Shown in pieces: positions 1 to 64,000 of a DNA stretch of 64,000 nucleotides (position 1 is its first letter; the number at the start of each line of letters is the position of its first letter). The stretch lies in the UHGV virus genome UHGV-0036582; one strand, given 5' to 3'. The stretch comes from a virus. The position numbers were made by a program, and so were the translations under genes. The notes below the pieces were generated by a model that was not told where the DNA came from, searched no databases, and was given only the letters and a program-made list of their open reading frames with translations.

Positions 1-129
1 TGTTTCCCGCAGGCTAAAAACACCAACCTCTTACCTCCAGGCAACCGACAAACCCACCTGTTCCCGTCCGGCTACCGTAACTTTCCACTTTGACGCCTTA
101 TTCGTACAACGATAATTAACACCAACAAG

Positions 130-143
130 AAAACAATTTGTTA
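130..143. promoter_or_regulatory. palindromic operator-like site AAAACAATTTGTTA upstream of first rightward gene
   Basis: Dyad AACAA-T-TTGTT about 20 nt upstream of RBS AAGGAA (152-157) and ATG 164; same 13-bp palindrome family recurs at 9271, 38500, 41432. Confidence 0.4.
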
Positions 144-163
144 TTTACGATAAGGAATTAATC

Positions 164-646
164 ATGAATTTTATCGCTACTGTAAACGCACCCGCACATG
201 GCAATATCGCTGTAACGTTCTCTGACATTGAAAAACGAGTACTTGGTGCATGGCGCGACAATGAGACGGTAGAACTGTCAGCACAAGAAAAATGCATTAT
301 TGCACGCGACATCATTGGCAATCGTCGTTACTCGCGGGTATTTGAAAAAGCGTATGTGGTAAATTCTGGATTCGGAACGTTCGTCTTTCCGGTGCGCTCC
401 GGGCGATTCTGCCAGTCCAAGCTGATTGAGTTCGCTACGCAGATTTCTGTCTGGATTAAAACTCAATCGTCGTTCAAATTTTCCGACGATGAAGCAGTAT
501 CGCAGGGGATGCGGATCGCCAACAATGCAATTAAATGCAAAAACATTACGTATACCGCTGGCGTTGACACATGGAAACTGTTTTGCGCTAACTTTATGCT
601 GAATGTATACGCAAGCAACCGCATCCACATCCTTGATGGCGTGTAA
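164..646 (+). CDS. hypothetical protein
   Basis: 160-aa ORF with AAGGAA RBS; followed by hairpin 655-678; no recognisable catalytic motif. Confidence 0.45.
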   Translation: MNFIATVNAPAHGNIAVTFSDIEKRVLGAWRDNETVELSAQEKCIIARDIIGNRRYSRVFEKAYVVNSGFGTFVFPVRSGRFCQSKLIEFATQISVWIKTQSSFKFSDDEAVSQGMRIANNAIKCKNITYTAGVDTWKLFCANFMLNVYASNRIHILDGV

Positions 647-654
647 CTGAGAAG

Positions 655-678
655 AGGGCCAGAAACGGCCCTTTCTCT
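655..678 (+). terminator. putative intrinsic terminator after ORF 164-646
   Basis: Stem AGGGCC / GGCCCT with 6-nt loop followed by TTCTCT; T-tract weak. Confidence 0.45.
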
Positions 679-775
679 ATAGCCACCAGCTGCCGCAGGG
701 AAATTTTCAGAAACGGCGAGGAACGTATTCATGAGCCGACGGGGAACGGCCAGGATTTTTTCGGGAAACGGCTGC
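660..775. repeat. four direct copies of GAAACGGC-like 8-mer (iteron-like)
   Basis: AGAAACGGC at 661, AGAAACGGC at 709, GGAACGGC at 743, GAAACGGC at 765 inside a 600-bp non-coding convergent region; read directly from sequence. Confidence 0.5.
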
Positions 776-899
776 ATTCGCCTTTATGTAGAAAAAACAT
801 CGGGAAGCTGGTGGAATCCAACCAGCGGTTGTCGGACAGGTGAGCGGGGAAAATTATGATGACTTTCGTCACCTGAGACATCCAGATTTCTTTCGTAGC

Positions 900-1025
900 A
901 TAATCACATACGTGATTAAGTGGTGTGATTATGTGAAAAATCACGCGCACATAATACGCGAGCGGATACAGAACAAAACAAAATGCCGATCCGCACCGAC
1001 AAATAAACGCGGATCACATAGCAAG
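900..1025. repeat. cluster of GTGATTA/TAATCAC and TCACATA short inverted/direct repeats
   Basis: TAATCAC-ATAC-GTGATTA palindrome at 901-918, GTGATTATGTGAAAAATCAC at 923-942, TCACATA again near 1013; non-coding. Confidence 0.4.
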
Positions 1026-1180
1026 ACTAAAAGCCAATGATTAACCATACTCTATAGCGCAATATAACGCGTTTTAAGCGCGTTAATGTGTTAAGTAATG
1101 GGTATGTACTGGCAAGGATATAAAAGCGCGTCTATGGCGTTATTTTGGTGCTTATTTTTATGTTGTTGGAGTGAGTTAAA

Positions 1181-1212
1181 GACAATAAAAAACGCGCCAT
1201 TGATGGCGCGTT
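1181..1212 (-). terminator. intrinsic terminator of leftward operon
   Basis: 9-bp stem AACGCGCCA / TGGCGCGTT, loop TTGA; on minus strand the hairpin is followed by TTTTTATTGTC. Confidence 0.6.
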
Positions 1213-1232
1213 ATTGTGGAAGTATTGGAAAC

Positions 1233-1268
1233 GAAAAAAGCGCCCATAGTGGGCGCTCGATTTTATTT
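1233..1268. terminator. bidirectional hairpin terminator (copy 1 of repeated 19-nt hairpin)
   Basis: AGCGCCCA-TAG-TGGGCGCT at 1239-1257 flanked by AAAAAA upstream and GATTTTATTT downstream. Confidence 0.55.
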
Positions 1269-1493
1269 ATGTAAACTGATTTCAAATCCCATTTCTACAA
1301 ACGCTTTCAGCATTAAAAATATATCAGCGTCGTTCACCTCAGCTTTTTTGCGCTCCTGGTCGCTCAATAAGTCAATTTTGCGCGTCGTTTCATCTATAAG
1401 CTCGACTGCGCGCCCAGCGTAACCAGCGATCCCAGCGATGCGATTAACATAATATTCATTATGGACGTTAACGCCAGCGATAAGAACAAACAT
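1263..1493 (-). CDS. hypothetical small protein
   Basis: 76-aa ORF at end of leftward operon immediately upstream of terminator hairpins. Confidence 0.4.
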   Translation of the reverse strand: MFVLIAGVNVHNEYYVNRIAGIAGYAGRAVELIDETTRKIDLLSDQERKKAEVNDADIFLMLKAFVEMGFEISLHK

Positions 1494-1513
1494 GATTAAG
1501 CTCCTTAAAAAAA

Positions 1514-1762
1514 TTAAATAGAATTTTGAAGTTTTCCGATTAATGCGCTTAAACGTAAGTATTCACGTTTGCGCTTGCAATCTCGCTTGCTGTTAAGCAA
1601 ATCAGAAAACGTAAAATTTAATTGGTCGCGTTGCGCGATCAAATCATCAATTAATTCCAGTTTGTAAGCGCGATACTTTGCGCGATATTCCGCGCGGATC
1701 TTGTCATAGCTGACCATCTTTAAAGCTCCTTTAAAGCGCCCATAGTGGGCGCTTGATTCCAT
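1514..1762 (-). CDS. hypothetical small basic protein (start uncertain)
   Basis: 82-aa ORF; N-terminal 15 codons overlap the repeated hairpin 1735-1753 so the real start may be the internal Met near 1717. Confidence 0.35.
   Translation of the reverse strand: MESSAHYGRFKGALKMVSYDKIRAEYRAKYRAYKLELIDDLIAQRDQLNFTFSDLLNSKRDCKRKREYLRLSALIGKLQNSI
1735..1753. repeat. second identical copy of 19-nt hairpin AGCGCCCATAGTGGGCGCT
   Basis: Identical to 1239-1257; sits between two leftward ORFs. Confidence 0.5.
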
Positions 1763-1765
1763 TAA

Positions 1766-2416
1766 TTACGCTTTAAAAGCATCAGCTAAATAATTGTAGA
1801 AATCATTCTTGATAAAGCGATATTGCTGTGTACCAGCTTTCGCACTCCCAGCTCCTTTGACTTTTTCAACAAGTCCAAGACGTTCGCAAAGATTGATCAA
1901 CTGGTTGGCTTGAGTATAGCCAGCGTCCAATTTAATTTCACACGCTTTTTTAGCTTCATTCATTAAATCGAAAACAGCGCCATTGGTGAACGTGTCGATC
2001 TCGTCGTTAATCATATCGATTAAAGCGAATACACGAGATCCAGACATATCAGCGATGGAATAAACGCATTTACCAGATTTAATTGATTTAACCAGATAAA
2101 CCAGTTTTTCCAGAGAATAACTATTAGTCATTGCATCACGAAAAAATACTTCTGGCGCTTGTTTGCTTGCTTTAATCGCATAGTAGAAAACAGAGCATAA
2201 TTTTTCGTCTTCTACTGCGTTTACGACGTTGTTGATGAAGTAAGCAAGTTTAGTGGTCGCAGCTTGCATATTTGCTTTGTCTGCTTTAGTGTGCGTACCA
2301 TTTTTATAATGTTCGTTATATGTTTGAGTTGCCAGATCTGCTTTTTCGCGCAGTTCATCGGATACAATGGAAGCAGCTTCAATGATGGATTTTTTAGAAA
2401 TGATAATGTTAGCCAT
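1766..2416 (-). CDS. hypothetical protein
   Basis: 216-aa ORF in leftward operon; no diagnostic motifs seen. Confidence 0.5.
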   Translation of the reverse strand: MANIIISKKSIIEAASIVSDELREKADLATQTYNEHYKNGTHTKADKANMQAATTKLAYFINNVVNAVEDEKLCSVFYYAIKASKQAPEVFFRDAMTNSYSLEKLVYLVKSIKSGKCVYSIADMSGSRVFALIDMINDEIDTFTNGAVFDLMNEAKKACEIKLDAGYTQANQLINLCERLGLVEKVKGAGSAKAGTQQYRFIKNDFYNYLADAFKA

Positions 2417-2654
2417 GATAATTTTTCCTTATGTAAATTTAAAATTTATTGTCGTTAGCGTCTTCGCTTTCGACGAGTTCAATTATCGATACGCGAAAAA
2501 AGATTGCAAGTGTTTTTTTAAAATTTTTTGCAGGGATGAAAGTCCTAGAAATAAAAGCGAGATCGTCGAAGGTGTTCCCTAAATAAATAATCGATTCCGG
2601 CTTTCGACCTTATATATATTTAGATTATTTGATTTATAGATATAAAGAAGTGAT

Positions 2655-2687
2655 GTGAAAAATAATAACCGGACTTAGCCGGTTATT
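2655..2687 (-). terminator. intrinsic terminator after ORF 2700-3008
   Basis: 9-bp stem AATAACCGG / CCGGTTATT (2664-2687); on minus strand followed by ATTTTTCAC. Confidence 0.55.
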
Positions 2688-2699
2688 AACCTTATAGAT

Positions 2700-3008
2700 T
2701 TATTGAACAGACTCTACAGCCTTACGATTGGTGTCAAATAGCGCATCAACGAACTGTGCCGATGACTCGCTAGATTCGCAATCCAACATTGCCCGTTCTT
2801 CATTTGCCACTTTCTTACACAGTTCCACATTCTCACCTATCGCTTTTCCTGCTTTTACGGCTGCCGAAAATTGATACATGCAAACTGATACATTCTGAGA
2901 CGTTGAGCACACGTCATTCATCAGCGACTGAATGACAGGCTTATAGTCCATTGCATTTGCCGCAACTGAGCAAAGTAAAAATAATGGTGGTAACAATATC
3001 GATTTCAT
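2700..3008 (-). CDS. secreted small protein with signal peptide
   Basis: N-terminus MKSILLPPLFLLCSVAANA typical Sec signal; several Cys in mature part. Confidence 0.5.
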   Translation of the reverse strand: MKSILLPPLFLLCSVAANAMDYKPVIQSLMNDVCSTSQNVSVCMYQFSAAVKAGKAIGENVELCKKVANEERAMLDCESSESSAQFVDALFDTNRKAVESVQ

Positions 3009-3011
3009 AAC

Positions 3012-3614
3012 TCAAAAAGGCAAAATTCGTTCAACCCAATCGAACAAAACAACTATTTTTCTACCGTTCTCGACACGTAGTGTAACCTGACAAGCATCTG
3101 CGCCTGCTGACACCCCCTCAATTTCACGGCCATCCGCCATGTACACCCTTATAGATTTGTTTGCTTTGTAGGCTTGGTTGCAAATTGCAAAAAAATCGCG
3201 GCGTGATGGCCGATTATCGACATAATCAGGGTGAACTGTTAGTCGACCTTTGAAATCGTGAGCGATACTGTCAACCACACCTGATTCAATTGTACTAATG
3301 CGTTCAAGTGGGAGCCTTATACGATTTTCTTTGTCAAAAGGGGCTGGGCAAAGGTCAACTTTGTTACGAGATGGCATGAGGCCATAAACGTACATGCAAA
3401 ACGCCTGGCCATCTTCGAGAGTGACCCTTACAGGAATTTGTTCTCTGCGCCAGAACATCAGTAGTTTTTCAACGTTAGTGTAATCTCGCGGCCAGAGTTC
3501 AGCTTGGATACCGTAGGTAATATCTTTGGTTGTCATGTCATCACAGAGTTGTTGGCAGAATGTCGATGTCACCAGAATTGCTGGTGAACACCCTGAACGC
3601 TTTTGTGTCTCCAT
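3012..3614 (-). CDS. hypothetical protein (start probably internal Met at 3536)
   Basis: ORF overlaps downstream end of lipoprotein gene; in-frame MTTKD start at 3536 avoids the overlap. Confidence 0.45.
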   Translation of the reverse strand: METQKRSGCSPAILVTSTFCQQLCDDMTTKDITYGIQAELWPRDYTNVEKLLMFWRREQIPVRVTLEDGQAFCMYVYGLMPSRNKVDLCPAPFDKENRIRLPLERISTIESGVVDSIAHDFKGRLTVHPDYVDNRPSRRDFFAICNQAYKANKSIRVYMADGREIEGVSAGADACQVTLRVENGRKIVVLFDWVERILPF

Positions 3615-3963
3615 TCTTCAGAGTCGTTTCTCGCTCTTGACGAGCGGGGTTTAGAGCACATAAACCTGCACCTTCAAGAGATGCACCCACAATTAATTCT
3701 CCGGCATTTAAATGGAAAGTCGCTTTTTCGCCTGTAGCCAGTTTTGCGACAGTTTCGCCGTTGATGAAAATGGAAGCATCACATCCAGCTCCTACAAAAC
3801 CTGTGTCTCTCATTACCACCAACGTAGCTGGCGCTGCGCTTTGATACTTGAACACTTTGGCCTGCGGTGCTGGTTTGGCGTCATGGATTGATATTGGGCG
3901 TGATTGGCACGCGGTAAGCATCAACACTGGTAACGTTAGTAGAGGGAGAAGCGAGTATTTCAT
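3541..3963 (-). CDS. lipoprotein
   Basis: MKYSLLPLLTLPVLMLTAC: signal peptide with lipobox LTAC; track ORF extends to 4005 but the signal peptide starts at the Met at 3963. Confidence 0.55.
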   Translation of the reverse strand: MKYSLLPLLTLPVLMLTACQSRPISIHDAKPAPQAKVFKYQSAAPATLVVMRDTGFVGAGCDASIFINGETVAKLATGEKATFHLNAGELIVGASLEGAGLCALNPARQERETTLKNGDTKAFRVFTSNSGDIDILPTTL

Positions 3964-4031
3964 GATAGTTTTAGAACAGAAAGTGAACAGTATGGGAGAC
4001 TTCATCTTTGTCTCCCTAATTGATAGCGTGA

Positions 4032-4310
4032 TTATTTTAATCTGCTTAATAGCGTTTCGAGATCTTCCTTTGTCATATTAGAGTTCTCATAGATACGCAT
4101 GATTTTCTCACGAGTCTTAGCGGAAGCCCCGACAGAAGATATAACCTTGTCAAAGTCGGCCATTGTCAATTGTTCCAGAATGGTATTTATGACTTCAGCC
4201 TTAGACATTTTGATATTTTTTTCTTTTAGTTTCACTTGAAACTTTCCAAGTTTGTCATTGGCCTTATCAGACAATGCTACCTGACAATAAGTTGTTTTCT
4301 TTTCGCTCAT
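4032..4310 (-). CDS. hypothetical protein
   Basis: 92-aa lysine-rich ORF directly downstream of helicase gene. Confidence 0.4.
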   Translation of the reverse strand: MSEKKTTYCQVALSDKANDKLGKFQVKLKEKNIKMSKAEVINTILEQLTMADFDKVISSVGASAKTREKIMRIYENSNMTKEDLETLLSRLK

Positions 4311-4312
4311 AA

Positions 4313-5872
4313 CTAATCTCGTTTCAGAACTCCAAAATCGAATGCTCCATCAATAGGCAATACACCTTCTGCAAAGCCAGGTGTGGTGTCGATGATGTGT
4401 TTTCGCTCATAAGAGTGAGACAACAGGTATTTGTTGCTAATGTCAATGAAATCAGTGATAAAACACACGTTTGCCTGATTTTTTTTGGCTCGTAAGCCAC
4501 GACCGACACGCTGCCTCATTTCAACTTCTGCTTTCCCACCACCAGCAAGAATGACCGCACCAACGCTTGGCACATCAACACCGACATCCAGAATAGTCGA
4601 GCCTATTAAAACATCTATTTCTCCAGACGCTAAACTGTTCAGCTTTGCTTGCCTTGTCGCCTGGTTAGATTCCCCATAGATGAAGTCAACTCTAAGGCCG
4701 GACTCTTTCATCATTTCCATCAGGATTTGCCCGTGGCGTTTAAGACGAACCAGAGTCATACAATTGAGAGAATGTTGCTTATAGAGCAATGCTTCGCGAA
4801 CAATGGCCTCGTTACGTCCCAAATTATACACGATCCCCAACTGATAAGCCTTTTGGTAGGCGGTGCTCATACCAACTCTAAAATTGAGGTGTTTGTTGGC
4901 AAGTTCGGCCTTGATTCTGGCCTCGTCTGGCTTGTAGGCAACTTTATGATAAAGGAAGTACGGCTTTGCCAGAATGCCTCGATCAATCAGGTACTTTTCT
5001 GTGACTTTAATTTCAATTCGCCCGGCCACCGCCATCAGGCGCATGTTGGCTTCCGTCGAATCCTTCATGAACGGCGTGGCTGTAAGCGCCAGACGATAGT
5101 CTGCGTTCACACATAATCTGGCGATGTCATAGAAATTTGAGCCTGAAGACTCATGCGCCTCTTCCAGAATAAGAAGAGAGACACTTGAAAGGAAGCGTTT
5201 CACCAACTCCCGACGTTTGAGGTGGTAGCTTTTCTTATCTGGTGTTGCATCGCGTGGTGGTTCTTCGAGGAAACTTGCAAGAGTTTGAACTGTAGCGACG
5301 TTGATATGTCGTGATACCTGGAACTCACCCGAGCCAATGACTCCAACCTTTTGGTCTTTTAACCACGGTTCGCCATTTTCGGCGCGGTAGTCGATGGATC
5401 TCTGGAAGTTTTCGGCCATTTGAAACATCAGAACAGAGCGGGTTGTTAAAAATAATGTCATTCGACCGATACGTGCAGCTGCTTTGCAGGCAACGTTAGA
5501 TTTCCCGCCACCAGTAGCGATCTGCGCAATCATCATTCCCTCTCGAACCAGTGTTTCCACAGTCTGATCCTGATACGCATAATCAGGATTGTATGGGAAT
5601 GGGTTAACCGCAGGATTTGGTTTACCAAGCGCCGGGGCTTTGTCTTTGCGGATATGAACACATTTGATGCCCGCCTTGTTCAAGTTCGCCGCTACAGGCT
5701 TGGCAAAGCCAGCAGGGAACGAGTTTTTACTCCAGTTGAACATCGTGCTTGTGCCCTTCCAGTCGCCAGTCTCGACTTCGTAGCTCAACATCTGTTGCAC
5801 CATTTGCTTTACCTTGTCATCTGCGCCAGAAATAAGCGCATTAACTGCGTTAGATACAATCCGAACAGTCAT
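4313..5872 (-). CDS. superfamily-2 DEAH-box DNA/RNA helicase
   Basis: Motif I ATGGGKS, motif II LILEEAHE (DEAH-type), motif III TATP, motif VI QRVGRGLR. Confidence 0.75.
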   Translation of the reverse strand: MTVRIVSNAVNALISGADDKVKQMVQQMLSYEVETGDWKGTSTMFNWSKNSFPAGFAKPVAANLNKAGIKCVHIRKDKAPALGKPNPAVNPFPYNPDYAYQDQTVETLVREGMMIAQIATGGGKSNVACKAAARIGRMTLFLTTRSVLMFQMAENFQRSIDYRAENGEPWLKDQKVGVIGSGEFQVSRHINVATVQTLASFLEEPPRDATPDKKSYHLKRRELVKRFLSSVSLLILEEAHESSGSNFYDIARLCVNADYRLALTATPFMKDSTEANMRLMAVAGRIEIKVTEKYLIDRGILAKPYFLYHKVAYKPDEARIKAELANKHLNFRVGMSTAYQKAYQLGIVYNLGRNEAIVREALLYKQHSLNCMTLVRLKRHGQILMEMMKESGLRVDFIYGESNQATRQAKLNSLASGEIDVLIGSTILDVGVDVPSVGAVILAGGGKAEVEMRQRVGRGLRAKKNQANVCFITDFIDISNKYLLSHSYERKHIIDTTPGFAEGVLPIDGAFDFGVLKRD

Positions 5873-5915
5873 AAACCTCTTTCCTTAGTGCCTTTTGTAT
5901 GTTATTTGGCTATTA

Positions 5916-5938
5916 TAATAAGTAAGTGATTACTTAGT
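5916..5938. promoter_or_regulatory. dyad TAAGTA/TACTTA motif in divergent promoter region
   Basis: ATAAGTAAGTGATTACTTAG between leftward helicase gene and rightward ParB-like gene; member of a recurrent intergenic motif family. Confidence 0.4.
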
Positions 5939-6635
5939 GGATTGTAGCAATAAAATGGATGTAAAAATCACGATTTTGCAGGTTGATGTTGCCAACCTTC
6001 GCCCGAATACCTGGAACACCAATTCGGTTGGTGCGCAGAATTTTGAAAAACTGAAAGGTTCTATCGAAAAATTGGGCTTTTTTAAGCCAATTTTGGCTCG
6101 TGAACTTGAAGATGGATTTTTTGAAATCCTCGGCGGCGAACATCGCTGGCGTGCTGCTATTGAGCAAGGAATTTCAACGGTTCCGGTGCTTTCTGTGGGC
6201 AAAATTAGCGATGTCGTAGCTAAACAGATGTCACTGGTGGACAACGAGCGATACGGTGAAGACGACCAAATCGCATTGCAACGCTTCATTGAAGAAATTC
6301 AGTCAGAACTTGACTATCAACTGTCTGAAATCGCCCCGTATGACGACGAAATCTCGATGGTTTTAGCAAAAGAGGCGGCAATCGACCTTGAAGCACTGGA
6401 GGCGTTGTCTCGTGGTAGTGATGAGCCTGTCGATACCGACAAACGAGAGAAAACCGAACGTGTGGGTGCGGAACATCAGACCATGCGCTTCAAAGTAACT
6501 TTCGATGCGTCAGATCGTGTTGCAGAAACCATAAAAAACATCATCAAAGAGCAGGCTATTAACACCGGTAATGAAATGGAGAACGCTGGTGAGGCTCTGG
6601 TGTGGCTGGTCGACTACTACAAGGAGCGTATGTAA
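5937..6635 (+). CDS. ParB-like nuclease-domain protein 1
   Basis: ParB/Srx N-terminal signature ILGGEHRWRAAIEQG (GxxRxRAA box); GTG start per ORF track. Confidence 0.65.
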   Translation: MDCSNKMDVKITILQVDVANLRPNTWNTNSVGAQNFEKLKGSIEKLGFFKPILARELEDGFFEILGGEHRWRAAIEQGISTVPVLSVGKISDVVAKQMSLVDNERYGEDDQIALQRFIEEIQSELDYQLSEIAPYDDEISMVLAKEAAIDLEALEALSRGSDEPVDTDKREKTERVGAEHQTMRFKVTFDASDRVAETIKNIIKEQAINTGNEMENAGEALVWLVDYYKERM

Positions 6636-7303
6636 TGACCAAAAAGTTTGAAATCGTATATCGCGACCCGGCAGATCTTATTCCCTATGAGATGAATGCC
6701 AAAAAGCATGATGAACAGCAGATCCGAGATCTGGCCGCAGCCATTAAAAAGCGCGGATTTGACCAGCCAATTACGGTCGATAAGAACGACGTAATTATTA
6801 CTGGCCACGGCCGCCGTGAGGCTGCAATTTTTGCTGGACTTGAGCGCGTACCGGTTATTGTTCGCGATGATCTCAGTGATGACGAGGTTCGTGCGAAGCG
6901 CCTTGAAGATAACCGACTTGCCAGCATTGATTACGATGCAATTAAGCTACAGAAAGAGCTTGAGTCGCTTGTTCTGGACGATATCGAGGTTTTCGGCTTT
7001 GAAGAGCGTGAGTTGAATGTTCTCGTTGGCAGTATGACAGAAGAAATGGACACCGACTCGCTAGTTATCGATCTTGGCGAAGAAACTAAACGACAGAAGG
7101 ATGAACACACCGAGATCAGTCGTGAAGTTGCAGCGGAAGAAGTACGTGTTGTCGACGTATTGGGCTTTAAAACGCTCCCTGCTGGCTCTGCCATTGTTGT
7201 TGGTGATTTGCTTGCCCATATGGAAGAAATGACGGGAGAAAGCGGGGTAGACGCATTTGTGGCATATGCGGAGAAGATCTCTTCCGGGGAGATGGCTGCA
7301 TGA
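6602..7303 (+). CDS. ParB-like nuclease-domain protein 2
   Basis: ITGHGRREAAIFAGL ParB-type arginine box; probable true start is the Met of MTKKFEIVY near 6636. Confidence 0.6.
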   Translation: MAGRLLQGAYVMTKKFEIVYRDPADLIPYEMNAKKHDEQQIRDLAAAIKKRGFDQPITVDKNDVIITGHGRREAAIFAGLERVPVIVRDDLSDDEVRAKRLEDNRLASIDYDAIKLQKELESLVLDDIEVFGFEERELNVLVGSMTEEMDTDSLVIDLGEETKRQKDEHTEISREVAAEEVRVVDVLGFKTLPAGSAIVVGDLLAHMEEMTGESGVDAFVAYAEKISSGEMAA

Positions 7304-7965
7304 GCAAATACATCATCAACATATCGTTTCAGACACGCGTAAATAAAACCACGCGCACGTTGGAAATCGCTGAGTCGTTCGGGCTTGGCCTGGACGAAAA
7401 AGAGTGGACGCTTTACGACAATCTGGAGCTGGAAGTGAAGCAGGGCGATGTGGTGTACATCACCGGCCAATCCGGTTCCGGCAAATCCGTTGTGCTGCGC
7501 GAGTTGCAACGACAGATGAAGGATGAAGGGCTGTCTGTAGCCTCCATCGATGATTTTACCTTCGATAATGAGGTTAACGTCATCGATCAGTTGGGCAAAA
7601 CGACCAGTGATGCGCTTGGGTTGTTATCTATGGCTGGTCTGAACGATGCATATCTGTTTGTTCGCAAGCCTTCTGAAATGTCAGACGGCCAGAAATATCG
7701 TCTCAAGATTGCCAAACTGATTGAGTCAGGCGCTAAAGTGTGGGCTGCTGACGAGTTCGGCGCTGTTCTCGACCGTGTAACCGCTCAGGTTGTGGCGTCT
7801 AACCTCCAGCGTGCCGCGCGAAAGGTTGGTGCGACGGTAATGGTGGCGACGACTCACGAAGACCTGAAGAACGCGCTGCGCCCGGATATGCAGATCACCA
7901 AGCACTACAAAGAACGCGTGAAGGTGGAATATCACAATGGTAGTCATGATGAGGTCCATTCATGA
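7300..7965 (+). CDS. stand-alone ABC-type ATPase
   Basis: Walker A GQSGSGKS, signature-like SDGQKYRL, Walker B VWAADEFG, H-loop ATTHED; no transmembrane domain. Confidence 0.65.
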   Translation: MSKYIINISFQTRVNKTTRTLEIAESFGLGLDEKEWTLYDNLELEVKQGDVVYITGQSGSGKSVVLRELQRQMKDEGLSVASIDDFTFDNEVNVIDQLGKTTSDALGLLSMAGLNDAYLFVRKPSEMSDGQKYRLKIAKLIESGAKVWAADEFGAVLDRVTAQVVASNLQRAARKVGATVMVATTHEDLKNALRPDMQITKHYKERVKVEYHNGSHDEVHS

Positions 7966-8852
7966 CGGACATCATCATTAAACGCTACCGCCCTGAAGAG
8001 TTTCCGCGTCATCTGGACTTTCTGGAGCGAATGACTGTTACAAAGGGAACTGTAGAGGACTGGCACGCTCTTAAGTCGCTTCACTACAAAACAGACGGCA
8101 AACCTTTCGCGCCAACTTACTATCGCTGCGAACTTGATGACCGTCTGGTGGGCGTCGTGGTTATGGCTTACCCGAAACTACTGTTGGCACCTCGCCACCG
8201 CATGTTTCCTAAGTTGAAACCAACCACTAATACCACCGTGGCTAACCAGTACTGGGGTCGGTACGTGAATAACAACTTTGCGGTGATCAGTCGCTCAGTT
8301 GTGGATACTCAGTATCGTGGCGTAGGCGTCTCTTATCGAATGATTAACCTGGTTAGCAGGATGCATGACCGGCCAATCATTGAGATCCAGTCCTCGATGA
8401 GCAAATACAATCCCTTCGCCATGAAAGCAGGGTTTAAGTTCATCCGCCCTGAGCGACCGAAGAGCTATGAAAGTGCACTGCGTGTATTCCAGCGCCATTT
8501 TCGTTCCGACCCGGGTGATAACGAGGCGATCGTCAAAGAGTTGTTCGCAATGAGCGAGTCTCGTCGTCGCCGTGCACTGCGTGATCTGGTGGCGGACTAC
8601 CATAAGAACAGTTCCCTGGCAAAAGCTGGGCGGAATCGTGGCACGACGATTCAGGACATTGCCGACAGTCTGGTGGACGAGGCCAGCATTGTGAAGTTGC
8701 TCAAGGACATTCACAACCTGAGCTTTACGTCTCCGTTGTATGGGGTGTATCGAAACCCTGACTTTGGTCGTCGACTGCCTGACACGCTGCCACTGCTGGC
8801 ATTCGACAAACAACCTTTGGATAAACCGTTAGAAATTGCTTTACCGGCATAA
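7962..8852 (+). CDS. GNAT-fold acyltransferase-like protein
   Basis: FAVISRSVVDTQYRGVGVSYRMINL (CoA-binding R-G-x-G) followed by NPFAMKAGFKFI (GNAT motif B); assignment by motif only. Confidence 0.5.
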   Translation: MTDIIIKRYRPEEFPRHLDFLERMTVTKGTVEDWHALKSLHYKTDGKPFAPTYYRCELDDRLVGVVVMAYPKLLLAPRHRMFPKLKPTTNTTVANQYWGRYVNNNFAVISRSVVDTQYRGVGVSYRMINLVSRMHDRPIIEIQSSMSKYNPFAMKAGFKFIRPERPKSYESALRVFQRHFRSDPGDNEAIVKELFAMSESRRRRALRDLVADYHKNSSLAKAGRNRGTTIQDIADSLVDEASIVKLLKDIHNLSFTSPLYGVYRNPDFGRRLPDTLPLLAFDKQPLDKPLEIALPA

Positions 8853-8861
8853 GGATTTGCC

Positions 8862-9128
8862 ATGACGTTAACCGATAAACAAAAGGACATCATCAAAACG
8901 CTCAATCTCGGTTATGAGCGAGGTCATCTACTTGATCTGGACGAATTGCTTGAAGTTTTGCCGTACAAGACAACCAAGCAAAGTATCCAGTTCTCAATTC
9001 GCGCTCTGATAAAAAAGGGGCTTGTGGAGAAAGGGCATACGCGCCAACGCAGTGACAATCGCTATCACCGCCGAACTCTTGGGTTAACCACTTTAGGTCG
9101 AGCCAAAGCGAAGTTACTGGTGATGTAA
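8862..9128 (+). CDS. small hypothetical protein, possible winged-helix DNA binder
   Basis: 88 aa, basic; KQSIQFSIRALIKKGLVEK helix-like segment; no firm motif. Confidence 0.35.
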   Translation: MTLTDKQKDIIKTLNLGYERGHLLDLDELLEVLPYKTTKQSIQFSIRALIKKGLVEKGHTRQRSDNRYHRRTLGLTTLGRAKAKLLVM

Positions 9129-9152
9129 TCGGTCTGGGAGCTTATTTAAAGA

Positions 9153-9207
9153 CCTGCTTCTGTATATATAAATAATAAGTAACTTATTAAATATATACGG
9201 AAGCAGG
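9153..9207. repeat. 55-bp near-perfect palindromic element, copy 1
   Basis: CCTGCTTCTGTATATATAAATAATAAGTAACTTATTAAATATATACGGAAGCAGG, nested inside outer arms GGTCTGGG 9131-9138 / CCCAGACC 9222-9229; second copy at 40508-40562. Confidence 0.7.
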
Positions 9208-9270
9208 CTTAATAAGACATGCCCAGACCTAATTAAACAACCCAGAAAACAAGTTGGTTAGAAAATGCAG

Positions 9271-9286
9271 TAAACAAGTTGTTTTA
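9271..9286. promoter_or_regulatory. palindromic operator-like site TAAACAAGTTGTTTTA upstream of terS
   Basis: AAACAA-G-TTGTTT dyad; imperfect second copy at 9245-9259; further palindrome GAGCGC-ATGGAC-GCGCTC at 9287-9304. Confidence 0.45.
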
Positions 9287-9324
9287 GAGCGCATGGACGC
9301 GCTCTGTGTGTTTTAGAGGGATCT

Positions 9325-9957
9325 ATGACGGTCGAAAAAGACGAGGTAAAAACTCGCCTGACACCAGCGGAGTGGGCCGAAGCTGAAGCCAAATGGACGT
9401 CAGGCGAATATACACTCTCAAAGCTGGAGGAAGAGTACGGCATTCGTCGTGAAACACTCTCCAGACATTTCAAAAAGCGAGGATTAGAGAAAGGCGCGGA
9501 CTCTGTTGGGAAGATGGTTCGTGAGTCTCTTAAATCTGACGCAGAGCTTCGCGCTAAAGCCCGTGCGGAAAAGATAGAAGAACGTCGTACACGTTATGAC
9601 GGCTGGGCGTATGCGTTGGGGCAGATGGTGATGGTCGAAGTCACTACGGCCAAACGTGAGGGTAAGCCTTTAGGGGCGATTGAGGATTCTCTCAAGAGCT
9701 TACAGAGAGCCAGTAATACCCTTGCAAAATGCTTTGAAGTTTCGTCCAAAGCATTGGGCATGGATCATGCGGAAAATGACGAGGAAGAAATTCCGAACCT
9801 GGTATTTGGTGAGCTTACGCCTTCCCAGGTGGCGAAATTACGTCAGGAAGACGACGAGCCTGAAATCATCGATGACGAATTGCTTGAGACGTTGGAAGAA
9901 GAAGCTCTAAGCGAATTTGATGCGACAGATGATGGAAGTGAAGGGGAGGACGAATAA
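9325..9957 (+). CDS. terS: terminase small subunit
   Basis: Directly upstream of terL with stop/start overlap; N-terminal HTH-like segment and acidic C-terminus. Confidence 0.55.
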   Translation: MTVEKDEVKTRLTPAEWAEAEAKWTSGEYTLSKLEEEYGIRRETLSRHFKKRGLEKGADSVGKMVRESLKSDAELRAKARAEKIEERRTRYDGWAYALGQMVMVEVTTAKREGKPLGAIEDSLKSLQRASNTLAKCFEVSSKALGMDHAENDEEEIPNLVFGELTPSQVAKLRQEDDEPEIIDDELLETLEEEALSEFDATDDGSEGEDE

Positions 9958-11213
9958 TGGCAATCCCGTCCTCGCTCAGTCTTGTGCAACTGCATTCTGG
10001 ACAGATGAAAGTCTTCCAGTCTCCGCATCGATTTAAAGTTGTTTGTGCTGGTCGACGCTGGGGAAAATCCCGGTTGTCGATCTCCACTATTATTCGTGCG
10101 GCGGCAAAGGAAAAAAAGCAAAGGGTCTGGTATGTCGCTCCTACTTACCAGATGGCTCGCCAGATTTTGTGGGACGATCTACAGGAAGTTCTGCCTCGTA
10201 AGTGGGTTAGGAAAAAGAACGACACCACGATGACAATCGTGTTGAAGAACGGTTCGGAGATCGCCCTCAAAGGTGCTGATAAGCCTGACACTCTGCGCGG
10301 CGTAGCGTTGCATTTTGTAGTGCTTGATGAATTTCAGGATATGAAGGCTGACACCTGGTACAAGGTGTTACGACCTACTCTTTCATCGACACGCGGCGGT
10401 GCACTGATCATTGGTACGCCAAAAGGTTTCTCGGAATTTCACAAACTGTGGACTATAGGCCAGAACGTAGAGCTGCAAAGAAAGGGACAGTGGAAGAGCT
10501 GGCAGTTTGTAACTGCCGATTCTCCGTTTGTGCCTACGGCGGAAATTGAAGCTGCTAAGAACGATATGGACCCGAAATCGTTCGCTCAGGAGTACCTGGC
10601 GAGCTTTGAGAACATGTCCGGGCGCGTTTACTACCCGTTCGATCGTAACGTGCATGTAAAACCGCTTCAGTTCAACCCTCGGTTGCCTATATGGGTAGGG
10701 CAGGACTTCAACATTGACCCGATGTCTTCAGTAATTTTGCAACCTCAGCCAAATGGTGAGCTATGGGCAATTGATGAATTGGTGCTCTTTTCCTCTAACA
10801 CGGCAGAGGTTTGTGATGAGCTTGAGAGACGCTTCTGGCGCTGGAAATCACAGATAACGGTATTTCCAGATCCGGCAGGTGCTTATCGCCAACATGCTCG
10901 CGGGGAGTCTGACGTCGACATATTCAAAGAGAAGGGATTCTTACGTGTCGATTATTCGAAAAAGCACCCGCCAATTGCGGATCGTGTTAATGCTGTTAAC
11001 CGAATGCTGATGACCGCATCTGGAGATATCCGGTTGTATATCGATCCGAAGTGCAAGCATTTGATTGATTCACTGGAAAAAGTCATCTACAAGCCTGGAA
11101 CACGAGATATGGATAAGACAGGTGGCATTGAGCATAGTGCAGACGCATTGGGCTATCCAGTACATCGTAGGTATCCAGTCAAAAACCGTGTTATTCTTGG
11201 TGGTTCTCGATAG
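9957..11213 (+). CDS. terL: terminase large subunit
   Basis: Walker A VVCAGRRWGKS, Walker B VVLDEFQD, C-terminal nuclease-like region; followed by portal gene. Confidence 0.85.
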   Translation: MAIPSSLSLVQLHSGQMKVFQSPHRFKVVCAGRRWGKSRLSISTIIRAAAKEKKQRVWYVAPTYQMARQILWDDLQEVLPRKWVRKKNDTTMTIVLKNGSEIALKGADKPDTLRGVALHFVVLDEFQDMKADTWYKVLRPTLSSTRGGALIIGTPKGFSEFHKLWTIGQNVELQRKGQWKSWQFVTADSPFVPTAEIEAAKNDMDPKSFAQEYLASFENMSGRVYYPFDRNVHVKPLQFNPRLPIWVGQDFNIDPMSSVILQPQPNGELWAIDELVLFSSNTAEVCDELERRFWRWKSQITVFPDPAGAYRQHARGESDVDIFKEKGFLRVDYSKKHPPIADRVNAVNRMLMTASGDIRLYIDPKCKHLIDSLEKVIYKPGTRDMDKTGGIEHSADALGYPVHRRYPVKNRVILGGSR

Positions 11214-11239
11214 GTAAGTAATTATCTAAGGTTATTCAA

Positions 11240-12814
11240 ATGGAATTGAACGACAAACAAATTAAGGATCTGGTGGCGCGACGCCACCCGGAATACGAAA
11301 AGAAAAAAGAACATTGGGACTTCCTCGCCAGCACTTACGCTGGCGGGCGTGGTTGGTTTACAGACAATATCTTTCGTTACTTTAAAGAGGGAGATCAGGA
11401 GTTTAAGGAGCGAGTTGAGCGTGCTTATCGCTTCAACCACACTCGTGAGGTGGTAAACCTCATCAACAAATATCTCTTTAAAGAAGACATTCATAGAAAT
11501 ATCGAAGAGGCACCAGAGCAGATCCGCAATTTCTGGAAACGTGCGACTCGCCAGAATGCCTCTATTGACTCATTTATGGCCGCTATTGATTTGCAGTCGT
11601 CTATTTACGGTCGCATATGGGTTGTTGTCGATAGCACGATGAGTGGTGATGTTGAGTCAGTAGCTGACGAGAAAAAGAAAGATGCTCGCGCCTACGCCTA
11701 CTGGATTTCACCTCAGCAAATGCTGGATGTGACATGGGACGACGACGGGAATATGTTGTGGGCGTTAATTGTGGAAGTCGCTCGTGATGACGCAGATCCT
11801 TTTACTTCTACAGGTCAGGAATACCAACGTTATCGTCTGTGGACACAAAACGAGTGGTATCTGTTCCGTGAGGAAGTGAAGAAGGGCGCTGGTGGAGCAG
11901 GTCGCCGTCAGGCAAAAGTTATTTTAGAGGATAGCGGTGAGCATAATCTCGGCGTAGTTCCTGTGTTTCCTGTTGATTGTATTGGAGAAAGTGAATCACC
12001 GTATTTCAGCCCATCGTTGATCGATGATATCGCTTATCTTGATCGTGCGGTTGCAAACTATCTGTCAAACCTTGATGCCATTATTCAGGATCAGACATTT
12101 AGCCAGTTGGCTATACCGGTACAGTCGCTTTTACCTGGTGATGAAAACCACACTAAAGTGCTTGAAATGGGCACAAAGCGAGTCTTCACCTACGATTCTG
12201 AAGGTGGAAACCAGCCGTTTTATCTGTCACCAGACCCGAAACAAGCTCAGATGATCATCACTACGATTAAGACGGTGATTAACGAAATCTACCATTCAGT
12301 TGGTGTAGCTGGTGAGCGAACGAAGCAGGACAACGCACAGGGAATCGATAATTCATCTGGTGCCGCAAAAATGTATGACTTCCAGCGTGTAAATAGCTTG
12401 CTTGTCACAAAAGCAGAGCGTCTGGAAAGGGCTGAACGCCAAATCATGCTACTGGTTGCGAAATGGATGGGGGTAGATCTGGACGAAGACCACTCTTTAA
12501 TTGCGTATCCAGAAAGTTTCGATATTCGTGGCCTTACTGATGAATTTTCTGTTGCCGAGAAACTGTCATTACTTCAGGCACCGGACTCTGTACGTCGTCA
12601 CCAGATGGAAATGCTTATTGAGAAGATTTTCCCGAACATTACTGAGGCGATGAAAAAGGAATTTGATAAAGATCTCTTGAATTTTCCTCCAAAAAATGAT
12701 CTAAATACCCTTGAAAATAAGTCAGTACTTACTTATGATCGTGGTGCAGCCCAAGAAAGCGGGCAAGATCAACCCCGAGGGAATGGGGACTCATCTACTC
12801 AAGAGAACGAGTGA
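11240..12814 (+). CDS. portal protein
   Basis: 524-aa ORF immediately after terL; size and position typical of portal. Confidence 0.7.
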   Translation: MELNDKQIKDLVARRHPEYEKKKEHWDFLASTYAGGRGWFTDNIFRYFKEGDQEFKERVERAYRFNHTREVVNLINKYLFKEDIHRNIEEAPEQIRNFWKRATRQNASIDSFMAAIDLQSSIYGRIWVVVDSTMSGDVESVADEKKKDARAYAYWISPQQMLDVTWDDDGNMLWALIVEVARDDADPFTSTGQEYQRYRLWTQNEWYLFREEVKKGAGGAGRRQAKVILEDSGEHNLGVVPVFPVDCIGESESPYFSPSLIDDIAYLDRAVANYLSNLDAIIQDQTFSQLAIPVQSLLPGDENHTKVLEMGTKRVFTYDSEGGNQPFYLSPDPKQAQMIITTIKTVINEIYHSVGVAGERTKQDNAQGIDNSSGAAKMYDFQRVNSLLVTKAERLERAERQIMLLVAKWMGVDLDEDHSLIAYPESFDIRGLTDEFSVAEKLSLLQAPDSVRRHQMEMLIEKIFPNITEAMKKEFDKDLLNFPPKNDLNTLENKSVLTYDRGAAQESGQDQPRGNGDSSTQENE

Positions 12815-12835
12815 TAAGTAACAAAAGGAATTTTT

Positions 12836-13723
12836 ATGAATCTGTGGCAAATGCTTTTGGCCCGTCGTGGTCTGATGGATGTCGCTGAAGCGCATGAGCG
12901 TGGAGGCGCTGGCGGTGTAGCTGCTGATAATGAGCAGAGTACACAAGATCCTGACAAACAGGGTGAACAAAAAGAGCAGCCGAAGGGCGATGACGAATAC
13001 GCTGGCATGACTCAGGAAGAGTTACTGGCCGAACTTCGTAAAACCAAGAAAGCTGGTGCTGAACTGCTGAAGGAGAACATGAAGCGCAAAGAGAAAGAGC
13101 GCACATTGGCCGATCAGCTTGCTCAGTACGGTGATATCGATCCGGCTCGTGCTCGCCAGCTTTTAGAAGCTGAACAGGCCGCAGAAAACGCACGTCGTGA
13201 GGCGGAGCAAGCTGAACTGGAGCGTCGTGGTGAGTTCGATGCTGTTAAAAAACAGATGATCGAAGCACACCAGGCAGAGCTGGCACAGCGTGACGAACGT
13301 TATGCAGCACTGGAAAGTGAAAACGCATCACTGAAATCTCAATTAGTCGAGATGACCGTGGGCGCGTCCTTCAGTAACTCTCTCTTCCTACGTGACAAAG
13401 TTCTGATGACCCCGGCAAAAGCCCGCGTGATCTACGGTTCTCATTTTGAAGTGGGTGAAGACGGTAGCGTAGTGGGTTATGACAAACCGGCAGGTCATAA
13501 AGAACGAGCTGTTCTGGTTGACGGTGAAGGTAAGCCGTTGCCGTTTGAATCCGCGATTGAACGCATTGTGCGGGCAGATCCGGAAGCTGACGCATTGATG
13601 CGTAGCGAAGCCAAGCAGGGTGTAGGCTCACATTCCAAATCGACCTACACAATATCCCAACCGAAGAACAAGTCGACTATGGATAAGTTGGCCTCCGGTC
13701 TGGGGAAAATTGGACTTAAGTAA
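12836..13723 (+). CDS. scaffolding protein
   Basis: Charged alpha-helical/coiled-coil rich, between portal and capsid genes. Confidence 0.5.
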   Translation: MNLWQMLLARRGLMDVAEAHERGGAGGVAADNEQSTQDPDKQGEQKEQPKGDDEYAGMTQEELLAELRKTKKAGAELLKENMKRKEKERTLADQLAQYGDIDPARARQLLEAEQAAENARREAEQAELERRGEFDAVKKQMIEAHQAELAQRDERYAALESENASLKSQLVEMTVGASFSNSLFLRDKVLMTPAKARVIYGSHFEVGEDGSVVGYDKPAGHKERAVLVDGEGKPLPFESAIERIVRADPEADALMRSEAKQGVGSHSKSTYTISQPKNKSTMDKLASGLGKIGLK

Positions 13724-13748
13724 CATCTAAATCAAAGGGAATTGATAG

Positions 13749-14624
13749 ATGCCATTACTGCGTGAAGAAGCTGAAAAGCTGTCTAACAACGAACTTGAAC
13801 AGGGTGTGATCGAAACTATCATCGATCGCGATGACCTGTTTGCCATCCTGCCTTTTATGAAAATTAATTCAAAGGCATATCTGTACAACCGTGAAAAAAC
13901 GCTGAGTGAAGCTACCTTCATCGACGTTAACGACACCATCCCTGAAGGTGCAGCAACCTTCGAAGAATGCGTTGCGAAACTGCGTATTCTGGCTGGTGAC
14001 GTAGACGTTGATAAATTCCTGGCGACCACTATGGCCGACACCAACAACCAGTTGGCTATTCAGGTTCGTCAGAAAGTTAAAGGTCTGGCTCGTGCGTTCC
14101 GTCGCAACCTGATTTTGGGTGACTCCAGCTCCAACAACAAGGCGTTTGACGGCATTCCACGCCTGATGCACGCAGATCAGAAGATCGATATCGCCGGTGC
14201 ATCTATGACTTTCTCTATGTTCGACGAACTGGTCGATGCGGTGAAAGATCTTGGTGCTGACTGCATCATGATGCGTTCAGAGCACCTGCGTGCTTACCGT
14301 GCGCTGCTGCGTACAGTAAACGTAGGTCCGTCTGAAATCATGATGGAGAACTTCGGTCGTCCGATGCTGTGTCATAACGGCGTTCCGTTCATCATCAACG
14401 ACTTCATCCCGACCGATTCTGGCAAAGCAAGCATCTACTGCCTGCATCTGTCAGAAGAGAACGGCGTTACTGGTCTGTATGGCGGCGACAACGCAGGTAT
14501 CGTTGTTGAAAACATTGGTACTGTACAGAACAAAGACGCAGTACGTACCCGTGTGAAGTGGTACTGCTCTCTGGCGAATAAGCACGATAAGGCTATCGCT
14601 GCACTGACCAATGTAAAAATTTAA
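13749..14624 (+). CDS. major capsid protein
   Basis: 291-aa ORF after scaffold, followed by strong terminator 14659-14684. Confidence 0.65.
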   Translation: MPLLREEAEKLSNNELEQGVIETIIDRDDLFAILPFMKINSKAYLYNREKTLSEATFIDVNDTIPEGAATFEECVAKLRILAGDVDVDKFLATTMADTNNQLAIQVRQKVKGLARAFRRNLILGDSSSNNKAFDGIPRLMHADQKIDIAGASMTFSMFDELVDAVKDLGADCIMMRSEHLRAYRALLRTVNVGPSEIMMENFGRPMLCHNGVPFIINDFIPTDSGKASIYCLHLSEENGVTGLYGGDNAGIVVENIGTVQNKDAVRTRVKWYCSLANKHDKAIAALTNVKI

Positions 14625-14658
14625 TCAGTGTAGTAGATAAGTAGTTATCTATGTTAAA

Positions 14659-14684
14659 GGGTGGGCTATACGCCCACCCTTTTT
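14659..14684 (+). terminator. intrinsic terminator after capsid gene
   Basis: GGGTGGGC-TATAC-GCCCACCC followed by TTTTTG. Confidence 0.8.
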
Positions 14685-14697
14685 GTAGGAGCGAGAA

Positions 14698-15618
14698 ATG
14701 CCAGAACAAAAGATGAAGATTACGGAAGAGGCATTTTCGGATTTTACGGGGCATATGTGCCGTGCCGGATTTACCAATTCTATCTCCGATGAACCTTTAA
14801 CCGAGCGGCAACAAAGTCAGCTATCTGCTTGTTTGCAGGCGGTTCCCCTCTCCCAATCCGTAAACATAACCCCGGCTTCACCGTCAGTTTTGGTTGGGAA
14901 AACTGTTCAACTTAGTGCAGGTATTAGTATGGGTAAGAGTGCCAGTTCATTCACCTGGAAGTCAGCCAATGACCAAATTGCAACCGTTAACGGCACTGGA
15001 TTAGTAACTGGCGTAGCCCCAGGCAAAGTAAAAATTACTGCAACTGATCAGGAAACCCAGCTTTCCGCTTCAGTGGAAGTCACCGTAAATCCGGTAGCCG
15101 TTCAATCCGTAACGGTAACGCCAGACTCAACCTCTGTTGAGAAAGGAAAATCAGTCAGTCTGAAAGCGAATGTTCAGCCGTCAAATGCGACGAATAAGGC
15201 TGTTACTTGGTCTTCCAAAAATGAAGATAAGGCAACGGTAGACCAGAGCGGGAACGTAACTGGTGTAGAAGTTGGCACTGCGACGATTGAGATCGTTTCC
15301 CAAGATGGTAGCAAAAAGGCAACTGCAACGGTGGAAGTAACTGCGCCTGTTGTGGCTGTTACCGGCGTCGAAATCGACCCAAATAGCACAACCGTTGAGG
15401 CAAACAAAACTGTTCAGCTGACAGCAAATGTCGAGCCGGCAGGAGCCACAAATAAAACCGTTACTTGGGAATCTAAAAATACCGAGTTTGCAACGGTTGA
15501 CAGCGAAACCGGTGTTGTAACTGGTGTTGCGGCTGGTACTGCCACAATCGAGGTTACTACCCAAGATGGTAGCCACAAAGCGACAGCGACCGTAGAAGTC
15601 ACTGCTGCACAGGAATAA
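14698..15618 (+). CDS. Ig-like (Big_2-type) domain protein, probable capsid decoration
   Basis: Three to four tandem ~80-aa repeats of the Big_2 pattern (VTVTPDSTSVEKGKSVSL...TATIEIVSQDGSKKATATVEVT). Confidence 0.65.
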   Translation: MPEQKMKITEEAFSDFTGHMCRAGFTNSISDEPLTERQQSQLSACLQAVPLSQSVNITPASPSVLVGKTVQLSAGISMGKSASSFTWKSANDQIATVNGTGLVTGVAPGKVKITATDQETQLSASVEVTVNPVAVQSVTVTPDSTSVEKGKSVSLKANVQPSNATNKAVTWSSKNEDKATVDQSGNVTGVEVGTATIEIVSQDGSKKATATVEVTAPVVAVTGVEIDPNSTTVEANKTVQLTANVEPAGATNKTVTWESKNTEFATVDSETGVVTGVAAGTATIEVTTQDGSHKATATVEVTAAQE

Positions 15619-15662
15619 TCAATATTGGGCGGCGAAAGCCGCCCATGTAGAGAGAATGCGTT

Positions 15663-16097
15663 ATGAAACCAGCAAAAATTGTTTTATTAGAACCGCAATT
15701 TTCCGGTTATTCGGGAATGTTGTGCGGCGTTCAGTTCGAGAACGGGGTGTCCGTAGCGGAGTTGCCTTTTATCGATCAGCAAAGGATTTGTGCCTCAATG
15801 CGAGCATCAACAGTCGAGGGCAAAAATGTTTCTCCGTCTGCCGCATACAGTGATCGTGGCGAGTTGACCGCAGACCTGATTACCGAGCCAGCAGCACCTG
15901 ACATTGTGCCAATGAAACGTGGGACACCAGATGAACCGGCCAAACAGATCCAGACTTTCACACGAGAAGAGCTGGAGTCAATTGCAGACAACGAAGGTAT
16001 TGCCGGTCTACGAGTTATTGGTAATCAGGTTGGTGTCAAAGCGAAAGGAATTGTCGAAATGATTGACGGCATCCTGAAAGCACAAGGCGGTGAGTAA
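15663..16097 (+). CDS. hypothetical virion protein
   Basis: 144-aa ORF in head morphogenesis block. Confidence 0.35.
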   Translation: MKPAKIVLLEPQFSGYSGMLCGVQFENGVSVAELPFIDQQRICASMRASTVEGKNVSPSAAYSDRGELTADLITEPAAPDIVPMKRGTPDEPAKQIQTFTREELESIADNEGIAGLRVIGNQVGVKAKGIVEMIDGILKAQGGE

Positions 16098-16930
16098 TGG
16101 CGCAGATCGACTCGTATCGTAGCGGTGAAGCTGTTTCTCTTTCATTTGCCTTCAACGTGCTGGATATCGAATCTGCCACCTACACAGTAAAGGACAGCAC
16201 CGGGGCTATTCTCGTTGATGGCGAGCCGCTAGAAATTACCATCGGTCAAATGTCGATTCCGGTTGTCGTGTCGGCTGAATATAACCAGCTCTCTGAGAAA
16301 GAGCGAGATCTGCGGTACGTCATTGTGAAGGCTGTTGCATCGGGTCTGACGCATGAAGAGCGGCAAATGTATGTTCTGCTGAATAGTTTTGAACTGTCGA
16401 TACCAGAACAGTCGTTTGCAACTGTCGCTGATGCTCAAATGCAGGCGATCGATATGCTGAATGGGGACACTTTGCTGTCGGATGGTGAAGGCTTAATGCG
16501 CAAGCGTCTCATTGAGGCTACCAGACGAATTAAAACTTTACCGTTCTCAATCCGCAAAATTCTACGTATCGACTTTGACCGATACGATCGCCCTCAAAAT
16601 ATGCTGAATGTGTATGACATTCCGTGGGGAGCAGATGGAGCGTACCGGCATGATTTAGTCGATTGGGAAAAGATGACGCAGGAGAAGTTTGAAGAGTTCC
16701 CTGACTACTTCAAAGAAGCGTTGATGCTTGCCGTTGTCAACGAAGCGTGTGAGATCGCAAATGGCAATGATGTAGCCGCAGCACGAGAGGATGGCATTTT
16801 GTCAGAGTCCATCGGTGAAACAACCAACATGTACCGTACCGGTAAAGCTGCAAACGTGCATGTGGCTCGTAGTACCTGGCGCTTGCTGGTCAGTTACATC
16901 AACAACCGTATGATTGTTCGCCGTGCGTAA
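16097..16930 (+). CDS. hypothetical head-tail joining protein
   Basis: 277-aa ORF, start overlaps upstream stop. Confidence 0.35.
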   Translation: MAQIDSYRSGEAVSLSFAFNVLDIESATYTVKDSTGAILVDGEPLEITIGQMSIPVVVSAEYNQLSEKERDLRYVIVKAVASGLTHEERQMYVLLNSFELSIPEQSFATVADAQMQAIDMLNGDTLLSDGEGLMRKRLIEATRRIKTLPFSIRKILRIDFDRYDRPQNMLNVYDIPWGADGAYRHDLVDWEKMTQEKFEEFPDYFKEALMLAVVNEACEIANGNDVAAAREDGILSESIGETTNMYRTGKAANVHVARSTWRLLVSYINNRMIVRRA

Positions 16931-17009
16931 CGCCAGTCGCATTATTTACTTTTGGTCGAAAGGGTTTTTGGCCAGTAATGAGAGCGACCGACAACAACAG
17001 GGAGAGAGC

Positions 17010-17354
17010 ATGAATATTTCATGGCAAACAGAAATTGCGATCTACCGCTTTGGCGCAAAGAACGTATACGGCGAGGCGCAATTACAATTCGTCAGGAAGA
17101 CGAATGTCGGCGTGGTTAAGTTCGAACAGAGTAATGAGAAATCGTCAGTTCGTGCTGATAGCTCTGGTAGTCGTGGTAAGGCGAGTCTGGAGCTGTTTGA
17201 TGCTGTGTTAGTTGTCCCTTTAGAAGCGGCTGTACAACTTGATGATGTGCTGATCCTTGAAGGTCAAAAATTAAAGGTGTCCAGTGTTCATCGCCGCTGG
17301 GGGCTACGAGGAAGACCTGGGCATCTTGAAGTGGGGGCGAATATATGGGTCTGA
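17010..17354 (+). CDS. hypothetical head-tail connector protein
   Basis: ATG at 17010 with GGGAGAGAG RBS; track ORF 16914-17354 has an upstream extension. Confidence 0.35.
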   Translation: MNISWQTEIAIYRFGAKNVYGEAQLQFVRKTNVGVVKFEQSNEKSSVRADSSGSRGKASLELFDAVLVVPLEAAVQLDDVLILEGQKLKVSSVHRRWGLRGRPGHLEVGANIWV

Positions 17355-17818
17355 AATACGATGCGCATCAGTTCAAACGTGCGGGGAATAGACTCAATAA
17401 CAGCCAGAAAGCATTTAAGCGATATCTTATTCGGGACATGGAAAAGCTGGCGCGTTTGGTTGAGCGTCTCAGCCGTGCAATGGCCCCGCTGGAAACCGGA
17501 TCTCTGGAGACAGCCATCTTTGCCAGGGTGATTAAAGAAGGTTATTCAGGGCTGCGCATTGAGCTTTCTGTGTCTGGAGCAAAACCACGTCAGGGGCATC
17601 CGGGCGTAGAAGTCGGTGACTATGCTAAGTACATGGAGCTGGGTAAATACCGACTCGGTTATCTTTCTCGAATGAAGAACGTGACAAACCCACCAATTGC
17701 CGGTGTTAAACCTCGTGTTGGGCCACACTTTCTGGAAAGAGCGGTGGAAATTAGCGAGAAGCAGTTCTCAGAAGCGATTCTTGAGGCTGCCAGAAAAGCC
17801 GGTTTTACGAGAGGTTAA
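17345..17818 (+). CDS. hypothetical tail completion protein
   Basis: 157-aa ORF, overlapping start/stop with neighbours. Confidence 0.35.
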   Translation: MGLKYDAHQFKRAGNRLNNSQKAFKRYLIRDMEKLARLVERLSRAMAPLETGSLETAIFARVIKEGYSGLRIELSVSGAKPRQGHPGVEVGDYAKYMELGKYRLGYLSRMKNVTNPPIAGVKPRVGPHFLERAVEISEKQFSEAILEAARKAGFTRG

Positions 17819-17819
17819 T

Positions 17820-18203
17820 GTGTTTATTGAAGCGTTTGCAAGTTTGATGCAGAAGGCAAAGATTGGCACGGTCGGGGCTGACATTTTCTGTCACTACTTG
17901 CCTGCCAATGTGAAATCTGGCGTCCTGCTTATTAACCCAAATACCGGTATCAGCATCGATCATGAGCTACAGGGCTTTTACCACGAATCATTCACAATAA
18001 TTGTGCGTGGTTCGTCAATTACTACGACGGTTGAGAAAGCCAATAAAATCATTGAGATGTTTCCAGTAGAGGAAACGGAATCTGGTGGTGTTTATTTTCG
18101 ACTGGTACGACCGATGGCGATGCCAATCATTTATCCCAAAAATGATGGAGCATTAATAGAAGCAGGCATTCCTGTTGAATTTGCTGGCTATTTATTGAAT
18201 TAA
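17820..18203 (+). CDS. hypothetical tail terminator-like protein
   Basis: In-frame GTG at 17820 with GAGAGG RBS 6 nt upstream, right after the upstream stop; track ORF starts at 17697. Confidence 0.35.
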   Translation: MFIEAFASLMQKAKIGTVGADIFCHYLPANVKSGVLLINPNTGISIDHELQGFYHESFTIIVRGSSITTTVEKANKIIEMFPVEETESGGVYFRLVRPMAMPIIYPKNDGALIEAGIPVEFAGYLLN

Positions 18204-18277
18204 GTTAATCGGTAAGTATATACTTATTGTTAGCGCAATGAATGCGTAGAATTAACGGAAAAAGGAGTTTTCCATCA

Positions 18278-19024
18278 ATGTCTAATACCCATGTAAAAAA
18301 CATCAAACTTGGTGCCTGTAAGGTGTCGTTTGGTGGTGTGGATTTGGGTTACACCAAAGGTGGTGTTCAGGTTGAAGTAGCCACTGAAACGCTGAAAGTC
18401 ACCGTCGATCAGTTGGGGCAGACCGTAATTTCCGAATTAGTTCAGGGGCGCAACATTACCATCACCGCGCCTCTGGCTGAGTCTGTACTCCAAAACATGG
18501 TTGACCTGATGCCTGGTTCTACTCTGAGCGAAGATGACAACTCTGTCACGATCACATCTGCACAGGGCGTTAATCTGATTGATGTGGCGAAGGAGCTGGT
18601 TCTGACTCCGCAGGACACCACCGACTATGTGTTGACCATCCCGAAAGCGGCAACCGCGGGCAACTTCACTATGACCTACCAGTCTGATGATGTTCGTGTG
18701 TTCTCTGTTCAGTTCAGCGCATACCCGGATGATGAAGGCGTTCTGGGCAAAATGAGCGGTCCTAAACCGGTAAAAACTGTGTCGATCTCACCGGAATCTC
18801 CAACCGTAAAAGCTGGAGAAACTGTGCAACTGACAGCCGAAATCACTCCAGCTGATGCCGCAGACAAAACCGGTGTTTGGGAATCCGAAGACCAGGAAAA
18901 GGCCACGGTAGATCAAACGGGTCTGGTACGTGGTGTGGCGCAGGGTTCTACAAATATCTCCTTCACCAGCAATAGCGGTGGTAAGAAGGCAACTAAGTCA
19001 GTAACGATTAACTCCGCAGGTTAA
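18278..19024 (+). CDS. major tail protein with C-terminal Ig-like (Big_2) domain
   Basis: ATG 18278 after AAAGGAG RBS; C-terminal VKTVSISPESPTVKAGETVQLTAEITPADA...ATKSVTINS Big_2 pattern; followed by terminator. Confidence 0.7.
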   Translation: MSNTHVKNIKLGACKVSFGGVDLGYTKGGVQVEVATETLKVTVDQLGQTVISELVQGRNITITAPLAESVLQNMVDLMPGSTLSEDDNSVTITSAQGVNLIDVAKELVLTPQDTTDYVLTIPKAATAGNFTMTYQSDDVRVFSVQFSAYPDDEGVLGKMSGPKPVKTVSISPESPTVKAGETVQLTAEITPADAADKTGVWESEDQEKATVDQTGLVRGVAQGSTNISFTSNSGGKKATKSVTINSAG

Positions 19025-19037
19025 TCAGTAATTAAGC

Positions 19038-19064
19038 AGAGGCTCAGGATGAGCCTCTCTTTTA
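19038..19064 (+). terminator. intrinsic terminator after major tail gene
   Basis: AGAGGCTC-AGGAT-GAGCCTCT followed by CTTTTAAAAG. Confidence 0.7.
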
Positions 19065-19079
19065 AAAGGATTTTAACCA

Positions 19080-19397
19080 ATGACCAAATTACTCGATCTC
19101 GATTCCATTCTGCCTCCGAAGAAAAGCATCAAATTTGGCGGTCAGGAATATCCCATCGTTGAAATGACGGTAGGTCTGTTCGTTTCCATCAAGCAGATGG
19201 AAGGCAAAGATCTCATGAACATGTCTCCTGTTGAGCAAGTGACAGCTTATGCAGATCTGGTTCGTAAGGTTATCCCTTCAGTACCTGACGAAGTTCTTGA
19301 AAAACTGACTGTTCAGCAACTCCAGCAGATCTTCACCTTCGCTATGGAAGTGATTGATGAAGAAAACGAAAAAGCGGCTGGCGAAGGGGCAAAGTAA
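19080..19397 (+). CDS. tail assembly chaperone (G-like)
   Basis: 105-aa acidic ORF between major tail and tape measure genes. Confidence 0.6.
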   Translation: MTKLLDLDSILPPKKSIKFGGQEYPIVEMTVGLFVSIKQMEGKDLMNMSPVEQVTAYADLVRKVIPSVPDEVLEKLTVQQLQQIFTFAMEVIDEENEKAAGEGAK

Positions 19398-19477
19398 TTT
19401 CCCGCGATGAATCCGGGACAAGGACCGTCTCAATAGATCTCGGATTCTATTTCAGTCGTGTAGTTGCTCACTACGCC

Positions 19478-19747
19478 GTGTCGCCATTAGAGCTACTGAA
19501 CGTTCCTCTCACGATGTTCTGGATGCTCAGTCGCAATATAGACCGTCTGCGTGCGGAAGAGGATGTCCGCAACTTACAAGTCGCTCGTGCGTCCCAGGCG
19601 GATGGCGAGGCTGTGAAGGCGTTCATGGAGGGTTTGCAACTCAGGATTGGAAGACCAGTCGTAACAGATAAAGTCTACGATCCAAGCCAGGATAAGGCAG
19701 ACCCTGACGCCAAAGAGCAACTGATGCAAATATTTGGCAGAGGATGA
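19478..19747 (+). CDS. tail assembly chaperone frameshift extension (GT-like)
   Basis: -1 frame relative to G is open from 19361, overlapping the last 12 codons of G; ends at start of tape measure gene. Confidence 0.45.
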   Translation: MSPLELLNVPLTMFWMLSRNIDRLRAEEDVRNLQVARASQADGEAVKAFMEGLQLRIGRPVVTDKVYDPSQDKADPDAKEQLMQIFGRG

Positions 19748-22700
19748 CAAGGGAATGTCACAAAACGTAGAGTTTATCCTGTCGCTGGAAGACAAACAGT
19801 TTACAGCGTCAATCGATCGTGCGGGGAAACTGCTTACTCGATTTGGTGAGCAGGTAACAAAGCCTGCTCAAAAAATCCAAACCTTTGAACGCTCTTTGGG
19901 TTCGGTCGCCCGTATCATTGGCGTTCTGGAAAGCAAGCTCGATTCTACGGCAGATAAACTACAGGATGTAGCTGCCGGTTTTGAGCTTGCTTCAGATGCT
20001 ACGCGTAAAATGCGTGGTAACATCACCAGCCTCAATTCTGGTCTTAAAGCCCTGATTGAGCGCGTCGATACGACAACTTCTTCAGTAGATAAACTCACCG
20101 CGTCATTACGTAAAGTGCAATCAGAGCTAAATGATTTCTCTGATTGGGCGACCTATGCAAGCAAAAGCGCAAGCCGCTTTGGTACGGAGGTCAAAGAGGC
20201 CTCTGCGTCCGTGAGTGGCATGAATACGCGCCTTAATACCACGACGAAGCGACTCAGTAATTGGGGTGTCACAACGAGTCAGGCTGCCGATGGACTGAAA
20301 AAGGTTCGTGAGCAGATGGACGAAGTTATCGGACGTCAACAACTGATTAGCAAGCCGGTACGCGTTCGTACATCTGGCAGTGGCGATGGTGGCAGCGGGC
20401 GGCGTAGCGGCTCTGGCCATAGCGGTAAAAGTAACGAAGGAGGTATGTTCTCTGGCCTTCGTGGCAATATTTTCCTGCTTGGCGAGATTGGAGATGCAGC
20501 CAGAACGGTTACTGACATCATGTTTGGATGGCAGAAGCCTATTGTTGAAGCTGCGGCCGAAATGGAACGTATGCGGGTGATGCTTCGTGGGTTGAATAAG
20601 GAGAAGTCTAACCCTGGCCAGGCAGCCGCCGATGACATGAAGTACATCGTAGACATGGCTCAAAATGCGCCGTTCGCGATGCAGGCGTTAACAGATTCCT
20701 TCGTGAAGTTTCGTTCTGCTGGCTTAGATCCAACCGATGGCTCTCTGAAGGCGCTGGTGGACTCCGTTGCTCGTTTTGGTGGTGATAGTGAGCTGTTGAA
20801 ACGTGCGGCTGTGGCCGTTCAGCAGATGTCCGGTAAGGGCGTCGTGTCAATGGAAGAGCTACGTCAGCAATTAGGTGAAGCCGTTCCTAACGCGATGCAG
20901 GCAATGGCAGACGCCGCAGGCATCACTATGGGGGAACTGACTAAAGCCGTTGCCAGCGGTACGGTTGAGGCAAAACAGGCGTTGTCTCTGATGTTTGTTG
21001 GTCTGCGTGCGGAGAATGAGAACGCAGCGAAAGACATGATGCAAACCTACACAGGTGCGCTGGCGCAACTTCAGACGTCATTCACGTTATTTGCTGATCG
21101 GGTTGGTCAGGCCGGATATCTGGATTCTCTATCGAAGGGGATGAAAGAACTGGCTTCAATCATGAATAGCGCCGAAGGGATTTCGTTTGCTAATTCTTTA
21201 GGTTCGGGGTTAACGACGGCAATCGATGGGTTGCGTCAGCTTGCTCAATGGTTAGCAAAGAACCAAGAACTGGTAATTAATCTCGGTAAGGTCGTGGCCG
21301 CGATGGTTGCGTTCAAACTGATGCGTGCAGGGATTATGGGCGTAGTTGGTGCTGGCGGCCAGATGGTTAGCACCTTCGCCACGATGGCAACCGCCATACA
21401 GACTCCATTTAACCTCGGCGCTACAGCAGTAACTCGATTCAATCGTGCGGCACGTATGGGGTTGGCTCCGATCCCCTCTCTTATTTTCGCCATCCGTGGG
21501 GCGATTACGGGGCTTAAAGGCGCTTTTGCAGGATTAACGGCGTTCATTGCGGCAAACCCTATAGGGGCAGCATTTACAGTCGCCACTGTAGCTGTTGCTG
21601 GCCTAATCACGTACATGACCATGCTCCGCAGCGAAACTTCAAAGGTCGTTGACGAGATTAGGAAAATACCAGAGGCGATGACGGCGGCCAAACGTGCACA
21701 AATGGCCGACCGCGCAGAAAAGCTCGAAAAGCAGATTCTTGCTGATCAACGAGCATTAAAAACTGGTGAGGGTGTTAATTACGTATCTAACTCTGCCGGT
21801 GTTATTACTCACAAAGAGTCGAAGGCTGACATCGAAGCACGCCTGAAAAAAAATCAGGAGGAGTATCAAAAGATAACCGGCACGATAGCTCTTGGTGACG
21901 GCGCTGTAGCAAAGCGTTTGGCTAAAGAGGCTGCCGAATCTCAGATTGAGAAAATTCGAGCGGAAAACCAGATTTTCGCGGCAACATTCGTGAAAGCCCG
22001 GCAAGAGGCTCTGGATAAGATCCAGAAAATCAATGATGACGGTTCACTTTCAGATGACGAAAAGAACAAGCTATTGGCACCGTTACGTGAAACGGTAAAC
22101 AAAAGCTATCTGGAGCCTGCGCAAAAACTGGTTGATTCACTTTCTTCTCGTAAGAATGCGACCGAGAAGCAAATTGCGACTCTTAATGATCAGCTTGAAA
22201 AAGCCAAAAAGGATGGAAATACCGAGCAGATCCAGAAACTGCAAGGCAGTATTCGTGGTTATCAGGAGCATTTGGAAGCCGTTGCTCAGGAGCTGACTCA
22301 GGCAGAGTTCGAGAGAGATAACGCGGCCAAAACTGGTAAGGGCGTAATGTCAAACCAGGGGACTGTTCTTGGGTTAGGTACAACTGATAAAGCTGCTCAG
22401 AAGGCGCTGGCGCAATATATGCGAAACCAGATGGATTCTGCGACTTATCAACGTACTTTGCCTGACGGCACTCCGATGATGGACTTCGAAGGTAAGCCGA
22501 TTATTGGGCCTAAACAACTCAAGACGCAGCTTAATTTGCAGAAAGCATCCAGTGCCAGCTCTCTGGAGAAAATGAGCGATGAAGAGCGTGCCGCAGCCAT
22601 TGCTGCACTGACTAAAGCTCGTGAACAGGATGCCGCAGCCGCCGAGAAAGCAGCCCAACGATCAGCTAATGCCTCGCAGCGAGCGGCCAAGAAAGAACAG

Positions 22701-24323
22701 GCAGCGCAACAGAAACTGGCGGCCGGATACCAGAAGGCTCTGGATAAAGCCGATCAGCTTATGGGGCAAATGGGTGAAAGCTCTAAGGCTACGGTATCGT
22801 TTGATCAGTCTCTACGCGATACAACGAAATCGCTGACGGATTTGGCTAATGCGGTTCCTAACGAGTTCATCACTCAAGAGATGATCGACAAGGCGAAAAA
22901 ACGTCTTGAAGACCTCAAAAATGCGACACCTGAATATCGCGAGATGTTTAATCGCCGCAATGTTGAGCAGATGATCTCCACTTGGGCACCGGAGGCGGAT
23001 TCCATTATTAGTGCTGGCTATACGCCGTCTCGTGAAGAGAAAGTTGCTGATTTCGAAGACACCTACAACCGCAATCTCAAAGCGTTGATAGAACTTCGTG
23101 ATAAGGCGTCTGATCCTAAAGTCGTGGCGCTTTATACAAAGAAAATCAATCAACTTATTGCTGCTGGCAATACCGCGCTTATTAAAGAGACGGGGACTGC
23201 GACGCAGAAGTTGGCACTGGAATACGAAAGCCTGGCAGAGCAGATCGAAAGCACCTGGACTGATTTGTTTAGTGGCTTAACTGATGTCCTGACTGATTTC
23301 GTTATTAACGGGAAGATGAGCTTCTCCAGCCTATCTCAGTCCATTTTGAAAGATATCACCAATATGGTCGTGAAGTCGCAGATCACGCTGCCTCTAATGA
23401 ACATGTTGGGGATGGGAACCACCGCTGCTGGTAGTTCACAGAGTGGTAATTTGCTGACCGGGGTTGCTTCCGCCGTTGCCAATCAAGGGGTACGAATGGG
23501 CAACACTGTTAACGGCGACAAGTCTGTAGGAGAAGCCACGAAGGAGACGTCCAGTTCGGTAACTGGATTGGGGCAAACAACACAGCAGACCACCAGCGCA
23601 ATTGGCACAGCAACAAATGCGATTGGTAGCTGGGTATCGGGGCTATTTGATAGCACCGAAGCCAAAGATGCTGAGACAAAAGCAGTGAAGGACTCCATCT
23701 TCTCGATGCAGAACCTCAGCTCTGTTACCGGCGCTCTGTCTGCCGCGTTTGCAATGCTTGGAGCTAATGCTTCCGGCTCTGGTAATAAGTGGTTGAATTT
23801 CGGCGCGACAGTTGCATCTGGTTTGGTTTCAGTATGGGCTGGTGGTGGATTCGATGGATTGATGTCCGGTTCTTCTGGCTCAACTTCCGGGTTCAACAAT
23901 CTGACCAGTTCTGCTGCCGATGGCACGAATGGTATTCCTGCAATTCCGAAGTTTGCAAATGGTGGCATATTCGGAAAAGACGGCGTGATCCCGCTCCGGG
24001 CATACCAGAAAGGCGGTATCGCCAACTCACCTCAATTGGCGTTGTTTGGGGAAGGCGATATGAATGAGGCGTATGTTCCATTGCCTGATGGTCGAACAAT
24101 CCCTGTAACGCTCAGTACCGATGGTATGAGTGGAGGAGGAAATGTTCTTTCTCCGGTATCAATTGAGATCAACGTCCATAGTGACGGTAGCACAACTGAA
24201 TCCGGCGATACAGAAAGCATATGGAACAATGCCGCTCAACGGATGAAAGCAATCGCGCTTGAGACTATCGCTCAAGAGAAACGCCCTGGCGGATCACTCA
24301 ACCCAAACACTCAACGTAACTAA
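19734..24323 (+). CDS. tail tape measure protein
   Basis: 1529 aa, alpha-helical, Gly/Ala-rich hydrophobic segments; position after G/GT. Confidence 0.9.
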   Translation: MAEDDKGMSQNVEFILSLEDKQFTASIDRAGKLLTRFGEQVTKPAQKIQTFERSLGSVARIIGVLESKLDSTADKLQDVAAGFELASDATRKMRGNITSLNSGLKALIERVDTTTSSVDKLTASLRKVQSELNDFSDWATYASKSASRFGTEVKEASASVSGMNTRLNTTTKRLSNWGVTTSQAADGLKKVREQMDEVIGRQQLISKPVRVRTSGSGDGGSGRRSGSGHSGKSNEGGMFSGLRGNIFLLGEIGDAARTVTDIMFGWQKPIVEAAAEMERMRVMLRGLNKEKSNPGQAAADDMKYIVDMAQNAPFAMQALTDSFVKFRSAGLDPTDGSLKALVDSVARFGGDSELLKRAAVAVQQMSGKGVVSMEELRQQLGEAVPNAMQAMADAAGITMGELTKAVASGTVEAKQALSLMFVGLRAENENAAKDMMQTYTGALAQLQTSFTLFADRVGQAGYLDSLSKGMKELASIMNSAEGISFANSLGSGLTTAIDGLRQLAQWLAKNQELVINLGKVVAAMVAFKLMRAGIMGVVGAGGQMVSTFATMATAIQTPFNLGATAVTRFNRAARMGLAPIPSLIFAIRGAITGLKGAFAGLTAFIAANPIGAAFTVATVAVAGLITYMTMLRSETSKVVDEIRKIPEAMTAAKRAQMADRAEKLEKQILADQRALKTGEGVNYVSNSAGVITHKESKADIEARLKKNQEEYQKITGTIALGDGAVAKRLAKEAAESQIEKIRAENQIFAATFVKARQEALDKIQKINDDGSLSDDEKNKLLAPLRETVNKSYLEPAQKLVDSLSSRKNATEKQIATLNDQLEKAKKDGNTEQIQKLQGSIRGYQEHLEAVAQELTQAEFERDNAAKTGKGVMSNQGTVLGLGTTDKAAQKALAQYMRNQMDSATYQRTLPDGTPMMDFEGKPIIGPKQLKTQLNLQKASSASSLEKMSDEERAAAIAALTKAREQDAAAAEKAAQRSANASQRAAKKEQAAQQKLAAGYQKALDKADQLMGQMGESSKATVSFDQSLRDTTKSLTDLANAVPNEFITQEMIDKAKKRLEDLKNATPEYREMFNRRNVEQMISTWAPEADSIISAGYTPSREEKVADFEDTYNRNLKALIELRDKASDPKVVALYTKKINQLIAAGNTALIKETGTATQKLALEYESLAEQIESTWTDLFSGLTDVLTDFVINGKMSFSSLSQSILKDITNMVVKSQITLPLMNMLGMGTTAAGSSQSGNLLTGVASAVANQGVRMGNTVNGDKSVGEATKETSSSVTGLGQTTQQTTSAIGTATNAIGSWVSGLFDSTEAKDAETKAVKDSIFSMQNLSSVTGALSAAFAMLGANASGSGNKWLNFGATVASGLVSVWAGGGFDGLMSGSSGSTSGFNNLTSSAADGTNGIPAIPKFANGGIFGKDGVIPLRAYQKGGIANSPQLALFGEGDMNEAYVPLPDGRTIPVTLSTDGMSGGGNVLSPVSIEINVHSDGSTTESGDTESIWNNAAQRMKAIALETIAQEKRPGGSLNPNTQRN

Positions 24324-24365
24324 CTATCGACTGCCCCGACCGGGGCAGTCTCACAAGGATGTGAG

Positions 24366-24701
24366 ATGGAAAGACAAACGTTTAATTGGTATCCAGATTA
24401 TGAATCTGAAAAAAGCGTAAAACCGAATGTAACGGTACTTAATTTTGGTGATGACTACGAGCAGCGACAGGCTCAAGGTCTTAATCGTATTAAAGAAGAA
24501 TGGTCGTTAACCTTTACCAGATCATACAACGAAATTAATGCAATCGATGACTTCCTGACTGAGCGAGCAGGCGTTGAGTCGTTCTATTGGGTTAATCCAA
24601 GAGGAAAACGGATTGTAGTTGTATGTGACAGTCATACGGTCAAGCGATATCAGGGGTACGCAGTATTAACCGCTCCATTCAGACAAGTATTTGAGGCTTA
24701 A
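24366..24701 (+). CDS. minor tail protein (lambda M-like)
   Basis: 111 aa, first gene of M/L/K/I/J-like order after tape measure. Confidence 0.65.
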   Translation: MERQTFNWYPDYESEKSVKPNVTVLNFGDDYEQRQAQGLNRIKEEWSLTFTRSYNEINAIDDFLTERAGVESFYWVNPRGKRIVVVCDSHTVKRYQGYAVLTAPFRQVFEA

Positions 24702-24750
24702 GTATCTGGATAAGTAAGTACTAATTTACTATCATTGTGGCGCTGACAGG

Positions 24751-25482
24751 ATGTTAGCGCCTACTTATTTCAAGGATGAAACAATGGGAATTAAAGCTGA
24801 TATTCAGAGCTTATCTCCCTCTGCACTCATTGAGTTGTTCGTACTGGATATGTCGAACACAACTTCAGGGGGGAAGCTATTCTTCCACGCCGGAACAAAC
24901 GAACTGATGCAACCGGTCGTCTGGCAAGGAGTGACATACGAGCCGTGGCCAATCAAAGCATCAGGCTTTGACAAAACGGGCCAGGGAACGTTGCCACGTC
25001 CAAAAATTCAGGTATCGAACTTTGCCGGAACCGTCTCTGCGGAAGTTCAGGCAAACGACGATCTTGTTGGCTGCCGCATTATTCGCAAGATGACGCTGGC
25101 TCGCTTCCTCGATGCCGTTAATTTTAAAGACGGTAATCCAACAGCAGATCCAAACCAACATTTCCCGGATGAAATGTGGTTTATCGAACAGAAAACGCTC
25201 GAAACTCATCAGGTTGTCGAGTTTGAGTTGTCCAGTGTGTTCGATTTGATGGGGGTGCAACTGCCGTATCGTCAGATCATTAAAAACACCTGCCCGTGGA
25301 AATACCGAGGGCCAGAATGCGGCTATACCGGTCCATATTTCGACAAAAATAACCAGCAGACGTCTATGTCTGGTGCTGATTACTGCACAAAACGTTATGA
25401 CGCCTGTAATGCGCGTCGGAATTATTTTGCCAACGGAGTGATCCATTTTGGCGGGTTTATTGGAGCTACGCGATATGGGTAA
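24751..25482 (+). CDS. minor tail protein (lambda L-like)
   Basis: 243 aa with C-terminal Cys cluster CPWKYRGPECGY...CTKRYDAC. Confidence 0.65.
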   Translation: MLAPTYFKDETMGIKADIQSLSPSALIELFVLDMSNTTSGGKLFFHAGTNELMQPVVWQGVTYEPWPIKASGFDKTGQGTLPRPKIQVSNFAGTVSAEVQANDDLVGCRIIRKMTLARFLDAVNFKDGNPTADPNQHFPDEMWFIEQKTLETHQVVEFELSSVFDLMGVQLPYRQIIKNTCPWKYRGPECGYTGPYFDKNNQQTSMSGADYCTKRYDACNARRNYFANGVIHFGGFIGATRYG

Positions 25483-26272
25483 TAAAGCAATCCCTGAGCT
25501 TGGCTCTGATGTTATGCAGCAAATCTATCTCTGCGCCATAAATCGCTACCCTAATGAAGCGTGTGGCTTTCTGGTGAGAACTAATGGCGACAAATATCGC
25601 TTTATGGAAGCGCGAAATGTTTCGGAGAACCCGCAGAACACTTTTGTAATGCACGTTGACGACATTATGGCGGCAGAGGATGCAGGTGACGTAATCGCAA
25701 TCTGGCATTCACATACTGATGAATCAGCAGAAGCATCTGATGCCGATCGTGCAGGCTGTGAAGCGACGGAAGTTCCGTGGATGATTCTGGCTATTCGCAA
25801 GAATGTTGAGGGCGATGCCCCTTTCCATTTTAGCGAGATGAATGTGATCACACCTGATGGTTTCGAAATGCCATACCTGGGTAGACCGTATGTATTTGGC
25901 GTATTCGATTGCTGGATGTTGTGTCGGGACTATTTGAAGCGTGAGTTTAACGTCGAGCTTAACCCGAACGCACACCTGCATATTCCATCGTGGTACACCG
26001 GCGATAACGACATTCTCGACCAGAACTACCGAAACGAAGGGTTGGTACGGCTTGCGCCTGGAACAGAGCCTCAACGTGGGGACGTCTTCTTTATTCAATA
26101 CGGGAAAATGCCAGATCACTGCGCGGTTTATATCGGCGATGGAATGATTCTTCATCACCAGATCGACCGTCTTAGTTGTCGTGCTTATTACGGCGGAATG
26201 TATCAGAAACATACGACGCATCACTTGCGTCACAGAGACTTGCTCAAGGGAGATGAGACGTGTCTGAGTTAG
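25448..26272 (+). CDS. tail protein K-like (JAB/MPN + NlpC/P60 domains)
   Basis: JAB motif IWHSHTDESAEASDAD (H-x-H...S..D) and NlpC/P60-like Cys/His (FDCWML...ILHH). Confidence 0.75.
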   Translation: MAGLLELRDMGNKAIPELGSDVMQQIYLCAINRYPNEACGFLVRTNGDKYRFMEARNVSENPQNTFVMHVDDIMAAEDAGDVIAIWHSHTDESAEASDADRAGCEATEVPWMILAIRKNVEGDAPFHFSEMNVITPDGFEMPYLGRPYVFGVFDCWMLCRDYLKREFNVELNPNAHLHIPSWYTGDNDILDQNYRNEGLVRLAPGTEPQRGDVFFIQYGKMPDHCAVYIGDGMILHHQIDRLSCRAYYGGMYQKHTTHHLRHRDLLKGDETCLS

Positions 26273-26853
26273 TTCATGTGCAGCTTGGCGGACCTATGGC
26301 TAAACATTTTGGTCGCCACTGGCATCTAAAGGTGCGCAATACAAAACAGGCTCTGGATTTAATTGAAGCCAACAAGCCTGGGTTTAAAGCATGGATGAAG
26401 CGCAATATCAAAACCTATGACAGTTACCACATCCAGATCACCAATAAACAGGGCCACAAGTGGTCTGTTGACGAAAGTGAATATCAGATGATGGGGCAGT
26501 CTGACAACATTGCCAAAATCCGCATTACACCTGTTCCGCGAGGAAGCGGTGGATCTGCTTTTGGGTGGTTTCAGACGGTAGTAGGGGCCGCTTTGTTGGT
26601 TGTATCGGCGGTAGTGATGCCTGCTTTAGCACCTCTCGGTTTGTCACTGATGATGGGCGGCATATCACAAATCATATCGCCGCAAGCCACTAACGAAAGT
26701 GTGAGACAGGCAGATAACTCGAACTCTTATTATTTCGACGGCCCTCAAAATACAGAAAACCAGGGCAACCCAGTACAACTTATCTATGGCGAGGAAATTC
26801 TGGTTGGCTCACAGGTTGTGAGTTCTTCAATCACGATTGACCAGCTAATGTAA
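26260..26853 (+). CDS. tail assembly protein I-like
   Basis: 197 aa with C-terminal hydrophobic segment, between K-like and J-like genes. Confidence 0.6.
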   Translation: MSELVHVQLGGPMAKHFGRHWHLKVRNTKQALDLIEANKPGFKAWMKRNIKTYDSYHIQITNKQGHKWSVDESEYQMMGQSDNIAKIRITPVPRGSGGSAFGWFQTVVGAALLVVSAVVMPALAPLGLSLMMGGISQIISPQATNESVRQADNSNSYYFDGPQNTENQGNPVQLIYGEEILVGSQVVSSSITIDQLM

Positions 26854-26864
26854 ACAAGGATTTT

Positions 26865-29800
26865 TTGAACATGGAACAGTTCAAGAAGAAAAAGCTACCG
26901 CTGTTTATTGCCGGTGCGGGTGGTAAAAAAAGCAGCAAAAGCTCCAGCCGTACACCGGTTGAAGCCGACGATACCGTAAATTCTCGTGCAATGGCCGCTA
27001 TCCTCGATCTTCTTGGGGAAGGGGTAATTGGCGGCTTAGTAAATGGCGCAAGATCTATTTTTATCGACGATCTGCCGATTGTAAATGAAGACGGTTCCTC
27101 CAACTTCAGCGGAATCACATGGGATTTTCGCGACGGTTCACAAGACCAGACTCCAATGTCTGGCTTTGATTTCGTTGAAACGCCTAAATCCGTCAATATC
27201 CAGTTAAAAAAAACACATTATGTAACGGTTTCAATCGATAACGATGAAGCTGATCGGGTTCGTGTCATCATGAAGTTTCCTTCTTTGCGAAGCATAGATA
27301 AAAAAACTGGTGACACGAACGGTACGACTGTTGAGTACAAGTTCCAGATAGCAAATGGCGACTCAACATTTGTAGATGTGGTCGCGGAAGGTGAAAAAAG
27401 CGTTGGCATTAAGCTAACAGCAAAGAAGACCGGCGTTTATTACCGTAGCTACGAGCTGAAGCTGCCTAAGCCTGGACGCGCATACAAGGTTCGTGTAGTC
27501 CGTATTACCGATGATAACAGTAGCCAGTATCTCTATAACGATACATGGGTGGATTCAATCGGGGAAATTGTCGATACACCGATGAACTATCCAAACTCTG
27601 TTTTGGTTGGATTGAAGGTAAACTCTGAGCAATTCGGCAGCACCATGCCATCTCGCTCTTATCTGGTGCGTGGCCTAAAAATTCGAGTACCTTCAAACTA
27701 TAACGAGTCAAGTAACACTTACGCTGGGGTATGGGATGGTACTTTTAAGCTGTTGTCTTCTTCGAACCCCGCGTGGATTCTCTTTGATTTGCTGACCAAT
27801 GCTCGATATGGCCTTGGTCAGTATGTGTCGGAATCTATGATTGACCTTGGTCAGTTGTACCAGATTGGTCGATATTGTGACGAAGAGGTCGATGATGGCT
27901 TTGGTGGCAAAGAGAAACGCTTTGCAATCAATACGCAGATCACCAGTCGACAGGACGCATACCGACTAATTCAGGATATTGCTGGAGCATTCCGCGGCAT
28001 GGTGTTTTGGGCTGGTGGGATGGTTAACATCATGCAGGATAGCCCATCAGATCCGGTAATGATGTTTACCAACTCTAACGTCAAAGATGGATTGTTTACC
28101 TATAAAGGTTCTGCGCGTAAAGATCGCCCATCCGTTGCGCTCGTAACCTACAACAACAAGGAGGACGGTTATAAGCAAAACATCGAGTACGTTGAAGATC
28201 AGGACGCAATGCGCCGTTATGGTGAGCGTAAGACAGAAGTCGTAGCATTTGGCTGTACAAGCCGAGGGCAGGCTCACCGAGTTGGTTTATGGCTTTTATA
28301 TACCGCCAGAATGGAGTCGGATGTAATTACATTTACTGCCGGCTTAGACGCGTCATTTCTGATGCCTGGTGAAACCGTTCTGATTCAGAACAAATATCGC
28401 GCAGGCAAACGTAACTCAGGTCGAATTGTGGCGTTTACCAAAAACAGCGTCACACTCGATGCGCCTGTGTCGTTAGCCAAAGGCGGCTGCTTTATTCGAA
28501 TACTGAATCAGGAAGGCAAAATCGTTGAACGCGATGTTCTTGAAACTGGCGAAAATATAACAAAAGTTACGTTTTCAAAAGCCCTGTCTTCGGCTGAAAC
28601 GCCTGTTTTGAACGGCGTCTGGACTATTACAGAACCAGACCTCGAACCTATGCGCGTTCGCATCGTTAACATCGCGCAGGGGGAAACGCCGGGTAGCTTT
28701 GACATCACCGCTGTTGAGAACAATCCGTCTAAATATGAGGCGATCGACAATGGTGCAACGCTTATCCCGCAAAATACGACGGTATTGGACCCGACTTACT
28801 CCAAGCCGTCTAATTTGCAAATCACCGAAGGGACTTATCTCTCAAGCCCTGGCAACCTGTCAGTAAAACTGACTGCAACATGGGAAGGGAAATCTCCAGA
28901 GTATTGGATCAGTTGGCGACGTTCTGATGAAAACAATGTATCGAACTGGCAATCGGCGCGTGTAACCGAAGAGCAATACGAAATCGTTAATGTTGCGGAG
29001 AATGGACGCTACGACTTCCAACTGTATGCGGTTTCATTCAACGGTAAAAAAACAGAGATTATCAGTACCGTTTATCAGGTGCTGGGCACAATGACACCGC
29101 CAGATGCCCCAACGTCATTAACGGCCGTTGGAGACTATCGTAATGTGATACTGAATTGGGTTAATCCAGATTCGGTAGACCTTGATCACATTAATGTTTA
29201 CGCGTCCCAGACCAATAATCTGGATACGGCGAAACTGATCGCAGAGTCTGCAAGCACCACCTTTACACATGCTGGTCTTGGGGATAGCGAAACGTGGTAT
29301 TACTGGGTTCGAGCATCGAACAAGCGAGGTATGTTAAGTCCTCCGAACTCAAACTTGGGTACAGAGGCGACAACTCGCGATGTACTGTCGTTCCTGACTG
29401 GCAAAATTACATCTTCCGAGCTTGGTCAGGCTCTGCTTGAGGACATCAACAGCAAAGCCTCTCAAGAAGCCGTTGACGAGTTAAATGAGCATATCAACCA
29501 GAGCGTCGAATCTTTGGAGGGGGCGGTAAACGACGTTAAGGAAGATATAGCTGAATTAGATAAGCAGTTCAGCGATAACCTCGCGGATTTTGAAATAAAA
29601 TTCAACGAGCGTAGCGATGCTTTGGAGAACGCACAAACCGAGCTTAAAGGTGAGGTTTCGGCAACGATCGACAAGGTCAATAAAGCGTTTGAAAAAATTG
29701 ATGCTACTGATGCTGCAATTGTTGAAATCGAAAATACCGTATCTGAACACGATAAAGCTCTCGCTAATACAGTCGAGGCAATAAAGGCTGCAAGAGATGA

Positions 29801-31499
29801 AGCGGCGGCTCTTATTGCTAAGGAAAGCGAGGCTCGTGTTGAAGGCGATGCTGCAAACGCTAAACAACTGGAAGTGTTGCAGTCAACGGTAGAGGAAAGC
29901 TCCGCTGCCGTTGAAGAAATGAAAAAGACGGTTGCAGAGGTCGATCGTGCAAGTGCAGAACTGACTACGAACATTGAGGCGTTAGCCAAAACAAATATTG
30001 ACCTGGCTCTTCGTCAAGATGAAGACCAGCACAAGCAGATGGTCAATAACGCGAAGATCGCAACAACACAGAAAACCTTTGCTGATGATATGTCTGCAAT
30101 GGCTACGAAGGTTGAAGAAATTCGCGTAGAAATTGGCGAAGACATTAAGTCCAGTATTCTGGAAGAGTCCACCGCTCGTGCCGATGGCGATGAAGCGTTG
30201 GCAAAGCGTGTCACTCAACTGCAATCTAAGTTTGAAGGAGATATCAGCGCAGCCATTAAGGAAGAGCAAGAAGCCCGAGCAACCGAAGATTCGGCACTGG
30301 CAAGCCAGATCACCCAACTTCAGGCAAAAGTTGATGATGATATTTCTGCTGCAATACGCAGTGAGCAGGAGGCTCGTGCGAGCGGAGACTCTGCGTTAGC
30401 TAAACAAATAAACCAGCTTCAAGCAAAGGTTGACGGTGATATATCCGCCGCCATCACTCAGGAGCAGGAGGCCAGAGCAAGTGCTGACGAGGCGCTCTCA
30501 CGAGAAATTAACAGCCTGCGGGCGCAGACCGGAACTGATATTGCCGCAGCTGTTGCTGTAGAGACAAAAGCAAGGACTGACGCTGATAGTGCATTGTCCA
30601 GCCAGATTACATCTCTTACAGCAAAAGCTAATGATCTCGAGGCGTCTCTTTCCAGAGAGACAACGGCTCGTGCAGATGGTGATACCGCTTTAACAAAAGA
30701 GGTTTCAAGTTTAAAAGCACAGACTGCGAAAGATATTAGTGCGGCCGTTGCAGTGGAAACGCAGGCTCGAACTGATGCTGACTCGGCGTTGTCATCTCAG
30801 ATCACCAAGCTGACCTCTCAATACAAAGAGGATATTAAAGCGGCTGTAGCAACCGAAACGAAAACGCGTACAGAGCAAGATGCGGCATTGGCGACTCAAA
30901 TCACACACTTAGAGTCTCAAACGGCAGCCAACATTTCCGCGGCGGTCACAACTGAAACGACAGCGAGAACGCAGGCAGATAATGCTCTGAGTGGGCGAAT
31001 CGATACTCTGAAAGCAGAGGTGGATGGAAATACCGCGACAATTCAACAGCAGGCAACAGCTATTGCTGATACCAACAAAAAAGTGTCAACCGCGTGGACG
31101 TTGAAAATGGAGACTTCAACGAGCGGAGGGCAGAAGTATGTTGCCGGTATTGCGCTTGGTATTGACACCACTGGGCTATCTCAGTTTTTGGTTCAGGCGG
31201 ACAGGTTTGGTTTGGTCAACTCTGTCAACGGGAAGATCACCACGCCATTTGTTATCGAAAACAGTATTGCCTATATGAATGGTGCTTATATCAAGGATGG
31301 CACAATCACCAATGCAAAGGTAGGCGATCTGCAATCTACCAATTTTGTTAGCGGTAGATCTGGATGGCGATTCGGTAAAAATGGAACGCTTGAAATAAAC
31401 GGTAATAGCGGCGGCAATGGGCGATTGGTCATTAATGGTCAGCGGATTGACGTTTATGACGATAACAACGTCCTACGAGTAAGAATTGGCCGTCTGTGA
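26865..31499 (+). CDS. tail tip / central fibre protein (lambda J-like)
   Basis: 1544 aa; N-terminal region J-like, then about nine tandem ~29-aa repeats (ISAAI..EQEARA..DSALA.QI.QLQAKVD.D) at ~30160-31020. Confidence 0.8.
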   Translation: MNMEQFKKKKLPLFIAGAGGKKSSKSSSRTPVEADDTVNSRAMAAILDLLGEGVIGGLVNGARSIFIDDLPIVNEDGSSNFSGITWDFRDGSQDQTPMSGFDFVETPKSVNIQLKKTHYVTVSIDNDEADRVRVIMKFPSLRSIDKKTGDTNGTTVEYKFQIANGDSTFVDVVAEGEKSVGIKLTAKKTGVYYRSYELKLPKPGRAYKVRVVRITDDNSSQYLYNDTWVDSIGEIVDTPMNYPNSVLVGLKVNSEQFGSTMPSRSYLVRGLKIRVPSNYNESSNTYAGVWDGTFKLLSSSNPAWILFDLLTNARYGLGQYVSESMIDLGQLYQIGRYCDEEVDDGFGGKEKRFAINTQITSRQDAYRLIQDIAGAFRGMVFWAGGMVNIMQDSPSDPVMMFTNSNVKDGLFTYKGSARKDRPSVALVTYNNKEDGYKQNIEYVEDQDAMRRYGERKTEVVAFGCTSRGQAHRVGLWLLYTARMESDVITFTAGLDASFLMPGETVLIQNKYRAGKRNSGRIVAFTKNSVTLDAPVSLAKGGCFIRILNQEGKIVERDVLETGENITKVTFSKALSSAETPVLNGVWTITEPDLEPMRVRIVNIAQGETPGSFDITAVENNPSKYEAIDNGATLIPQNTTVLDPTYSKPSNLQITEGTYLSSPGNLSVKLTATWEGKSPEYWISWRRSDENNVSNWQSARVTEEQYEIVNVAENGRYDFQLYAVSFNGKKTEIISTVYQVLGTMTPPDAPTSLTAVGDYRNVILNWVNPDSVDLDHINVYASQTNNLDTAKLIAESASTTFTHAGLGDSETWYYWVRASNKRGMLSPPNSNLGTEATTRDVLSFLTGKITSSELGQALLEDINSKASQEAVDELNEHINQSVESLEGAVNDVKEDIAELDKQFSDNLADFEIKFNERSDALENAQTELKGEVSATIDKVNKAFEKIDATDAAIVEIENTVSEHDKALANTVEAIKAARDEAAALIAKESEARVEGDAANAKQLEVLQSTVEESSAAVEEMKKTVAEVDRASAELTTNIEALAKTNIDLALRQDEDQHKQMVNNAKIATTQKTFADDMSAMATKVEEIRVEIGEDIKSSILEESTARADGDEALAKRVTQLQSKFEGDISAAIKEEQEARATEDSALASQITQLQAKVDDDISAAIRSEQEARASGDSALAKQINQLQAKVDGDISAAITQEQEARASADEALSREINSLRAQTGTDIAAAVAVETKARTDADSALSSQITSLTAKANDLEASLSRETTARADGDTALTKEVSSLKAQTAKDISAAVAVETQARTDADSALSSQITKLTSQYKEDIKAAVATETKTRTEQDAALATQITHLESQTAANISAAVTTETTARTQADNALSGRIDTLKAEVDGNTATIQQQATAIADTNKKVSTAWTLKMETSTSGGQKYVAGIALGIDTTGLSQFLVQADRFGLVNSVNGKITTPFVIENSIAYMNGAYIKDGTITNAKVGDLQSTNFVSGRSGWRFGKNGTLEINGNSGGNGRLVINGQRIDVYDDNNVLRVRIGRL

Positions 31500-31592
31500 T
31501 GGTGGAAAAAAAATTTTATATCGGTAAAAATAGGTAAGTACTTACTAAATGGCGGGCAAGGATAGCCCGCCAAATCAAGGAGCATATTCAAC

Positions 31593-34500
31593 ATGTGGTA
31601 CAGGGAAGGTACTATCACATTTACACAGGGTAGCAATACTCTGGTTGGGGCAGGGACAGCCTGGAACGTAACAGCTAATGGTGTGTTGCCGGGGATGATC
31701 GTCATTGGCCCCGACAACAAGCTGTATGAGATCAAGCGCGTAACCAGTGATACGAACATTGTTCTCTCAGAACCTTATACCGGCGAAACTCAGTCTGAAG
31801 TTCCGTGCCGAATCATTACGACCTATGAAGGCGACTTAACACAGTTTAGCGCGCGCTTTACTGCACTAATGTCGCGTATGTCGGCTGATTCCAAGTCCAT
31901 GCGCAGTTGGTTGACTGCTCTGGATGAGGTGACAATCGAGCGTGAAGACGGTACAGAAGTGACCGTTAAGCCGCTAATGCAGATCGTCAACGAGCACAAC
32001 GAAAACGTTGAGTGGTATAAAAATAACACTGACGCGATTAATGCTGCTGGCGACAAAGCTCGTGAGGCGGCGGCCAGTGCTGCCGCAGCAGCAGAAAGCG
32101 CCAATACCGCTGGAGAAAAAGCCTCTCAAGCGTCTCAAAGTGCATCCGCTGCGGCATCTTCACAAAGTGCTGCAAGTGCGAGCGCAACTGCTGCGAAAAA
32201 ATCTGAAACGAACGCACAAGCCGCAAAAGAAGCGGCAGCAGAATCAGCATCTGTAGCGTCGGCCAAAGCATCGGAGGCAGCAACATCTGCGTCCAGTGCC
32301 TCTGCATCTAAGGATGCAGCCAAAGTATCAGAGACTAACGCTTCATCGAGCGCAAACGCGGCAGCATCATCGGCAACAGAAGCTGCAAATTCGTCTAAGG
32401 CAGCAAAAACGTCAGAGACAAACGCAAAAGCATCTGAAACGGCCGCCGGGCAGAGTGCAAAGTCTGCAAACAGTTCGAAATCTGCGGCAGAAGCCTCAGC
32501 AAGCGCAGCCTCAGCAAGCGCGGATAGTGCTTCATCAAGTGCAACAGCGGCAGGAAAATCTGCGGAAAGTGCATCGTCATCAGCGACAACAGCTACCACA
32601 AAAGCGACAGAGGCGACGAGTCAGGCTACAGCTGCTAAAAATTCAGCATCGGCAGCAAAAGCCTCTGAAACAAATGCAAAGACTTCAGAAGACAATGCTG
32701 CTTCCTCTAAGGCGGCAGCTGCTGAATCTGCAAGTTCTGCGTCTGCATCAGCTACCTCGGCATCCGCTTCAAAAGATGAGGCGACTAAACAGGCGTCAGC
32801 AGCGAAGGGCAGTGCCACGACGGCATCCACAAAGGCAACAGAGGCGGCAGGCAGTGCGACGGCTGCATCTCAGAGCAAAACTGCTGCCGAATCTGCTGCG
32901 ACCCGTGCAGAAGCAGCCGCAGATCGTGCTGAAGAGATTGCCGGTGCAGTTGCGATGGAAGACGCAACCCTTACAACTAAAGGTGTTGTGAAACTTAGTA
33001 GTGCGACAGATAGCACCAGTGAATCGCTGGCTGCAACGCCAAAGGCAGTTAAAGCAGCCAATGACAATGCGAATAGTAGGGTGCCATCTAACCGAAAAAT
33101 TAACGGGAAAGCACTGACTGCGGATATCACATTAACGCCGAAAGATATTGGCACTTTAAATTCAGTAACGATGTCTTTCTCTGGCGGGGCTGGGTGGTTC
33201 AAACTGGCTACGGTTACCATGCCACAAGCGAGTTCCATCGTTTACATTGCATTGATTGGTGGCGCTGGTTACAACGTCGGCTCCCCACAGCAGGCAGGCA
33301 TTTCAGAACTGGTTTTACGAGCAGGCAATGGAAACCCCAAAGGGATTACCGGAGCTTTGTGGAAGCGTACAGCCGTCGGATTAACGAATTTCGCCTGGAT
33401 CAACACATCCGGCGATAAATATGATATTTACGTTGAGATTGGCAATTATGCGACGAGTGTAAATATCCATTGGGACTGTACTGCAAATGCGTCAGTTTCT
33501 GTTTATACCTCGCCAACATATTCAGCGAGTAAGCCTTCCGGCGTTACCGATGGCGTTGTTTATACGGTGTATAGCTCACACCAGAAACCTACACCATCAG
33601 ATATTGGAGCACTGCCAACAACGGGAGGGACTATTTCAGGTCCGTTGGCTGTTACTGGTGGGATCACCGGAACATTAAATGGCAATGCAAGTACCGCTAC
33701 GAAATTGCAGACTGCAAGAACTATCGGCGGCGTGGCCTTCGATGGCTCTGCGAACATAAATTTGCCTGGTGTAAACACGGCAGGTAATCAGAGCACTACT
33801 GGTAATGCCGCAACCGCTACAAAACTTCAAACGGCAAGAACGATTGGTGGCGTTTCATTTAACGGAACTGCCAACATCGACTTGCCCGGAGTTAACAAAA
33901 CTGGCAACCAAAGCACCACAGGTAATGCTGCTACAGCTACTAAATTGCAGACTGCAAGAACCATCGGTGGTGTTAGCTTTGATGGCACTGCGAATATTAA
34001 TTTGCCAGGTGTAAATACGGCAGGTAATCAGAGCACTACAGGTAACGCGGCCACAGCGACCAAGTTGCAAACTGCTAGAACTATTAACGGGGTGTCGTTT
34101 AACGGCTCTGCGAATATTTCAATACCAACAATTACGTCCAGAGGACGCGTTACTGCGCTCACCGGTACAACACAAGGTGCTGCGACTGGATTGCAGATGT
34201 ACGAGGCATATAACAATGGCTACCCTTCGACTTACGGGAATGTGCTTCATCTTAAGGGCGCAACGGCCGTTGGTGAAGGTGAGTTGTTCATAGGTTGGAG
34301 CGGTACAAGTGGCGCTCATGCACCTGTACATGTACGTTCGCGACGAGATACGGATACATCCAGTTGGTCTGAATGGGCGCAAGTTTATACGTCCAAAGAC
34401 TCAATTCCAGGTGTTAATGCCACCGGTAATCAGAACACTACTGGCAACGCGGCAACCGCCACCAAATTGCAGACAGCGAGAAGAATTAACAATGTGGCTT

Positions 34501-35471
34501 TTGACGGCACGAAAGATATTACTCTAACGCCTGGTAATATCGGCGCTGCTGCTTCGTCTCAGGCATGGCTGAATACTGGCGATTCAGGACAATCATTATC
34601 CACATCGTCATTTATTACGCTGCTGCAAAATAACGGCGCATTCAATCAGCGTACATGGATTGCTCGCTGTTCGTGGGCTTATGCTAATAACGCCTCAATA
34701 CCGGATAGCGAAACAAAATGCGGCACTATTCCGCTTGCTGGCGCACTGATTGAAATAACCAGCTTTGGCATGACTAACTACACAATTAGGATCACCACCG
34801 CAACGACTACCAGCGTTTCCGGTGCAAAAGTAAACGCCGAATTTATTTACGTTTACAATGGGGATGGTTATTCGCCAGGCTGGCGCAGGCAGTACAATAC
34901 TAAAAACCTGCCGACGCCACTTGAGATAGGAACTTACAGCAAATCGGAGATTGACAATTTAAATAGGAATTTTCTCACATCGTCAAGACTTGAAGCTGGC
35001 TCGTTAGATGCAAACTTCCAGACGTTAACTTGTTATTATTTGCAAATATTCGACATTCAGACAACAACCGATAGTCCTAACATGTTCGTAAGTCCGATTG
35101 CTGGCTACAACATGGTTTTTCGTTCGACTTCATCCCGTCGATACAAGACGGATATCGAGTCTTTAGAGAACAAGTACGCGGACGAGCTGTTGAAACTTCG
35201 TCCTGTATGGTATCGCTCGACTTGTGAAAGGGACAGAAAGGACTGGGGACATTATGGCCTTATTGCAGAAGAAGTCGGAGAGATAGCACCGCAATATGTT
35301 CACTGGCGTCCTCTTACAGACGAAGATGATCCAAGTATAGCGTCTGATAATGGGATGGTTGCTGAAGGCGTGATGTATGACCGTCTGGTTGTTCCACTCA
35401 TTCACCATATTCAAAAACTGACAAAAAGGGTTGAGGAGCTTGAAGCGAAGTTAAATTCACCTGAAGAATAA
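31593..35471 (+). CDS. tail fibre protein with C-terminal S74-type intramolecular chaperone
   Basis: Ala/Ser-rich low-complexity region; five tandem ~40-aa repeats GNQSTTGNAATATKLQTARTIGGVSFDGTANI; C-terminal RRYKTDIESLENKYADELLKLRPVWYR...GLIAEEV motif block. Confidence 0.8.
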   Translation: MWYREGTITFTQGSNTLVGAGTAWNVTANGVLPGMIVIGPDNKLYEIKRVTSDTNIVLSEPYTGETQSEVPCRIITTYEGDLTQFSARFTALMSRMSADSKSMRSWLTALDEVTIEREDGTEVTVKPLMQIVNEHNENVEWYKNNTDAINAAGDKAREAAASAAAAAESANTAGEKASQASQSASAAASSQSAASASATAAKKSETNAQAAKEAAAESASVASAKASEAATSASSASASKDAAKVSETNASSSANAAASSATEAANSSKAAKTSETNAKASETAAGQSAKSANSSKSAAEASASAASASADSASSSATAAGKSAESASSSATTATTKATEATSQATAAKNSASAAKASETNAKTSEDNAASSKAAAAESASSASASATSASASKDEATKQASAAKGSATTASTKATEAAGSATAASQSKTAAESAATRAEAAADRAEEIAGAVAMEDATLTTKGVVKLSSATDSTSESLAATPKAVKAANDNANSRVPSNRKINGKALTADITLTPKDIGTLNSVTMSFSGGAGWFKLATVTMPQASSIVYIALIGGAGYNVGSPQQAGISELVLRAGNGNPKGITGALWKRTAVGLTNFAWINTSGDKYDIYVEIGNYATSVNIHWDCTANASVSVYTSPTYSASKPSGVTDGVVYTVYSSHQKPTPSDIGALPTTGGTISGPLAVTGGITGTLNGNASTATKLQTARTIGGVAFDGSANINLPGVNTAGNQSTTGNAATATKLQTARTIGGVSFNGTANIDLPGVNKTGNQSTTGNAATATKLQTARTIGGVSFDGTANINLPGVNTAGNQSTTGNAATATKLQTARTINGVSFNGSANISIPTITSRGRVTALTGTTQGAATGLQMYEAYNNGYPSTYGNVLHLKGATAVGEGELFIGWSGTSGAHAPVHVRSRRDTDTSSWSEWAQVYTSKDSIPGVNATGNQNTTGNAATATKLQTARRINNVAFDGTKDITLTPGNIGAAASSQAWLNTGDSGQSLSTSSFITLLQNNGAFNQRTWIARCSWAYANNASIPDSETKCGTIPLAGALIEITSFGMTNYTIRITTATTTSVSGAKVNAEFIYVYNGDGYSPGWRRQYNTKNLPTPLEIGTYSKSEIDNLNRNFLTSSRLEAGSLDANFQTLTCYYLQIFDIQTTTDSPNMFVSPIAGYNMVFRSTSSRRYKTDIESLENKYADELLKLRPVWYRSTCERDRKDWGHYGLIAEEVGEIAPQYVHWRPLTDEDDPSIASDNGMVAEGVMYDRLVVPLIHHIQKLTKRVEELEAKLNSPEE

Positions 35472-35597
35472 ACAACCTCAACGAGAATTAGTTTAGAAAC
35501 AAGTTCTCATTAGTTTTTTAATATATATAGGTAAGTACACGCCTATTAATTGAGGGGTGAAATATGATATAAATCCGCCATCCCGATTTGGCTTTTC

Positions 35598-35933
35598 ATG
35601 GAGGAAAACATGTCGAACGAGATGGCGGGCGTTACAACAGAGCAAGTTGAGCGTATTGCCGCGATCGTTGCTCGGGAGGTTGTTGGCAAATTAGGTAAAG
35701 AGCTACGTGAAGAAATTGGCCAGGAGGTCAACGATCAGCTGAAAACCTACTTTGGTGATATGACCCCGGCGCAACATAGTATTCAACACTCCAACCTGGA
35801 CAAACTCCTTAACCGGTTAGATTCCATCTCAAGTGGGTTCTTTGGCGGCATTGTTTCTAAAATAACGTCGTTCATTATTACCGCACTGCTTTTGGGGTTA
35901 GCCGCGTATGGCGTAAAAAATGGACTGCAATAA
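35598..35933 (+). CDS. putative holin or lysis-associated membrane protein
   Basis: 111 aa with single C-terminal TM segment ITSFIITALLLGLAAYGV, first gene of lysis block; topology atypical for holins. Confidence 0.3.
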   Translation: MEENMSNEMAGVTTEQVERIAAIVAREVVGKLGKELREEIGQEVNDQLKTYFGDMTPAQHSIQHSNLDKLLNRLDSISSGFFGGIVSKITSFIITALLLGLAAYGVKNGLQ

Positions 35934-36639
35934 CAGGAGATCAAGGATGAAGACTCCGAGAGGCATTCGTAATAATAACCCCGGTAATCTTGATAAAGGA
36001 TCACCGTGGCAAGGTCTGGTTGCGAATCCAGACGAACCGCGCTTTTGCACGTTTAAAGACCCTGTTTGGGGGATTCGTGCACTGGCGGTGACTCTAATTA
36101 CCTACCACGACAAGCGTCGCGCAAAAGACGGCTCAAGTATCGATACCATTCGTGAAGTTATTGAACGTTGGGCACCGCCGAATGAAAACAACACTGACGC
36201 CTACATTAATGAGGTGTCTAAAGCCGTTGGTGTAACCGCAGACATGATTATCGATCTGCATGATTACGACATTCTTCGACCTTTGGTTGAGGCAATCATT
36301 CGCCATGAGAATGGGCGAGGTCCGCTAAAAACGCTGAACACCTGGTATGCGGCAGAAGTTATTGAGGAAGGTCTGCGTCGAGCTGGCGTCGTTAAGCCGG
36401 TGAAAACCGTGAAGGCTGTTCCTGTAACTAAAGAAACGGCAGGCGCAACTGTTACAGCAGGTATTGGTCTGGCGCAGCTGGCCGATGTTATGCCGCAGGT
36501 TTCCGCTGCTATGGATAAAGCACAAGGTCATATCTCTAGCGGGGATACAGTACGCATCATCTTCGGTATTGCCACTATTGTTGTGGCTGGATTTATCGCC
36601 TGGTCGCAGGTAAGAAGACACCAGAAAGGGATGGTCTAA
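35920..36639 (+). CDS. putative endolysin / cell-wall hydrolase with C-terminal membrane anchor
   Basis: Sits immediately upstream of the spanin pair; N-terminal GIRNNNPGNL motif; C-terminal TM IIFGIATIVVAGFIAW; enzymatic class not assignable. Confidence 0.35.
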   Translation: MDCNNRRSRMKTPRGIRNNNPGNLDKGSPWQGLVANPDEPRFCTFKDPVWGIRALAVTLITYHDKRRAKDGSSIDTIREVIERWAPPNENNTDAYINEVSKAVGVTADMIIDLHDYDILRPLVEAIIRHENGRGPLKTLNTWYAAEVIEEGLRRAGVVKPVKTVKAVPVTKETAGATVTAGIGLAQLADVMPQVSAAMDKAQGHISSGDTVRIIFGIATIVVAGFIAWSQVRRHQKGMV

Positions 36640-36640
36640 T

Positions 36641-36892
36641 ATGCTAGGCAGCCTGATGACAAAGCTAAAAGTTGCTTTGATTACGCTGGCTGCCGTTCTT
36701 TTCGTTCTGGTCGGCGCTTACACGATGGGCGGAAATGCGGCGCGACGAGCAATGGAAGAGAAGGCAAAACAGGAAGACAGGAAACGACTTCAAAGCACAG
36801 TGGACGTCAAAAATGAAACACTTGATGAGTTACGGCGCAAGGATGCTTCTACTGTTCATCATGAGTTGCACAATAAGTGGTTGCGTGATTAA
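36641..36892 (+). CDS. i-spanin (Rz-like)
   Basis: N-terminal TM VALITLAAVLFVLVGAY followed by charged helical periplasmic region. Confidence 0.55.
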   Translation: MLGSLMTKLKVALITLAAVLFVLVGAYTMGGNAARRAMEEKAKQEDRKRLQSTVDVKNETLDELRRKDASTVHHELHNKWLRD

Positions 36893-37043
36893 GCCTCAAC
36901 CCGCTGGTGTGCTTTTCTGCGATGCGGCTACACCGCTATACATCAGCCGTGATGATCTCATGACCGAAGAGACTGAAAGAGAGGTGCTTTTTCACAATAT
37001 GATTGGGGAGCGATTGTGTGGATGGGGCAGAAAAGTGCCATAA
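36735..37043 (+). CDS. o-spanin (Rz1-like lipoprotein) in +1 frame overlapping the i-spanin gene
   Basis: MKHLMSYGARMLLLFIMSCTISGC: signal peptide with lipobox ISGC; real start probably an internal Met near 36813. Confidence 0.55.
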   Translation: MRRDEQWKRRQNRKTGNDFKAQWTSKMKHLMSYGARMLLLFIMSCTISGCVIKPQPAGVLFCDAATPLYISRDDLMTEETEREVLFHNMIGERLCGWGRKVP

Positions 37044-37217
37044 CAAAAGTGGCGTTTTCTAACATAAAATTTGCATATTATTAGAGCACAAGGTAGATTT
37101 GATGCATGGATGTCAAGTAAATCATACCTTGTTTTAATAAATCGACGCATACTCGTAGCCTCTAAACCGACAAGGTCGCCGCTATGACATAAAGTTATTA
37201 CCGGCTAAGGTGGAAAC

Positions 37218-37616
37218 ATGCATACTGCACTTAACGCATCTCGTTCTATTCAGACGATAAGAGACTGTACCAAGATGATCGCATCGGTTCCGTTGCGGCA
37301 TTGGAATGACTCGCTCCAAATTCGTGAAATGAACAAACCGGGTATGCTTAAGGATCAGCGTTTCATCGTTAACCTTAAAAGTGACGTTGAAGAAGGCAAG
37401 TTTACCATCAAATTGTTTGCAGAAATGATGGTGCTCAACAATCGGTTACGTTTTCTTGTTAAGCCAGAAAAACAGTTTCCCGATGTTGTGCGTTGTGAAC
37501 AGGATGCTTTCTATGAGATTGAAAGCAAAATAGCTAAATTTATCAAAGATAAATACCGCGTAGATGTTAAAATAGCGAAACTGGATTCATCTACGGATAT
37601 GCGGCTTGCTAACTAA
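37218..37616 (+). CDS. hypothetical protein
   Basis: 132-aa ORF. Confidence 0.4.
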   Translation: MHTALNASRSIQTIRDCTKMIASVPLRHWNDSLQIREMNKPGMLKDQRFIVNLKSDVEEGKFTIKLFAEMMVLNNRLRFLVKPEKQFPDVVRCEQDAFYEIESKIAKFIKDKYRVDVKIAKLDSSTDMRLAN

Positions 37617-38393
37617 ATGTCACCATCATTCATAGCAGAGTATTCAAAAGTACTGTCTGGTTTCCCTGAATGTGAAGCAAGAGAGAAAATCAGAGTTGGC
37701 TACATGGTTAACTCTGATTTTTCTGTTTTACGGCTCACAGAGTGGTCCTTGATCGGGTCTAATTATGATTACTGTTTGACAGTGTCATTTGTAGGCGACC
37801 CTGATGCAGATTGGCTTCAAGAACATGCAATGGATCTTGACGAGCAGGGGTATTCAGAAGCAGAGATAGTTCATAGTGTTCGTGAATTAGTTGGTGATGA
37901 GCAAGAAGATGATGACGGCATTCAGATCGCCAGGTTCGTCTACAAACGATTCCAGTTTCGCTCACAAAAAGGCTCTCATCTTGGGGTCCAGATTAAAGGG
38001 GCATTTGTAACCCCTTCAAAGGAACAAAAGGGACTTGCTAGAAGAGTTTACAATTTCCTTCTCAATTGGCATGACCATGTGGTATGTGATGACCATCAGA
38101 CGGTTTACGGTGCCAGAATTTGGGCGGTCGGTATGCTTCTGGTCGGGCGTGTCCAAATCTATGACAATTTAAACAAAGAATTTATAGATGTCCTTGTTGA
38201 AGGTGGTATTGGGCAGAATGGCGTCAAACCGTGGGACGCGCTGCTATTGAGCAGCGAGGCCCAGTTACGTCACTGGAACCCTATGGCCGTCAGCATAGAC
38301 CCATCTAGTCAGATTCTCGCCATCATCTCCAAAGAAGACCGTCACATTGAAGTGGGCGTTACAACTTTTGACGCCAGGTCTACCAACCATTAA
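37617..38393 (+). CDS. hypothetical protein
   Basis: 258-aa ORF followed by strong terminator. Confidence 0.45.
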   Translation: MSPSFIAEYSKVLSGFPECEAREKIRVGYMVNSDFSVLRLTEWSLIGSNYDYCLTVSFVGDPDADWLQEHAMDLDEQGYSEAEIVHSVRELVGDEQEDDDGIQIARFVYKRFQFRSQKGSHLGVQIKGAFVTPSKEQKGLARRVYNFLLNWHDHVVCDDHQTVYGARIWAVGMLLVGRVQIYDNLNKEFIDVLVEGGIGQNGVKPWDALLLSSEAQLRHWNPMAVSIDPSSQILAIISKEDRHIEVGVTTFDARSTNH

Positions 38394-38398
38394 TTCCT

Positions 38399-38421
38399 AA
38401 ACCCGCTTCGGCGGGTTTTTG
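38399..38421 (+). terminator. intrinsic terminator
   Basis: AAACCCGC-TTCG-GCGGGT followed by TTTT. Confidence 0.85.
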
Positions 38422-38499
38422 ATGTTTCAGTTTCTTTATCAACCTACTAATTAACCTTTACACCGCAGCCGTAGGCATTTAGGCTATATCACATATAAG

Positions 38500-38513
38500 A
38501 AAACAAGTTGTTT
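38500..38513. promoter_or_regulatory. palindromic operator-like site AAAACAAGTTGTTT upstream of parA
   Basis: Same 13-bp dyad as at 9273 and 41433. Confidence 0.45.
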
Positions 38514-38548
38514 CAGACGATAATTATATACGCAAAGGGAACTCTCCA

Positions 38549-39217
38549 ATGACCAAGATCTTTGTGGTTGGCGGCACAAAGGGCGGGCCTGGCAAATCCA
38601 CCGTTGCCCAGCAAATTGCCGTTTGCCTGAAAGTCAAAAAGAAGAAGAAGGTTTATATCACTGATATAGATATTCAGCGCACGACAACAAGCTGGTGTGA
38701 AGACCGTCGACAGAACGAAGACCTTGAGCTGATTCCTTTTGCATACGTTCAGGATGACATCATTAAGCACCTAAAATCGCTTCAGGGTAGAGCTGAGTTT
38801 GTAGTGGTAGATGCTGGTGGCTTTGACTCCGAAATTCAGCGACAAGCGATGCTGATGGCCGACGTTATCATTATCCCGCTGCGTCCTAAGCGTCGTGATT
38901 TGAAATCTTTACGTGACATCGATCCTATTATCGACAATGTTCGTAATGTAAACGATAAAGTGAAGGTCCGCGCGGTCATGAACCAGTGCCCGGCTTTGCC
39001 ATCACAAGTGTCTCGCATTTTGGCGGCTAAAGAGATTGTCGAGACGTTTGGCATCGAGTCTGCGCCAGTCAATTTATATAACCGCAACGTCTATGATGAT
39101 GCGGAAGAGTCTGGTCGTTCTATCTTTGAAATGACCGGTAGCGAGCGCGACAAAAAGGCGGAAGCCGAGTTTGAAGAATTTGTAGATTATCTGTTGAGTC
39201 TGGAGGAAGAAGAATAA
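38549..39217 (+). CDS. parA: ParA-family partition ATPase
   Basis: Deviant Walker A GGTKGGPGKST, Walker B VVVDAGG; 222 aa (small type Ib ParA size). Confidence 0.8.
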   Translation: MTKIFVVGGTKGGPGKSTVAQQIAVCLKVKKKKKVYITDIDIQRTTTSWCEDRRQNEDLELIPFAYVQDDIIKHLKSLQGRAEFVVVDAGGFDSEIQRQAMLMADVIIIPLRPKRRDLKSLRDIDPIIDNVRNVNDKVKVRAVMNQCPALPSQVSRILAAKEIVETFGIESAPVNLYNRNVYDDAEESGRSIFEMTGSERDKKAEAEFEEFVDYLLSLEEEE

Positions 39218-39576
39218 TGTCCATGAAAATGGGTGACCTAGCAAAGCGCAAAGAGTCTGATGCACCGGCTAAGAACACAACTCCTTTGCGCCAACCAGTC
39301 AGACCACAGGGACGCCCGACTCGTGGCAAAGAGAAAATTAAAAGCCGCACAATGTCACTGGAGGACGAATACTTCGAACTGCTGGAGATGATGAAGTTCA
39401 TCCCTCGCTTCGAGAAGTTCACTCGTTCTGACGTGATTCGAGCAGCCATTTTCCATCTGGCAGAGAAGTCACCGCAGGAAATCGAGGACATCGTGAAATT
39501 GAATGAGGCGATCACCGCTGCCGATGTCACGATGCGTACCGATGAAATCAAACGAGAGTTGATGAAGAAAGGTTAA
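39217..39576 (+). CDS. small partition DNA-binding partner (ParG/ribbon-helix-helix-like)
   Basis: 119 aa, basic N-terminal tail, translationally coupled to parA (stop/start overlap). Confidence 0.45.
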   Translation: MSMKMGDLAKRKESDAPAKNTTPLRQPVRPQGRPTRGKEKIKSRTMSLEDEYFELLEMMKFIPRFEKFTRSDVIRAAIFHLAEKSPQEIEDIVKLNEAITAADVTMRTDEIKRELMKKG

Positions 39577-39580
39577 AAAT

Positions 39581-39613
39581 CATGCATTGGCGTAATGTAC
39601 GCGCCAATGCATG
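39581..39613. repeat. perfect 12-bp inverted repeat CATGCATTGGCG / CGCCAATGCATG with 9-nt loop
   Basis: Between convergent par operon and GIY-YIG gene; no T-tract; possible factor-dependent terminator or centromere-like site. Confidence 0.5.
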
Positions 39614-39628
39614 AGTACAATGTCAGTT

Positions 39629-40396
39629 TTATGCCGCGCTAACACTATGTTCAGTCCTAACCACTCCAACCTTCACAAAAGGGCTACCGTAGCTTGGTGG
39701 CTTCTTGATTAATTTGCCAACATACAGTTTTCTAATATGCTCATCGGCTATTCTGCCAACAAATTCATAACGTTTTGTGTCGGGGCCAAGAGCTATATCC
39801 CTTGTAAAGTACTGCTGAGAACCGGCTTTGACCCAGCATTCAATCTGATAAACTTCCATTATCAGCCCACCATATGTAGCGTAGGCATATTTGAGATTCT
39901 CGTCTCTTGGAACCTTTGCCCATACGCCACGCGTAGCTTCATATAATGCCAGAGCGGACATTCCTGACTTGTAGGTGCTGTTTAGCAGGAAGGCAAGACC
40001 GGCGTGCTCAGGAGCAATTTCAGTTTCCTCTTGCAGCACTAAGTGATGGTAGGCGTCCAGTGATATTCTGCCCATCATGGAACCACTTCCTCGTACCTTA
40101 TTCGTAAGCTCTCCGACCCCCATAAGGTCGATGCATGTCGCCTCAACAAGTTTGGCTGTGGTTTCATCCATACCATGACGAAGTATATCTATGCCTAATT
40201 TTTTATTAGCCAAAAGTTCTTTGATCCGCATGGATTTGGGAGAGTCATCGGGATACTTGATGTGATCGAGACAACGAGTCGATTTGCCTTTTCCTATGTA
40301 AAACGGTCTTTTCATCTTGTCTTCTGTATCATAGAGACAGTAAACATAGTATTTAGCCTTATCCAATGATCTCGCGTATACCGATAAATCGTCCAT
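39629..40396 (-). CDS. GIY-YIG family endonuclease (homing-endonuclease-like)
   Basis: N-terminus YVYCLYD-(10 aa)-FYIGKGKSTRCLDH matches GIY...YIG...R..H spacing. Confidence 0.6.
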   Translation of the reverse strand: MDDLSVYARSLDKAKYYVYCLYDTEDKMKRPFYIGKGKSTRCLDHIKYPDDSPKSMRIKELLANKKLGIDILRHGMDETTAKLVEATCIDLMGVGELTNKVRGSGSMMGRISLDAYHHLVLQEETEIAPEHAGLAFLLNSTYKSGMSALALYEATRGVWAKVPRDENLKYAYATYGGLIMEVYQIECWVKAGSQQYFTRDIALGPDTKRYEFVGRIADEHIRKLYVGKLIKKPPSYGSPFVKVGVVRTEHSVSAA

Positions 40397-40507
40397 TATT
40401 GCATCTCTTAGCTACTGACTAATGCGTTCTATTTTACACATAAGTTTTTAATCAATTTAACAGGCTCAAAGTGTAGAGCTTCTGGGCGTCTAAGACGACA
40501 AGTTATG

Positions 40508-40562
40508 CCTGCTTCTGTATATATTTAATAAGTTACTTATTATTTATATATACAGAAGCAGG
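40508..40562. repeat. 55-bp near-perfect palindromic element, copy 2 (inverted relative to copy 1)
   Basis: Reverse complement matches 9153-9207 at 54 of 55 positions. Confidence 0.7.
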
Positions 40563-40671
40563 TCTTTTAAAAAGACACCCACCAGAACAACTCCCTTCCG
40601 TTTCCACTTCCAAAAACTGTCACCAGTCGCTATCATCCGCTCATTGTGATAAGTAAGTAACTACCTACCAG

Positions 40672-41421
40672 GTGAGCCACATGAGCCAAATCTTTTTCGA
40701 TACCATTGACAACGACCAGTACGACTTCATGACAGAGTGGAATACCGCTGTTATGGACAAGTGGGTCGCTGAAAACATTGGTTTGTCGCGCTGCAAAGAC
40801 GAGGCTGAACTCTTCGAGACGAAGTGGTTTGATTACCGCGATATGCATCCTCTCATGGCCACCTGTCTTTTTACGGAGGCATACAAACGTCAGTACTCAA
40901 ATATCATGCTGACGCACGGTCGCGAACACTTTGAAACAGCTCCGTTCACCACCGGGTTAAAACGCCTGCCTTATCAGGAGTTGTCGACTGCCAATAAAAC
41001 GTCTCTATGGAAAGCACGCCAGTTTGCTGACCGCTATTGCTGCTCATACGACTACTTTATCTCCACCGTTCTTTCCGCAGCTGCACGACGTCTGTGGGAC
41101 AAGCTGCCGCGTCCGCAGCATTTATGGCAGCCAGAACTGATTGAGATATTTGAAGAGAAATTAGCCAGACGCGCAATAACCCGTCTGGATGACTCTCTGG
41201 TTAGCTTTAAGCATATGGGAGACATGCAGTTCAACCCGATTCAGGAAAGCTATTTTGAGTGGATTCTGGAGCGTTTGCGCACCATCCCTCGCAGCAAGCG
41301 CATACGCGCAATTTTCTCCGCTATCTGGCTAATGGAAATCGTTCCAGAGCGCCTTATTTCCGCCCACTTTCCAGAAGAACTGGAAGAAGCACGGCGGTTT
41401 ATTGATCCCCTATCTAATTAA
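40672..41421 (+). CDS. hypothetical protein upstream of replicative helicase
   Basis: 249-aa ORF, first gene of rightward replication operon; no motif identified. Confidence 0.4.
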   Translation: MSHMSQIFFDTIDNDQYDFMTEWNTAVMDKWVAENIGLSRCKDEAELFETKWFDYRDMHPLMATCLFTEAYKRQYSNIMLTHGREHFETAPFTTGLKRLPYQELSTANKTSLWKARQFADRYCCSYDYFISTVLSAAARRLWDKLPRPQHLWQPELIEIFEEKLARRAITRLDDSLVSFKHMGDMQFNPIQESYFEWILERLRTIPRSKRIRAIFSAIWLMEIVPERLISAHFPEELEEARRFIDPLSN

Positions 41422-41431
41422 CTAATACTAG

Positions 41432-41445
41432 AAAACAATTTGTTT
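41432..41445. promoter_or_regulatory. palindromic operator-like site AAAACAATTTGTTT upstream of DnaB-like gene
   Basis: AAACAA-T-TTGTTT dyad 20 nt upstream of ATG 41465. Confidence 0.45.
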
Positions 41446-41464
41446 AAAAAACAAAGGAAAGCAC

Positions 41465-42805
41465 ATGACCGAACTTTGCCATACAGGACGCGGGCTGTCC
41501 GAAGAGTTTGATGAAGATTTTCAGAACAGATTGACGGCCTATTTTTGTCGTGATCACGAGTTTCTTACTCGTGCTGGAGATCTGGTTGTACCTAGCCAAT
41601 TTGCCAATGCGGCCAATGCCATATTGGTTAATATGGTTTCGGGCTATTACCGTATGTACAAGAGCGCGCCCTCTTCATCTGCGATTCTGGATATGCTTAA
41701 GCGTGCGAAACGCGATAAGACTATCCGTGAGGAACTATTCGCCGATGTTGTTGCTGCGTTTAAGCGCATCCTTGCAGAAAAATTGTCTGATACCTCGTAC
41801 ATGGTTGACCAGGTATCAACCTTCGCAAAAAGCGTAGCGTTTGATGATGCTCTGATTAAGGCTGCTGAACTGAAAGAGAAGGGCGACTTTCAGGGGGCGA
41901 TGGCAATCATGGCCAAGGTTCAGCAGATTGGATCGAACGAAGCGACCGGAATCTATGACTACTACACCTCCGCAAGTGAGCGATTGAAAGCGCGTGAATA
42001 TGAGGCTTCAGAGGAGTATGTGCCAAACAGCATTACAACTGGACTCCCTCTGCTCGATAGGTTGCTGTACCAAAAAGGCTGGGCGAAGCGTGAAATGGTG
42101 CTCTTCATGGGGTTCGCTAAATCCGGTAAATCGACCGCAATGGGTGAGTTTTCCATAAACGCAACGCTTGCTGGCTACAATGTTCTGTATCTCTCGCTGG
42201 AGGTTCACACCAACATTTTGTCCGACCGCTTTGATGCAAGATTGTCGGAGACGGAAATGTCCAAGCTGGTGGAACGGCGCGATGAAGTTCATCGTAAGTT
42301 GGCAGAGTTGGGAGCCACTAAGGGGATTGGTAGTTTGTGGGTTGTTGAGCGTCCGTCAGGAAGTATGTCACCGGCAGATCTGGACCGTATGCTTAACAGT
42401 ATGAAAGCCAATGGCATGGTGCCTGACATGGTTGTTGTCGACTACGCAGATTTGATGCGTGCCAGTTATGACCTTCGTGATGATCGCGCCAATATTCGTA
42501 GTATCTACACCGATTTACGTGCTCTTTATGACAAGCATAACGTTGCTGGGATCACGGCATCGCAGACAAACCGTGAAGGTGGCGCGTCAGAAGTTGCCAC
42601 AATGATGCACGCCGCCGATAACATCGAAAAAGTACGTATTGCTGACCTGGTAATAACGATCAACAAAACCGAAGAAGAAGAAGCGAAAGGAGAGGCTCGT
42701 CTCTACTTTGCTGGTTCACGTAACCAGCAGGGTGGGATCAGCATTCGCGTTAAACAAAACCTCGAACAAATGCGTTTCATTGAGCGAATCTTAGACGTTA
42801 CCTAA
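41465..42805 (+). CDS. dnaB: DnaB-like replicative DNA helicase
   Basis: Walker A GFAKSGKST, Walker B MVVVDYADLM, ITASQTNREG arginine-finger region; N-terminal helical domain. Confidence 0.8.
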   Translation: MTELCHTGRGLSEEFDEDFQNRLTAYFCRDHEFLTRAGDLVVPSQFANAANAILVNMVSGYYRMYKSAPSSSAILDMLKRAKRDKTIREELFADVVAAFKRILAEKLSDTSYMVDQVSTFAKSVAFDDALIKAAELKEKGDFQGAMAIMAKVQQIGSNEATGIYDYYTSASERLKAREYEASEEYVPNSITTGLPLLDRLLYQKGWAKREMVLFMGFAKSGKSTAMGEFSINATLAGYNVLYLSLEVHTNILSDRFDARLSETEMSKLVERRDEVHRKLAELGATKGIGSLWVVERPSGSMSPADLDRMLNSMKANGMVPDMVVVDYADLMRASYDLRDDRANIRSIYTDLRALYDKHNVAGITASQTNREGGASEVATMMHAADNIEKVRIADLVITINKTEEEEAKGEARLYFAGSRNQQGGISIRVKQNLEQMRFIERILDVT

Positions 42806-42814
42806 AAAATAAGC

Positions 42815-44068
42815 GTGGAGAACACCTCCACGCTTGATTCATTTGTGAAACAACTTTTCTTTTGCCAAACCACAAAAGAAAAACACATGAGCCTTTATGT
42901 TATATCAACATTTAGGTTGGTCACAATATTGCCTGTTAAAAGTGGAATTATCGTGAGCGAGCTGAAAGAGCTAATTGCCGAATTAGATTTTGAACAATGG
43001 TTGGATACTGAAGGTATCGTTTATCGACGTGGAGGCGTGAGTGCTCGCGGTCGTGAAGTGAATATCAAGGAATGTCCGGTATGCGGCAGCTCCAACTGGA
43101 AGGTATATTTCAATCTGACCAGTGGCGTCGGCAAATGCTTTGCTGGTGATCATCCCGAAGAGATTCAGTTCAATAAGCTGGTCTTCCTCAAGCACTACAG
43201 CGGCAAATCACGACGACAGTTCGAGGAATATGTGCAGAACGCTCTTCTTTCCCAGGGGTGGGCACCAAAGAAAGAAGAGATAGTGCTTGCAAGCACAGTC
43301 GAGTTAGAGGGACCAGTTGCCCTCCCTCGTCATTACGAACTTCCTATAGATGGCCGTCTTCCAGACTATCTGGTTGAACGAAACATATCGCCTGAAATGG
43401 CAAAGTATTTTGACCTACGATACTGCGTCGAAGGCAAGCACGCTTATGTAGATCCGTATACAGATCAGGTAAAAGGACAGATATTCGATATGCGAATACT
43501 CATACCGGTTTACGATCTGGATGGGGTAATGAAGACATTTCAGGGACGAGACATTACCGGTACAGCAGAACGTCGCTACCTCTTTCCTATGCAGCTTCCA
43601 GCTTCAGGTAAGTTTCTCTACAACGGCCATAATGCAGTCGGCAAACAGACGGTAGTTGTCTGTGAGGGGGCGTTCGATGTTATGGGGGTCAAACGAGCTA
43701 TTTTTGACGAAGAAACATTACGTGATTACGTGGAACCAATAGGAACGTTCGGGATGCATCTATCTGGCAACACCACTCAGGATGCAGAAGATCAGCTGGG
43801 CGCGTTCCTGACGCTCAAGGCGCGTGGATTACGTAATGTGATCATGATGTGGGATAGTGAAAAGCAAGCTATACGCAACACTATGGCCGCAGCTAGGCGA
43901 CTCACAAGTATTGGCCTTAATGTCAAAGTTGCGTGTTTGGGCGAGGAAGGACTCGACCCCGGCGATGCGACACCGGGGCAGATTATCAAAGCCTACTATT
44001 GCGCAAAACCTTATTCACGACAGCTTGAACTCTTAAGCAAGGTGAAAGGCATTGCAGCACTAGTTTGA
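42815..44068 (+). CDS. DNA primase (zinc ribbon + TOPRIM)
   Basis: CPVCGSSNW...GKCFAGDHP zinc ribbon; TOPRIM-like VVVCEGAFDVMGV and MMWDSE; start uncertain. Confidence 0.7.
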   Translation: MENTSTLDSFVKQLFFCQTTKEKHMSLYVISTFRLVTILPVKSGIIVSELKELIAELDFEQWLDTEGIVYRRGGVSARGREVNIKECPVCGSSNWKVYFNLTSGVGKCFAGDHPEEIQFNKLVFLKHYSGKSRRQFEEYVQNALLSQGWAPKKEEIVLASTVELEGPVALPRHYELPIDGRLPDYLVERNISPEMAKYFDLRYCVEGKHAYVDPYTDQVKGQIFDMRILIPVYDLDGVMKTFQGRDITGTAERRYLFPMQLPASGKFLYNGHNAVGKQTVVVCEGAFDVMGVKRAIFDEETLRDYVEPIGTFGMHLSGNTTQDAEDQLGAFLTLKARGLRNVIMMWDSEKQAIRNTMAAARRLTSIGLNVKVACLGEEGLDPGDATPGQIIKAYYCAKPYSRQLELLSKVKGIAALV

Positions 44069-45097
44069 ACCAGTATTAGTCACGTAAACATTGACCGAAA
44101 ATGATTTAACTTCTGTGTTGAAGTTGTCAGTCATTACCGCGAGGTAGGCATTCTTGGTATCTCTGAATTGCTTCAGGATGATTTGAACGTTATCGGTGCA
44201 AACAAACGAGGTAGCCAGATTGCCTCCTTTCTCTGAAAAATCCTTTAGGAAAGTGCAGTCAATTTTGCCATCATTAGCGGTGAAGGTGGCATCATCACCC
44301 TGCCAGGTAAATGTTGCGTTAACGCCTTTATCAATGGATTTAGCAATAAGTCGCTGAGTGGAGGATTTTGCTTTAGATCTTGCTGCTGATGGTTGGTATT
44401 TACCGCTTTCTTTTAGTTCTGCAATGTAATCACAGCCATTTTTATCTTCTTTATCGCAAGCTGCCTGATAAAGCTCAGCTGCTTTTTTATAATCTTTTTT
44501 AACCCCTTCACCATACTCATACATAATGCCAAGATTCGCCAATGCAGATGCACTGCCTAGTTCGATTCCTTTTTTATAATACTCTATTGCCTTTTTGTAG
44601 CTTTTTGGCACGCCTGCGCCAACATAATATAACTGTCCTAAATATGACGCAGATTCAGGGTCGCCAGCCTCTACTGCAAGTTTGTGATATTTCAGGGAAA
44701 GTTTTTGGTCTTTCTTACCCGCAAGTCCTTTATGATAAATAACACCCAGATTGTGATAAGAGTTGCCTCCAGCTGCATCACCAGCTTTCTTAAAGAGTTC
44801 CTCTGCCTTTTTGAAATTTTTATCAACCCCATACCCAAGGGCATACATTATACCTAGAGCATTAAACGCTTCTTTGTTCCCCTTAGAAGTCGCCAGTTCA
44901 AGCCATTTTCTGGCTTCATCGTAGTTTTTTTCGACACCATGAATACCTTTCATATAGTCGATACCTAAAGCACTCTGTGACTCAACGTCGCCTGCTTTTG
45001 CCGCATCGATCAGCTTTTGTATTTCATAGGCATGTGCACTCCCCGAAACAAGTAATAGCGACAACATAAAGAAAGATATTGGTTTGAAATGTTTCAT
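44060..45097 (-). CDS. secreted Sel1-repeat (TPR-like) protein, moron
   Basis: Signal peptide MKHFKPISFFMLSLLLVSGSAHA; at least six Sel1-type ~36-aa repeats; antisense to flanking operon; sampled line about 37 percent GC. Confidence 0.75.
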   Translation of the reverse strand: MKHFKPISFFMLSLLLVSGSAHAYEIQKLIDAAKAGDVESQSALGIDYMKGIHGVEKNYDEARKWLELATSKGNKEAFNALGIMYALGYGVDKNFKKAEELFKKAGDAAGGNSYHNLGVIYHKGLAGKKDQKLSLKYHKLAVEAGDPESASYLGQLYYVGAGVPKSYKKAIEYYKKGIELGSASALANLGIMYEYGEGVKKDYKKAAELYQAACDKEDKNGCDYIAELKESGKYQPSAARSKAKSSTQRLIAKSIDKGVNATFTWQGDDATFTANDGKIDCTFLKDFSEKGGNLATSFVCTDNVQIILKQFRDTKNAYLAVMTDNFNTEVKSFSVNVYVTNTGSN

Positions 45098-45278
45098 TTT
45101 TGGATTTTCACAAGATGGTTAGGTGGTTGTGGCTACTCGGTGTAAGGCTTTGTAATCACCGATTGGTAAGGTTACTTCAATTTAGCTTAACTGTCAGCAT
45201 ACCCAATCGCCGAAAAGATAAGTAGATGATTACTTATTGGTGTGTAAGAATACTGCCATCTGTTAGCTAGGAGTTGGT

Positions 45279-46061
45279 ATGAAAGAAGAAATTAAGAGAT
45301 TAGCCTGCAACATCATTGATAAAACTGGTTTAGAAATCAGCGAGAGCAATCGGCTAGACATCATTGAAAAAGCCGTCAATACGGCAATGGATCATATCGC
45401 CACTCGTTTGGTCGAGATCCCGCTACCGGGGCTACCTTATCTGAAGGTTAAGTTGCGCGTATGGGGCGAACCTGCACATGCACGACGTTCTGCATTAGTT
45501 GTTTTTGTACGCAAAGAAAACTTACGAACTCTAAAAGTGCAGGTTGGGGCGTGGTTTGATGGCAGAGTCATCTATACAGATACCATTATCTGTCCTCCAG
45601 GTGACGAACATATTGAAGCCGTCATTCGAGAATCAATTCGAGCTATGCGCAGTTTAGCTTTGCTGGAAGACAAGCAAAACTTTGAAGATTACTTGCTGTC
45701 GGTAAAAGCTGAACCAACATTGTCTCTGAAAGCCGATTTCGTCACCCCGACAAATCTGTTGGAGGTTTTGATTAATAAAGGGGCTAATGATGCTGTAAAC
45801 CTAATCAGGGAAAGCGAATATTCGACTCTTTGCGACATGTGCAAAAGCCAGTTGGATCTTGTGCATATCATTGTTGATGCGGGGAAGGCGTGTGATGGCG
45901 TAATGGCGGAATTTGCTGGGAAGATGGTCAGGATTGCTAATGAATTACCGATGATAGAGCAAGAGGCCAAATCATACGCCACCAATCATGTCACAGAGCT
46001 TCTTGCCCCCTATCGCTTAGAAAGCGATCAGCGCAAGATGATTAGCTGGGGAAGTTGGTAA
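45279..46061 (+). CDS. hypothetical protein
   Basis: 260-aa ORF preceded by dyad TAAGTA motif at 45217. Confidence 0.4.
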   Translation: MKEEIKRLACNIIDKTGLEISESNRLDIIEKAVNTAMDHIATRLVEIPLPGLPYLKVKLRVWGEPAHARRSALVVFVRKENLRTLKVQVGAWFDGRVIYTDTIICPPGDEHIEAVIRESIRAMRSLALLEDKQNFEDYLLSVKAEPTLSLKADFVTPTNLLEVLINKGANDAVNLIRESEYSTLCDMCKSQLDLVHIIVDAGKACDGVMAEFAGKMVRIANELPMIEQEAKSYATNHVTELLAPYRLESDQRKMISWGSW

Positions 46062-46128
46062 GCTCTCTGTGTGTCGTTTTTTACGCAAATAATGATAGGT
46101 AAGCACAAGATTATTTCTGGCGGTAATT

Positions 46129-46599
46129 GTGAAAGCTGATTTGTCAAAAATCCCTTCTATTTCAGGAAATAACGGTTATTCACTTCGTTGTGAGGAAGTA
46201 AAGATAAACGGTGAGTCGGCATATTGCAGCTATTCCGTTTGCCAGCACACCATTCTTGCCTTCAAAGAAAACCGTCTTCCTCGAACTTCTTTCCAGTCGT
46301 GCGCAACCGCTATTAAAGCAGGCAAATGTAAGGCGTTAAAAATGATGGTTGAAGAGATTCGTAAAGGAGAATCTCTGTATTTCGAAGATATGACCGCACT
46401 CATTAAGGAGGTTGAAGAACGGAATAAACAAGCCAGAACTTTAAAACGAAAACGTGACAGTGTAACTATTAATAGCATGGTTAAGAAGAGCGCCACATCA
46501 CAAACATCGATCTCTGACGTGTATGCGGCATTGCTTGAAGAAACAACAAAAGAAACACATGAGCAAATCGATCAACATATGGAGGCAAAACAACAATGA
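46129..46599 (+). CDS. hypothetical Cys-rich protein
   Basis: 156 aa with N-terminal C-x-C...C..C cluster. Confidence 0.4.
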   Translation: MKADLSKIPSISGNNGYSLRCEEVKINGESAYCSYSVCQHTILAFKENRLPRTSFQSCATAIKAGKCKALKMMVEEIRKGESLYFEDMTALIKEVEERNKQARTLKRKRDSVTINSMVKKSATSQTSISDVYAALLEETTKETHEQIDQHMEAKQQ

Positions 46600-47918
46600 A
46601 AAAGTTGATCGCACTTAAGCATAAGCTGGACGAAATGAAAGCTATGGGAACCAATGCAAAAAAAGAGGCATTGGCCAACATGGATGACTTCGAGCAAAGC
46701 ATGGTTTCATTGATGCTCAACCCTTTCATCCGTTTTGGGGTAAAGAAATACAAAGTGGCAGAGCCGCTTAGTGAGTCCGTCCCAAGTGACGAAAAAGCCA
46801 TTGATGTACTGAATAAGCTGGCCTCTCGCGAGCTGACGGGGAACGCAGCAATAGCTGCTGTTGAGTCTATCGTGGCGTCAATGTGCGCCGATGGGCAGGA
46901 CGTGTTCCGTCGTTTCCTCTTAAAAGACCCGAAAGCGGGTGTTGGGATTAGCCTATGCAACAAGGTTTTTGAAAATCCCATTCCGAAATTCGAGGTGCAG
47001 CTGGCGTCACCGTATAAAGAAAAAGGCGACAAATACCCCTTCAAGCCAAACCCTAAAGCAAAATGGCCGATGATTGGCAGCCTTAAGCTCGATGGTTTGC
47101 GAGTAATTTGCGAGGTTATTGTTGACGAAGAAGAGGTTAACTTCCTTTCTCGTACTGGTAATCCAATCACGTCTCTCGATCACCTAAAGCCAGCCATGCT
47201 CGAATTAGGCAAACTTTCAGGCCACAAACACATCTTCTTCGATGGTGAAGGCACAGCCGGTTCATTTAACCAGTCCGTATCTGCATTGCGCAAAAAGAAC
47301 GTGCAGGCAATTGGCGCTATTTATCATGTTTTCGACTTCTTCCTACCGGAATGGCGAGCACAGGCTAAATCCAAAGAGTATGCAAAGACAGGTATGAAGC
47401 TGAAAGAGCGCCTGGCTATGCTCGTGGCGTTGTTCAAAAACGATCGCAGTGAAGGCTACGCACAAGACATTCACCTGCATCCGTTCTACATCATCCATAG
47501 CCACGAAGACTTCATCGAACGCTTCATGAAACGCCTGGACGATAACGAAGAAGGGGAGATGGGCAAAGATCCGAACTCTGTTTACGAGTTTAAACGTACC
47601 CGCAGCTGGTGGAAGTTAAAAGACGAAGATTCAGAAGATGGTGAAATTATCGATTTTGAGCCGGGCGACCCGGACTCTGGTTTTGCCAACACGCTTGGGA
47701 AAATTGTTATTCGTCTTGAAAACGGCGTCATCGTTCGTGCGAGCGGCATTAAGCATAAATATCTGGACGAGATCTGGAACAACAAAGAGAAGTACCGTGG
47801 TCGTATTGTCGAGGTTCATTGTCACGAGAAAACACCTGATGGCAGCTTACGCCACCCACGACTGAAATGGCCGCGTTGCTTACGCGATACCGAAGATCGA
47901 ATCGGAGATAAAGAATGA
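46596..47918 (+). CDS. ATP-dependent DNA ligase
   Basis: Nucleotidyltransferase motif I K-x-D-G-x-R in SLKLDGLRV. Confidence 0.65.
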   Translation: MKKLIALKHKLDEMKAMGTNAKKEALANMDDFEQSMVSLMLNPFIRFGVKKYKVAEPLSESVPSDEKAIDVLNKLASRELTGNAAIAAVESIVASMCADGQDVFRRFLLKDPKAGVGISLCNKVFENPIPKFEVQLASPYKEKGDKYPFKPNPKAKWPMIGSLKLDGLRVICEVIVDEEEVNFLSRTGNPITSLDHLKPAMLELGKLSGHKHIFFDGEGTAGSFNQSVSALRKKNVQAIGAIYHVFDFFLPEWRAQAKSKEYAKTGMKLKERLAMLVALFKNDRSEGYAQDIHLHPFYIIHSHEDFIERFMKRLDDNEEGEMGKDPNSVYEFKRTRSWWKLKDEDSEDGEIIDFEPGDPDSGFANTLGKIVIRLENGVIVRASGIKHKYLDEIWNNKEKYRGRIVEVHCHEKTPDGSLRHPRLKWPRCLRDTEDRIGDKE

Positions 47919-48130
47919 TCGTATTAAGTAAACGGGAGAAAGAAACGCTTCATGAAATAAGTAAGTGGCCGGAGTTCCCTGAGTACTGGAAGCCTAAAAC
48001 GCGAGCTAAGTTAGAGCGTTTAGGGTTGGTTGCAAACGTTTCTGAAACGTGGTGCTCGGCCAACTACCAGTTAACTGATAAAGGGAAATTATTGCTACAG
48101 CAATTAGTAGAATCAGGAGCCTTTAAATGA
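47915..48130 (+). CDS. hypothetical small protein
   Basis: 71-aa ORF coupled to ligase gene. Confidence 0.35.
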   Translation: MIVLSKREKETLHEISKWPEFPEYWKPKTRAKLERLGLVANVSETWCSANYQLTDKGKLLLQQLVESGAFK

Positions 48131-48275
48131 TTCCATACATCTCATTAGCTTTTATGGCTGGCTTCCTTATCGGCTTCGGCATCTGTCGTGATTTGATTAA
48201 GCAGGAACTTAAAACCAAAACACTGTGCATCGGGAAGCGTGTGTATCGGGTAGTTCATGAAACAAAGGTGAGAAA

Positions 48276-48566
48276 ATGAGTAATTTAACTTCTTGGGAAT
48301 GGTGGTTGGCAACCTATTTTATGGCAGCCGGAGTCGCATTCGCTTTTTACGTAGGGCAGTTAGTCGTAAAACTGCTGCTGATTAAATTTGCTAGCCATAA
48401 ACGTATTGATGATGGCCTGTGGCGTCTTGGTACCCTTGTGGAAACTCGCTACGGGCAACTTAATGAGAACGAAACCATTACTATCCAAGCGAAACGATTC
48501 ACTGCCACGATCACAAGAACACCTGATCGTAGAGTGGCCTTGATCAAAAAAGTCACAACCGAATAA
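48276..48566 (+). CDS. small membrane protein
   Basis: N-terminal TM WWLATYFMAAGVAFAFYVG. Confidence 0.4.
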   Translation: MSNLTSWEWWLATYFMAAGVAFAFYVGQLVVKLLLIKFASHKRIDDGLWRLGTLVETRYGQLNENETITIQAKRFTATITRTPDRRVALIKKVTTE

Positions 48567-48801
48567 AAACATCTCGATAAGTATTTACTTACTTATCTTT
48601 TATGTATAAGATGACTTTGTTTTCGTTGAGACGCGACTGTTTGAACTTAAATACAAGTGCAAACGAAGAAGTCTATCTGGCAGTAGCCTAATAAGCCAAA
48701 CACCAGCGAGGTCAGTTTCCAGCCTCGTTACCGAAATGGGACACACTGAGCGAGTGTGATTGCAGAACGCAGGAGGGAACATTCATGTTCCCTCCGATGA
48801 A

Positions 48802-48880
48802 GTAACAGAATGGGCGGTTGGTATATTTTCAACTCCATATGACTCCCGGATTCTTAGCCACTGACCGCCCATCCTGTTAC
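48802..48880. repeat. long-range inverted repeat (17-bp arms, 45-nt spacer) in tRNA leader
   Basis: GTAACAGAATGGGCGGT vs ACCGCCCATCCTGTTAC (16 of 17 complementary); enclosed by further hairpins (GGAGGGAACAT / ATGTTCCCTCC at 48771-48794). Confidence 0.55.
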
Positions 48881-48956
48881 GTCATTTTGTTCAATTATGT
48901 CGTTTATACTGGGTTAAAAAGCGGCGACGTAGCCCGGCTGGTATGGTTAGCCAGCA

Positions 48957-49079
48957 CACAACGTTGAGGCCATTACATTTTTATCAATTCTAAGGTTCTA
49001 TTCACAGAGATACCGGCGAGCGTTGATATGTAACATGTTGGGCAAACATTCAATCGGAGTAGTGGCCTCAACGTTGTGA
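48957..49079. repeat. long-range inverted repeat (16-bp arms, 91-nt spacer) in tRNA leader
   Basis: CACAACGTTGAGGCCA at 48957-48972 vs GTGGCCTCAACGTTGTG at 49063-49079. Confidence 0.55.
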
Positions 49080-49342
49080 AGACGGGATTGTTGTGTAGGT
49101 TTAACCACTGTTGCCATTGGTGCCTGTTTTCACAACAAATGATTCCATACATCACATTGTATAAATTACAAAGTAGGTGCTGTCCTCAGAAACATCATCT
49201 ACTTAAAGATTTTGCCTTCTATTGAGCGAAGTCGAAAACGTCTGGCACTAACGGAAAGTGCAAGTAGCGGTGCGTTTCCTGGCAGAAACTAACACCGCCG
49301 CGATTGGCACTGTTGAGTAATAAATACTGGCAGTGCTGAATT

Positions 49343-49417
49343 GATGGTGTAGCTCAGCGGTAGAGCAGTTGGCTGTTAACCAACTGGTCGGTGGTTCGAA
49401 TCCACCCACCATCGCCA
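49343..49417 (+). tRNA. tRNA-Asn (anticodon GTT)
   Basis: Cloverleaf folded by hand: acceptor GATGGTG/CACCATC, D-stem GCTC/GAGC, anticodon stem GTTGG/CCAAC with loop CTGTTAA, T-arm GGTGG-TTCGAAT-CCACC, 3' GCCA. Confidence 0.85.
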
Positions 49418-49422
49418 ATTTA

Positions 49423-49509
49423 GGGGAGTTAGTCCGTAGGGGCAGCGGGGTAGACTGTAAATCTACTGTCATTGCGACTCGGGTGGTTCGACTCCATCAC
49501 TCCCCACCA
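49423..49509 (+). tRNA. tRNA-Tyr (anticodon GTA), long variable arm
   Basis: Acceptor GGGGAGT/ACTCCCC, anticodon stem GTAGA/TCTAC with loop CTGTAAA, long variable arm, T-arm GGTGG-TTCGACT-CCATC, 3' ACCA; D-arm pairing irregular. Confidence 0.6.
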
Positions 49510-49513
49510 AATT

Positions 49514-49589
49514 GCCGGTTTAGCTCAGTTGGTAGAGCGCCTGCCTTGTAAGCAGGATGTCAGCGGTTCGAGTCCGCTAACCGGCACCA
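49514..49589 (+). tRNA. tRNA-Thr (anticodon TGT)
   Basis: Acceptor GCCGGTT/AACCGGC, D-stem GCTC/GAGC, anticodon stem CCTGC/GCAGG with loop CTTGTAA, T-arm AGCGG-TTCGAGT-CCGCT, 3' ACCA. Confidence 0.85.
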
Positions 49590-49813
49590 ATACAACGATA
49601 AGATCATTACGGTTAATCGTCGTTCATGTGCACAATGACTGGTCGAAAGGTAGTGATCTTACCGTTGTGGTGGATTCGCAGACTGATGCGATAGCTTTCT
49701 TGGATGTTAGGGAAATGCGGCCGCAAATCTTCCCTTTCGCGAGCGGTGATCGTCCGTAGTCCTAATTGGCTGCACCGTATGCCGGAGATTCAGTACCGGC
49801 CACCACAACGGCC

Positions 49814-49900
49814 GGAGAGTAGGGAGCATGGTGCTCAAGCGGTCTTGAAAACCGTCCCATTGCGCAAGCGATGATGGTTCGATTCCATTACTCTCCGCCA
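49814..49900 (+). tRNA. tRNA-Ser (anticodon TGA), long variable arm
   Basis: Acceptor GGAGAGT/ACTCTCC, D-stem GAGC/GCTC, anticodon loop CTTGAAA, long variable arm, T-loop TTCGATT, 3' GCCA. Confidence 0.7.
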
Positions 49901-49902
49901 GA

Positions 49903-49980
49903 CACAGCGTTGAGCGGTTTGGCCTTTTAATCAACTCGATTAAGACTCCGCTAACATAAACCAGACCGCTCAACGCTGTG
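49903..49980. repeat. 16-bp perfect inverted repeat directly after tRNA-Ser
   Basis: CACAGCGTTGAGCGGT vs ACCGCTCAACGCTGTG with 46-nt spacer; arms resemble those of the 48957/49064 repeat. Confidence 0.6.
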
Positions 49981-50054
49981 ATAGACAATTACGGCAGACG
50001 TTCTTAACCATAGCTTGCTAACATCCTAGCAACACTTTTTTCAGCGCAAAATTC

Positions 50055-50078
50055 AAAGGGGCTTCGGCCCCTTTTTTG
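50055..50078. terminator. bidirectional intrinsic terminator
   Basis: AAA-GGGGC-TTCG-GCCCC-TTTTTT; ends both the tRNA transcript and the convergent minus-strand gene. Confidence 0.85.
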
Positions 50079-50092
50079 TTGAACAGTGCAAT

Positions 50093-51355
50093 TTACTTTG
50101 CATAGTCGCCCAATTTTAATATTTCGCGCTTATATTCATTAACCATGCTACTGGATTCAGTATAAATTCGATTTAAAAGATTATCGTTATCTTTATTTTC
50201 ATTTATCTTAATTAGTGCTAATTTATATTCATAGTCATCAAATGCCACAATTAAATGGTGGCCTGGGATTATATCTTCGTCACTCTTAAAGTATATATCT
50301 TCAAGTATGTAATCTAGTTGATTAGATTTTCTTTTCTCGATGTAATCTTCAGCCATAGCTATTACATCATTCCTGTCATTTAACCTGTTTTTTTCGGAAG
50401 GCACATCTTCGTAATGTTGCACGATTGAACAACCAATAAGGCGTGGGATGTAAACGTCAAAATGAGTAACTCTATCATTCGCGGTTTTAAGTAGTTCCTC
50501 AAAGTAGTTTCTTACATGTAAAGGCAACTTCTCAAAGTAATCATTAATTATAGGAGAACAAGGAGTTTTATAATTCATAAGAACCGACGGTACGAGCTTT
50601 GGGTGTCGAAACATCCAGTCCCTTTTAACGTCCGATGGAACATAATAACTTTTAATGATATTATCAAAATAATTTATCATTCGAGATTTGAATATTTTGT
50701 TGAATCTAAGGTTTATGAATGTATCCAGATAAGGCATATTTGAATAAGCATCATCAAAAAATATTTCATCATTGAAAAAATCATATTTATTCAATAAACA
50801 ACACAGTTTTTCCGAATTAATATGTTCACAATAATCGATTTTTAATCCAAAGATAGCAATGATCAACTTCATCTGAGGTGGGATTTTAAAAATTAATTGT
50901 GACACATACGCTCTTTTTTCCTTGAGACATTCCCCATCAATATAAAATGAACCATCCACATACTCAAATATATTAATAATATGCTTCACATACTGTATTA
51001 CCTCATGCTGTCTTACCAATGGATAATATAGTCTATGTAACTCATCGCTGTTTAAATTAATTTTGTGTTTATCGATAATTTGTTTTGCAAGAAGACATAA
51101 CTCATCATGTTGATTTAATAAGGAATCAAACCATTGTTTAAATGCACTCTTTCGCATTTCGAACAATGATTCAGTTGTTAATTGAAGGGCTGAAAAAGCT
51201 GCTTTTGCACTTTTTCTCGCTTCGTAGGCATTCCATGCTGTTGCTATAAAAGCAAATGCTGTAGCCAATGTTCCAACAGTTTGACCATTTAAAACAACCC
51301 AATCCCAAAAAATGACGGTGAGCAGTAGTATAATAATGAAAATTAAAAAAGGCAT
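50093..51355 (-). CDS. AT-rich moron: membrane-anchored protein of unknown function (candidate exclusion/abortive-infection factor)
   Basis: 420 aa; N-terminal hydrophobic segments (FLIFIIILLLTVIFWDWVV, VGTLATAFAFIATAW); hand-counted GC about 20-28 percent in sampled lines versus about 50 percent in structural genes; opposite strand to flanking genes. Confidence 0.6.
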   Translation of the reverse strand: MPFLIFIIILLLTVIFWDWVVLNGQTVGTLATAFAFIATAWNAYEARKSAKAAFSALQLTTESLFEMRKSAFKQWFDSLLNQHDELCLLAKQIIDKHKINLNSDELHRLYYPLVRQHEVIQYVKHIINIFEYVDGSFYIDGECLKEKRAYVSQLIFKIPPQMKLIIAIFGLKIDYCEHINSEKLCCLLNKYDFFNDEIFFDDAYSNMPYLDTFINLRFNKIFKSRMINYFDNIIKSYYVPSDVKRDWMFRHPKLVPSVLMNYKTPCSPIINDYFEKLPLHVRNYFEELLKTANDRVTHFDVYIPRLIGCSIVQHYEDVPSEKNRLNDRNDVIAMAEDYIEKRKSNQLDYILEDIYFKSDEDIIPGHHLIVAFDDYEYKLALIKINENKDNDNLLNRIYTESSSMVNEYKREILKLGDYAK

Positions 51356-51529
51356 GTATGTATTTCACTCTACTAACTATAAAATATTAGGCTAATGTTA
51401 ACCAAACAATGCCTTAATTAATAGATTGATCGAGGCTTTAATAGCTTTATAATGCAGACTGTAAAGATAAGTATGCACATACCTATCTTCTTTGTAAGTA
51501 AAGTTGCATATCAATTCTATGAGGTAACA

Positions 51530-51775
51530 ATGACGATCACTATCTACGGACGAGATAACTGCTCATACTGCAAACGTGCGGTCGAGCTGGCGAAGCAACT
51601 AAAGGGACATGGCTACGGTGATTATGAGTACATCGACATCACCACTGCCGGTATCGACAAGGAAAAACTAAGTGAAATTGTTGGTAAACCGGTAGAGACT
51701 ATCCCCCAAGTGCTGATCGATGGCCAACCGATTGGCGGATACACAGAACTGGCTGCATACGTCAGCACCCTCTGA
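51530..51775 (+). CDS. glutaredoxin (NrdC-like)
   Basis: ITIYGRDNCSYCKRA CxxC active site; C-terminal PQVLIDGQPIGGY; ATG 51530 after GAGGTAA RBS. Confidence 0.75.
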   Translation: MTITIYGRDNCSYCKRAVELAKQLKGHGYGDYEYIDITTAGIDKEKLSEIVGKPVETIPQVLIDGQPIGGYTELAAYVSTL

Positions 51776-51780
51776 TTTTA

Positions 51781-51805
51781 ACGGCTCACAGGAGCCGTTT
51801 TTATT
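51781..51805 (+). terminator. intrinsic terminator after glutaredoxin gene
   Basis: ACGGCTC-ACAG-GAGCCGT followed by TTTTATT. Confidence 0.8.
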
Positions 51806-51854
51806 CCCACCAAACTCACTCCCGTTTCCCTTAAAATTCAAAAAACAACGTCAA

Positions 51855-51887
51855 AATGATTCCATACCTACTATGTATGGAATCATT
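51855..51887. promoter_or_regulatory. 12-bp perfect inverted repeat upstream of recombinase gene
   Basis: AATGATTCCATA-cctactatg-TATGGAATCATT; left arm is the third copy of the AAATGATTCCATAC repeat. Confidence 0.5.
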
Positions 51888-51985
51888 GCTGAAAATGAGT
51901 TACTTTTACTCTTGATCCTATAAGAATCTATGCCTAATATACTGTTTACTTATACAGTGCATCGGCGTAACTCGGTGATTGTCAT

Positions 51986-53089
51986 ATGAAAAATAGCTTT
52001 GACAGAGCACGCGCTGCGGAGAACACCTCAAAAGAGGCGATAGAGTATCTCGAAAGAGCATCTCAAATGCAGGCCGTTATGATCTCCCAGGTCAGCAATG
52101 ACATGAGATTCTCGGACGCATTCATGTTATTCACTCGCTTATCTCTGCTGATAACCAGACGTCGGCCAGAGATCGCTGTTCATTGTATTTTGATACATGT
52201 TTTGCCGCACCTTGCCGATGTAAAAGTAAGTGACATTAATAGGTTCATGGTGAACCAACTGGTCAACCCACTAATACTGGATGGCAAAATTGTTATGGGC
52301 CGCCGCGTTTTCTCTCTGATGAAGCAGTTCCTTAGCTGGTGCGCCTTCCAGGGGATGATAGACGTGTCACCGTTAAACGATATGTCACTTAACAATGTTG
52401 CCGGTGGCGCAAAGCCCACACCTCGCGAGCGGAAGCTGACCGACGCAGAGGTATGGGTGTTCTGGAATATATGGGACTACTTCAATGTGTGCGCTGGTAC
52501 AAAATGGGCGGCCAGGCTATGTCTTGTATCCGCAAGACGACCTGACGAAGTACTGCGGGCTAAAAAAAGTGAGTTCAACCTCCAGCGTGGGGTTTGGAAT
52601 CAAGGCAAGAGAAACAAATCAGCCCGTGAGCATTCTCTGCCTTTAAGCACATTAATGCGCACATGCATTGAAGAGTTATTCGAATATGGTAAAGGCAGCC
52701 AGTGGCTTGTGCCTTCGAATAAAAAAATCGGGAATGATCTTCCGATGTCTAAAGTGGCAATAGCCCAGGCATTACGCCGTATCCTGGAACGACCAGAACT
52801 GATGGAGCTTGAGCCATTTACACCCCGAGATTTGCGTCGTACTGCGCGTAGTTACTTCCCAGCATTAGGCATAAGCCAGGAGGTATCACGCAAAATCATG
52901 AACCACAGTCTTGAGGGGATAGATCGGGTCTACGACCGGCACGATTATATGGACGAGATGCGAGACGCCTTAGAAAGTTTCTCGACGTACATCGCATCAA
53001 TCGTAGAGCAACCGGATTTAGACGAAATTGACCACAAATTCAAGGGAGATCGTCTATCAACAGAGCTTATTCGTGTAAATTTTTCATAG
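51986..53089 (+). CDS. tyrosine recombinase / phage integrase family
   Basis: C-terminal catalytic block PRDLRRTARS ... MNHS ... VYDRHDY (Arg/His/Tyr positions of the tyrosine recombinase fold); 367 aa. Confidence 0.7.
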   Translation: MKNSFDRARAAENTSKEAIEYLERASQMQAVMISQVSNDMRFSDAFMLFTRLSLLITRRRPEIAVHCILIHVLPHLADVKVSDINRFMVNQLVNPLILDGKIVMGRRVFSLMKQFLSWCAFQGMIDVSPLNDMSLNNVAGGAKPTPRERKLTDAEVWVFWNIWDYFNVCAGTKWAARLCLVSARRPDEVLRAKKSEFNLQRGVWNQGKRNKSAREHSLPLSTLMRTCIEELFEYGKGSQWLVPSNKKIGNDLPMSKVAIAQALRRILERPELMELEPFTPRDLRRTARSYFPALGISQEVSRKIMNHSLEGIDRVYDRHDYMDEMRDALESFSTYIASIVEQPDLDEIDHKFKGDRLSTELIRVNFS

Positions 53090-53470
53090 AGACTTTATGG
53101 CCTCAACAACCTTTTGTGATGCGCCTTTCTCTTTACCGAATCGCTCGTTATATGCAGCAAGAACCTGTTTTTCGTCCTCGTTAAGAGGCGCAGTGCCTTC
53201 TTTGTATAAAAATGCTGCGAGTTCAGGTTGGCGTTCTTCCAGCACCATCATCATAAGACGACTTGGCTCAATACCCAGCGCCAGCGCCAGCGGACGAACC
53301 TTATCGATAGGCAAAGGAATTTTGCCACTTTTAATTAAAGAAAGGTTGTTGGCATTTTTATAACCAATAAGTCTAGCTATTTGGGCCTGACTCATAGGTG
53401 AGGATTCAATCAGCCCTGCGATAAAAGCAGCATAGCGACTTTCTATAAATTCAATCTTGTTGTCAGACAT
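53084..53470 (-). CDS. XRE-family HTH transcriptional regulator (repressor-like)
   Basis: SQAQIARLIGYKNANNLSLIKSGK helix-turn-helix; no peptidase domain; convergent with recombinase, divergent from downstream operon. Confidence 0.7.
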   Translation of the reverse strand: MSDNKIEFIESRYAAFIAGLIESSPMSQAQIARLIGYKNANNLSLIKSGKIPLPIDKVRPLALALGIEPSRLMMMVLEERQPELAAFLYKEGTAPLNEDEKQVLAAYNERFGKEKGASQKVVEAIKSL

Positions 53471-53501
53471 TGTTACAACCTTTGCGCGTTTAATTCTCTC
53501 T

Positions 53502-53515
53502 GGTAAGTGCTTACC
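53502..53515. promoter_or_regulatory. GGTAAG...CTTACC palindrome in divergent promoter region
   Basis: GGTAAGTGCTTACC; further GGTAAG/CTTACC half-sites at about 53617 and 53685. Confidence 0.45.
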
Positions 53516-53721
53516 GATATTACATCAAAGGTTAGGGTTGTAAAGCTATTATCATTTTTTTCGGCAGGCACTTGTAAGACCGAGCAAAGGCCCACGCATG
53601 GAGAAAAACTAGCCCAAAATAGGTAAGAAAATTAACTTGCATCTGATATGGATGTATTCAGTATTGATATAATTTTTAGTAGTATTCCTTACCATAGTAT
53701 AAGTTAGAATGGATTGATTGA

Positions 53722-53934
53722 ATGAACACCACTATTTCCAGCCTAATCGCTCTTGAGATCGGACACGTACAAAAATTAGCTGATGAATGTGTAGCTGACA
53801 TTCTCACCGATCTACCGAATGAGCAGATTCAGGTTGGTGTGAATGACACAACTGGCTTTATATTCGAACTTAACAACAAACGCTTCACGCTTCTCAATAC
53901 CGGCTCCGGGTCTTTAGCCGTCAGAATCTGTTAA
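53722..53934 (+). CDS. hypothetical small protein
   Basis: 70-aa ORF divergent from regulator gene. Confidence 0.35.
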   Translation: MNTTISSLIALEIGHVQKLADECVADILTDLPNEQIQVGVNDTTGFIFELNNKRFTLLNTGSGSLAVRIC

Positions 53935-54032
53935 CCCCTCTTCTCCCTGCGCGAATGGCTTAGTTCCCTGTTCGCGCAGTGCTACATTAAACATACTAGT
54001 AAATAATTTGTTTTCATAACAAAGGATTAGCC

Positions 54033-56132
54033 ATGTCTAAAAAACGTTCCATCAAAGAGGTTCAGGACTTCCGTGACAGTGTAAAACGAGTAGTCGCTCT
54101 CCTTTCAGGTAAAAACATCCCTGTTGCAGAACGAGGGGACGACGCTTATGTACGCTATAACGATGATGGAGAGCCAATTCTCGTAAACATCCCATCAATC
54201 CCGGATAACGCAACACCAGCATTGATGAATGCTGTGCGCGGATTTCTCGATCATGAGGTTGCTCACATTTTGTTTACCGATATTCATGTGTCCAACAAAA
54301 TGAGAGAAAAAGGACGCGTTCCTTCCTGGTCGCTATGGAATGCCTTAGAAGACGTGTTTATCGAGCGAAAAATGGGGCAGGTCTTTAACGGAACAAGACG
54401 TAATCTGATGGCAACTCAGCGCCTTATAATCGAAAAAGTCTTTAAACCAAAGGCTTCAGAGGCTATTACTTATTGTGGCAAAGATCAGCGCGCGCTTTTT
54501 CTAAACTTCTTTCTCTGTCCGGTTGTAAGAGCCTGGGATGGCCAAGCACCGTTCGTAGATTTCATGGATGAATACTGGCCTGTCATTGAGAAACCAATTT
54601 CATTATTAAAAGAACATGGTATCGATGTGGCCGTGCGTAACATGTCTTGCACCGGGGATTGTTTAAAGGTGGCTGCGACCATCGCTAAGATCCTCAAAGA
54701 CACAGAAAGTGAAAGCAAAGGTAAGGAGTCAGCTCCGGGAAAAACTTCCGATCCTTCAGACGCTGATCACGCGGATTCCTCTGGAGAAGGCGATGAAGAT
54801 CACAAGACACCCGAATCGTTAGATAATCACATATCTATTAAAGAAAATTCAAAAGGTAAGCACAAATACGATAATAACAACAGTGATAATTCAGATAACT
54901 CTGAATCATCAGAAACAATATTCGATGATACAGAAAATGATAAAGAGGTATCAGATTCTGGTGCTTCTGATAACGCGGCGTCAGAAGCATTGACCACTGA
55001 CCACGAAAAAAGAAAATCGACAGAAGACGGCTCTTCAGACATTCCAACTCCGTCAAAAATGAGTCTGGAAGAGGCTTTAGAGGAGTTGGATAGCATGGAA
55101 GATGAAGTCGGAGGCATGACAGAAGATGCGCTATCCGAAACGATTAAAAGCGAGTTAACAGAAAGCTCGAAAAGCGAATACAGGCCATACAATCGCTCAT
55201 ACGACTTCATCGGCTCGATTGATCAGGCAGAAGCCCATATCAAACGGCTTATTAAAACATTCTCCGATATTGATTTAGGTGGATATCCAATCAGCCGTTA
55301 TCGCATCGTTCCTGAAGGCAACCAACTCTTCGACAAATATATTGAAAAGCACCTTTCGTCAGGTGTTTCGTCGACGCTGGCAAAAGACCTGGAACGTGCA
55401 ATAGCAAGCAGAAACAGAGTTCAGTTTATACCTGGCCAGCGTCGGGGGCGCATTCATGGTTCAAGTATCTACAGATTAACAATGAATGATGATCGCGTGT
55501 TTCGTAAAAAAGAAGAATCTAAAGCCGTTAACGCCTGTGTTCAACAAGTGATTGATTTATCAGGTTCAATGAGTGGTATAACGATACAATTGGCTCTTGC
55601 AAGTGCATATACCATCGCCGATGCCCTTGATCGAATAAATGTTCCCAACATTATCACCGGCTTCACTACATTTGGTAGTCATATGGCGGCAGGAGAACTT
55701 AAGGCTGTCAAGTATGAGTTCTCTCGCTTTGAATCTTTAATGCTACCTATCATCAAAAATTGGAATGAAAAGGTAAATTCTCGCGAAGTTCGCTCACGTA
55801 TGGGGTGCGTAGGCTACACATTCCCACTTCTTAATAACGTGGATGGTGAAAGCATAGCCAGCCTTGCATCGTTATTTTCCGGTCGCATGGAGGACAGGAA
55901 GATCATGCTTGTTCTGAGTGATGGCGCGCCGTGGGCTGTTGGGAGAGGTTTTGACGCTCATTTGCGTTCGGTTGCGAAGCAAATTGAAACGCAGACTGAT
56001 ATTGATTTGATGGCAATTGGCATCATGACTGACGCACCGGAGAGATTTTACTCAAATCATGCCCTGGTAACGAGCGTTGATAGTCTTGGTTCATCTGTAG
56101 TTACTGAACTATCTCGTATCATTTTAAAGTGA
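54033..56132 (+). CDS. CobT-like von Willebrand factor A (VWA) domain protein
   Basis: C-terminal MIDAS motif VIDLSGSMSG; long acidic Ser/Asp/Glu-rich insert at about 54700-55100. Confidence 0.7.
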   Translation: MSKKRSIKEVQDFRDSVKRVVALLSGKNIPVAERGDDAYVRYNDDGEPILVNIPSIPDNATPALMNAVRGFLDHEVAHILFTDIHVSNKMREKGRVPSWSLWNALEDVFIERKMGQVFNGTRRNLMATQRLIIEKVFKPKASEAITYCGKDQRALFLNFFLCPVVRAWDGQAPFVDFMDEYWPVIEKPISLLKEHGIDVAVRNMSCTGDCLKVAATIAKILKDTESESKGKESAPGKTSDPSDADHADSSGEGDEDHKTPESLDNHISIKENSKGKHKYDNNNSDNSDNSESSETIFDDTENDKEVSDSGASDNAASEALTTDHEKRKSTEDGSSDIPTPSKMSLEEALEELDSMEDEVGGMTEDALSETIKSELTESSKSEYRPYNRSYDFIGSIDQAEAHIKRLIKTFSDIDLGGYPISRYRIVPEGNQLFDKYIEKHLSSGVSSTLAKDLERAIASRNRVQFIPGQRRGRIHGSSIYRLTMNDDRVFRKKEESKAVNACVQQVIDLSGSMSGITIQLALASAYTIADALDRINVPNIITGFTTFGSHMAAGELKAVKYEFSRFESLMLPIIKNWNEKVNSREVRSRMGCVGYTFPLLNNVDGESIASLASLFSGRMEDRKIMLVLSDGAPWAVGRGFDAHLRSVAKQIETQTDIDLMAIGIMTDAPERFYSNHALVTSVDSLGSSVVTELSRIILK

Positions 56133-56227
56133 ACAAAACAGCCTTAATGATAAGTAACCACTTACGATAGATAATGATATATTTATATAAGAAGTTGAAC
56201 GCTCATTAGAGAACAAAGGAAAAACGC

Positions 56228-57463
56228 ATGACGACTACTGCACTGCAAAATGAAAAAAATCCTTCTGATTACCTTGTTTGCAAGTGGTGCGGCAAATCAT
56301 TTCACTATTTTAAGTCCCATGTAGCCAATGGTAATTGCGAGGGCATTCCTGAGTCAGTAAAAGATGCCGATCCTGACACCGTACTGAAAATGTACACAAC
56401 GCAGTTTCCAGATGAACCAACGCTATCGAAAAAGGCACTTGATGCAATTCAAGCTAAACGTGCCGAGCAAAAAAGCGAAATGGCCAAATCTTCTGGCTTG
56501 ACCAGTAGCCCTGGCTACACAGGCACAGTTGAGTACAAGACAGATCTGGTCGCAGCTCACGAACTGCTAAACGTAACGGTGGAAGAACTCGGAACAAAAC
56601 GTGGGACGCCGCTCATGGTTAGCGTCAACGTCAATACGCCGTATCCAGAGTTCGTTCCCGAAGTGAAGAAAGGCTACGTATATGGCGACTTCGAACTGAT
56701 CAAAGATATTTTCATGATGCTTGAACTTGGCATACCTGGCTATTTGTGGGGTCATGCAGGAACAGGCAAATCGTCATTGCCTACACAGCTATGTGCTTTG
56801 CTCAATCGTCCGTTGATCCGTGCCCAACATACAGCATCAATGGAAGAGGCACATGTTACGGGGCAAATTCTGGCGCGTGATGGCTCTACGTATTTCGAAC
56901 CTGGCTTGCTTGCGCTCGCAATGAAGCATGGCTGGGTTTACCTCGCAGATGAATACGACTTTGCGTTTCCACAAATTCTTGGCGTGTATCAGCCAGTGCT
57001 GGAAGGTGAAGCGTTGGTCATCAAAGAGGCAACTCCAGAATGGCGTCGCATTACTCCGCATGAACGGTTTGCTTTCATTGGCACTGGCAACACGAACGGA
57101 TCTGGTGATGAAACCGGCTTGTACCAGGGTACAAACATCCAGAACGCCGCGAACTTTTCGCGTTTTGGCATCGTTTCGAATGTGAAATACATGAGCAAAG
57201 ACGCAGAGATCAACATGTTGACAAATGCAGGCATCGTGGATGAATACGCTGAAAAGATGGTTAAGTTTGCCGGTATCGTTCGCGATGGATACGAAGAACA
57301 CCTTATTAGTCAGCCAATTGGCCCTCGTGAACTTTTGTTGTCGGCCAAGATTGGAATGATGCGAGGCGACTTTGTGACAGGTATTGAGCGTTCTTTCATT
57401 AACAAACTCCCTTCAGCTTCTGCACAAGCGGCTCGTGAAGTTGTTCAAAAAATATTTGGTTAA
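56228..57463 (+). CDS. CobS/MoxR-like AAA+ ATPase
   Basis: Walker A GHAGTGKSS, Walker B VYLADEYD; N-terminal Cys cluster CKWCGK...GNCEG. Confidence 0.75.
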   Translation: MTTTALQNEKNPSDYLVCKWCGKSFHYFKSHVANGNCEGIPESVKDADPDTVLKMYTTQFPDEPTLSKKALDAIQAKRAEQKSEMAKSSGLTSSPGYTGTVEYKTDLVAAHELLNVTVEELGTKRGTPLMVSVNVNTPYPEFVPEVKKGYVYGDFELIKDIFMMLELGIPGYLWGHAGTGKSSLPTQLCALLNRPLIRAQHTASMEEAHVTGQILARDGSTYFEPGLLALAMKHGWVYLADEYDFAFPQILGVYQPVLEGEALVIKEATPEWRRITPHERFAFIGTGNTNGSGDETGLYQGTNIQNAANFSRFGIVSNVKYMSKDAEINMLTNAGIVDEYAEKMVKFAGIVRDGYEEHLISQPIGPRELLLSAKIGMMRGDFVTGIERSFINKLPSASAQAAREVVQKIFG

Positions 57464-57465
57464 TC

Positions 57466-57669
57466 GTGCGTAAAGGATGTTTCGGCTCTCTTATCGCTGC
57501 TTCTGAAACTGGTAAGGCTTGTCTGGTGTGTCCAGACAAGCCCGATTGTCACCAATCAGCAAAAGAAGTTGCGATTTCGATGCATGGGAAGTTCGTAGGC
57601 TTCCCCAATGACAAAATCAAAAAAACCAGAAAGGTAAAAACACATGAAGGCACTGATGGTTCGAACTGA
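57466..57669 (+). CDS. small Cys-rich (zinc-finger-like) protein
   Basis: 67 aa with C..C...C..C..C spacing; overlaps start of DnaE gene. Confidence 0.3.
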   Translation: MRKGCFGSLIAASETGKACLVCPDKPDCHQSAKEVAISMHGKFVGFPNDKIKKTRKVKTHEGTDGSN

Positions 57670-60600
57670 CTTCTCACTTGGGGAGTCGGCTCTAAAAGCA
57701 GAAAACGCGGTGAAGATTGCCAGAGAAGCTGGCTACACCGCTGTAATTTCAGCAGATAGCATGAATATTGCGAGCGTTATTCCACTACAACGTGCCGCTG
57801 GTGACGACATGGCGGTTATTTGTGGTGTGAAACTAAACATTGTTGATGATCCCACATACGAGCACCGGGCTAAACTTGCTAAAGAATCTATGAGATGTAT
57901 GGAATCATTAGAGCGGGGACGTAACTACTCGTTTACCGCTCTAATTAAAAATGAGCAAGGATATCGCGACATCTGCGAACTAATGACGGTGGCCAACACA
58001 CGAGAACAGTTCTACTTTGTACCGCGTCTCTCGCTCGAACAGTTGGTTTCTACATATGCCAAAGGCAACATCATCCTGCTCACTTCCGACATCGGTAGCG
58101 TGTTCCAACGCAACGATTTTGCAAAAATCATAAGCTCACTGATTACAGCGGGCGGGAAAGACAACTTCTATAGCGTGGTTTATCCGCACCCTACCCCATT
58201 CTACGACCAGATTAACGTCCGAGCGATGAAAGTAGCCAGCGCACTGAAAATAGAGCCAGTAGCGTTCTATCCCGCTTATTACGAATCGATCGACGATGCA
58301 GACATTAAAGACATTGCGCACATGGTTACGAACAACATAAAAATCGACCAGCCGCATCGTCTGCGTATCCCCCACCAGCGAGATAACGCCATCAATGGTC
58401 GTCGCCATCTCCTTGAGGCGCTTAAAGCCTTCTCCGTTCGCATGGATGTGCCGGTAACAGCTGCAATGGCCTCAACAACGCAGGACTCCATTATCGATGC
58501 CTGCACATGGCGCTGGCATGAATTGCCACCAGCACTGCCCAAGATGGCAGACGACGAACCTGCAACGCTGATGAAACTGGCTGTTGCAGGGCTGCGTAAA
58601 CGTCTTACCACAAAAGAGTTTGGATACACACCACCTGCTTCTGAGAACAGGGTTTATGTTGAGCGGCTAAAGTACGAAATGGACACGCTGACTCGCCTGG
58701 GATTCTGTGGTTACTTCCTGATGGTACGCGATCTGATGAATCACAGCCGTGAAACTGGCATTCCTGTCGGGCCTGGTCGTGGTTCCTCTGCCGGTTCTCT
58801 GGTGGCGTGGTGCATAGGCATAACCAACGTCGACCCAATCCGTCACGGTCTTCTGTTTGAGCGTTTCATCAACCCTGAGCGTCTCGACTTGCCGGATGCG
58901 GACTTGGACTTCAGCCAGGCACGTCGCCATGAGGTGATCGAGTATCTGAATGAACGCTACGGCGAAGATTACGTTGCAGGCATTCCGAACTTCACCTACC
59001 TGGGCGCAGCCTCTGCACTACGTGACACCGCTCGTATTTATGGTGTGGAGTCCGCAGATATGGCGGTATCAAAAGAACTGAAGAACGTCGAGGATGATAG
59101 CCTTCCATTGGAAGAGCTGCGCGAACAACTGGCAAGTCTCGACAAATACGCAACAAAATATCCTGATGCATTCAATGCAGCCTGCAAGTTACAAAGCCTT
59201 ATGCGTGGCTTTGGTAGACATGCGGCAGGGATGATCGTAGCAGGTGTTCCTCTGACAGAACGTACACCGGTTGAACGCCGTGGTGACGCGCGTTGTATCG
59301 CATTTGACAAGCGTTACTGCGAGGCTATGGGCCTAATTAAGCTGGACGTACTTGGTCTGGCAACTCTCGATTTGCTCGATAGTGCAAAACGCTACATAAA
59401 AGAGAACACAGGTGAAGATATCAATCTTGATGCCATTTCTCTTGAAGATCGCAAGGTGCTGGATGGTTTTGCTGCTGGGTACACTCAAGGTGTTTTCCAG
59501 CTTGAATCAGGCCCAATGCGCAAGCTGCTTAAAGATTTAGGTGGTGGAATTGAGCCAATGAGCTTTAAAACGGTTGTTGCTACGACTGCGCTCTTCCGGC
59601 CGGGTCCAATTCAGTCAGGCATGTTGGATGACTATGTTTCTGTAGCCAAAGGCTTTATGACGCCGGAATCATTACACCCCGTTCTTGATGAACTTACCGC
59701 AGAAACAAATGGCGTGATTCTCTATCAGGAACAGACGATGAACGCGACTCGATTGCTTGCTGGCTTCACAATGGCTGAAGCTGACGGCGTTCGTAAAGCG
59801 ATCGGCAAAAAAGACATGGAAAAAATGAAGAGCATGGGCGAGAAGTTCATCGTTCAGGCTCAAGCTGGCTGGATAGACGTTGAGCTGGAAGATGGCACTA
59901 CACAGCGCATTCACCGTGCGGAACATTTTAAATGCGAAGACGGAACTCTGAAAACTGTCGAAGAGGCACTTGAGTACGGCGCAAAACTACCTATAAACGC
60001 AGTACGCGTTACAGCGTCACATCCAGGGCTATCAGAGATGAAAGCGAAGGAGATCTGGACCGCATTCGAAAAGAATGGTGCCTACCAGTTCAACAAATCA
60101 CACTCTGTTGCTTACTCCTTAATCAGTTATCAATCTATGTGGTTGAAAACTCATTATCCCGCGGAGTTCTTCGCTGCTGCTCTCACTATTCTTGGCGAAG
60201 ATAAACACCAGGGGCTGGTTAAAGATGCGCTGACCTATGGTATTCGCGTATTGCCACCAGACGTTAACGTGTCATCTAACCGAATCGAGATCCGCACGCT
60301 TGAAGATGGCAGCCAGGTGCTGTATGCGCCCTTCTCTGCTGTGAAAGGGTGTTCTGAGAATGGCTGCCAAGCCATCATGAGAGCGCGAGAAAAAGTTGGC
60401 GGCAAATTCGAGTCACTGGCGCAATTCGAAGAAGCTGTCGAGAAACGTGCCTGTAATAGTCGAGTGCGCGAATCACTGCAAAAAGTAGGTGCGTTTGCAT
60501 CCATCGAGCCAGGTAGTCTGCCAGCAACTGATCCAGAGCGTCTCCGCGACCAGGCTGAATTGATGGGAAACCTTGTCATAGACGCAGTTAAAGCCTCACG

Positions 60601-61162
60601 TCCGTTTGAGATGAACCCCAAACGTTCGGCTGAGATTAACGTGCTCATGACACGGATGGCGGCTGAAATGGGATTAGGTGATGAACTAATCCGCCCTAGC
60701 ATTGGCATTAAGCCGAAAATCATGATCATTCTGGACAATGCGAACGGCAATGATGCTCGAACCGGTTACTTTATGGAGAACGGATACGACGACTTTAAGG
60801 CCAAGCTATTGACGGCTGGAGATTTACGCATGGGCGATCTCTATGTCACAGGCGTTTGCAAGAAGGTTAAAGACAAAGAAAAAGACTACACCAAAGACGA
60901 GATCGGCCAGTTCACCGACTTTATACGTGAAGAGATCAATCTGGTGCGTCCGACCTATGTGCTGACGTGTGGCAGCCGGGCAACGGCATTGTTTAACAAC
61001 AAAAACAAGCCATCCGATTTGGTCGGCAGGAAGGAGTACCTTCCAGACCTTGACGTTACTGTCTTTTACGGGTTTAACCCCAACATTCTTTACTTCAGAC
61101 CTGAAGAGGGAGAACGACTAGAAGCGATATTAGCCGACGTAGCAGAAACCATTAAGACGTGA
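57644..61162 (+). CDS. dnaE: DnaE-type DNA polymerase III alpha subunit (PHP + polymerase core)
   Basis: 1172 aa; N-terminal PHP-like region, conserved blocks GFCGYFLMVRDL, GPGRGSSAGSLVAWCIGIT, LDFSQARR, GVFQLESG. Confidence 0.9.
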   Translation: MKALMVRTDFSLGESALKAENAVKIAREAGYTAVISADSMNIASVIPLQRAAGDDMAVICGVKLNIVDDPTYEHRAKLAKESMRCMESLERGRNYSFTALIKNEQGYRDICELMTVANTREQFYFVPRLSLEQLVSTYAKGNIILLTSDIGSVFQRNDFAKIISSLITAGGKDNFYSVVYPHPTPFYDQINVRAMKVASALKIEPVAFYPAYYESIDDADIKDIAHMVTNNIKIDQPHRLRIPHQRDNAINGRRHLLEALKAFSVRMDVPVTAAMASTTQDSIIDACTWRWHELPPALPKMADDEPATLMKLAVAGLRKRLTTKEFGYTPPASENRVYVERLKYEMDTLTRLGFCGYFLMVRDLMNHSRETGIPVGPGRGSSAGSLVAWCIGITNVDPIRHGLLFERFINPERLDLPDADLDFSQARRHEVIEYLNERYGEDYVAGIPNFTYLGAASALRDTARIYGVESADMAVSKELKNVEDDSLPLEELREQLASLDKYATKYPDAFNAACKLQSLMRGFGRHAAGMIVAGVPLTERTPVERRGDARCIAFDKRYCEAMGLIKLDVLGLATLDLLDSAKRYIKENTGEDINLDAISLEDRKVLDGFAAGYTQGVFQLESGPMRKLLKDLGGGIEPMSFKTVVATTALFRPGPIQSGMLDDYVSVAKGFMTPESLHPVLDELTAETNGVILYQEQTMNATRLLAGFTMAEADGVRKAIGKKDMEKMKSMGEKFIVQAQAGWIDVELEDGTTQRIHRAEHFKCEDGTLKTVEEALEYGAKLPINAVRVTASHPGLSEMKAKEIWTAFEKNGAYQFNKSHSVAYSLISYQSMWLKTHYPAEFFAAALTILGEDKHQGLVKDALTYGIRVLPPDVNVSSNRIEIRTLEDGSQVLYAPFSAVKGCSENGCQAIMRAREKVGGKFESLAQFEEAVEKRACNSRVRESLQKVGAFASIEPGSLPATDPERLRDQAELMGNLVIDAVKASRPFEMNPKRSAEINVLMTRMAAEMGLGDELIRPSIGIKPKIMIILDNANGNDARTGYFMENGYDDFKAKLLTAGDLRMGDLYVTGVCKKVKDKEKDYTKDEIGQFTDFIREEINLVRPTYVLTCGSRATALFNNKNKPSDLVGRKEYLPDLDVTVFYGFNPNILYFRPEEGERLEAILADVAETIKT

Positions 61163-61170
61163 TCCCATAA

Positions 61171-61197
61171 ACATGGCCTCTATGGCCATGTTTTCCC
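61171..61197 (+). terminator. putative terminator after dnaE
   Basis: ACATGGCC-TCTAT-GGCCATGT followed by TTTCCC; T-tract weak. Confidence 0.5.
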
Positions 61198-61287
61198 TTA
61201 TCCCCTCATATCCCCTATCCTCGAACTCCTTGCCTTATCATCACAATGATATAATCAATATAAAATGATAAGTAAAAAGGAAAGCAC

Positions 61288-61719
61288 ATGATCACCGATA
61301 TTTACGAGAAAATAATGTCTGATCTCGAGTTTGACCGAGACAATCTGGAGGAAGTCTGGCGTAGACAACCCCGCCTTTTAATGGAGTATGGCTCAAAACT
61401 CGCTCATGCAGAAAGAAGTGTCGCAGAGGCAAAACTTAACCTTGAAGCTGTTGAAGCAAAGCTATACGACACAGAGCGTAAGAACTTGAGTATGAACGGC
61501 ATTAAGTTCAACGAGTCTGTACTGGACGCTAAGGTTAAAACAAACCCACAGTATCTGTCTAAACGGCAGAAGTTGGATGAAGCACGGCACATCGCAGACA
61601 TATACAAACATGCTGTCGCCGCCTTTTCGCATCGCCGAGACATGATCGTTCAGGCGTCAAAGATGGCCATCGTTGAATTAGAGCGATTAGGCTCTGAACG
61701 CTTTATTACTCCCCGTTGA
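61288..61719 (+). CDS. hypothetical protein, possibly UvsY-like recombination mediator
   Basis: 143 aa, helical; loose resemblance to the T4 UvsY N-terminal pattern; position upstream of SSB. Confidence 0.3.
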   Translation: MITDIYEKIMSDLEFDRDNLEEVWRRQPRLLMEYGSKLAHAERSVAEAKLNLEAVEAKLYDTERKNLSMNGIKFNESVLDAKVKTNPQYLSKRQKLDEARHIADIYKHAVAAFSHRRDMIVQASKMAIVELERLGSERFITPR

Positions 61720-61836
61720 TTTTTGATAGATAATAAGTAAGTACTGATCTATCATTTAACAGCTCGAAAGAGCCACGAATGAACGAAAGCCCAACGCGCA
61801 TAGCGCCATCGGCCAAATCACAACAAGGAGAAACAC

Positions 61837-62865
61837 ATGTCTAAGACATTACTTGATTTGCTTAACAAAACTCGTGAAGACATTGCCGCCAAACGTGGTA
61901 ACAACGTTGATCTGACTCGCTTAAAAGACGGCGTCAACTATATCCGCATCTTCCCGAATAAAGACGACCCAAACGGTAAGTTCTTCCAGACTTTCGGTAT
62001 GCACTACGTTAAGTATCAGAACGAGGAAGGTAAAGAAGCAACCAACGCTTATATTTGTGAGCAACATACTCACGGTCGCGCTTGTCAGCTATGCGAAATG
62101 GTGATGGAAGGTCGCGCTCGTCACAAGGGTAACAAAGCAATGGAAGAACGCATCGGTCAAATGCGTGCCACTCCTCGCTACCTGGTCAACGGCATTCTTT
62201 CTGCTCGTGAGGATTTCGCAGATGCTGAGAAATGCCAGTTAATCGAGCTGCCGTCTACTGTATTCGATGATATCTGCAAAGCAATCACCGAAGACATCGC
62301 TGATGATATCGGCAATCCACTGAGCAAAGAGGAAGGCTACGCATTCCTGATTAAACGTACTGGCTCTGGTCGCGATACCAAATATGACGTCTCGCCTAAG
62401 CGTAAAGTCTACAAAGGCGATATCGAAGATAAATTCTGGAATACCCAGCATGATCTGATCGCATACGCAAATCAGGCTGATGAAACTCGTCTTCTGTCGA
62501 CAGTTCGCACTATGGGTCGTCTGATTGGCATCGCTGCACCAACTGCCGCAGCATCTGCACCAGCAATTTCCTCAACCGCGAAAACATCGGCTGCGGCACT
62601 ACCTGGATTTGGCTCTGTCACTGGTCATACAGAAGGAGCGACGGCTGTAGCAACCGCGCACACACCGGCTTCTGAACCAACCAGTCTGGTTGATGAAGAA
62701 ATCCTCCGTGCCGTTGAAACTGAATTTAAACCAGAGGCAAGTTCCGCTGCCGTTGCTGTATCAGTCAAAGAGTCTGAAGCAGTCGCAGCGACATCTGTAG
62801 CAACCGCATCTGCGACGGAAGATGAAGGTCTGGATGACCTACTGAGAGAGCTGGACTCTCTGTAA
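61837..62865 (+). CDS. gp32-like single-stranded DNA-binding protein
   Basis: IRIFPNKDD...HYVKY...YICEQHTHGRACQLCE parallels the T4 gp32 zinc site (His, Cys x3); acidic C-terminal tail DEGLDDLLRELDSL. Confidence 0.6.
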   Translation: MSKTLLDLLNKTREDIAAKRGNNVDLTRLKDGVNYIRIFPNKDDPNGKFFQTFGMHYVKYQNEEGKEATNAYICEQHTHGRACQLCEMVMEGRARHKGNKAMEERIGQMRATPRYLVNGILSAREDFADAEKCQLIELPSTVFDDICKAITEDIADDIGNPLSKEEGYAFLIKRTGSGRDTKYDVSPKRKVYKGDIEDKFWNTQHDLIAYANQADETRLLSTVRTMGRLIGIAAPTAAASAPAISSTAKTSAAALPGFGSVTGHTEGATAVATAHTPASEPTSLVDEEILRAVETEFKPEASSAAVAVSVKESEAVAATSVATASATEDEGLDDLLRELDSL

Positions 62866-62880
62866 TCCCATTACGTGACC

Positions 62881-62912
62881 AGTAAGGCGTCTACGGACGC
62901 CTTACTTTTTGG
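62881..62912 (+). terminator. intrinsic terminator after SSB gene
   Basis: AGTAAGGCGTC-TACG-GACGCCTTACT followed by TTTTGG. Confidence 0.7.
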
Positions 62913-62925
62913 AAGGAATGTACCG

Positions 62926-63870
62926 GTGAATTATCTCTTCGTAGATGGCAATAGCCTGGGTTATTACCACCAACAATCTGACAAATTGCACAACGGCGAA
63001 ATGGAAGTACAGGCTGCTTTCGGCTTTGTTAAGAACGTCCGTCGTTATGCCTCCATCCTCCATGCCCGACCTATGATTCTTTGGGATGGATTTAGTGACA
63101 AGCGTCGCGACTTTTACCCGGACTACAAAGCAAATCGCGACGACGATCCTGATATGAAAAAGATGAAGGAAGGCTTTGCTATCCAGAAGCCATACATCCT
63201 CAAAATGATGACCGCGCTTGGTGTTAACCAAATCATTGCAAAAGATGCAGAAGCGGATGATCTGGCCGGGCTGCTGGTATCCCGCATGGCACCGCAGCCA
63301 ACCGTTGAACACATCTATCTGTTAACAGGCGATAGCGACTGGCTTCAGTTAGTTCGCGAAAACGTAAGCTGGGTAAGCCTGCGTGAAGACGCCAAAAACA
63401 AGCAGGTTAATTTTGAGCAATTTGCGGAGCTGACAGGATTCGCCACGCCTCGCGCATTTTTGGAAGCAAAAGCATTACAAGGCGATAACTCGGACAACAT
63501 TAGCGGTGTTGGTGGCATTGGTGCTGGCGGTGCGAAAGAGCTGCTGCATGAATGGGGAAGTGTCGCAACGATGGTACGCGGCATCAACGACGGCTCAATC
63601 GTGGTTAATAAAGGGCGTCATAAGACCGCCTTCAACAAACTAGCGAAGAATGCCTTCAACGAGAAAACAGGCTGTCGAATGCTCGAAGCGTTCAAGAGAA
63701 ACATCACCCTAATGAACCTGATTGAGACGAAGTTTCCGCCTACCGAAATCGAAACAATCAAAGGCAATCGTGACGTGAAAGCATTCGAGCAACTGTGCTA
63801 CGAGCTGAATTTCCGTTCGTTCCTTGAAGACCTTGAAGTGTTTGTTCTTCCATTCGAAAGGTATTGCTAA
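62926..63870 (+). CDS. 5'-3' exonuclease / flap endonuclease (FEN, PIN + H3TH)
   Basis: LFVDGNSLGYY, LTGDSDWLQL, GVGGIGAGGAKELL motifs; GTG 62926 after GGAAGG RBS; track ORF start 62875 lies inside the upstream terminator. Confidence 0.85.
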   Translation: MNYLFVDGNSLGYYHQQSDKLHNGEMEVQAAFGFVKNVRRYASILHARPMILWDGFSDKRRDFYPDYKANRDDDPDMKKMKEGFAIQKPYILKMMTALGVNQIIAKDAEADDLAGLLVSRMAPQPTVEHIYLLTGDSDWLQLVRENVSWVSLREDAKNKQVNFEQFAELTGFATPRAFLEAKALQGDNSDNISGVGGIGAGGAKELLHEWGSVATMVRGINDGSIVVNKGRHKTAFNKLAKNAFNEKTGCRMLEAFKRNITLMNLIETKFPPTEIETIKGNRDVKAFEQLCYELNFRSFLEDLEVFVLPFERYC

Positions 63871-64000
63871 TGCTTAAATCGATTATCAATGGCGCTACAA
63901 CCACCCCTGCCCAACTGGCAAAAGAGATTGTCTTTTATCACGGTGAGTACGCTGTCATCGCACTGCCGTCAATTCTAGGCGCTGCCGGAATGAAAGCGAC
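63870..64000 (+). CDS. partial ORF running off window end
   Basis: ATG overlaps FEN stop (TAATG); 43 codons visible. Confidence 0.3.
   Translation, partial: MLKSIINGATTTPAQLAKEIVFYHGEYAVIALPSILGAAGMKA

Follow-up and report, generated by a model that had tools for sequence, protein, structure and literature searches.

The four genes found on the + strand between positions 35598 and 37043 of the window (a stretch of 64,000 nucleotides of the virus genome UHGV-0036582) very probably form the lysis cassette of an SSU5-like phage-plasmid, with the second gene encoding an endolysin of the Enc34 ORF39/M4Lys family. The cassette is ordinary and has been annotated before, being a near-copy of those of Salmonella phage SSU5 and Escherichia phage Cyrano, and the class of its lytic enzyme is not open: judged from clear homology to a family that has been crystallized and assayed, it can be regarded as settled. 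There is one modestly interesting, uncharacterised component in the cassette, namely the small membrane protein (phrog_5093) encoded upstream of the endolysin.

Setting and organization of the cassette

The element hosting the cassette is 97% identical to phage PhiR41_1, 93% to Cyrano and 82% to SSU5, and the cassette immediately follows the tail-fibre gene, on the + strand. The four open reading frames of the original prediction, hereafter genes 1 to 4, are all present on this strand at 35598-35933 (111 aa), 35920-36639 (239 aa), 36641-36892 (83 aa) and 36735-37043 (102 aa). Their products match PHROG families with E values of 8e-69, 9e-89, 2e-23 and 2e-22, respectively, and the cassette is carried by 391 plasmid records; because of the strength of these matches and of this recurrence, the four ORFs are not a product of chance. 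The same four genes, 82-93% identical at the nucleotide level, occur in this order in SSU5 (gp26-gp30) and Cyrano (gp22-gp25), where they are annotated, by inference only, as putative holin, endolysin, Rz and Rz1; no functional difference between these cassettes and the present one was seen. The initial reading of the region as a lysis cassette comprising a membrane-anchored endolysin and an overlapped i-/o-spanin pair was thus correct.

While the ORFs exist as first described, their bounds do not all stand, as the likely start codons at 35610, 35947 and 36813 give shorter proteins. The likely true start of gene 1 (35610, 107 aa) is preceded at a distance of 5 nt by GGAGG, and that of the endolysin gene (35947, 230 aa) at a distance of 7 nt by AGGAG. 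These two starts agree with the annotated lengths of the Cyrano and SSU5 genes (324 and 693 nt) and with the boundaries of the PHROG profiles, and they make an overlap between genes 1 and 2 improbable. A scan of positions 35300-37400 returned no + strand promoter and no terminator, with signals below shuffle expectation. None of the cassette proteins reached the curated cut-offs in Pfam and NCBIfam scans, and no second holin-like gene adjoining the cassette was found in the window.

The endolysin and its membrane domain

Gene 2 (35947-36639, + strand, in an ORF open from 35920) encodes a 230-aa protein whose assignment to the Enc34 ORF39/M4Lys type is based on a match to a crystal structure, on PHROG and on pairwise identities. 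A phmmer search against the PDB aligned residues 10-160 of the query with residues 4-168 of 7q47_A (E = 1.5e-54), from RGIRNNNPGN through GLRRAG. The catalytic domain (aa 1 to about 151, 35947-36399) is 59% identical to the enzymatically active domain (EAD) of Enc34, and the protein is 55.6% identical to gp37 of the Chi-like phage KFS-SE1 over 234 columns, i.e. over its full length and including the transmembrane domain (TMD). It also belongs to phrog_873, annotated as 'endolysin' (E = 9e-89). It should be noted that identities of 55-59% to assayed enzymes, although high, are no proof of identical behaviour.

The groove of Enc34 ORF39 contains the catalytic Glu131, proposed on the basis of structural superposition, together with Trp79 and Tyr95 (PMC8943055). 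The corresponding residues Trp75, Tyr86 and Glu121 (230-aa numbering) are conserved here, and the motifs ERW, DAY and RHENG align; Glu121 (36307-36309), aligned with Glu131 of Enc34, is therefore the predicted catalytic residue. For this family, the crystal structure 7Q47, turbidity-reduction activity and muropeptide mass spectrometry indicating an N-acetylglucosaminidase have been reported (PMC8943055, PMC7143992). The Enc34 EAD is muralytic and full-length Enc34 ORF39 is toxic (PMC8943055), while M4Lys of Salmonella phage BSPM4 lyses E. coli on its own in an azide-insensitive manner, needs its TMD to do so, and yields N-acetylglucosaminidase products (PMC7143992).

The original prediction had left the enzyme class open and had not been able to assign the motif GIRNNNPGNL to a hydrolase class. 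The motif and the C-terminal transmembrane segment (TM) are indeed both present in the 239-aa ORF, but GIRNNNPGN (35962-35988) is the N-terminal signature of the Enc34 ORF39/M4Lys family, and the 7Q47 match leads to a family provided with both structure and activity data. The motif had escaped placement for want of a Pfam or NCBIfam model of this domain.

A Kyte-Doolittle analysis with a 19-residue window gave a maximum of 2.07 for the 239-aa ORF and of 2.02 for the 111-aa ORF. Hydropathy, charge and alignment with the Chi-like endolysin delimit a C-terminal membrane domain (36436-36636) made of a weakly hydrophobic proximal segment rich in Gly, Ala and Thr (aa 164-186, 36436-36504, hydropathy about 1.1), a strongly hydrophobic distal TM (aa ~203-221, 36553-36609, hydropathy 2.07) and a basic tail, VRRHQKGMV (36610-36636), with a net charge of +3. 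This region aligns with the TMD of KFS-SE1 gp37, so that the likeness to the Chivirus endolysins (PMC7143992) extends to the amphipathic helix, the TM and the basic tail; the TMD of Enc34 ORF39 likewise consists of two helices (PMC8943055). The membrane anchor, initially described as atypical, is in fact a hallmark of the family. Since the hydropathy profile of the first 150 residues contains no hydrophobic stretch, export of the endolysin by means of a SAR domain or a signal peptide was rejected.

Enc34 ORF39, from a Hafnia phage, provides the closest comparison (PMC8943055), since it shares the catalytic domain, the RGIRNNNPGN signature, the Trp/Tyr/Glu set and the two-segment C-terminal membrane domain, and likewise has a small membrane protein encoded on one side and overlapped spanins on the other. 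However, Enc34 is a Chi-related siphovirus of ~60 kb, whereas the present element is a temperate phage-plasmid of ~108 kb; the endolysin described here lacks two short insertions (5 and 6 residues) of the Enc34 enzyme, and the upstream partners are unrelated, Enc34 ORF38 having an N-terminal TM and a dual start. In the M4Lys systems, too, the partner differs, being a Chi-type ORF37 holin instead of a phrog_5093 protein. With the SAR endolysins that operate with pinholins (P1 Lyz and phage 21 R), the protein would share the membrane tether, lysis without a large-hole holin and a release for which depolarization has been proposed as the trigger; in contrast, SAR endolysins have an N-terminal anchor and depend on Sec for export, while here the anchor is C-terminal and the homologue M4Lys is insensitive to azide.

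By analogy with the characterized homologues, the protein would consist of an all-helical glycosidase domain, similar to the alpha-lobe of lysozyme and containing Glu121, Trp75 and Tyr86, followed by a linker and the membrane domain. The latter would hold the enzyme at the inner membrane and, if M4Lys is a reliable guide, would also be required for access to murein, without Sec and, under overexpression, without a separate holin. Enzymatic activity and membrane tethering are thus predicted from the homologues, and we expect the same behaviour as that of M4Lys, that is, glycosidase activity and Sec-independent lysis requiring the TMD (PMC7143992).

That the protein is instead a structural protein or a virion-associated peptidoglycan hydrolase used for entry, with the real endolysin encoded elsewhere, is very improbable: the catalytic domain does form part of large virion proteins in many phages (internal virion protein D of SP6-like phages, tape-measure and ejection proteins, Gp29 of PDB 9vvp), the family is PHA02564 in the NCBI CDD, under the name 'virion protein', PHROG places phrog_873 under 'head and packaging' and the gene comes after a tail-fibre gene, but it lies between a membrane protein gene and the spanin genes, it is built over its full length, down to the TMD, like M4Lys, an enzyme that lyses cells from the inside, and no other endolysin is annotated among the 131 features of SSU5 or was found as a candidate near the cassette in the window.

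The spanin pair

Gene 3 (36641-36892, + strand) encodes an 83-aa i-spanin matching phrog_1026, Rz-like spanin (E = 1.7e-23), with an N-terminal TM at about aa 8-27 followed by a helical and charged periplasmic part of ~55 aa. The product of gene 4 is an o-spanin lipoprotein precursor (phrog_1275, E = 2e-22); its ORF is open from 36735, but the most likely start, 36813, gives a 76-aa precursor (36813-37043, + strand), equal in length to SSU5_029. The precursor contains the lipobox ISGC, in which the Cys to be lipidated is encoded at 36882-36884, and would leave a mature part of 53 aa. The o-spanin gene is in the +1 frame with respect to the i-spanin gene (frames 1 and 2), and the two overlap by 80 nt (36813-36892). 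The pair of an N-terminal TM protein and an ISGC lipoprotein recognized at the outset was confirmed.

On alignment, the o-spanin is related to the Chi-like o-spanin and shares its conserved GERLCGW end, while the i-spanin aligns only weakly with the Chi-like i-spanin (pairwise score 45). In the published catalogue of spanins, the SSU5 o-spanin is placed in the Chi family and its i-spanin in a singleton family (PMC6139136). Judging from these alignments, and from an overlapped architecture and a short i-spanin (about 83-85 aa) that are common to the Chi family, genes 3 and 4 encode overlapped two-component spanins of the Chi type, although the SSU5 i-spanin stands apart as a singleton family. 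The possibility that these spanins are too short to function was rejected, because their combined periplasmic length of ~107 residues, albeit short, lies within the published range of 62-300 (PMC6139136). Once the wall is degraded, the pair would disrupt the outer membrane.

The small membrane protein upstream of the endolysin

Gene 1 (35610-35933, + strand, in an ORF open from 35598) encodes a 107-aa tail-anchored membrane protein, as indicated by PHROG, hydropathy and AF2 modelling. The protein consists of a helical, net-acidic soluble part (aa 1-78, net charge -4), predicted to be cytoplasmic, and of a single C-terminal TM at about aa 80-102 (hydropathy 2.02), beyond which there are only about seven residues (GVKNGLQ, with one Lys). 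Three residues, G49, H56 and H60, are invariant within the motif FGDMxPxxHxxQH. The AF2 model obtained with a 26-sequence alignment has a pLDDT of 85.5 and shows two long helices (10-48 and 53-104), whereas a shallow 14-sequence alignment gave a pLDDT of 47. All the 26 family members in the alignment match a single PHROG, phrog_5093, of 'unknown function', and none of them matches DUF2730 (releasin) at E <= 0.1. A Foldseek search with the model against the PDB and BFVD gave nothing at E < 1, and no Pfam or NCBIfam match points to homology with a described holin family.

The doubt originally expressed about a 111-aa protein with a single C-terminal TM, considered unlike a holin in topology, was justified. 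Gene 1 does encode a small protein with at least one TM, adjoining an endolysin, as holins do, but there is no charged hydrophilic C-terminal domain past the last TM. Nor does it have the defining features of a releasin, DUF2730 homology and an N-terminal TM (N-out, C-in), as DUF2730 matches are lacking and its TM is C-terminal. Three further possibilities were discarded: a conserved dual start (MSNEM), as the second Met is not conserved; homology to the Chi-type holin, whose TM, judged by eye, is placed oppositely; and homology to DUF2730, which produced no match. The label 'putative holin' given to this gene in SSU5 and Cyrano comes from position only.

A search for related loci with the closer alignment of gene 1 retrieved SSU5-like copies only, and one with the distant subgroup gave two viral loci and one genomic locus. 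An exhaustive profile search, on the other hand, identified ~60 cluster representatives with the same architecture and the invariant G/H/H residues. In every context examined, the lysis cassette opens with the family member, and 9 of the 12 related cassettes that were read have a recognizable endolysin directly downstream of it or at most two genes away. The adjoining or nearby endolysins are of five types (PHA02564 with TMD, Peptidase_M15_3, VanY/M15_4, SAR-type phrog_669 and GH24-like SAR); in L007, L013, L016, L018 and L100 the endolysin directly downstream is a soluble M15 enzyme. Another small membrane protein is encoded besides the phrog_5093 member in all the cassettes whose endolysin lacks a TMD or was not recognized (9/9), and no such additional gene occurs in the lineages with a TMD endolysin (SSU5-like and L010, 2/2). 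L006 and L101 encode a full canonical set made up of a 3-TM holin, a SAR endolysin and an i-spanin, with L101 encoding an o-spanin as well; the L006 holin matches phrog_8226 (E = 4e-10), which the L101 counterpart resembles by eye. Most of these extra small TM proteins match no named holin family.

The occurrence of another small membrane protein in 9/9 cassettes without a TMD endolysin suggests that gene 1 may encode a lysis regulator and not a holin. We would give a regulatory role (antiholin or releasin-like) a little less than an even chance, a role as the actual holin a slightly lower one, and something else altogether a small share. Gene 1 would be part of the lysis programme, and would most likely set or tune the timing of lysis.

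It is plausible, if short of an even chance, that no separate holin exists in the SSU5-type cassette, and that the two-segment membrane domain of the endolysin (weak SAR-like helix, strong TM and basic tail), which resembles a class II holin or a pinholin, itself makes the lesion; phrog_5093 would then be an antiholin- or releasin-like regulator acting at the cytoplasmic side of the membrane, perhaps on the basic tail. M4Lys alone lyses cells, its TMD alone is bacteriostatic, and its TM and charged C-terminus were likened to holins by the authors (PMC7143992); the caution was expressed, however, that holin-independent lysis may be an overexpression artefact (PMC8943055). The absence of an extra small membrane protein from the SSU5-like and L010 lineages agrees with this reading, but is a correlation of context in about a dozen lineages, and the extra proteins found elsewhere mostly cannot be linked to named holins. 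The soluble domain of gene 1 has a net charge of -4 and the endolysin tail one of +3. A parallel is offered by the Mu releasin gp25, in which an acidic domain in the cytoplasm targets basic residues on the cytoplasmic side of the SAR endolysin (PMC9239132). Gp25 is also a small tethered protein with an acidic, helical and mostly cytoplasmic domain, it belongs to a lysis cassette with a membrane-anchored endolysin, and its family spans several endolysin classes. In contrast, gene 1 has no sequence similarity to gp25 or to other DUF2730 releasins, its TM is C-terminal and not N-terminal, and it is located upstream of the endolysin, while gp25 is downstream. Furthermore, Chi-like phages pair the same type of endolysin with ORF37, which reportedly behaves as a holin (PMC11657625).

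The other reading, also somewhat below even, makes gene 1 a holin of an unusual single-TM, tail-anchored class, which would depolarize the membrane and thereby release or activate the tethered endolysin, much as a pinholin does with a SAR endolysin. Pinholin-like partners that release Enc34-type endolysins in a SAR-like manner have been the subject of speculation (PMC8943055). The position immediately upstream of the endolysin is the classical one, and is also that of the reported Chi-like holin; the family members directly upstream of soluble M15 endolysins are consistent with this role, and the product of gene 1 is a small membrane protein, annotated as holin in SSU5 and Cyrano. Against this stand its single TM with ~7 residues beyond it and no charged C-terminal domain, its lack of homology to any holin family and of a conserved dual start, and the presence of other holin-like genes in related cassettes, at times as part of a whole canonical cassette that follows the family member.

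Taking up the regulatory reading again, we suggest, quite tentatively, that phrog_5093 represents an unrecognized class of tail-anchored, cytoplasm-facing lysis regulators, characterized by an invariant Gly and His-x3-His, that gate the endolysin TMD without a separate holin.

As far as the enzyme class is concerned, little is at stake, because the class is settled and the cassette nearly copies those annotated in SSU5 and Cyrano. The absence of a Pfam or NCBIfam model for the catalytic domain is nevertheless an annotation gap, and in the best 8 of the 391 enterobacterial plasmid records the cassette genes are called 'hypothetical protein' or 'membrane protein'. The SSU5-type cassette pairs an Enc34/M4Lys-type enzyme with a different partner, phrog_5093, which recurs with five endolysin types. 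It is therefore a natural comparison system for asking whether endolysins of this kind supply the holin function themselves, and what the partner does.

A four-gene lysis cassette of SSU5-like phage-plasmids

Four co-directional ORFs (35598-37043, + strand) lie directly behind a 1292-aa tail-fibre gene, arranged as the original prediction had described. By Megablast the region falls among SSU5-like phage-plasmids: Escherichia phage PhiR41_1 shares 97% identity with it, Cyrano 93% and Salmonella phage SSU5 82%. In PLSDB, 391 plasmid records also carry the cassette; most are non-mobilizable plasmids of ~110 kb from Escherichia, Enterobacter, Salmonella and Citrobacter. The same four genes are annotated as holin, endolysin, Rz and Rz1 in Cyrano and SSU5; the cassette is already known from related phages.

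The ORF coordinates first proposed were those of maximal ORFs. For the first two genes, starts at 35610 (+; GGAGG 5 nt upstream; 107 aa) and 35947 (+; AGGAG 7 nt upstream; 230 aa) appear more probable than the maximal-ORF starts. The resulting lengths are those given for the two genes in the Cyrano and SSU5 annotations (324 and 693 nt), and the revised starts agree with the PHROG profile boundaries (ORF residues 5-111 against profile positions 1-107 of 107).

The spanin pair was correctly recognized. The 83-aa i-spanin has an N-terminal TM segment (+; phrog_1026, E=1.7e-23), and the o-spanin is a lipoprotein with an ISGC lipobox (+; phrog_1275, E=2e-22) that aligns with the Chi-like o-spanin through its conserved GERLCGW end. 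Translation of the latter most likely starts at 36813 (+; MKHLMSYGAR-MLLLFIMSCT-ISGC), predicting a 76-aa precursor equal in length to SSU5_029; its gene, in the +1 frame, shares 80 nt with that of the i-spanin and ends 151 nt past it. The spanins of SSU5 are already catalogued, the i-spanin as an overlapped-class singleton and the o-spanin in the Chi family, together with Enc34 (PMC6139136). With a combined periplasmic length of ~107 residues, the spanins of the window are short, yet within the catalogue's range of 62-300.

As to the surroundings, a ParA-like partition ATPase gene (38549-39217, 222 aa; SSU5_033 / Cyrano ParA) lies ~1.5 kb downstream of the cassette; its presence confirms that the element lives as a phage-plasmid. 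The two ORFs that separate the spanin genes from parA (132 and 258 aa; 37218-38393, +) had no matches other than PHROGs without known function (phrog_2594, phrog_3307). Cyrano carries a KacT-type toxin-antitoxin pair at this position, oppositely oriented, so the slot immediately behind the lysis cassette holds variable cargo. In translation, the tail-fibre ORF (31593-35471) contains a long low-complexity Ala/Ser-rich stretch, at least four copies of a ~38-aa motif (NxTGNQSTTGNAATATKLQTARTIGGVxFxGxANIxLPGV) and a C-terminal end similar to those of intramolecular-chaperone tail spikes. The lowest GC of the window (0.34 vs about 0.46 overall) is found at 50001-52000, a stretch that may be acquired cargo and that contains a 420-aa ORF with a strongly hydrophobic N-terminus (50093-51355, minus strand).

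The endolysin and its membrane domain

The lysis enzyme class, which the original prediction had considered open, is settled by homology as a known one, crystallized and assayed in homologues. In a PDB sequence search, the 230-aa protein matched chain 7q47_A ('Endolysin'; E=1.5e-54, ORF residues 10-160), the catalytic domain of Hafnia phage Enc34 ORF39, which in isolation is muralytic on permeabilized E. coli, P. aeruginosa and H. alvei (PMC8943055). Identity to the Enc34 domain is 59%, and Trp75, Tyr86 and Glu121 (230-aa numbering) are all kept, as is the RGIRNNNPGN start. Over its whole length, including linker, amphipathic helix, TM helix and basic tail, the protein shares 55.6% identity with the endolysin of KFS-SE1, a Chi-like phage. 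Among Chi-like endolysins, the characterized representative is M4Lys (phage BSPM4). Its expression is by itself enough to lyse E. coli; azide does not block this lysis, whereas truncation of the TMD abolishes it, and the products indicate N-acetylglucosaminidase, possibly plus endopeptidase, activity (PMC7143992).

The C-terminal TM anchor had thus been rightly noted, but it is a hallmark of the Enc34/M4Lys family and not atypical. Likewise, the GIRNNNPGNL motif had seemed unassignable because the Enc34-type catalytic domain is missing from the models of Pfam-A and NCBIfam; of the three family collections, PHROGs alone covers it (phrog_873, 'endolysin', E=9e-89). A true endolysin encoded elsewhere finds no support, as there is no other among the 131 annotated features of SSU5.

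A tblastn search placed the domain in 793 phage records, with a query coverage of 80% or more in 182; among the matches listed, the full-length ones came from SSU5-like phages, Chi-like phages and relatives of these. In other phages (SP6-like, Mu-like Pseudomonas, NO16-like and others) the domain occurs alone, within virion proteins or as a short endolysin. Many podo- and siphoviruses contain it in internal virion, ejection or tape-measure proteins, and it forms the N-terminus of the 1295-aa virion protein Gp29, whose structure is solved (PDB 9vvp chain L; also matched in the PDB search, E=6e-22). The same domain family is thus used for lysis at entry and at exit.

By hydropathy, the C-terminal region of the endolysin contains a Gly/Ala/Thr-rich, weakly hydrophobic segment (aa 164-186; 19-residue maximum about 1.1) and a strongly hydrophobic distal TM (aa ~203-221; maximum 2.07), followed by the tail VRRHQKGMV, whose charge of +3 places it in the cytoplasm by the positive-inside rule. 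If the distal helix is the sole span, the catalytic domain would be periplasmic, a location that no known export route explains for Enc34-type endolysins (PMC8943055). In an alternative reading of our own, the two segments would cross the membrane together as a hairpin; this would put the catalytic domain in the cytoplasm, and the membrane domain would resemble a class II holin or pinholin fused to the endolysin, with a weak TMD1, a strong TMD2 and a charged C-terminus.

The phrog_5093 protein as a possible lysis regulator

The doubt cast on the first protein as a holin was justified. It has a single C-terminal TM followed by only ~7 residues, preceded by a helical soluble part of net charge -4, while the Chi/Enc34-type holin has an N-proximal TM; judged by eye from topology, the two are unrelated. 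No Pfam or NCBIfam family matched, and the sole PHROG, phrog_5093, is of 'unknown function'. A word-indexed search found SSU5-like copies only, all named 'hypothetical'; an exhaustive profile search (1.84 billion cluster representatives, E<=1e-3) returned 60 relatives, most of 94-143 aa. The 26 that were aligned share a common layout, with invariant Gly49, His56 and His60 and the motif FGDMxPxxHxxQHxR...D..S.NFWG just before the TM. AlphaFold2, given this alignment, predicted two long helices (10-48 and 53-104) with the FGDM turn between them (pLDDT 85.5); fold searches with the model were uninformative.

In the neighbourhoods of 12 relatives, not counting the SSU5-like group, an apparent lysis cassette invariably opens with the phrog_5093 member, usually straight behind tail-fibre genes. 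What follows the member varies (loci are given by our handles): a PHA02564+TMD endolysin and then a phrog_1026 i-spanin (L010); a soluble Peptidase_M15_3 endolysin (L007, L013, L016, L100, and L018, whose stretch ends inside that gene), with a small TM protein next to it downstream in the first four, having two hydrophobic segments in L016 and L100; a VanY/M15_4 endolysin (L015); a 62-aa TM protein and then a GH24-like SAR endolysin (L014); or small multi-TM proteins, with no recognizable endolysin within the stretch read (L011, L012, L099). In the other two of these loci the member is an extra lysis gene, with a complete canonical cassette downstream: 3-TM holin (phrog_8226, E=4e-10), SAR endolysin (phrog_669) and i-spanin in L006 (1081-2979 on a JGI metagenome contig), and 3-TM holin (by eye like that of L006), SAR endolysin, i-spanin and o-spanin in L101 (351-2190 on an Alphaproteobacteria MAG contig). 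That phrog_5093 members accompany endolysins of five types is a strong argument for a role in lysis.

Each of the nine readable cassettes that lack a TMD endolysin encodes a further small membrane protein, a potential holin, and the two lineages with such an endolysin do not; most of these extra proteins matched no named holin family. As contextual evidence from about a dozen lineages, the pattern fits an antiholin-like or releasin-like regulator at least as well as a holin. A possible functional analogue is gp25 of phage Mu, an acidic cytoplasmic protein that is tethered to the membrane and frees a SAR endolysin with basic cytoplasmic residues (PMC9239132), although there is no homology and the TMs are at opposite ends. 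A remaining novel reading, which we hold less likely than not, is that phrog_5093 could represent a lysis regulator of a new class, its target being an endolysin that carries a holin-like domain of its own.

The original interpretation is partly upheld: the region is a lysis cassette with a membrane-anchored endolysin and overlapped spanins, but its enzyme is of a class already known. In the 8 best-matching of the 391 plasmid records, its genes are labelled 'hypothetical protein' or 'membrane protein' and not endolysin or spanin (e.g. NZ_CP050499.1 35916-37361), which, with the missing Pfam and NCBIfam models, marks an annotation gap for the Enc34-type catalytic domain.

Follow-up and report, generated by a model that had tools for sequence, protein, structure and literature searches.

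The window analysed here, a 64,000-nucleotide stretch of the virus genome UHGV-0036582, is assigned by DNA identity and gene order to a phage-plasmid of the SSU5 supergroup (pSLy3 type), that is, a temperate siphovirus that persists as a prophage in the form of a circular low-copy plasmid. The best joint explanation of the evidence, held with high confidence, is that positions 38443–39577 form a type Ib-like partition (par) cassette and that a tyrosine recombinase and a lox-like site would serve in the resolution of plasmid multimers. About 44 kb of the genome falls outside the 64-kb window.

Identity and Plasmid State of the Element

The par cassette and the recombinase module of the window share 96–98% DNA identity with PhiR41_1, CMS-2020a, and Cyrano. 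In the par region, identity is 97% to pSLy3 and 85% to phage SSU5. Members of the SSU5 supergroup include pSLy3, Cyrano/pLF82 and PhiR41_1 of E. coli, pHCM2 of Salmonella, and phage SSU5 (Pfeifer et al., 2021, PMC7969092; PMC9928086). Gene order is collinear with pSLy3 across 34 kb, and runs from the lysis genes through par, helicase/primase, tRNAs, the recombinase-XRE module and a CobT-like gene to dnaE. The par genes have lysis genes upstream and helicase/primase genes downstream, which is the placement originally described.

Plasmid maintenance was assessed on relatives in complete genomes. In 5,426 complete E. coli genomes, all 265 places matching the par cassette and all 254 places matching the recombinase-XRE module are on plasmids, and none is chromosomal. 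The par cassette is carried by about 5% of these genomes. In PLSDB, 775 plasmids match it, 741 of them non-mobilizable, and those among the matches listed are mostly about 105–115 kb. Cyrano/pLF82 is present at 5.5 plasmid copies per cell and yields virions upon ciprofloxacin treatment (Misson et al., 2023, PMC9928086), and SSU5-type elements have been described as exclusively extrachromosomal (PMC9600943). The group is marked by a plasmid-type replication initiator (RepA/RepB, IncFIB type), and the rep gene of pJN2-26, pMT1, and SSU5 is located about 34 kb downstream of par, a distance that would lie past the end of the window.

The original prediction regarded a plasmid-prophage lifestyle as possible, with chromosomal integration as the alternative. 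The plasmid-prophage reading is correct and already known from relatives, given the identity to known phage-plasmids, the plasmid-only location and the published state of Cyrano. Integration is improbable, as the module occupies no chromosomal place in E. coli and its candidate recombination site has no chromosomal copy there.

The Partition Genes

The parA gene (38549–39217, plus strand) encodes 222 amino acids with a deviant Walker A motif, KGGPGKS (residues 11–17), within GGTKGGPGKST. It is the only ParA-like ORF of the window and has the only Walker A motif of this kind; a second ParA was sought in the window and none was found. Pfam matches are to MipZ, AAA_31, and CbiA. The match to NCBIfam ParA_partition (1.9e-33) scores 116 bits, which is below the curated cut-off of 180 bits, and that to PHROG 164 (ParA-like) has an E-value of 4e-51. 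Among solved structures, TP228 ParF (4dzz), with which residues 9–199 align, and a 214-aa chain entered under the name 'ParA' (5u1g) come closest, each at 1.2e-10. ParA is classified on these sequence features as a small, type Ib-like partition ATPase without an N-terminal DNA-binding domain.

The partner gene (39217–39576, plus strand) encodes a putative centromere-binding protein of 119 amino acids. Its ATG overlaps the parA stop codon (TAATG), indicating translational coupling, and the two genes occur together in 12 of 12 relatives inspected. Both ORFs of the pair predicted earlier, a type Ib-like ParA and a coupled small basic partner, are thus confirmed. The partner as a whole has a pI of 9.56, its N-terminal half being strongly basic (pI 11.4) and its C-terminal half acidic. 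A disordered basic tail (residues 1–47) with a conserved GDLAK motif is followed by a core (about 42–82) and two further helices. The core is probably a ribbon-helix-helix (RHH) fold, and weak matches in RHH register were obtained.

Attempts to assign a fold to the partner gave no usable result. Two AF2 models have mean pLDDT of 64 and 70, and Foldseek against PDB gave a best E-value of 3.6. Searches of PDB by phmmer and profiles returned no match, or noise, Pfam had no match in 12 members of the family, and hhalign found no similarity to ParG. A HMMER scan of 1.8e9 representatives with the partner family retrieved 18 proteins, all of one type. The partner appears from these searches to be a tiny orphan family. 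It is encoded on 797 plasmids, and Yersinia is absent among the genera in the matches listed.

In GenBank, the Cyrano homologue CYRAN_29 carries a RelE/ParE label, and in the lysogen its transcript level is 9-fold over background (PMC9928086). Both observations would suit a RelE/ParE-type toxin, in which case the gene pair would be an addiction module and not a partition system. This is highly improbable, since ParE/RelE Pfam matches are found in none of 12 family members, even at E<=10, and the partner has no PDB match, a disordered basic N-terminus and an RHH-like signature. Moreover, the gene upstream of it encodes a ParF-like Walker ATPase and not an antitoxin. The pair is taken below as a partition pair.

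Cassette Boundaries and the Conserved Upstream Block

The par cassette is a discrete module (38443–39577), and its flanks are unrelated on both sides in relatives. On the left, an intrinsic terminator (38399–38418, plus strand; 8-bp stem followed by a T run, terminator scan) ends the gene at 37617–38393. It forms the edge of the variable flank, and most relatives have unrelated sequence to the left of 38443. In the par flank, Cyrano has a KacT-type toxin-antitoxin pair where the window has two hypothetical genes.

The cassette begins with a conserved non-coding block of 91 nt upstream of parA (38443–38533, plus strand), a candidate par promoter/operator and centromere. The block is 87–92% identical in relatives whose parA third-codon positions are only 51–63% identical, and positions 38474–38503 are 97% invariant across 10 elements. 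By this measure, purifying selection on the block is strong. Short TAGGC/CCTAC repeats (38443–47, 38472–76, 38480–84) are present in it, as are sigma-70-like hexamers recognised by eye (TTTACA at 38457–62, TAGGCT at 38480–85, and TATAAG at 38494–99). The visible repeats are 5 nt long only, and a search for iteron-like direct repeats within 38300–39750 gave chance-level short pairs only. In pC714_2 and pKSB1_7G.2, which have divergent par variants, the sequence of the block before 38490 is different. Because its conservation is far above that of synonymous sites, the block is the best candidate for the operator/centromere (parC/parS) to which the partner would bind.

The block includes one copy of a palindromic motif, AGAAAACAAGTTGTTT (AAACAA-N-TTGTTT; 38498–38513, plus strand), and further copies precede other operons (128–143, 9244–9259, 9269–9284, 41430–41445, and 53998–54013). 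The motif is enriched in the window, with 15 matches against 3.3 +/- 2.0 in shuffles, and is conserved in Klebsiella, SSU5, and pMT1. Its presence at the par promoter and before at least four other operons, together with its significant enrichment and conservation across lineages, would fit a partner that acts as a global regulator, with the dispersed AGAAAACAAnTTGTTT sites doubling as several centromeres in the manner of omega or KorB. Such a role is unlikely. Y. pestis pMT1 has the motif at two promoters, yet Yersinia is absent among the genera listed for the 797 partner plasmids and the 775 par-cassette plasmids, so the motif does not appear to depend on the partner; pMT1 also bears another partition gene, of ParB type. 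Furthermore, the par-specific conserved sequence upstream of the motif changes in the divergent par variants but the motif does not.

The Hairpin Downstream of the Cassette

A perfect hairpin (13-9-13, unstranded) is located at 39580–39614, with arms at 39580–39592 and 39602–39614 and a 9-nt loop. The 12-bp inverted repeat reported earlier at 39581–39613 is therefore real, with arms of 13 nt. Of the two functions proposed for it, terminator and centromere, only the first stands. The hairpin has a folding energy of -21 to -23.5 kcal/mol (0 of 200 shuffles as stable; z -4.8 to -5.3) and is followed by UUUUU on the minus strand only. On that strand is the gene of a LEM-3-like GIY-YIG nuclease (39629–40396; Pfam PF22945, 5.5e-7; PGAP name in relatives). 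This gene is variable cargo, and DUF2971 or hypothetical genes are found instead in SSU5, Cyrano, Klebsiella, Enterobacter, Cronobacter, and pHCM2.

The hairpin is present only alongside the GIY-YIG gene. For example, in Ec_RHB41 the par genes are SSU5-like (83.6%), and the hairpin/GIY-YIG flank is 93.7% identical to the window. The loop occurs in both orientations among relatives. The sequence evidence supports the hairpin as the intrinsic terminator of the convergent GIY-YIG gene, outside the par cassette, and it probably also stops par transcripts. A centromere at this position was rejected, as the hairpin is found neither in Cyrano and SSU5 nor in any of the Klebsiella, Enterobacter, Cronobacter, and pHCM2 relatives with parA and partner, and it travels with the GIY-YIG gene.

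The Tyrosine Recombinase and the Lox-Like Site

The gene at 51986–53089 (plus strand) encodes a tyrosine recombinase of 367 amino acids (Pfam Phage_integrase, 1.5e-9; PHROG 1 integrase, 5e-46), in agreement with the original prediction. An RDLRRT box and a C-terminal ...RVY... were read by eye in the translation. The gene was found on 933 plasmids of PLSDB, among them the pMT1 type of Yersinia and the pHCM2 type of Salmonella, and is absent from phage SSU5. About 100 nt upstream of the gene is a candidate lox-like recombination site of 13-7-13 design (51855–51887, unstranded), AATGATTCCATAC - CTACTAT - GTATGGAATCATT. Across 11 elements the arms do not vary, and the spacers are lineage-specific (CTACTAT, TTGGTAG, CTATTAA, CTTACAA, and TTGGAAG). 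The site is always 45–130 nt from a recombinase homologue of 56–100% identity, and each plasmid has a single site in the 252 E. coli genomes concerned. In 185,579 species representatives, the full site with invariant arms was found in seven stretches, on contigs of 12–169 kb and always beside the recombinase gene; none was found on chromosome-sized contigs.

The recombinase is most likely a multimer-resolution enzyme that converts plasmid multimers to monomers. This function is favoured over integration because the lox-like site has invariant arms and lineage-specific spacers and always precedes the gene. The earlier proposal of a resolvase in place of an integrase has kept its ground in that the site is always next to the gene and never chromosomal, and the support is circumstantial.

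A true integrase, acting through 51855–51887 on the chromosome or another replicon, with par serving an episomal phase only, would be consistent with the best matches outside the group, which are phage integrases (for example those of Gifsy-1 and the mEp phages), PHROG 1 and an NCBIfam integrase domain. Some hosts have the module in replicons of 160–550 kb, which may be cointegrates, and an integrated remnant of an SSU5-like repB-parA plasmid has been reported in S. Agona. Integration is nevertheless improbable in view of the 0 of 254 chromosomal places of the module in E. coli, the confinement of the full site to small contigs adjoining the gene, and the extrachromosomal state given in the literature (PMC9600943). 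In addition, the 37-nt site region had nothing similar on E. coli chromosomes even at E<=10, in a search able to detect stretches of about 20 nt or more, and an integrated prophage with an attB sharing the core was sought in E. coli and no chromosomal gene or site of at least about 20 nt was found. Inverted-repeat and half-site searches around the site revealed no arm-type repeats.

Three isolated half-sites, ATGATTCCATAC(ATC), are found at a distance from the lox-like site. One (48127–48138, plus strand) is identical to a site arm, overlaps the start of a 50-aa ORF and is conserved in pSLy3, Klebsiella, pMT1, and SSU5. The second (49139–49150, plus strand) lies outside coding sequence and precedes the tRNA cluster by about 200 nt. 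The third (57897–57908, minus strand) is on the antisense strand inside dnaE and is conserved in Klebsiella, pMT1, and SSU5. All three are oriented toward the palindrome at 51855–51887.

The XRE Regulator and Possible SOS Control

A convergent gene for an XRE-type HTH regulator of 128 amino acids (53084–53470, minus strand) was also part of the original prediction and is present, with weak matches to Pfam HTH_19 and to PHROG 8 transcriptional regulator (6.6e-12). At its 3' end it shares 6 nt with the recombinase gene, and the two genes are deleted together in phage SSU5. In the lysogen, transcription of the Cyrano homologue is 10-fold over background, and the study regards its product as the master repressor (PMC9928086); the XRE regulator is a probable lysogeny repressor. 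Its promoter (53544–53517, minus strand; TTTACA-16-TAATAT, promoter scan) is followed by the palindrome GGTAAGTGCTTACC (53502–53515, minus strand), a candidate autoregulatory operator with its only exact copy in the window here. The promoter-palindrome block is conserved in Cyrano, Klebsiella, and pMT1. The XRE regulator was also considered as the protein binding AGAAAACAAnTTGTTT, and this found no support, as its promoter bears a different conserved palindrome.

The recombinase promoter (51912–51940, plus strand) was recognised by eye as TTGATC (51912–17), a 17-nt spacer and TAATAT (51935–40), with 8 of 12 matches, and scores below the promoter-scan threshold. Its -10 is overlapped by a LexA box, TACTGTTTACTTATACAGTG (51940–51959, plus strand), the sole match in the window to TACTGT-N8-ACAGTA at <=2 mismatches. 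CTGT-N8-ACAG is kept at the same position, with differing N8, in Klebsiella, Yersinia, and Kluyvera relatives, and is absent in those from Chimaeribacter and Buttiauxella. Since about one LexA-like match per 64 kb is expected by chance, the argument for the box is its conservation. The box hints at SOS control of the recombinase. Nothing specific on LexA or on multimer resolution in SSU5 turned up in the literature searched.

Possibly, the LexA-controlled recombinase promoter is primarily a lytic switch, in which SOS readthrough into the convergent XRE gene would lower the repressor and induce the phage, and recombination, be it resolution or another reaction, would be co-induced or secondary. 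The position of the only good LexA box of the window, its retention with a variable N8 in E. coli, Klebsiella, Yersinia, and Kluyvera lineages, and the 6-nt tail-to-tail overlap of the two genes are in keeping with this. Moreover, although Pfam detected in the XRE protein no peptidase domain through which RecA could stimulate self-cleavage, ciprofloxacin induces Cyrano 39-fold (PMC9928086). SSU5, which was isolated as a phage and is used in phage cocktails, is devoid of both genes. Against the switch are the chance-level frequency of such matches, the relatives from Chimaeribacter and Buttiauxella that have no box, and the roughly 44 kb outside the window, which could encode a LexA-controlled antirepressor, as in N15 (PMC11652158).

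Proposed Mechanism

The preferred reading, partition with multimer resolution, can be laid out by analogy with type Ib systems. ParA-ATP dimers would coat the nucleoid, and the partner would bind repeated sites in the block that precedes parA, and this block would be operator and centromere at once. The disordered basic N-terminal tail of the partner would stimulate the ParA ATPase, so that plasmid copies are separated before division. The recombinase would act on the single lox-like site at 51855–51887 and convert multimers to monomers, as Cre/loxP does in P1. Multimer resolution would complement partition and would not integrate the phage. The comparisons show the identity of the element, its plasmid-only location, the limits of the cassette, selection on the block before parA and the linkage of site and gene, and we infer partner-DNA binding, ATPase stimulation, and resolution activity from such analogies.

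A wider reading, offered tentatively, is that of an SOS-wired lox-like system specific to the SSU5 supergroup, with accessory half-sites, a partner that is a new centromere-binding family and a shared par operator. In this case, a divergent recombinase of the integrase family, acting on the 13-7-13 site, would be expressed from a LexA-repressed promoter, and the same transcription would continue in antisense direction into the repressor gene that overlaps it. The sensing of DNA damage would thereby be coupled to lytic induction and to multimer resolution. The three inward-pointing half-sites, 2.7–6 kb away, would be accessory or orienting elements, and the par promoter would share its operator with phage replication and structural operons.

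Significance

Phage-plasmids of the SSU5 type are often found in clinical E. coli, Klebsiella, Enterobacter, Salmonella Typhi (pHCM2), and Yersinia pestis (pMT1); resistance genes are present on some of them. As their plasmid lifestyle is established, the plasmid state found here adds nothing new in itself. The maintenance machinery of these elements appears to be uncharacterised in the literature searched. New details include the boundaries of the par cassette, a constrained upstream centromere/operator candidate, a 33-bp recombination-site candidate and a LexA box, which may explain DNA-damage sensing by SSU5-like elements. Possible uses are the curing or destabilising of SSU5-like plasmids and the typing of recombination-site spacers. 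Annotations could also be corrected where the partner is labelled 'RelE/ParE toxin' and the recombinase 'integrase'.

Comparison with Known Systems

With the SSU5 supergroup, the element shares 96–98% identity and collinear genes, and plasmid state and inducibility are published for relatives. Differences are in the cargo flanking the par cassette, which varies on both sides, and in phage SSU5, which has no recombinase-XRE module.

The ParF-ParG-parH system of TP228 likewise has a small ATPase with deviant Walker A motif, and ParF is one of the two closest structures to ParA (E=1.2e-10, nearly full length). As in TP228, the small partner gene is directly downstream; the flexible N-terminal tail and probable RHH core of its product would be further points of likeness, as would the candidate cis site, which precedes the gene of the ATPase. 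However, the partner has no detectable sequence similarity to ParG, is longer (119 aa vs. 76 aa) and has two extra C-terminal helices. A tetramer-box array like that of parH is not visible in the candidate cis block.

The proposed arrangement resembles that of the phage-plasmid P1, which combines partition (ParA-ParB-parS) with a tyrosine recombinase (Cre/loxP) acting on 13-bp inverted arms with an asymmetric spacer near the gene. In contrast, P1 ParA is of type Ia, P1 ParB is an HTH protein, and the loxP spacer is 8 bp, compared with 7 bp here. The recombinase of the window has no detectable similarity to Cre; as no PDB chain matches it at E<=0.01, it is considered alike in site architecture only and not a member of the Cre family. 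The LexA box in the recombinase promoter and the three conserved half-sites 2.7–6 kb away are further differences from P1.

The delta-omega system of pSM19035 pairs a Walker ATPase with an RHH regulator that has sites in promoters. Its design prompted the idea of dispersed operators/centromeres, for which RK2 KorB was named alongside omega as a model. In the present group, pMT1 retains the dispersed motif, yet no partner gene was detected for it among the matches listed, and an omega-like global role is for this reason not supported.

The integron integrase IntI is a precedent for SOS control of a tyrosine recombinase through a LexA box. The LexA-controlled antirepressor of N15 is a precedent for SOS-driven induction of a phage-plasmid (PMC11652158). 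The recombinase, the site, and the context described here are unlike those of IntI and N15, and the LexA box here is a sequence match.

Phage-Plasmid Identity and Lifestyle

The parA-partner pair is the ordinary partition module, recognised before now, of a common family of phage-plasmids. The par region is 96–98% identical to those of Escherichia phages PhiR41_1, CMS-2020a, and Cyrano (98% for Cyrano, the same element as pLF82), 85% identical to that of Salmonella phage SSU5, and ~79% identical to those of Klebsiella phage-plasmids. Among full-length E. coli matches, plasmid pSLy3 comes closest and shares gene order over 34 kb, first through the tail fibre, lysis genes, two hypothetical genes, parA-partner and GIY-YIG, and then through the helicase, primase, ligase, tRNAs, recombinase-XRE, CobT-like, and dnaE genes. 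One group within the SSU5 supergroup of phage-plasmids is named after pSLy3 (PMC7969092). The identity to the three phages, the collinearity with pSLy3 and the existence of this group place the window in a known phage-plasmid kind, and judged by its sequence it is a portion of such an element. The tRNA cluster (49343–49900) comprises four genes, Asn-GTT, Tyr-GTA, Thr-TGT, and Ser-TGA, and its makeup differs among relatives, with Asn, Thr, and Ser in Cyrano and Asn only in SSU5 and Klebsiella pJN2-26.

Among 5,426 complete E. coli genomes, the par cassette (38443–39577) occurs at 265 places in 264 genomes, all on plasmid records and none on a chromosome (265/265 and 0/265, respectively), and the recombinase-XRE module at 254 places in 252 genomes, likewise all on plasmids (254/254). 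PLSDB contains 775 plasmids with the par cassette, including 345 from Klebsiella, 241 from Escherichia, 92 from Enterobacter, and 49 from Salmonella; non-mobilizable plasmids make up 741 of the 775, and most of those listed measure ~105–115 kb. Cyrano is maintained as a plasmid at 5.5 copies per cell and produces siphovirus particles, with 39-fold induction by ciprofloxacin; in its lysogen the partner and XRE genes are transcribed 9- and 10-fold above the prophage background, respectively (PMC9928086). The plasmid-prophage lifestyle put forward in the original prediction is thus right but already known. No description was found in the searchable literature of the block proposed as a centromere, the lox-like site whose spacers differ by lineage, or the conserved LexA box; all three candidates are open to direct testing.

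ParA and Its Partner Protein

The parA gene (38549–39217) encodes a protein of 222 aa, which begins with MTKIFVVGGTKGGPGKST and carries the deviant Walker A motif KGGPGKS, as confirmed from the ORF list and the sequence. ParA has Pfam matches to MipZ, AAA_31, and CbiA, matches the PHROG "ParA-like partition protein" family, and hits NCBIfam ParA_partition at 1.9e-33, under the curated cut-off. Of the solved structures, TP228 ParF and a chain of 214 aa deposited under the name "ParA" (5u1g) are nearest, each with an almost full-length alignment at E = 1.2e-10. The small size and the lack of an N-terminal DNA-binding domain uphold its assignment as type Ib-like. No further ParA-like gene is present within the 64-kb window.

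The partner ORF (39217–39576; 119 aa) starts at an ATG overlapping the parA stop codon (TAATG), so that the two genes are translationally coupled, and its product has a pI of 9.56, in agreement with the coupled small basic partner described earlier. Residues 1–47 are very basic (pI 11.4) and the rest is acidic. The family is very small: a search of 5.8e9 clusters gave 25 matches, and scanning 1.8e9 proteins in full with HMMER recovered only 18 representatives. Its members are encoded directly 3' of parA in all 12 relatives inspected. Invariant residues, among members down to 26% identity, are L8, which sits in an N-terminal G-(D/G)-L-x-K motif, R44, S47, E49, R70, D72, and R75. The stretch SRTMSLEDEY, followed after 16 aa by TRSDVIRAAI, reads like the strand, helix 1, and the start of helix 2 of a ribbon-helix-helix (RHH) protein. 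A match to the RHH model aCcr1 of NCBIfam (2e-4), an hhalign comparison with CopG and a small RHH alignment, in the correct register at P ~0.017, and an AF2 monomer (pLDDT 70) with residues 1–47 disordered and four helices are consistent with, and weakly suggest, an RHH fold.

The Cyrano partner, CYRAN_29 (record OV696614.1; equivalent to window 39217–39576), is labelled "RelE/ParE putative toxin" and is counted among the toxins in its paper (PMC9928086). No RelE/ParE model matches any family member, and the label is probably a misannotation.

Boundaries of the par Cassette and Its Upstream Block

In an alignment of ten relatives from E. coli, Salmonella, Enterobacter, Cronobacter, and Klebsiella, similarity starts sharply at 38443 and stops at the partner stop codon, 39577, and the flanks on either side are unrelated sequence in most relatives. 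These abrupt edges define the par cassette as a discrete module between two cargo hot spots. The left one (37218–38442) holds two hypothetical genes, as here, or a GNAT (KacT-type) toxin/DUF1778 antitoxin pair, and the right one (39578–40400) holds GIY-YIG nuclease, DUF2971 or other genes in relatives. The cargo breakpoints match the cassette boundaries, and plasmid RHB41-E2-C05 is a mosaic.

The non-coding block at the left edge (38443–38533; 91 nt) retains 87–92% identity where the third-codon positions of parA retain only 51–63%, and in the ten relatives 38474–38503 is invariant at 97% of positions, the mark of a cis-acting element under strong purifying selection. Within the block are short TAGGC/CCTAC repeats, sigma-70-like hexamers seen by eye and lying under the threshold of the scan tool, and the motif AGAAAACAAGTTGTTT at its 3' end; no iteron array was definable by direct-repeat search around the cassette. 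In two divergent Klebsiella par variants (parA ~69% identity) the sequence upstream of ~38490 differs and the motif is kept, which fits an arrangement where a site specific to par precedes a more general one. From its position, and by analogy with type Ib systems, we infer that the block is a candidate centromere/operator.

The Hairpin Downstream of par

The original prediction offered a perfect 12-bp inverted repeat at 39581–39613 as a centromere or terminator. The repeat is real and perfect, with arms one base longer each than described (13 nt, 39580–39592 and 39602–39614, around a 9-nt loop), and its folding far exceeds that of shuffled sequence (z ~ -5, 0/200 shuffles as good). A conserved centromere is ruled out, since the hairpin is missing from relatives that keep the par genes: the par matches end at the partner stop codon in Cyrano, SSU5, Klebsiella, Enterobacter, Cronobacter, and pHCM2 relatives. 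The hairpin is found only alongside the convergent LEM-3-like GIY-YIG gene (39629–40396) and travels with it; in RHB41-E2-C05 the par genes are of SSU5 type (83.6%), but over the right flank, hairpin included, identity to the window is 93.7%. This linkage, together with UUUUU directly after the stem on the minus strand, identifies the hairpin as the terminator of the cargo gene; it probably also stops par transcripts. The 7-nt core of the loop (39593–39601) is AATGTAC here and in RHB41-E2-C05, and GTACATT in PhiR41_1 and pSLy3; the cores are mutually reverse-complementary, the spacer between the inverted arms having flipped as close relatives diverged.

A Dispersed Palindromic Motif

The motif AGAAAACAAnTTGTTT has copies at 128–143, 9244–9259, 9269–9284, 38498–38513, 41430–41445, and 53998–54013, which stand in front of several operons, 19–40 nt before the start codon, namely those of ORF 164, the first structural-block gene (9325), parA, the helicase, and the CobT-like gene. 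Four copies have ATTAAaCA a few bases 5'. The number of matches, 15, compares with 3.3 ± 2.0 expected, and Klebsiella, SSU5, and pMT1 all conserve the motif. Since it persists in pMT1, where searches revealed no partner gene, the partner is not an obligatory binder of AGAAAACAAnTTGTTT.

The XRE Regulator and a Candidate LexA Box

The HTH regulator gene (53084–53470) is present and convergent with the recombinase gene as described, with a 6-nt overlap; the HTH and PHROG transcriptional-regulator matches of its product are both weak, and Pfam detects no peptidase domain. Its promoter on the minus strand (53502–53544; TTTACA-16-TAATAT) is followed by the palindrome GGTAAGTGCTTACC, which differs from the dispersed motif and is likely the autoregulatory operator of XRE; Cyrano, Klebsiella, and pMT1 all conserve this promoter-palindrome block. 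The palindrome recurs with one mismatch, as GGTAAGTACTTACT, at 31533–31546, just 5' of a 1292-aa ORF (31593–35471) whose homologue in relatives is annotated as a tail-fibre gene.

SSU5 (NC_018843.1, 9526–9762 against window 49343–54033) is without the entire recombinase-XRE segment, its tRNA-Asn directly adjoining the CobT-like gene, and the segment is present in pHCM2-, pMT1-, pSLy3-, and Klebsiella-type plasmids. This pattern fits XRE as a lysogeny repressor and SSU5 as a deletion derivative.

The recombinase promoter (51912–51959; TTGATC-17-TAATAT, 8/12 match) overlaps at its -10 a candidate LexA box, TACTGTTTACTTATACAGTG (51940–51959; one mismatch). This is the sole such match in the window, and one per 64 kb is the chance expectation. 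CTGT-N8-ACAG, with varying N8, is held at the same position in Klebsiella, Yersinia, and Kluyvera relatives and is absent from those of Chimaeribacter and Buttiauxella. Such conservation implies that the recombinase is under putative SOS control, which convergent transcription might extend to the overlapping XRE repressor gene. LexA-controlled transcription from the recombinase promoter would enter the repressor gene and so lead to phage induction. Because Cyrano is SOS-inducible, such readthrough, and with it a LexA-driven route of induction, is plausible in a genome of which ~44 kb lies beyond the window.

The Tyrosine Recombinase and Its lox-Like Site

A Pfam Phage_integrase match bears out the tyrosine recombinase (51986–53089). 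The protein is nearest in sequence to phage integrases (22–33% identity), yields no detectable match among solved recombinases, and is present in 933 plasmids, including those of pHCM2 and pMT1 type. By eye, its box II (residues ~290–330) reads RDLRRT, arginine replacing the first histidine usual in tyrosine recombinases.

About 100 nt upstream of the gene lies a near-perfect 13-7-13 palindrome (51855–51887), AATGATTCCATAC-CTACTAT-GTATGGAATCATT. The arms are identical in Klebsiella pJN2-26 (centre TTGGTAG) and Y. pestis pMT1 (centre CTATTAA). When one genome from each of 185,579 species was scanned for the exact pattern, only seven stretches carried the site. They lie on 12–169 kb contigs from Kluyvera, Chimaeribacter, Buttiauxella, and Y. 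pestis, in every case 45–130 nt from a recombinase homologue, down to 56% protein identity; they add the spacers CTTACAA and TTGGAAG, giving five variants overall. In 252 E. coli genomes, the same number as carry the recombinase gene, the 37-nt site occurs once per plasmid, and it was not found on E. coli chromosomes even at E ≤ 10, a search that a shared core of under ~20 nt would escape.

Three isolated half-sites, exact repeats of ATGATTCCATACATC extended from the recombination-site arm, occur at 48127–48141 (+), 49139–49153 (+), and 57894–57908 (-), the last antisense inside dnaE. All three are oriented toward the palindrome and are conserved in pSLy3, pJN2-26, pMT1, and SSU5, with no additional half-sites elsewhere in the window or in 50 kb of pJN2-26.

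With its invariant arms and free asymmetric spacer, present in one copy and tightly linked to the recombinase gene, the 51855–51887 site bears the hallmarks of a simple tyrosine-recombinase site such as loxP or FRT. On a replicon never seen integrated, such a site makes multimer resolution the most economical function for the recombinase and this candidate target.

Follow-up and report, generated by a model that had tools for sequence, protein, structure and literature searches.

The GIY-YIG nuclease gene at positions 39629-40396 of the window, the 64,000-nucleotide stretch of UHGV virus genome UHGV-0036582 that was analysed, most likely encodes a CMoRE-family nuclease that acts against the modified DNA of phages such as T4 and is carried as swappable cargo in a defence hotspot of a phage-plasmid. 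The window represents an E. coli phage-plasmid of the SSU5-like type; over the nuclease region it shares 98% identity with phage CMS-2020a and with PhiR41_1. The family to which the protein belongs, as a divergent member, is known and has recently been solved. The features of the region are as follows.

38549-39217, plus strand: ParA gene, named from annotated relatives.
39217-39576, plus strand: parB-like gene of 119 amino acids (ORF list), behind ParA in all relatives.
39575-40507 (right edge ~40500), no strand assigned: mobile cassette of ~0.93 kb, delimited by homology breaks.
39575-39614, minus strand: intrinsic terminator, stem 39580-39592 / 39602-39614.
39629-40396, minus strand: GIY-YIG nuclease gene (ORF list; ATG start, 255 amino acids).
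39656-40075, minus strand: C-terminal domain, residues 108-247, homologous to the modification-sensing domain of CMoRE.
40085-40396, minus strand: N-terminal GIY-YIG domain with Y33-I-G, R41, H45, E85 and N99.
40397-40497, minus strand: upstream region of the nuclease gene, cassette-borne (sequence reading).
40508-40562, no strand assigned: 55-bp palindrome with 17-nt perfect outer arms (inverted-repeat search).
40672-41421, plus strand: gene for a protein of 249 amino acids (orf249), flanking the nuclease gene on the palindrome side.
41465-42805, plus strand: DnaB-like helicase, named from annotated relatives.
42815-44068, plus strand: primase, named from annotated relatives.

The nuclease gene lies on the minus strand, all of its neighbours being on the plus strand. 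Its coordinates and orientation are exactly those given by the sequence-only reading, which had described a free-standing GIY-YIG nuclease gene between partition and replication modules. That description is borne out by Pfam, where the 255-residue protein matched LEM-3_GIY-YIG above the gathering score, and by a phmmer search against the PDB, in which only CMoRE was matched (9u7u_A/9u75_A, E 2e-15, residues 12-230). The protein also matched PHROG 5356 (E 1e-99), a PHROG of unknown function, and a search against NCBIfam gave no match; RefSeq labels it only as a 'LEM-3-like GIY-YIG domain-containing protein'. The GIY-YIG, R and H elements proposed earlier are present, but the register 'GIY-(10 aa)-YIG', read through C20-L-Y22, is wrong: position 22 is not conserved, being C or Y among homologues, and the true tyrosines are Y17 and Y19, the latter followed after 13 residues by Y33-I-G. 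Alignment of 30 homologues shows Y17, Y19, Y33-I-G, R41, H45, E85 and N99 to be invariant.

Vassallo et al. 2022 (PMC9519451) discovered PD-T4-3, which shows activity in its natural E. coli host (PMC12409345) and has since been renamed CMoRE and studied in detail (Liu et al., Nat Commun 2026, PMC12923530). CMoRE is a single-protein type IV restriction endonuclease that works as a tetramer, binds and degrades 5hmC and 5ghmC DNA while sparing C and 5mC DNA, cleaves in the pattern CN11/N9G with almost no sequence specificity, and shields E. coli ~10^5-fold from T2, T4 and T6; its solved structures are PDB 9U75 and 9U7U (PMC12923530). Several searches place the window's protein in this family. The PADLOC PD-T4-3 model was matched with E 1.3e-23 over residues 11-231 (256-position model), the top four Foldseek matches were CMoRE structures at probability 1.00, and BLASTP against an E. 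coli CMoRE-type protein gave 33% identity with E 2e-20. Y17-V-Y19 and Y33-I-G align with Y17, Y19 and Y31 of CMoRE, which form a 'GIYxY-YIG' motif with a third tyrosine, and the catalytic R41 and E85 align as well, together with H45 and N99. By this alignment, Y17, Y19, Y33, R41 and E85 correspond to CMoRE residues whose mutation kills activity.

The C-terminal half of the protein is a modification-sensing domain of the CMoRE fold, with 26% identity to that of CMoRE and with the fold and core residues conserved. It has a weak but consistent structural resemblance to PUA-like modified-base readers; the CMoRE authors report no structural homologue of their enzyme (PMC12923530). The single-component organisation of the family is also found here, with one gene in the 0.93-kb cassette and solitary homologues on chromosomes. 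A partner or immunity gene was considered and rejected, given the single ORF of the cassette and chromosomal neighbours that differ between genera. How far function extends across the family is indicated by PD-T4-3Capno, a 48%-identical homologue from Capnocytophaga, which is a modification-dependent nuclease that cuts T4 DNA and also Mu DNA with carbamoylmethyl-adenine (Rodriguez-Rodriguez et al. 2025, PMC12366544). Since a member this distant, from another phylum, is also modification-dependent, function holds over large distances in the family, and homologues recovered in functional screens were nearly always modification-dependent anti-T4 defences (PMC12366544).

In one defining feature, the acidic lid, the protein departs from CMoRE. 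In CMoRE an inserted autoinhibitory loop of 15 residues, four of them consecutive and acidic, is described for 'most' members, and neutralising it leads to activity on ordinary DNA and to toxicity (PMC12923530). In the window's protein the α2-α3 loop is 5 residues shorter and only D50-D51 are acidic, so that 'AATDDDELLS' (DDDD/DDDE) of CMoRE contrasts with 'YPDDSPK' (DD) here; in the alignment, close homologues have acidic residues scattered in the lid loop. Neither the short lid of this clade nor the PUA-like resemblance of the sensor appears to be described in the literature searched. The short-lid clade offers a natural test of how CMoRE autoinhibition has been modelled, and may also allow one of an altered modification specificity.

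The limits of the cassette were placed by comparison with Cyrano, SSU5 and CP054387, all of which lack the gene. Homology to these ends at 39574, in the stop codon of the parB-like gene, and returns at 40498-40508, the left edge of the palindrome. The terminator sits within the variable cassette and consists of a 13-bp stem and a 9-nt loop followed by UUUUU on the minus strand, the U-tract overlapping the stop codon of the parB-like gene; its RNA fold has an energy of -21.4 kcal/mol (z -5.8 against shuffles). The hairpin was missed by a consensus terminator scan because its loop exceeds 8 nt, and was recovered by folding. At the other end, 101-111 nt of upstream sequence lie inside the cassette and contain, by sequence reading, an AAGAG ribosome-binding site 9-13 nt ahead of the ATG, along with an AT-rich stretch bearing a -10-like TAAAAT. 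A consensus promoter scan of the minus strand returned no sigma-70 site for the nuclease gene; the promoter presumably lies in this cassette-borne region, which travels with the gene at 98.3-98.5% identity in diverged backbones. Terminator, ORF and upstream region with ribosome-binding site thus constitute a self-contained expression cassette.

The sequence-only reading had also noted a 55-bp palindromic element beside the gene. The element is real (40508-40562, 111 nt upstream of the nuclease start codon), but the association with the nuclease that had been read into it does not hold, as the palindrome is kept in 22/22 representative alleles examined. Because it is present in every allele, empty ones included, it belongs to the backbone, where it delimits the hotspot on the right, outside the cassette; in empty slots, such as that of the NZ_CP027369 type, it follows the end of the parB-like coding sequence at a distance of 33 nt. 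A second copy is found 31 kb away, at 9153-9207 of the window. The palindrome was considered as a nuclease target or mobility site and rejected on two grounds, its independence of the cargo and this distant second copy. Both window copies of the AT-rich palindrome (CCTGCTTCTGTATATA...TATATACAGAAGCAGG) are intergenic, and to the left of the 9153 copy stands the motif CGGTCTGGNAGCTT, common to the empty-slot alleles of relatives. A loosely conserved TCTGG occurs ~20-25 nt left of the palindrome in most alleles. Possible roles of the palindrome include terminator, operator, centromere-like site and recombination site.

The contents of the slot flanked by the parB-like gene and the palindrome were surveyed in 75 IMG/VR loci, each with the parB-like gene and the 249-residue gene as anchors. 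The slot is empty in 4/75 and holds the nuclease cassette, always on the minus strand, in 25/75. Other loci carry a 357-residue protein of unknown function (14/75), DUF2971 proteins (19/75; PADLOC candidate PDC-S31, E 3e-41), a KAP NTPase (6/75; PADLOC candidate PDC-S49, E 3e-22), a pair of small membrane proteins alone (5/75), a 225-residue unknown protein (1/75) or, in the same slot of a single locus, PD-T7-5 (1/75; L078:6542-7729, plus strand; PADLOC E 6e-138). The arrangement of the DUF2971 proteins varies: they stand by themselves on one strand or the other, or are accompanied by the membrane pair, the 357-residue protein or extra sequence. At least 11 different slot contents were distinguished among the 75 loci. 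Two of the occupants are experimentally validated defence systems (PD-T4-3-like and PD-T7-5) and two are PADLOC candidates. The slot is therefore most likely a defence hotspot, a label resting on these four cargo families. PADLOC and Pfam returned nothing for the 357- and 225-residue cargos or for the SSU5 membrane pair, and PADLOC nothing for orf249. We found no description of this particular hotspot and its boundaries in the literature searched.

Several further observations concern the cargos and their surroundings. The 352-357-residue family, alone at 14/75 loci and with DUF2971 at 4 more, is the second commonest occupant (L011:1589-2662, minus strand). Its 346 homologues share 48-99% identity, are all annotated 'hypothetical' and are found also on Salmonella, Pseudomonas, Aeromonas, Vibrio and Shewanella chromosomes, which makes the family a candidate uncharacterised single-gene defence system. 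In loci L018-L091, most cargos begin with a GC-rich hairpin of their own, differing from cargo to cargo, in the first 30-40 nt past the parB-like stop codon, as if each brought its own terminator or insulator. There is also a second variable slot upstream of parA, occupied at window positions 37218-38393 by two plus-strand ORFs of 132 and 258 residues, neither of which gave a Pfam or PADLOC match. The same slot contains a KacT-type GNAT toxin and a DUF1778 antitoxin on the opposite strand in Cyrano, p1585m1_B and p1919D62-2, and two other hypothetical genes in SSU5.

Comparison of diverged backbones indicates recent exchange at the hotspot. Between p1585m1_B and the window the cassette is 98.5% identical, as against 84% for parA, 85% for orf249 and 80% for dnaB. 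The divergence of p1585m1_B falls from ~16% to a few percent at ~39300, within the parB-like gene; mismatches are almost absent from the cassette, and their density jumps at ~40499, by the palindrome. p1919D62-2 is a mosaic with its breakpoint at the same palindrome-side position. Across the 75-locus survey the cassette was found in at least three backbone lineages, its protein being at least 99% identical where flanking genes are only 80-92% identical, and no other cargo is at least 99% identical in two diverged backbones among the 75 loci. A near-identical cassette in diverged backbones implies that it moved recently between them. The parB-like gene is conserved in its 3' half, which constitutes the left homology arm of the hotspot, and homologous recombination through this half and the palindrome would most likely account for both the exchange and the mosaic with no nuclease-driven step.

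Among plasmid records, 733 contain the backbone and 124 the whole region including the cassette, and a protein at least 99% identical is encoded in 135. The cassette is present in 107/5,426 complete E. coli genomes (~2%), always on plasmids. The occurrence of PD-T4-3 on SSU5-like elements is already known: according to a 2025 preprint based on DefenseFinder, the phage-plasmids of SSU5 clade J, from E. coli and Shigella, include carriers of PD-T4-3 and of PD-T7-5 (10.1101/2025.09.12.675607). One 141-kb IncF conjugative plasmid (NZ_CP062843.1, locus 4001-5615 of L013) carries an SSU5-like fragment between IS3-family elements, comprising the end of parA, the parB-like gene, the nuclease cassette and the palindrome, so that the cassette can also travel by conjugation.

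Beyond the phage-plasmids, homologues of 50-79% identity reside on multi-megabase bacterial chromosomes. The Salmonella homologue is solitary and adjoins guaA, that of Providencia lies near mutS, solitary among housekeeping genes, and those of Citrobacter and Enterobacter are solitary between metabolic genes. On one Enterobacter sp. chromosome a dCTP-deaminase-like gene (L103:6311-6871, minus strand) adjoins the nuclease homologue; it may be the housekeeping dcd or else a deaminase of the defence type. In species-representative genomes, a scan with strict patterns yielded 22 loci in Enterobacterales, other Gammaproteobacteria, Bacteroidota and Verrucomicrobiota, a result that gives taxonomic breadth and not frequency. 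At the 50% cluster level the family comprises 632 representatives (E <= 1e-10), mostly of 240-265 residues, matched over their full length and forming a continuum down to ~32% identity. A conserved, solitary gene with such a patchy, phylum-crossing spread behaves as defence genes typically do, unlike homing endonucleases.

By analogy with the characterised homologues, the C-terminal domain would bind DNA carrying modified bases, most likely the 5-hydroxymethyl- or glucosyl-hydroxymethyl-cytosine of T-even phages, and the N-terminal GIY-YIG domain (Y17/Y19/Y33, R41, E85, N99) would then cut the bound DNA. Unmodified host and phage-plasmid DNA would be left uncut. The lysogen, and hence the phage-plasmid, would outlive attack by phages with hypermodified DNA, and cassettes are most likely swapped by homologous recombination through the two conserved flanks of the slot.

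Homing, as proposed by the sequence-only reading, would have the nuclease cut the gene-less slot in related phage-plasmids and repair copy the cassette in. The GIY-YIG catalytic fold is that of such enzymes, and the gene does vary among relatives at one fixed site, being present in 25/75 and replaced by an empty slot in 4/75 rather than universally retained. The cassette is moreover 98.5% identical at the DNA level between flanks of 80-92% identity, with sharp edges and in at least three lineages, and it is the only cargo sampled at 99% or above in two diverged backbones. Homing keeps some weight because backbones diverged by 10-20% share a cassette that is ~99% identical. It is nevertheless disfavoured, and we consider it very improbable. 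In place of a NUMOD, zinc-finger or HTH module (Pfam at E <= 1 found none of these three in the protein), the C-terminal half has the modification sensor of CMoRE, and the characterised relatives require modified cytosine and have nearly no sequence specificity, so that unmodified sister elements would escape cleavage by them. Most members of the family are chromosomal and solitary among housekeeping genes, and the family is not confined to phages, introns or inteins. The slot is multi-allelic and accommodates unrelated cargo with no nuclease at all, the palindrome belongs to the backbone, and the cassette replaces a 31-nt spacer of the empty alleles, which is no clean insertion. A combination, in which a short-lid defence nuclease also cuts rival slot alleles and is itself copied in by repair, has in our estimate a slimmer chance still. 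If true, it would unite a defence gene and a homing-like element in one cassette and would explain why, of the cargos sampled, only this one is ~99% identical across backbones diverged by 10-20%.

The target of the enzyme, or its control, may differ from that of CMoRE. Given its truncated lid, a nuclease of the same family might recognise another DNA modification, such as the modified adenine of Mu or other hypermodified bases, or might act more broadly on incoming plasmids or competing phage-plasmids instead of being specific to hmC phages. The shortened lid with its two acidic residues, the sensor identity of just 26%, the plasticity of PD-T4-3Capno, which cuts both T4 and Mu DNA (PMC12366544), and the broad sequence continuum of the family are all consistent with this. 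Against these stand the conserved fold and core residues of the sensor and the nearly uniform modification-dependent anti-T4 activity of homologues from functional screens (PMC12366544). Stable plasmid carriage in 107/5,426 complete E. coli genomes further argues against activity on ordinary DNA, and a different target is on balance unlikely. The location of the gene between partition and replication genes, beside the palindrome, could instead point to a role in the phage-plasmid life cycle, either degradation of host DNA in the manner of T4 EndoII or replication or recombination at the palindrome. We give such a role almost no credence: the two-thirds of related elements that lack the gene, among them the four with empty slots, still replicate and partition, the palindrome is retained whatever the cargo, and similarity to EndoII is limited to the generic catalytic core.

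The nuclease gene is thus most likely a defence gene through which the phage-plasmid protects its host from T4-like phages. This corrects a plausible misannotation, in that a phage GIY-YIG gene is not necessarily a homing endonuclease. As the cassette occurs in ~2% of complete E. coli genomes, it may affect the host range of therapeutic T-even phages. Those occupants of the slot that carry no annotation, notably the widespread 352-357-residue family, are candidate new single-gene defence systems.

Among known systems, the closest are the CMoRE/PD-T4-3 enzymes of E. coli O157:H7 and APEC O1, which share with the window's protein the two-domain, single-gene organisation, a nearly equal length (257 against 255 residues here) and carriage on E. 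coli mobile elements. The window's protein differs in having only about 26-33% identity to them and a 2-residue insertion between Y19 and Y33, and at this identity the substrate specificity is not simply transferable from the characterised enzymes. PD-T4-3Capno, as described by its authors, is likewise a divergent member of the same family; it also cuts Mu DNA with modified adenine, a plasticity that the window's protein may or may not share. Type IV enzymes that combine a PUA-like reader with a nuclease, such as VcaM4I, and McrB with its N-terminal YTH-like domain, are also among the closest systems. The I-TevI and Seg homing endonucleases of T-even phages carry sequence-specific C-terminal DNA-binding modules. 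The window's protein is without such modules, its family is mainly chromosomal, and its slot accommodates many unrelated cargos. Defence hotspots are a general concept in P2/P4-type elements. The slot described here resembles those of such temperate phages and satellites in its fixed site between conserved core sequences, in the range of its alternative cargos, which are many, mostly single genes, and in part validated defence systems, and in the swapping of cassettes between diverged backbones. It differs from the hotspots of temperate phages and satellites (PMC13586616) in belonging to a phage-plasmid, in its location, with the partition operon on one side and the replication module on the other, and in having a 55-bp palindrome as its boundary.
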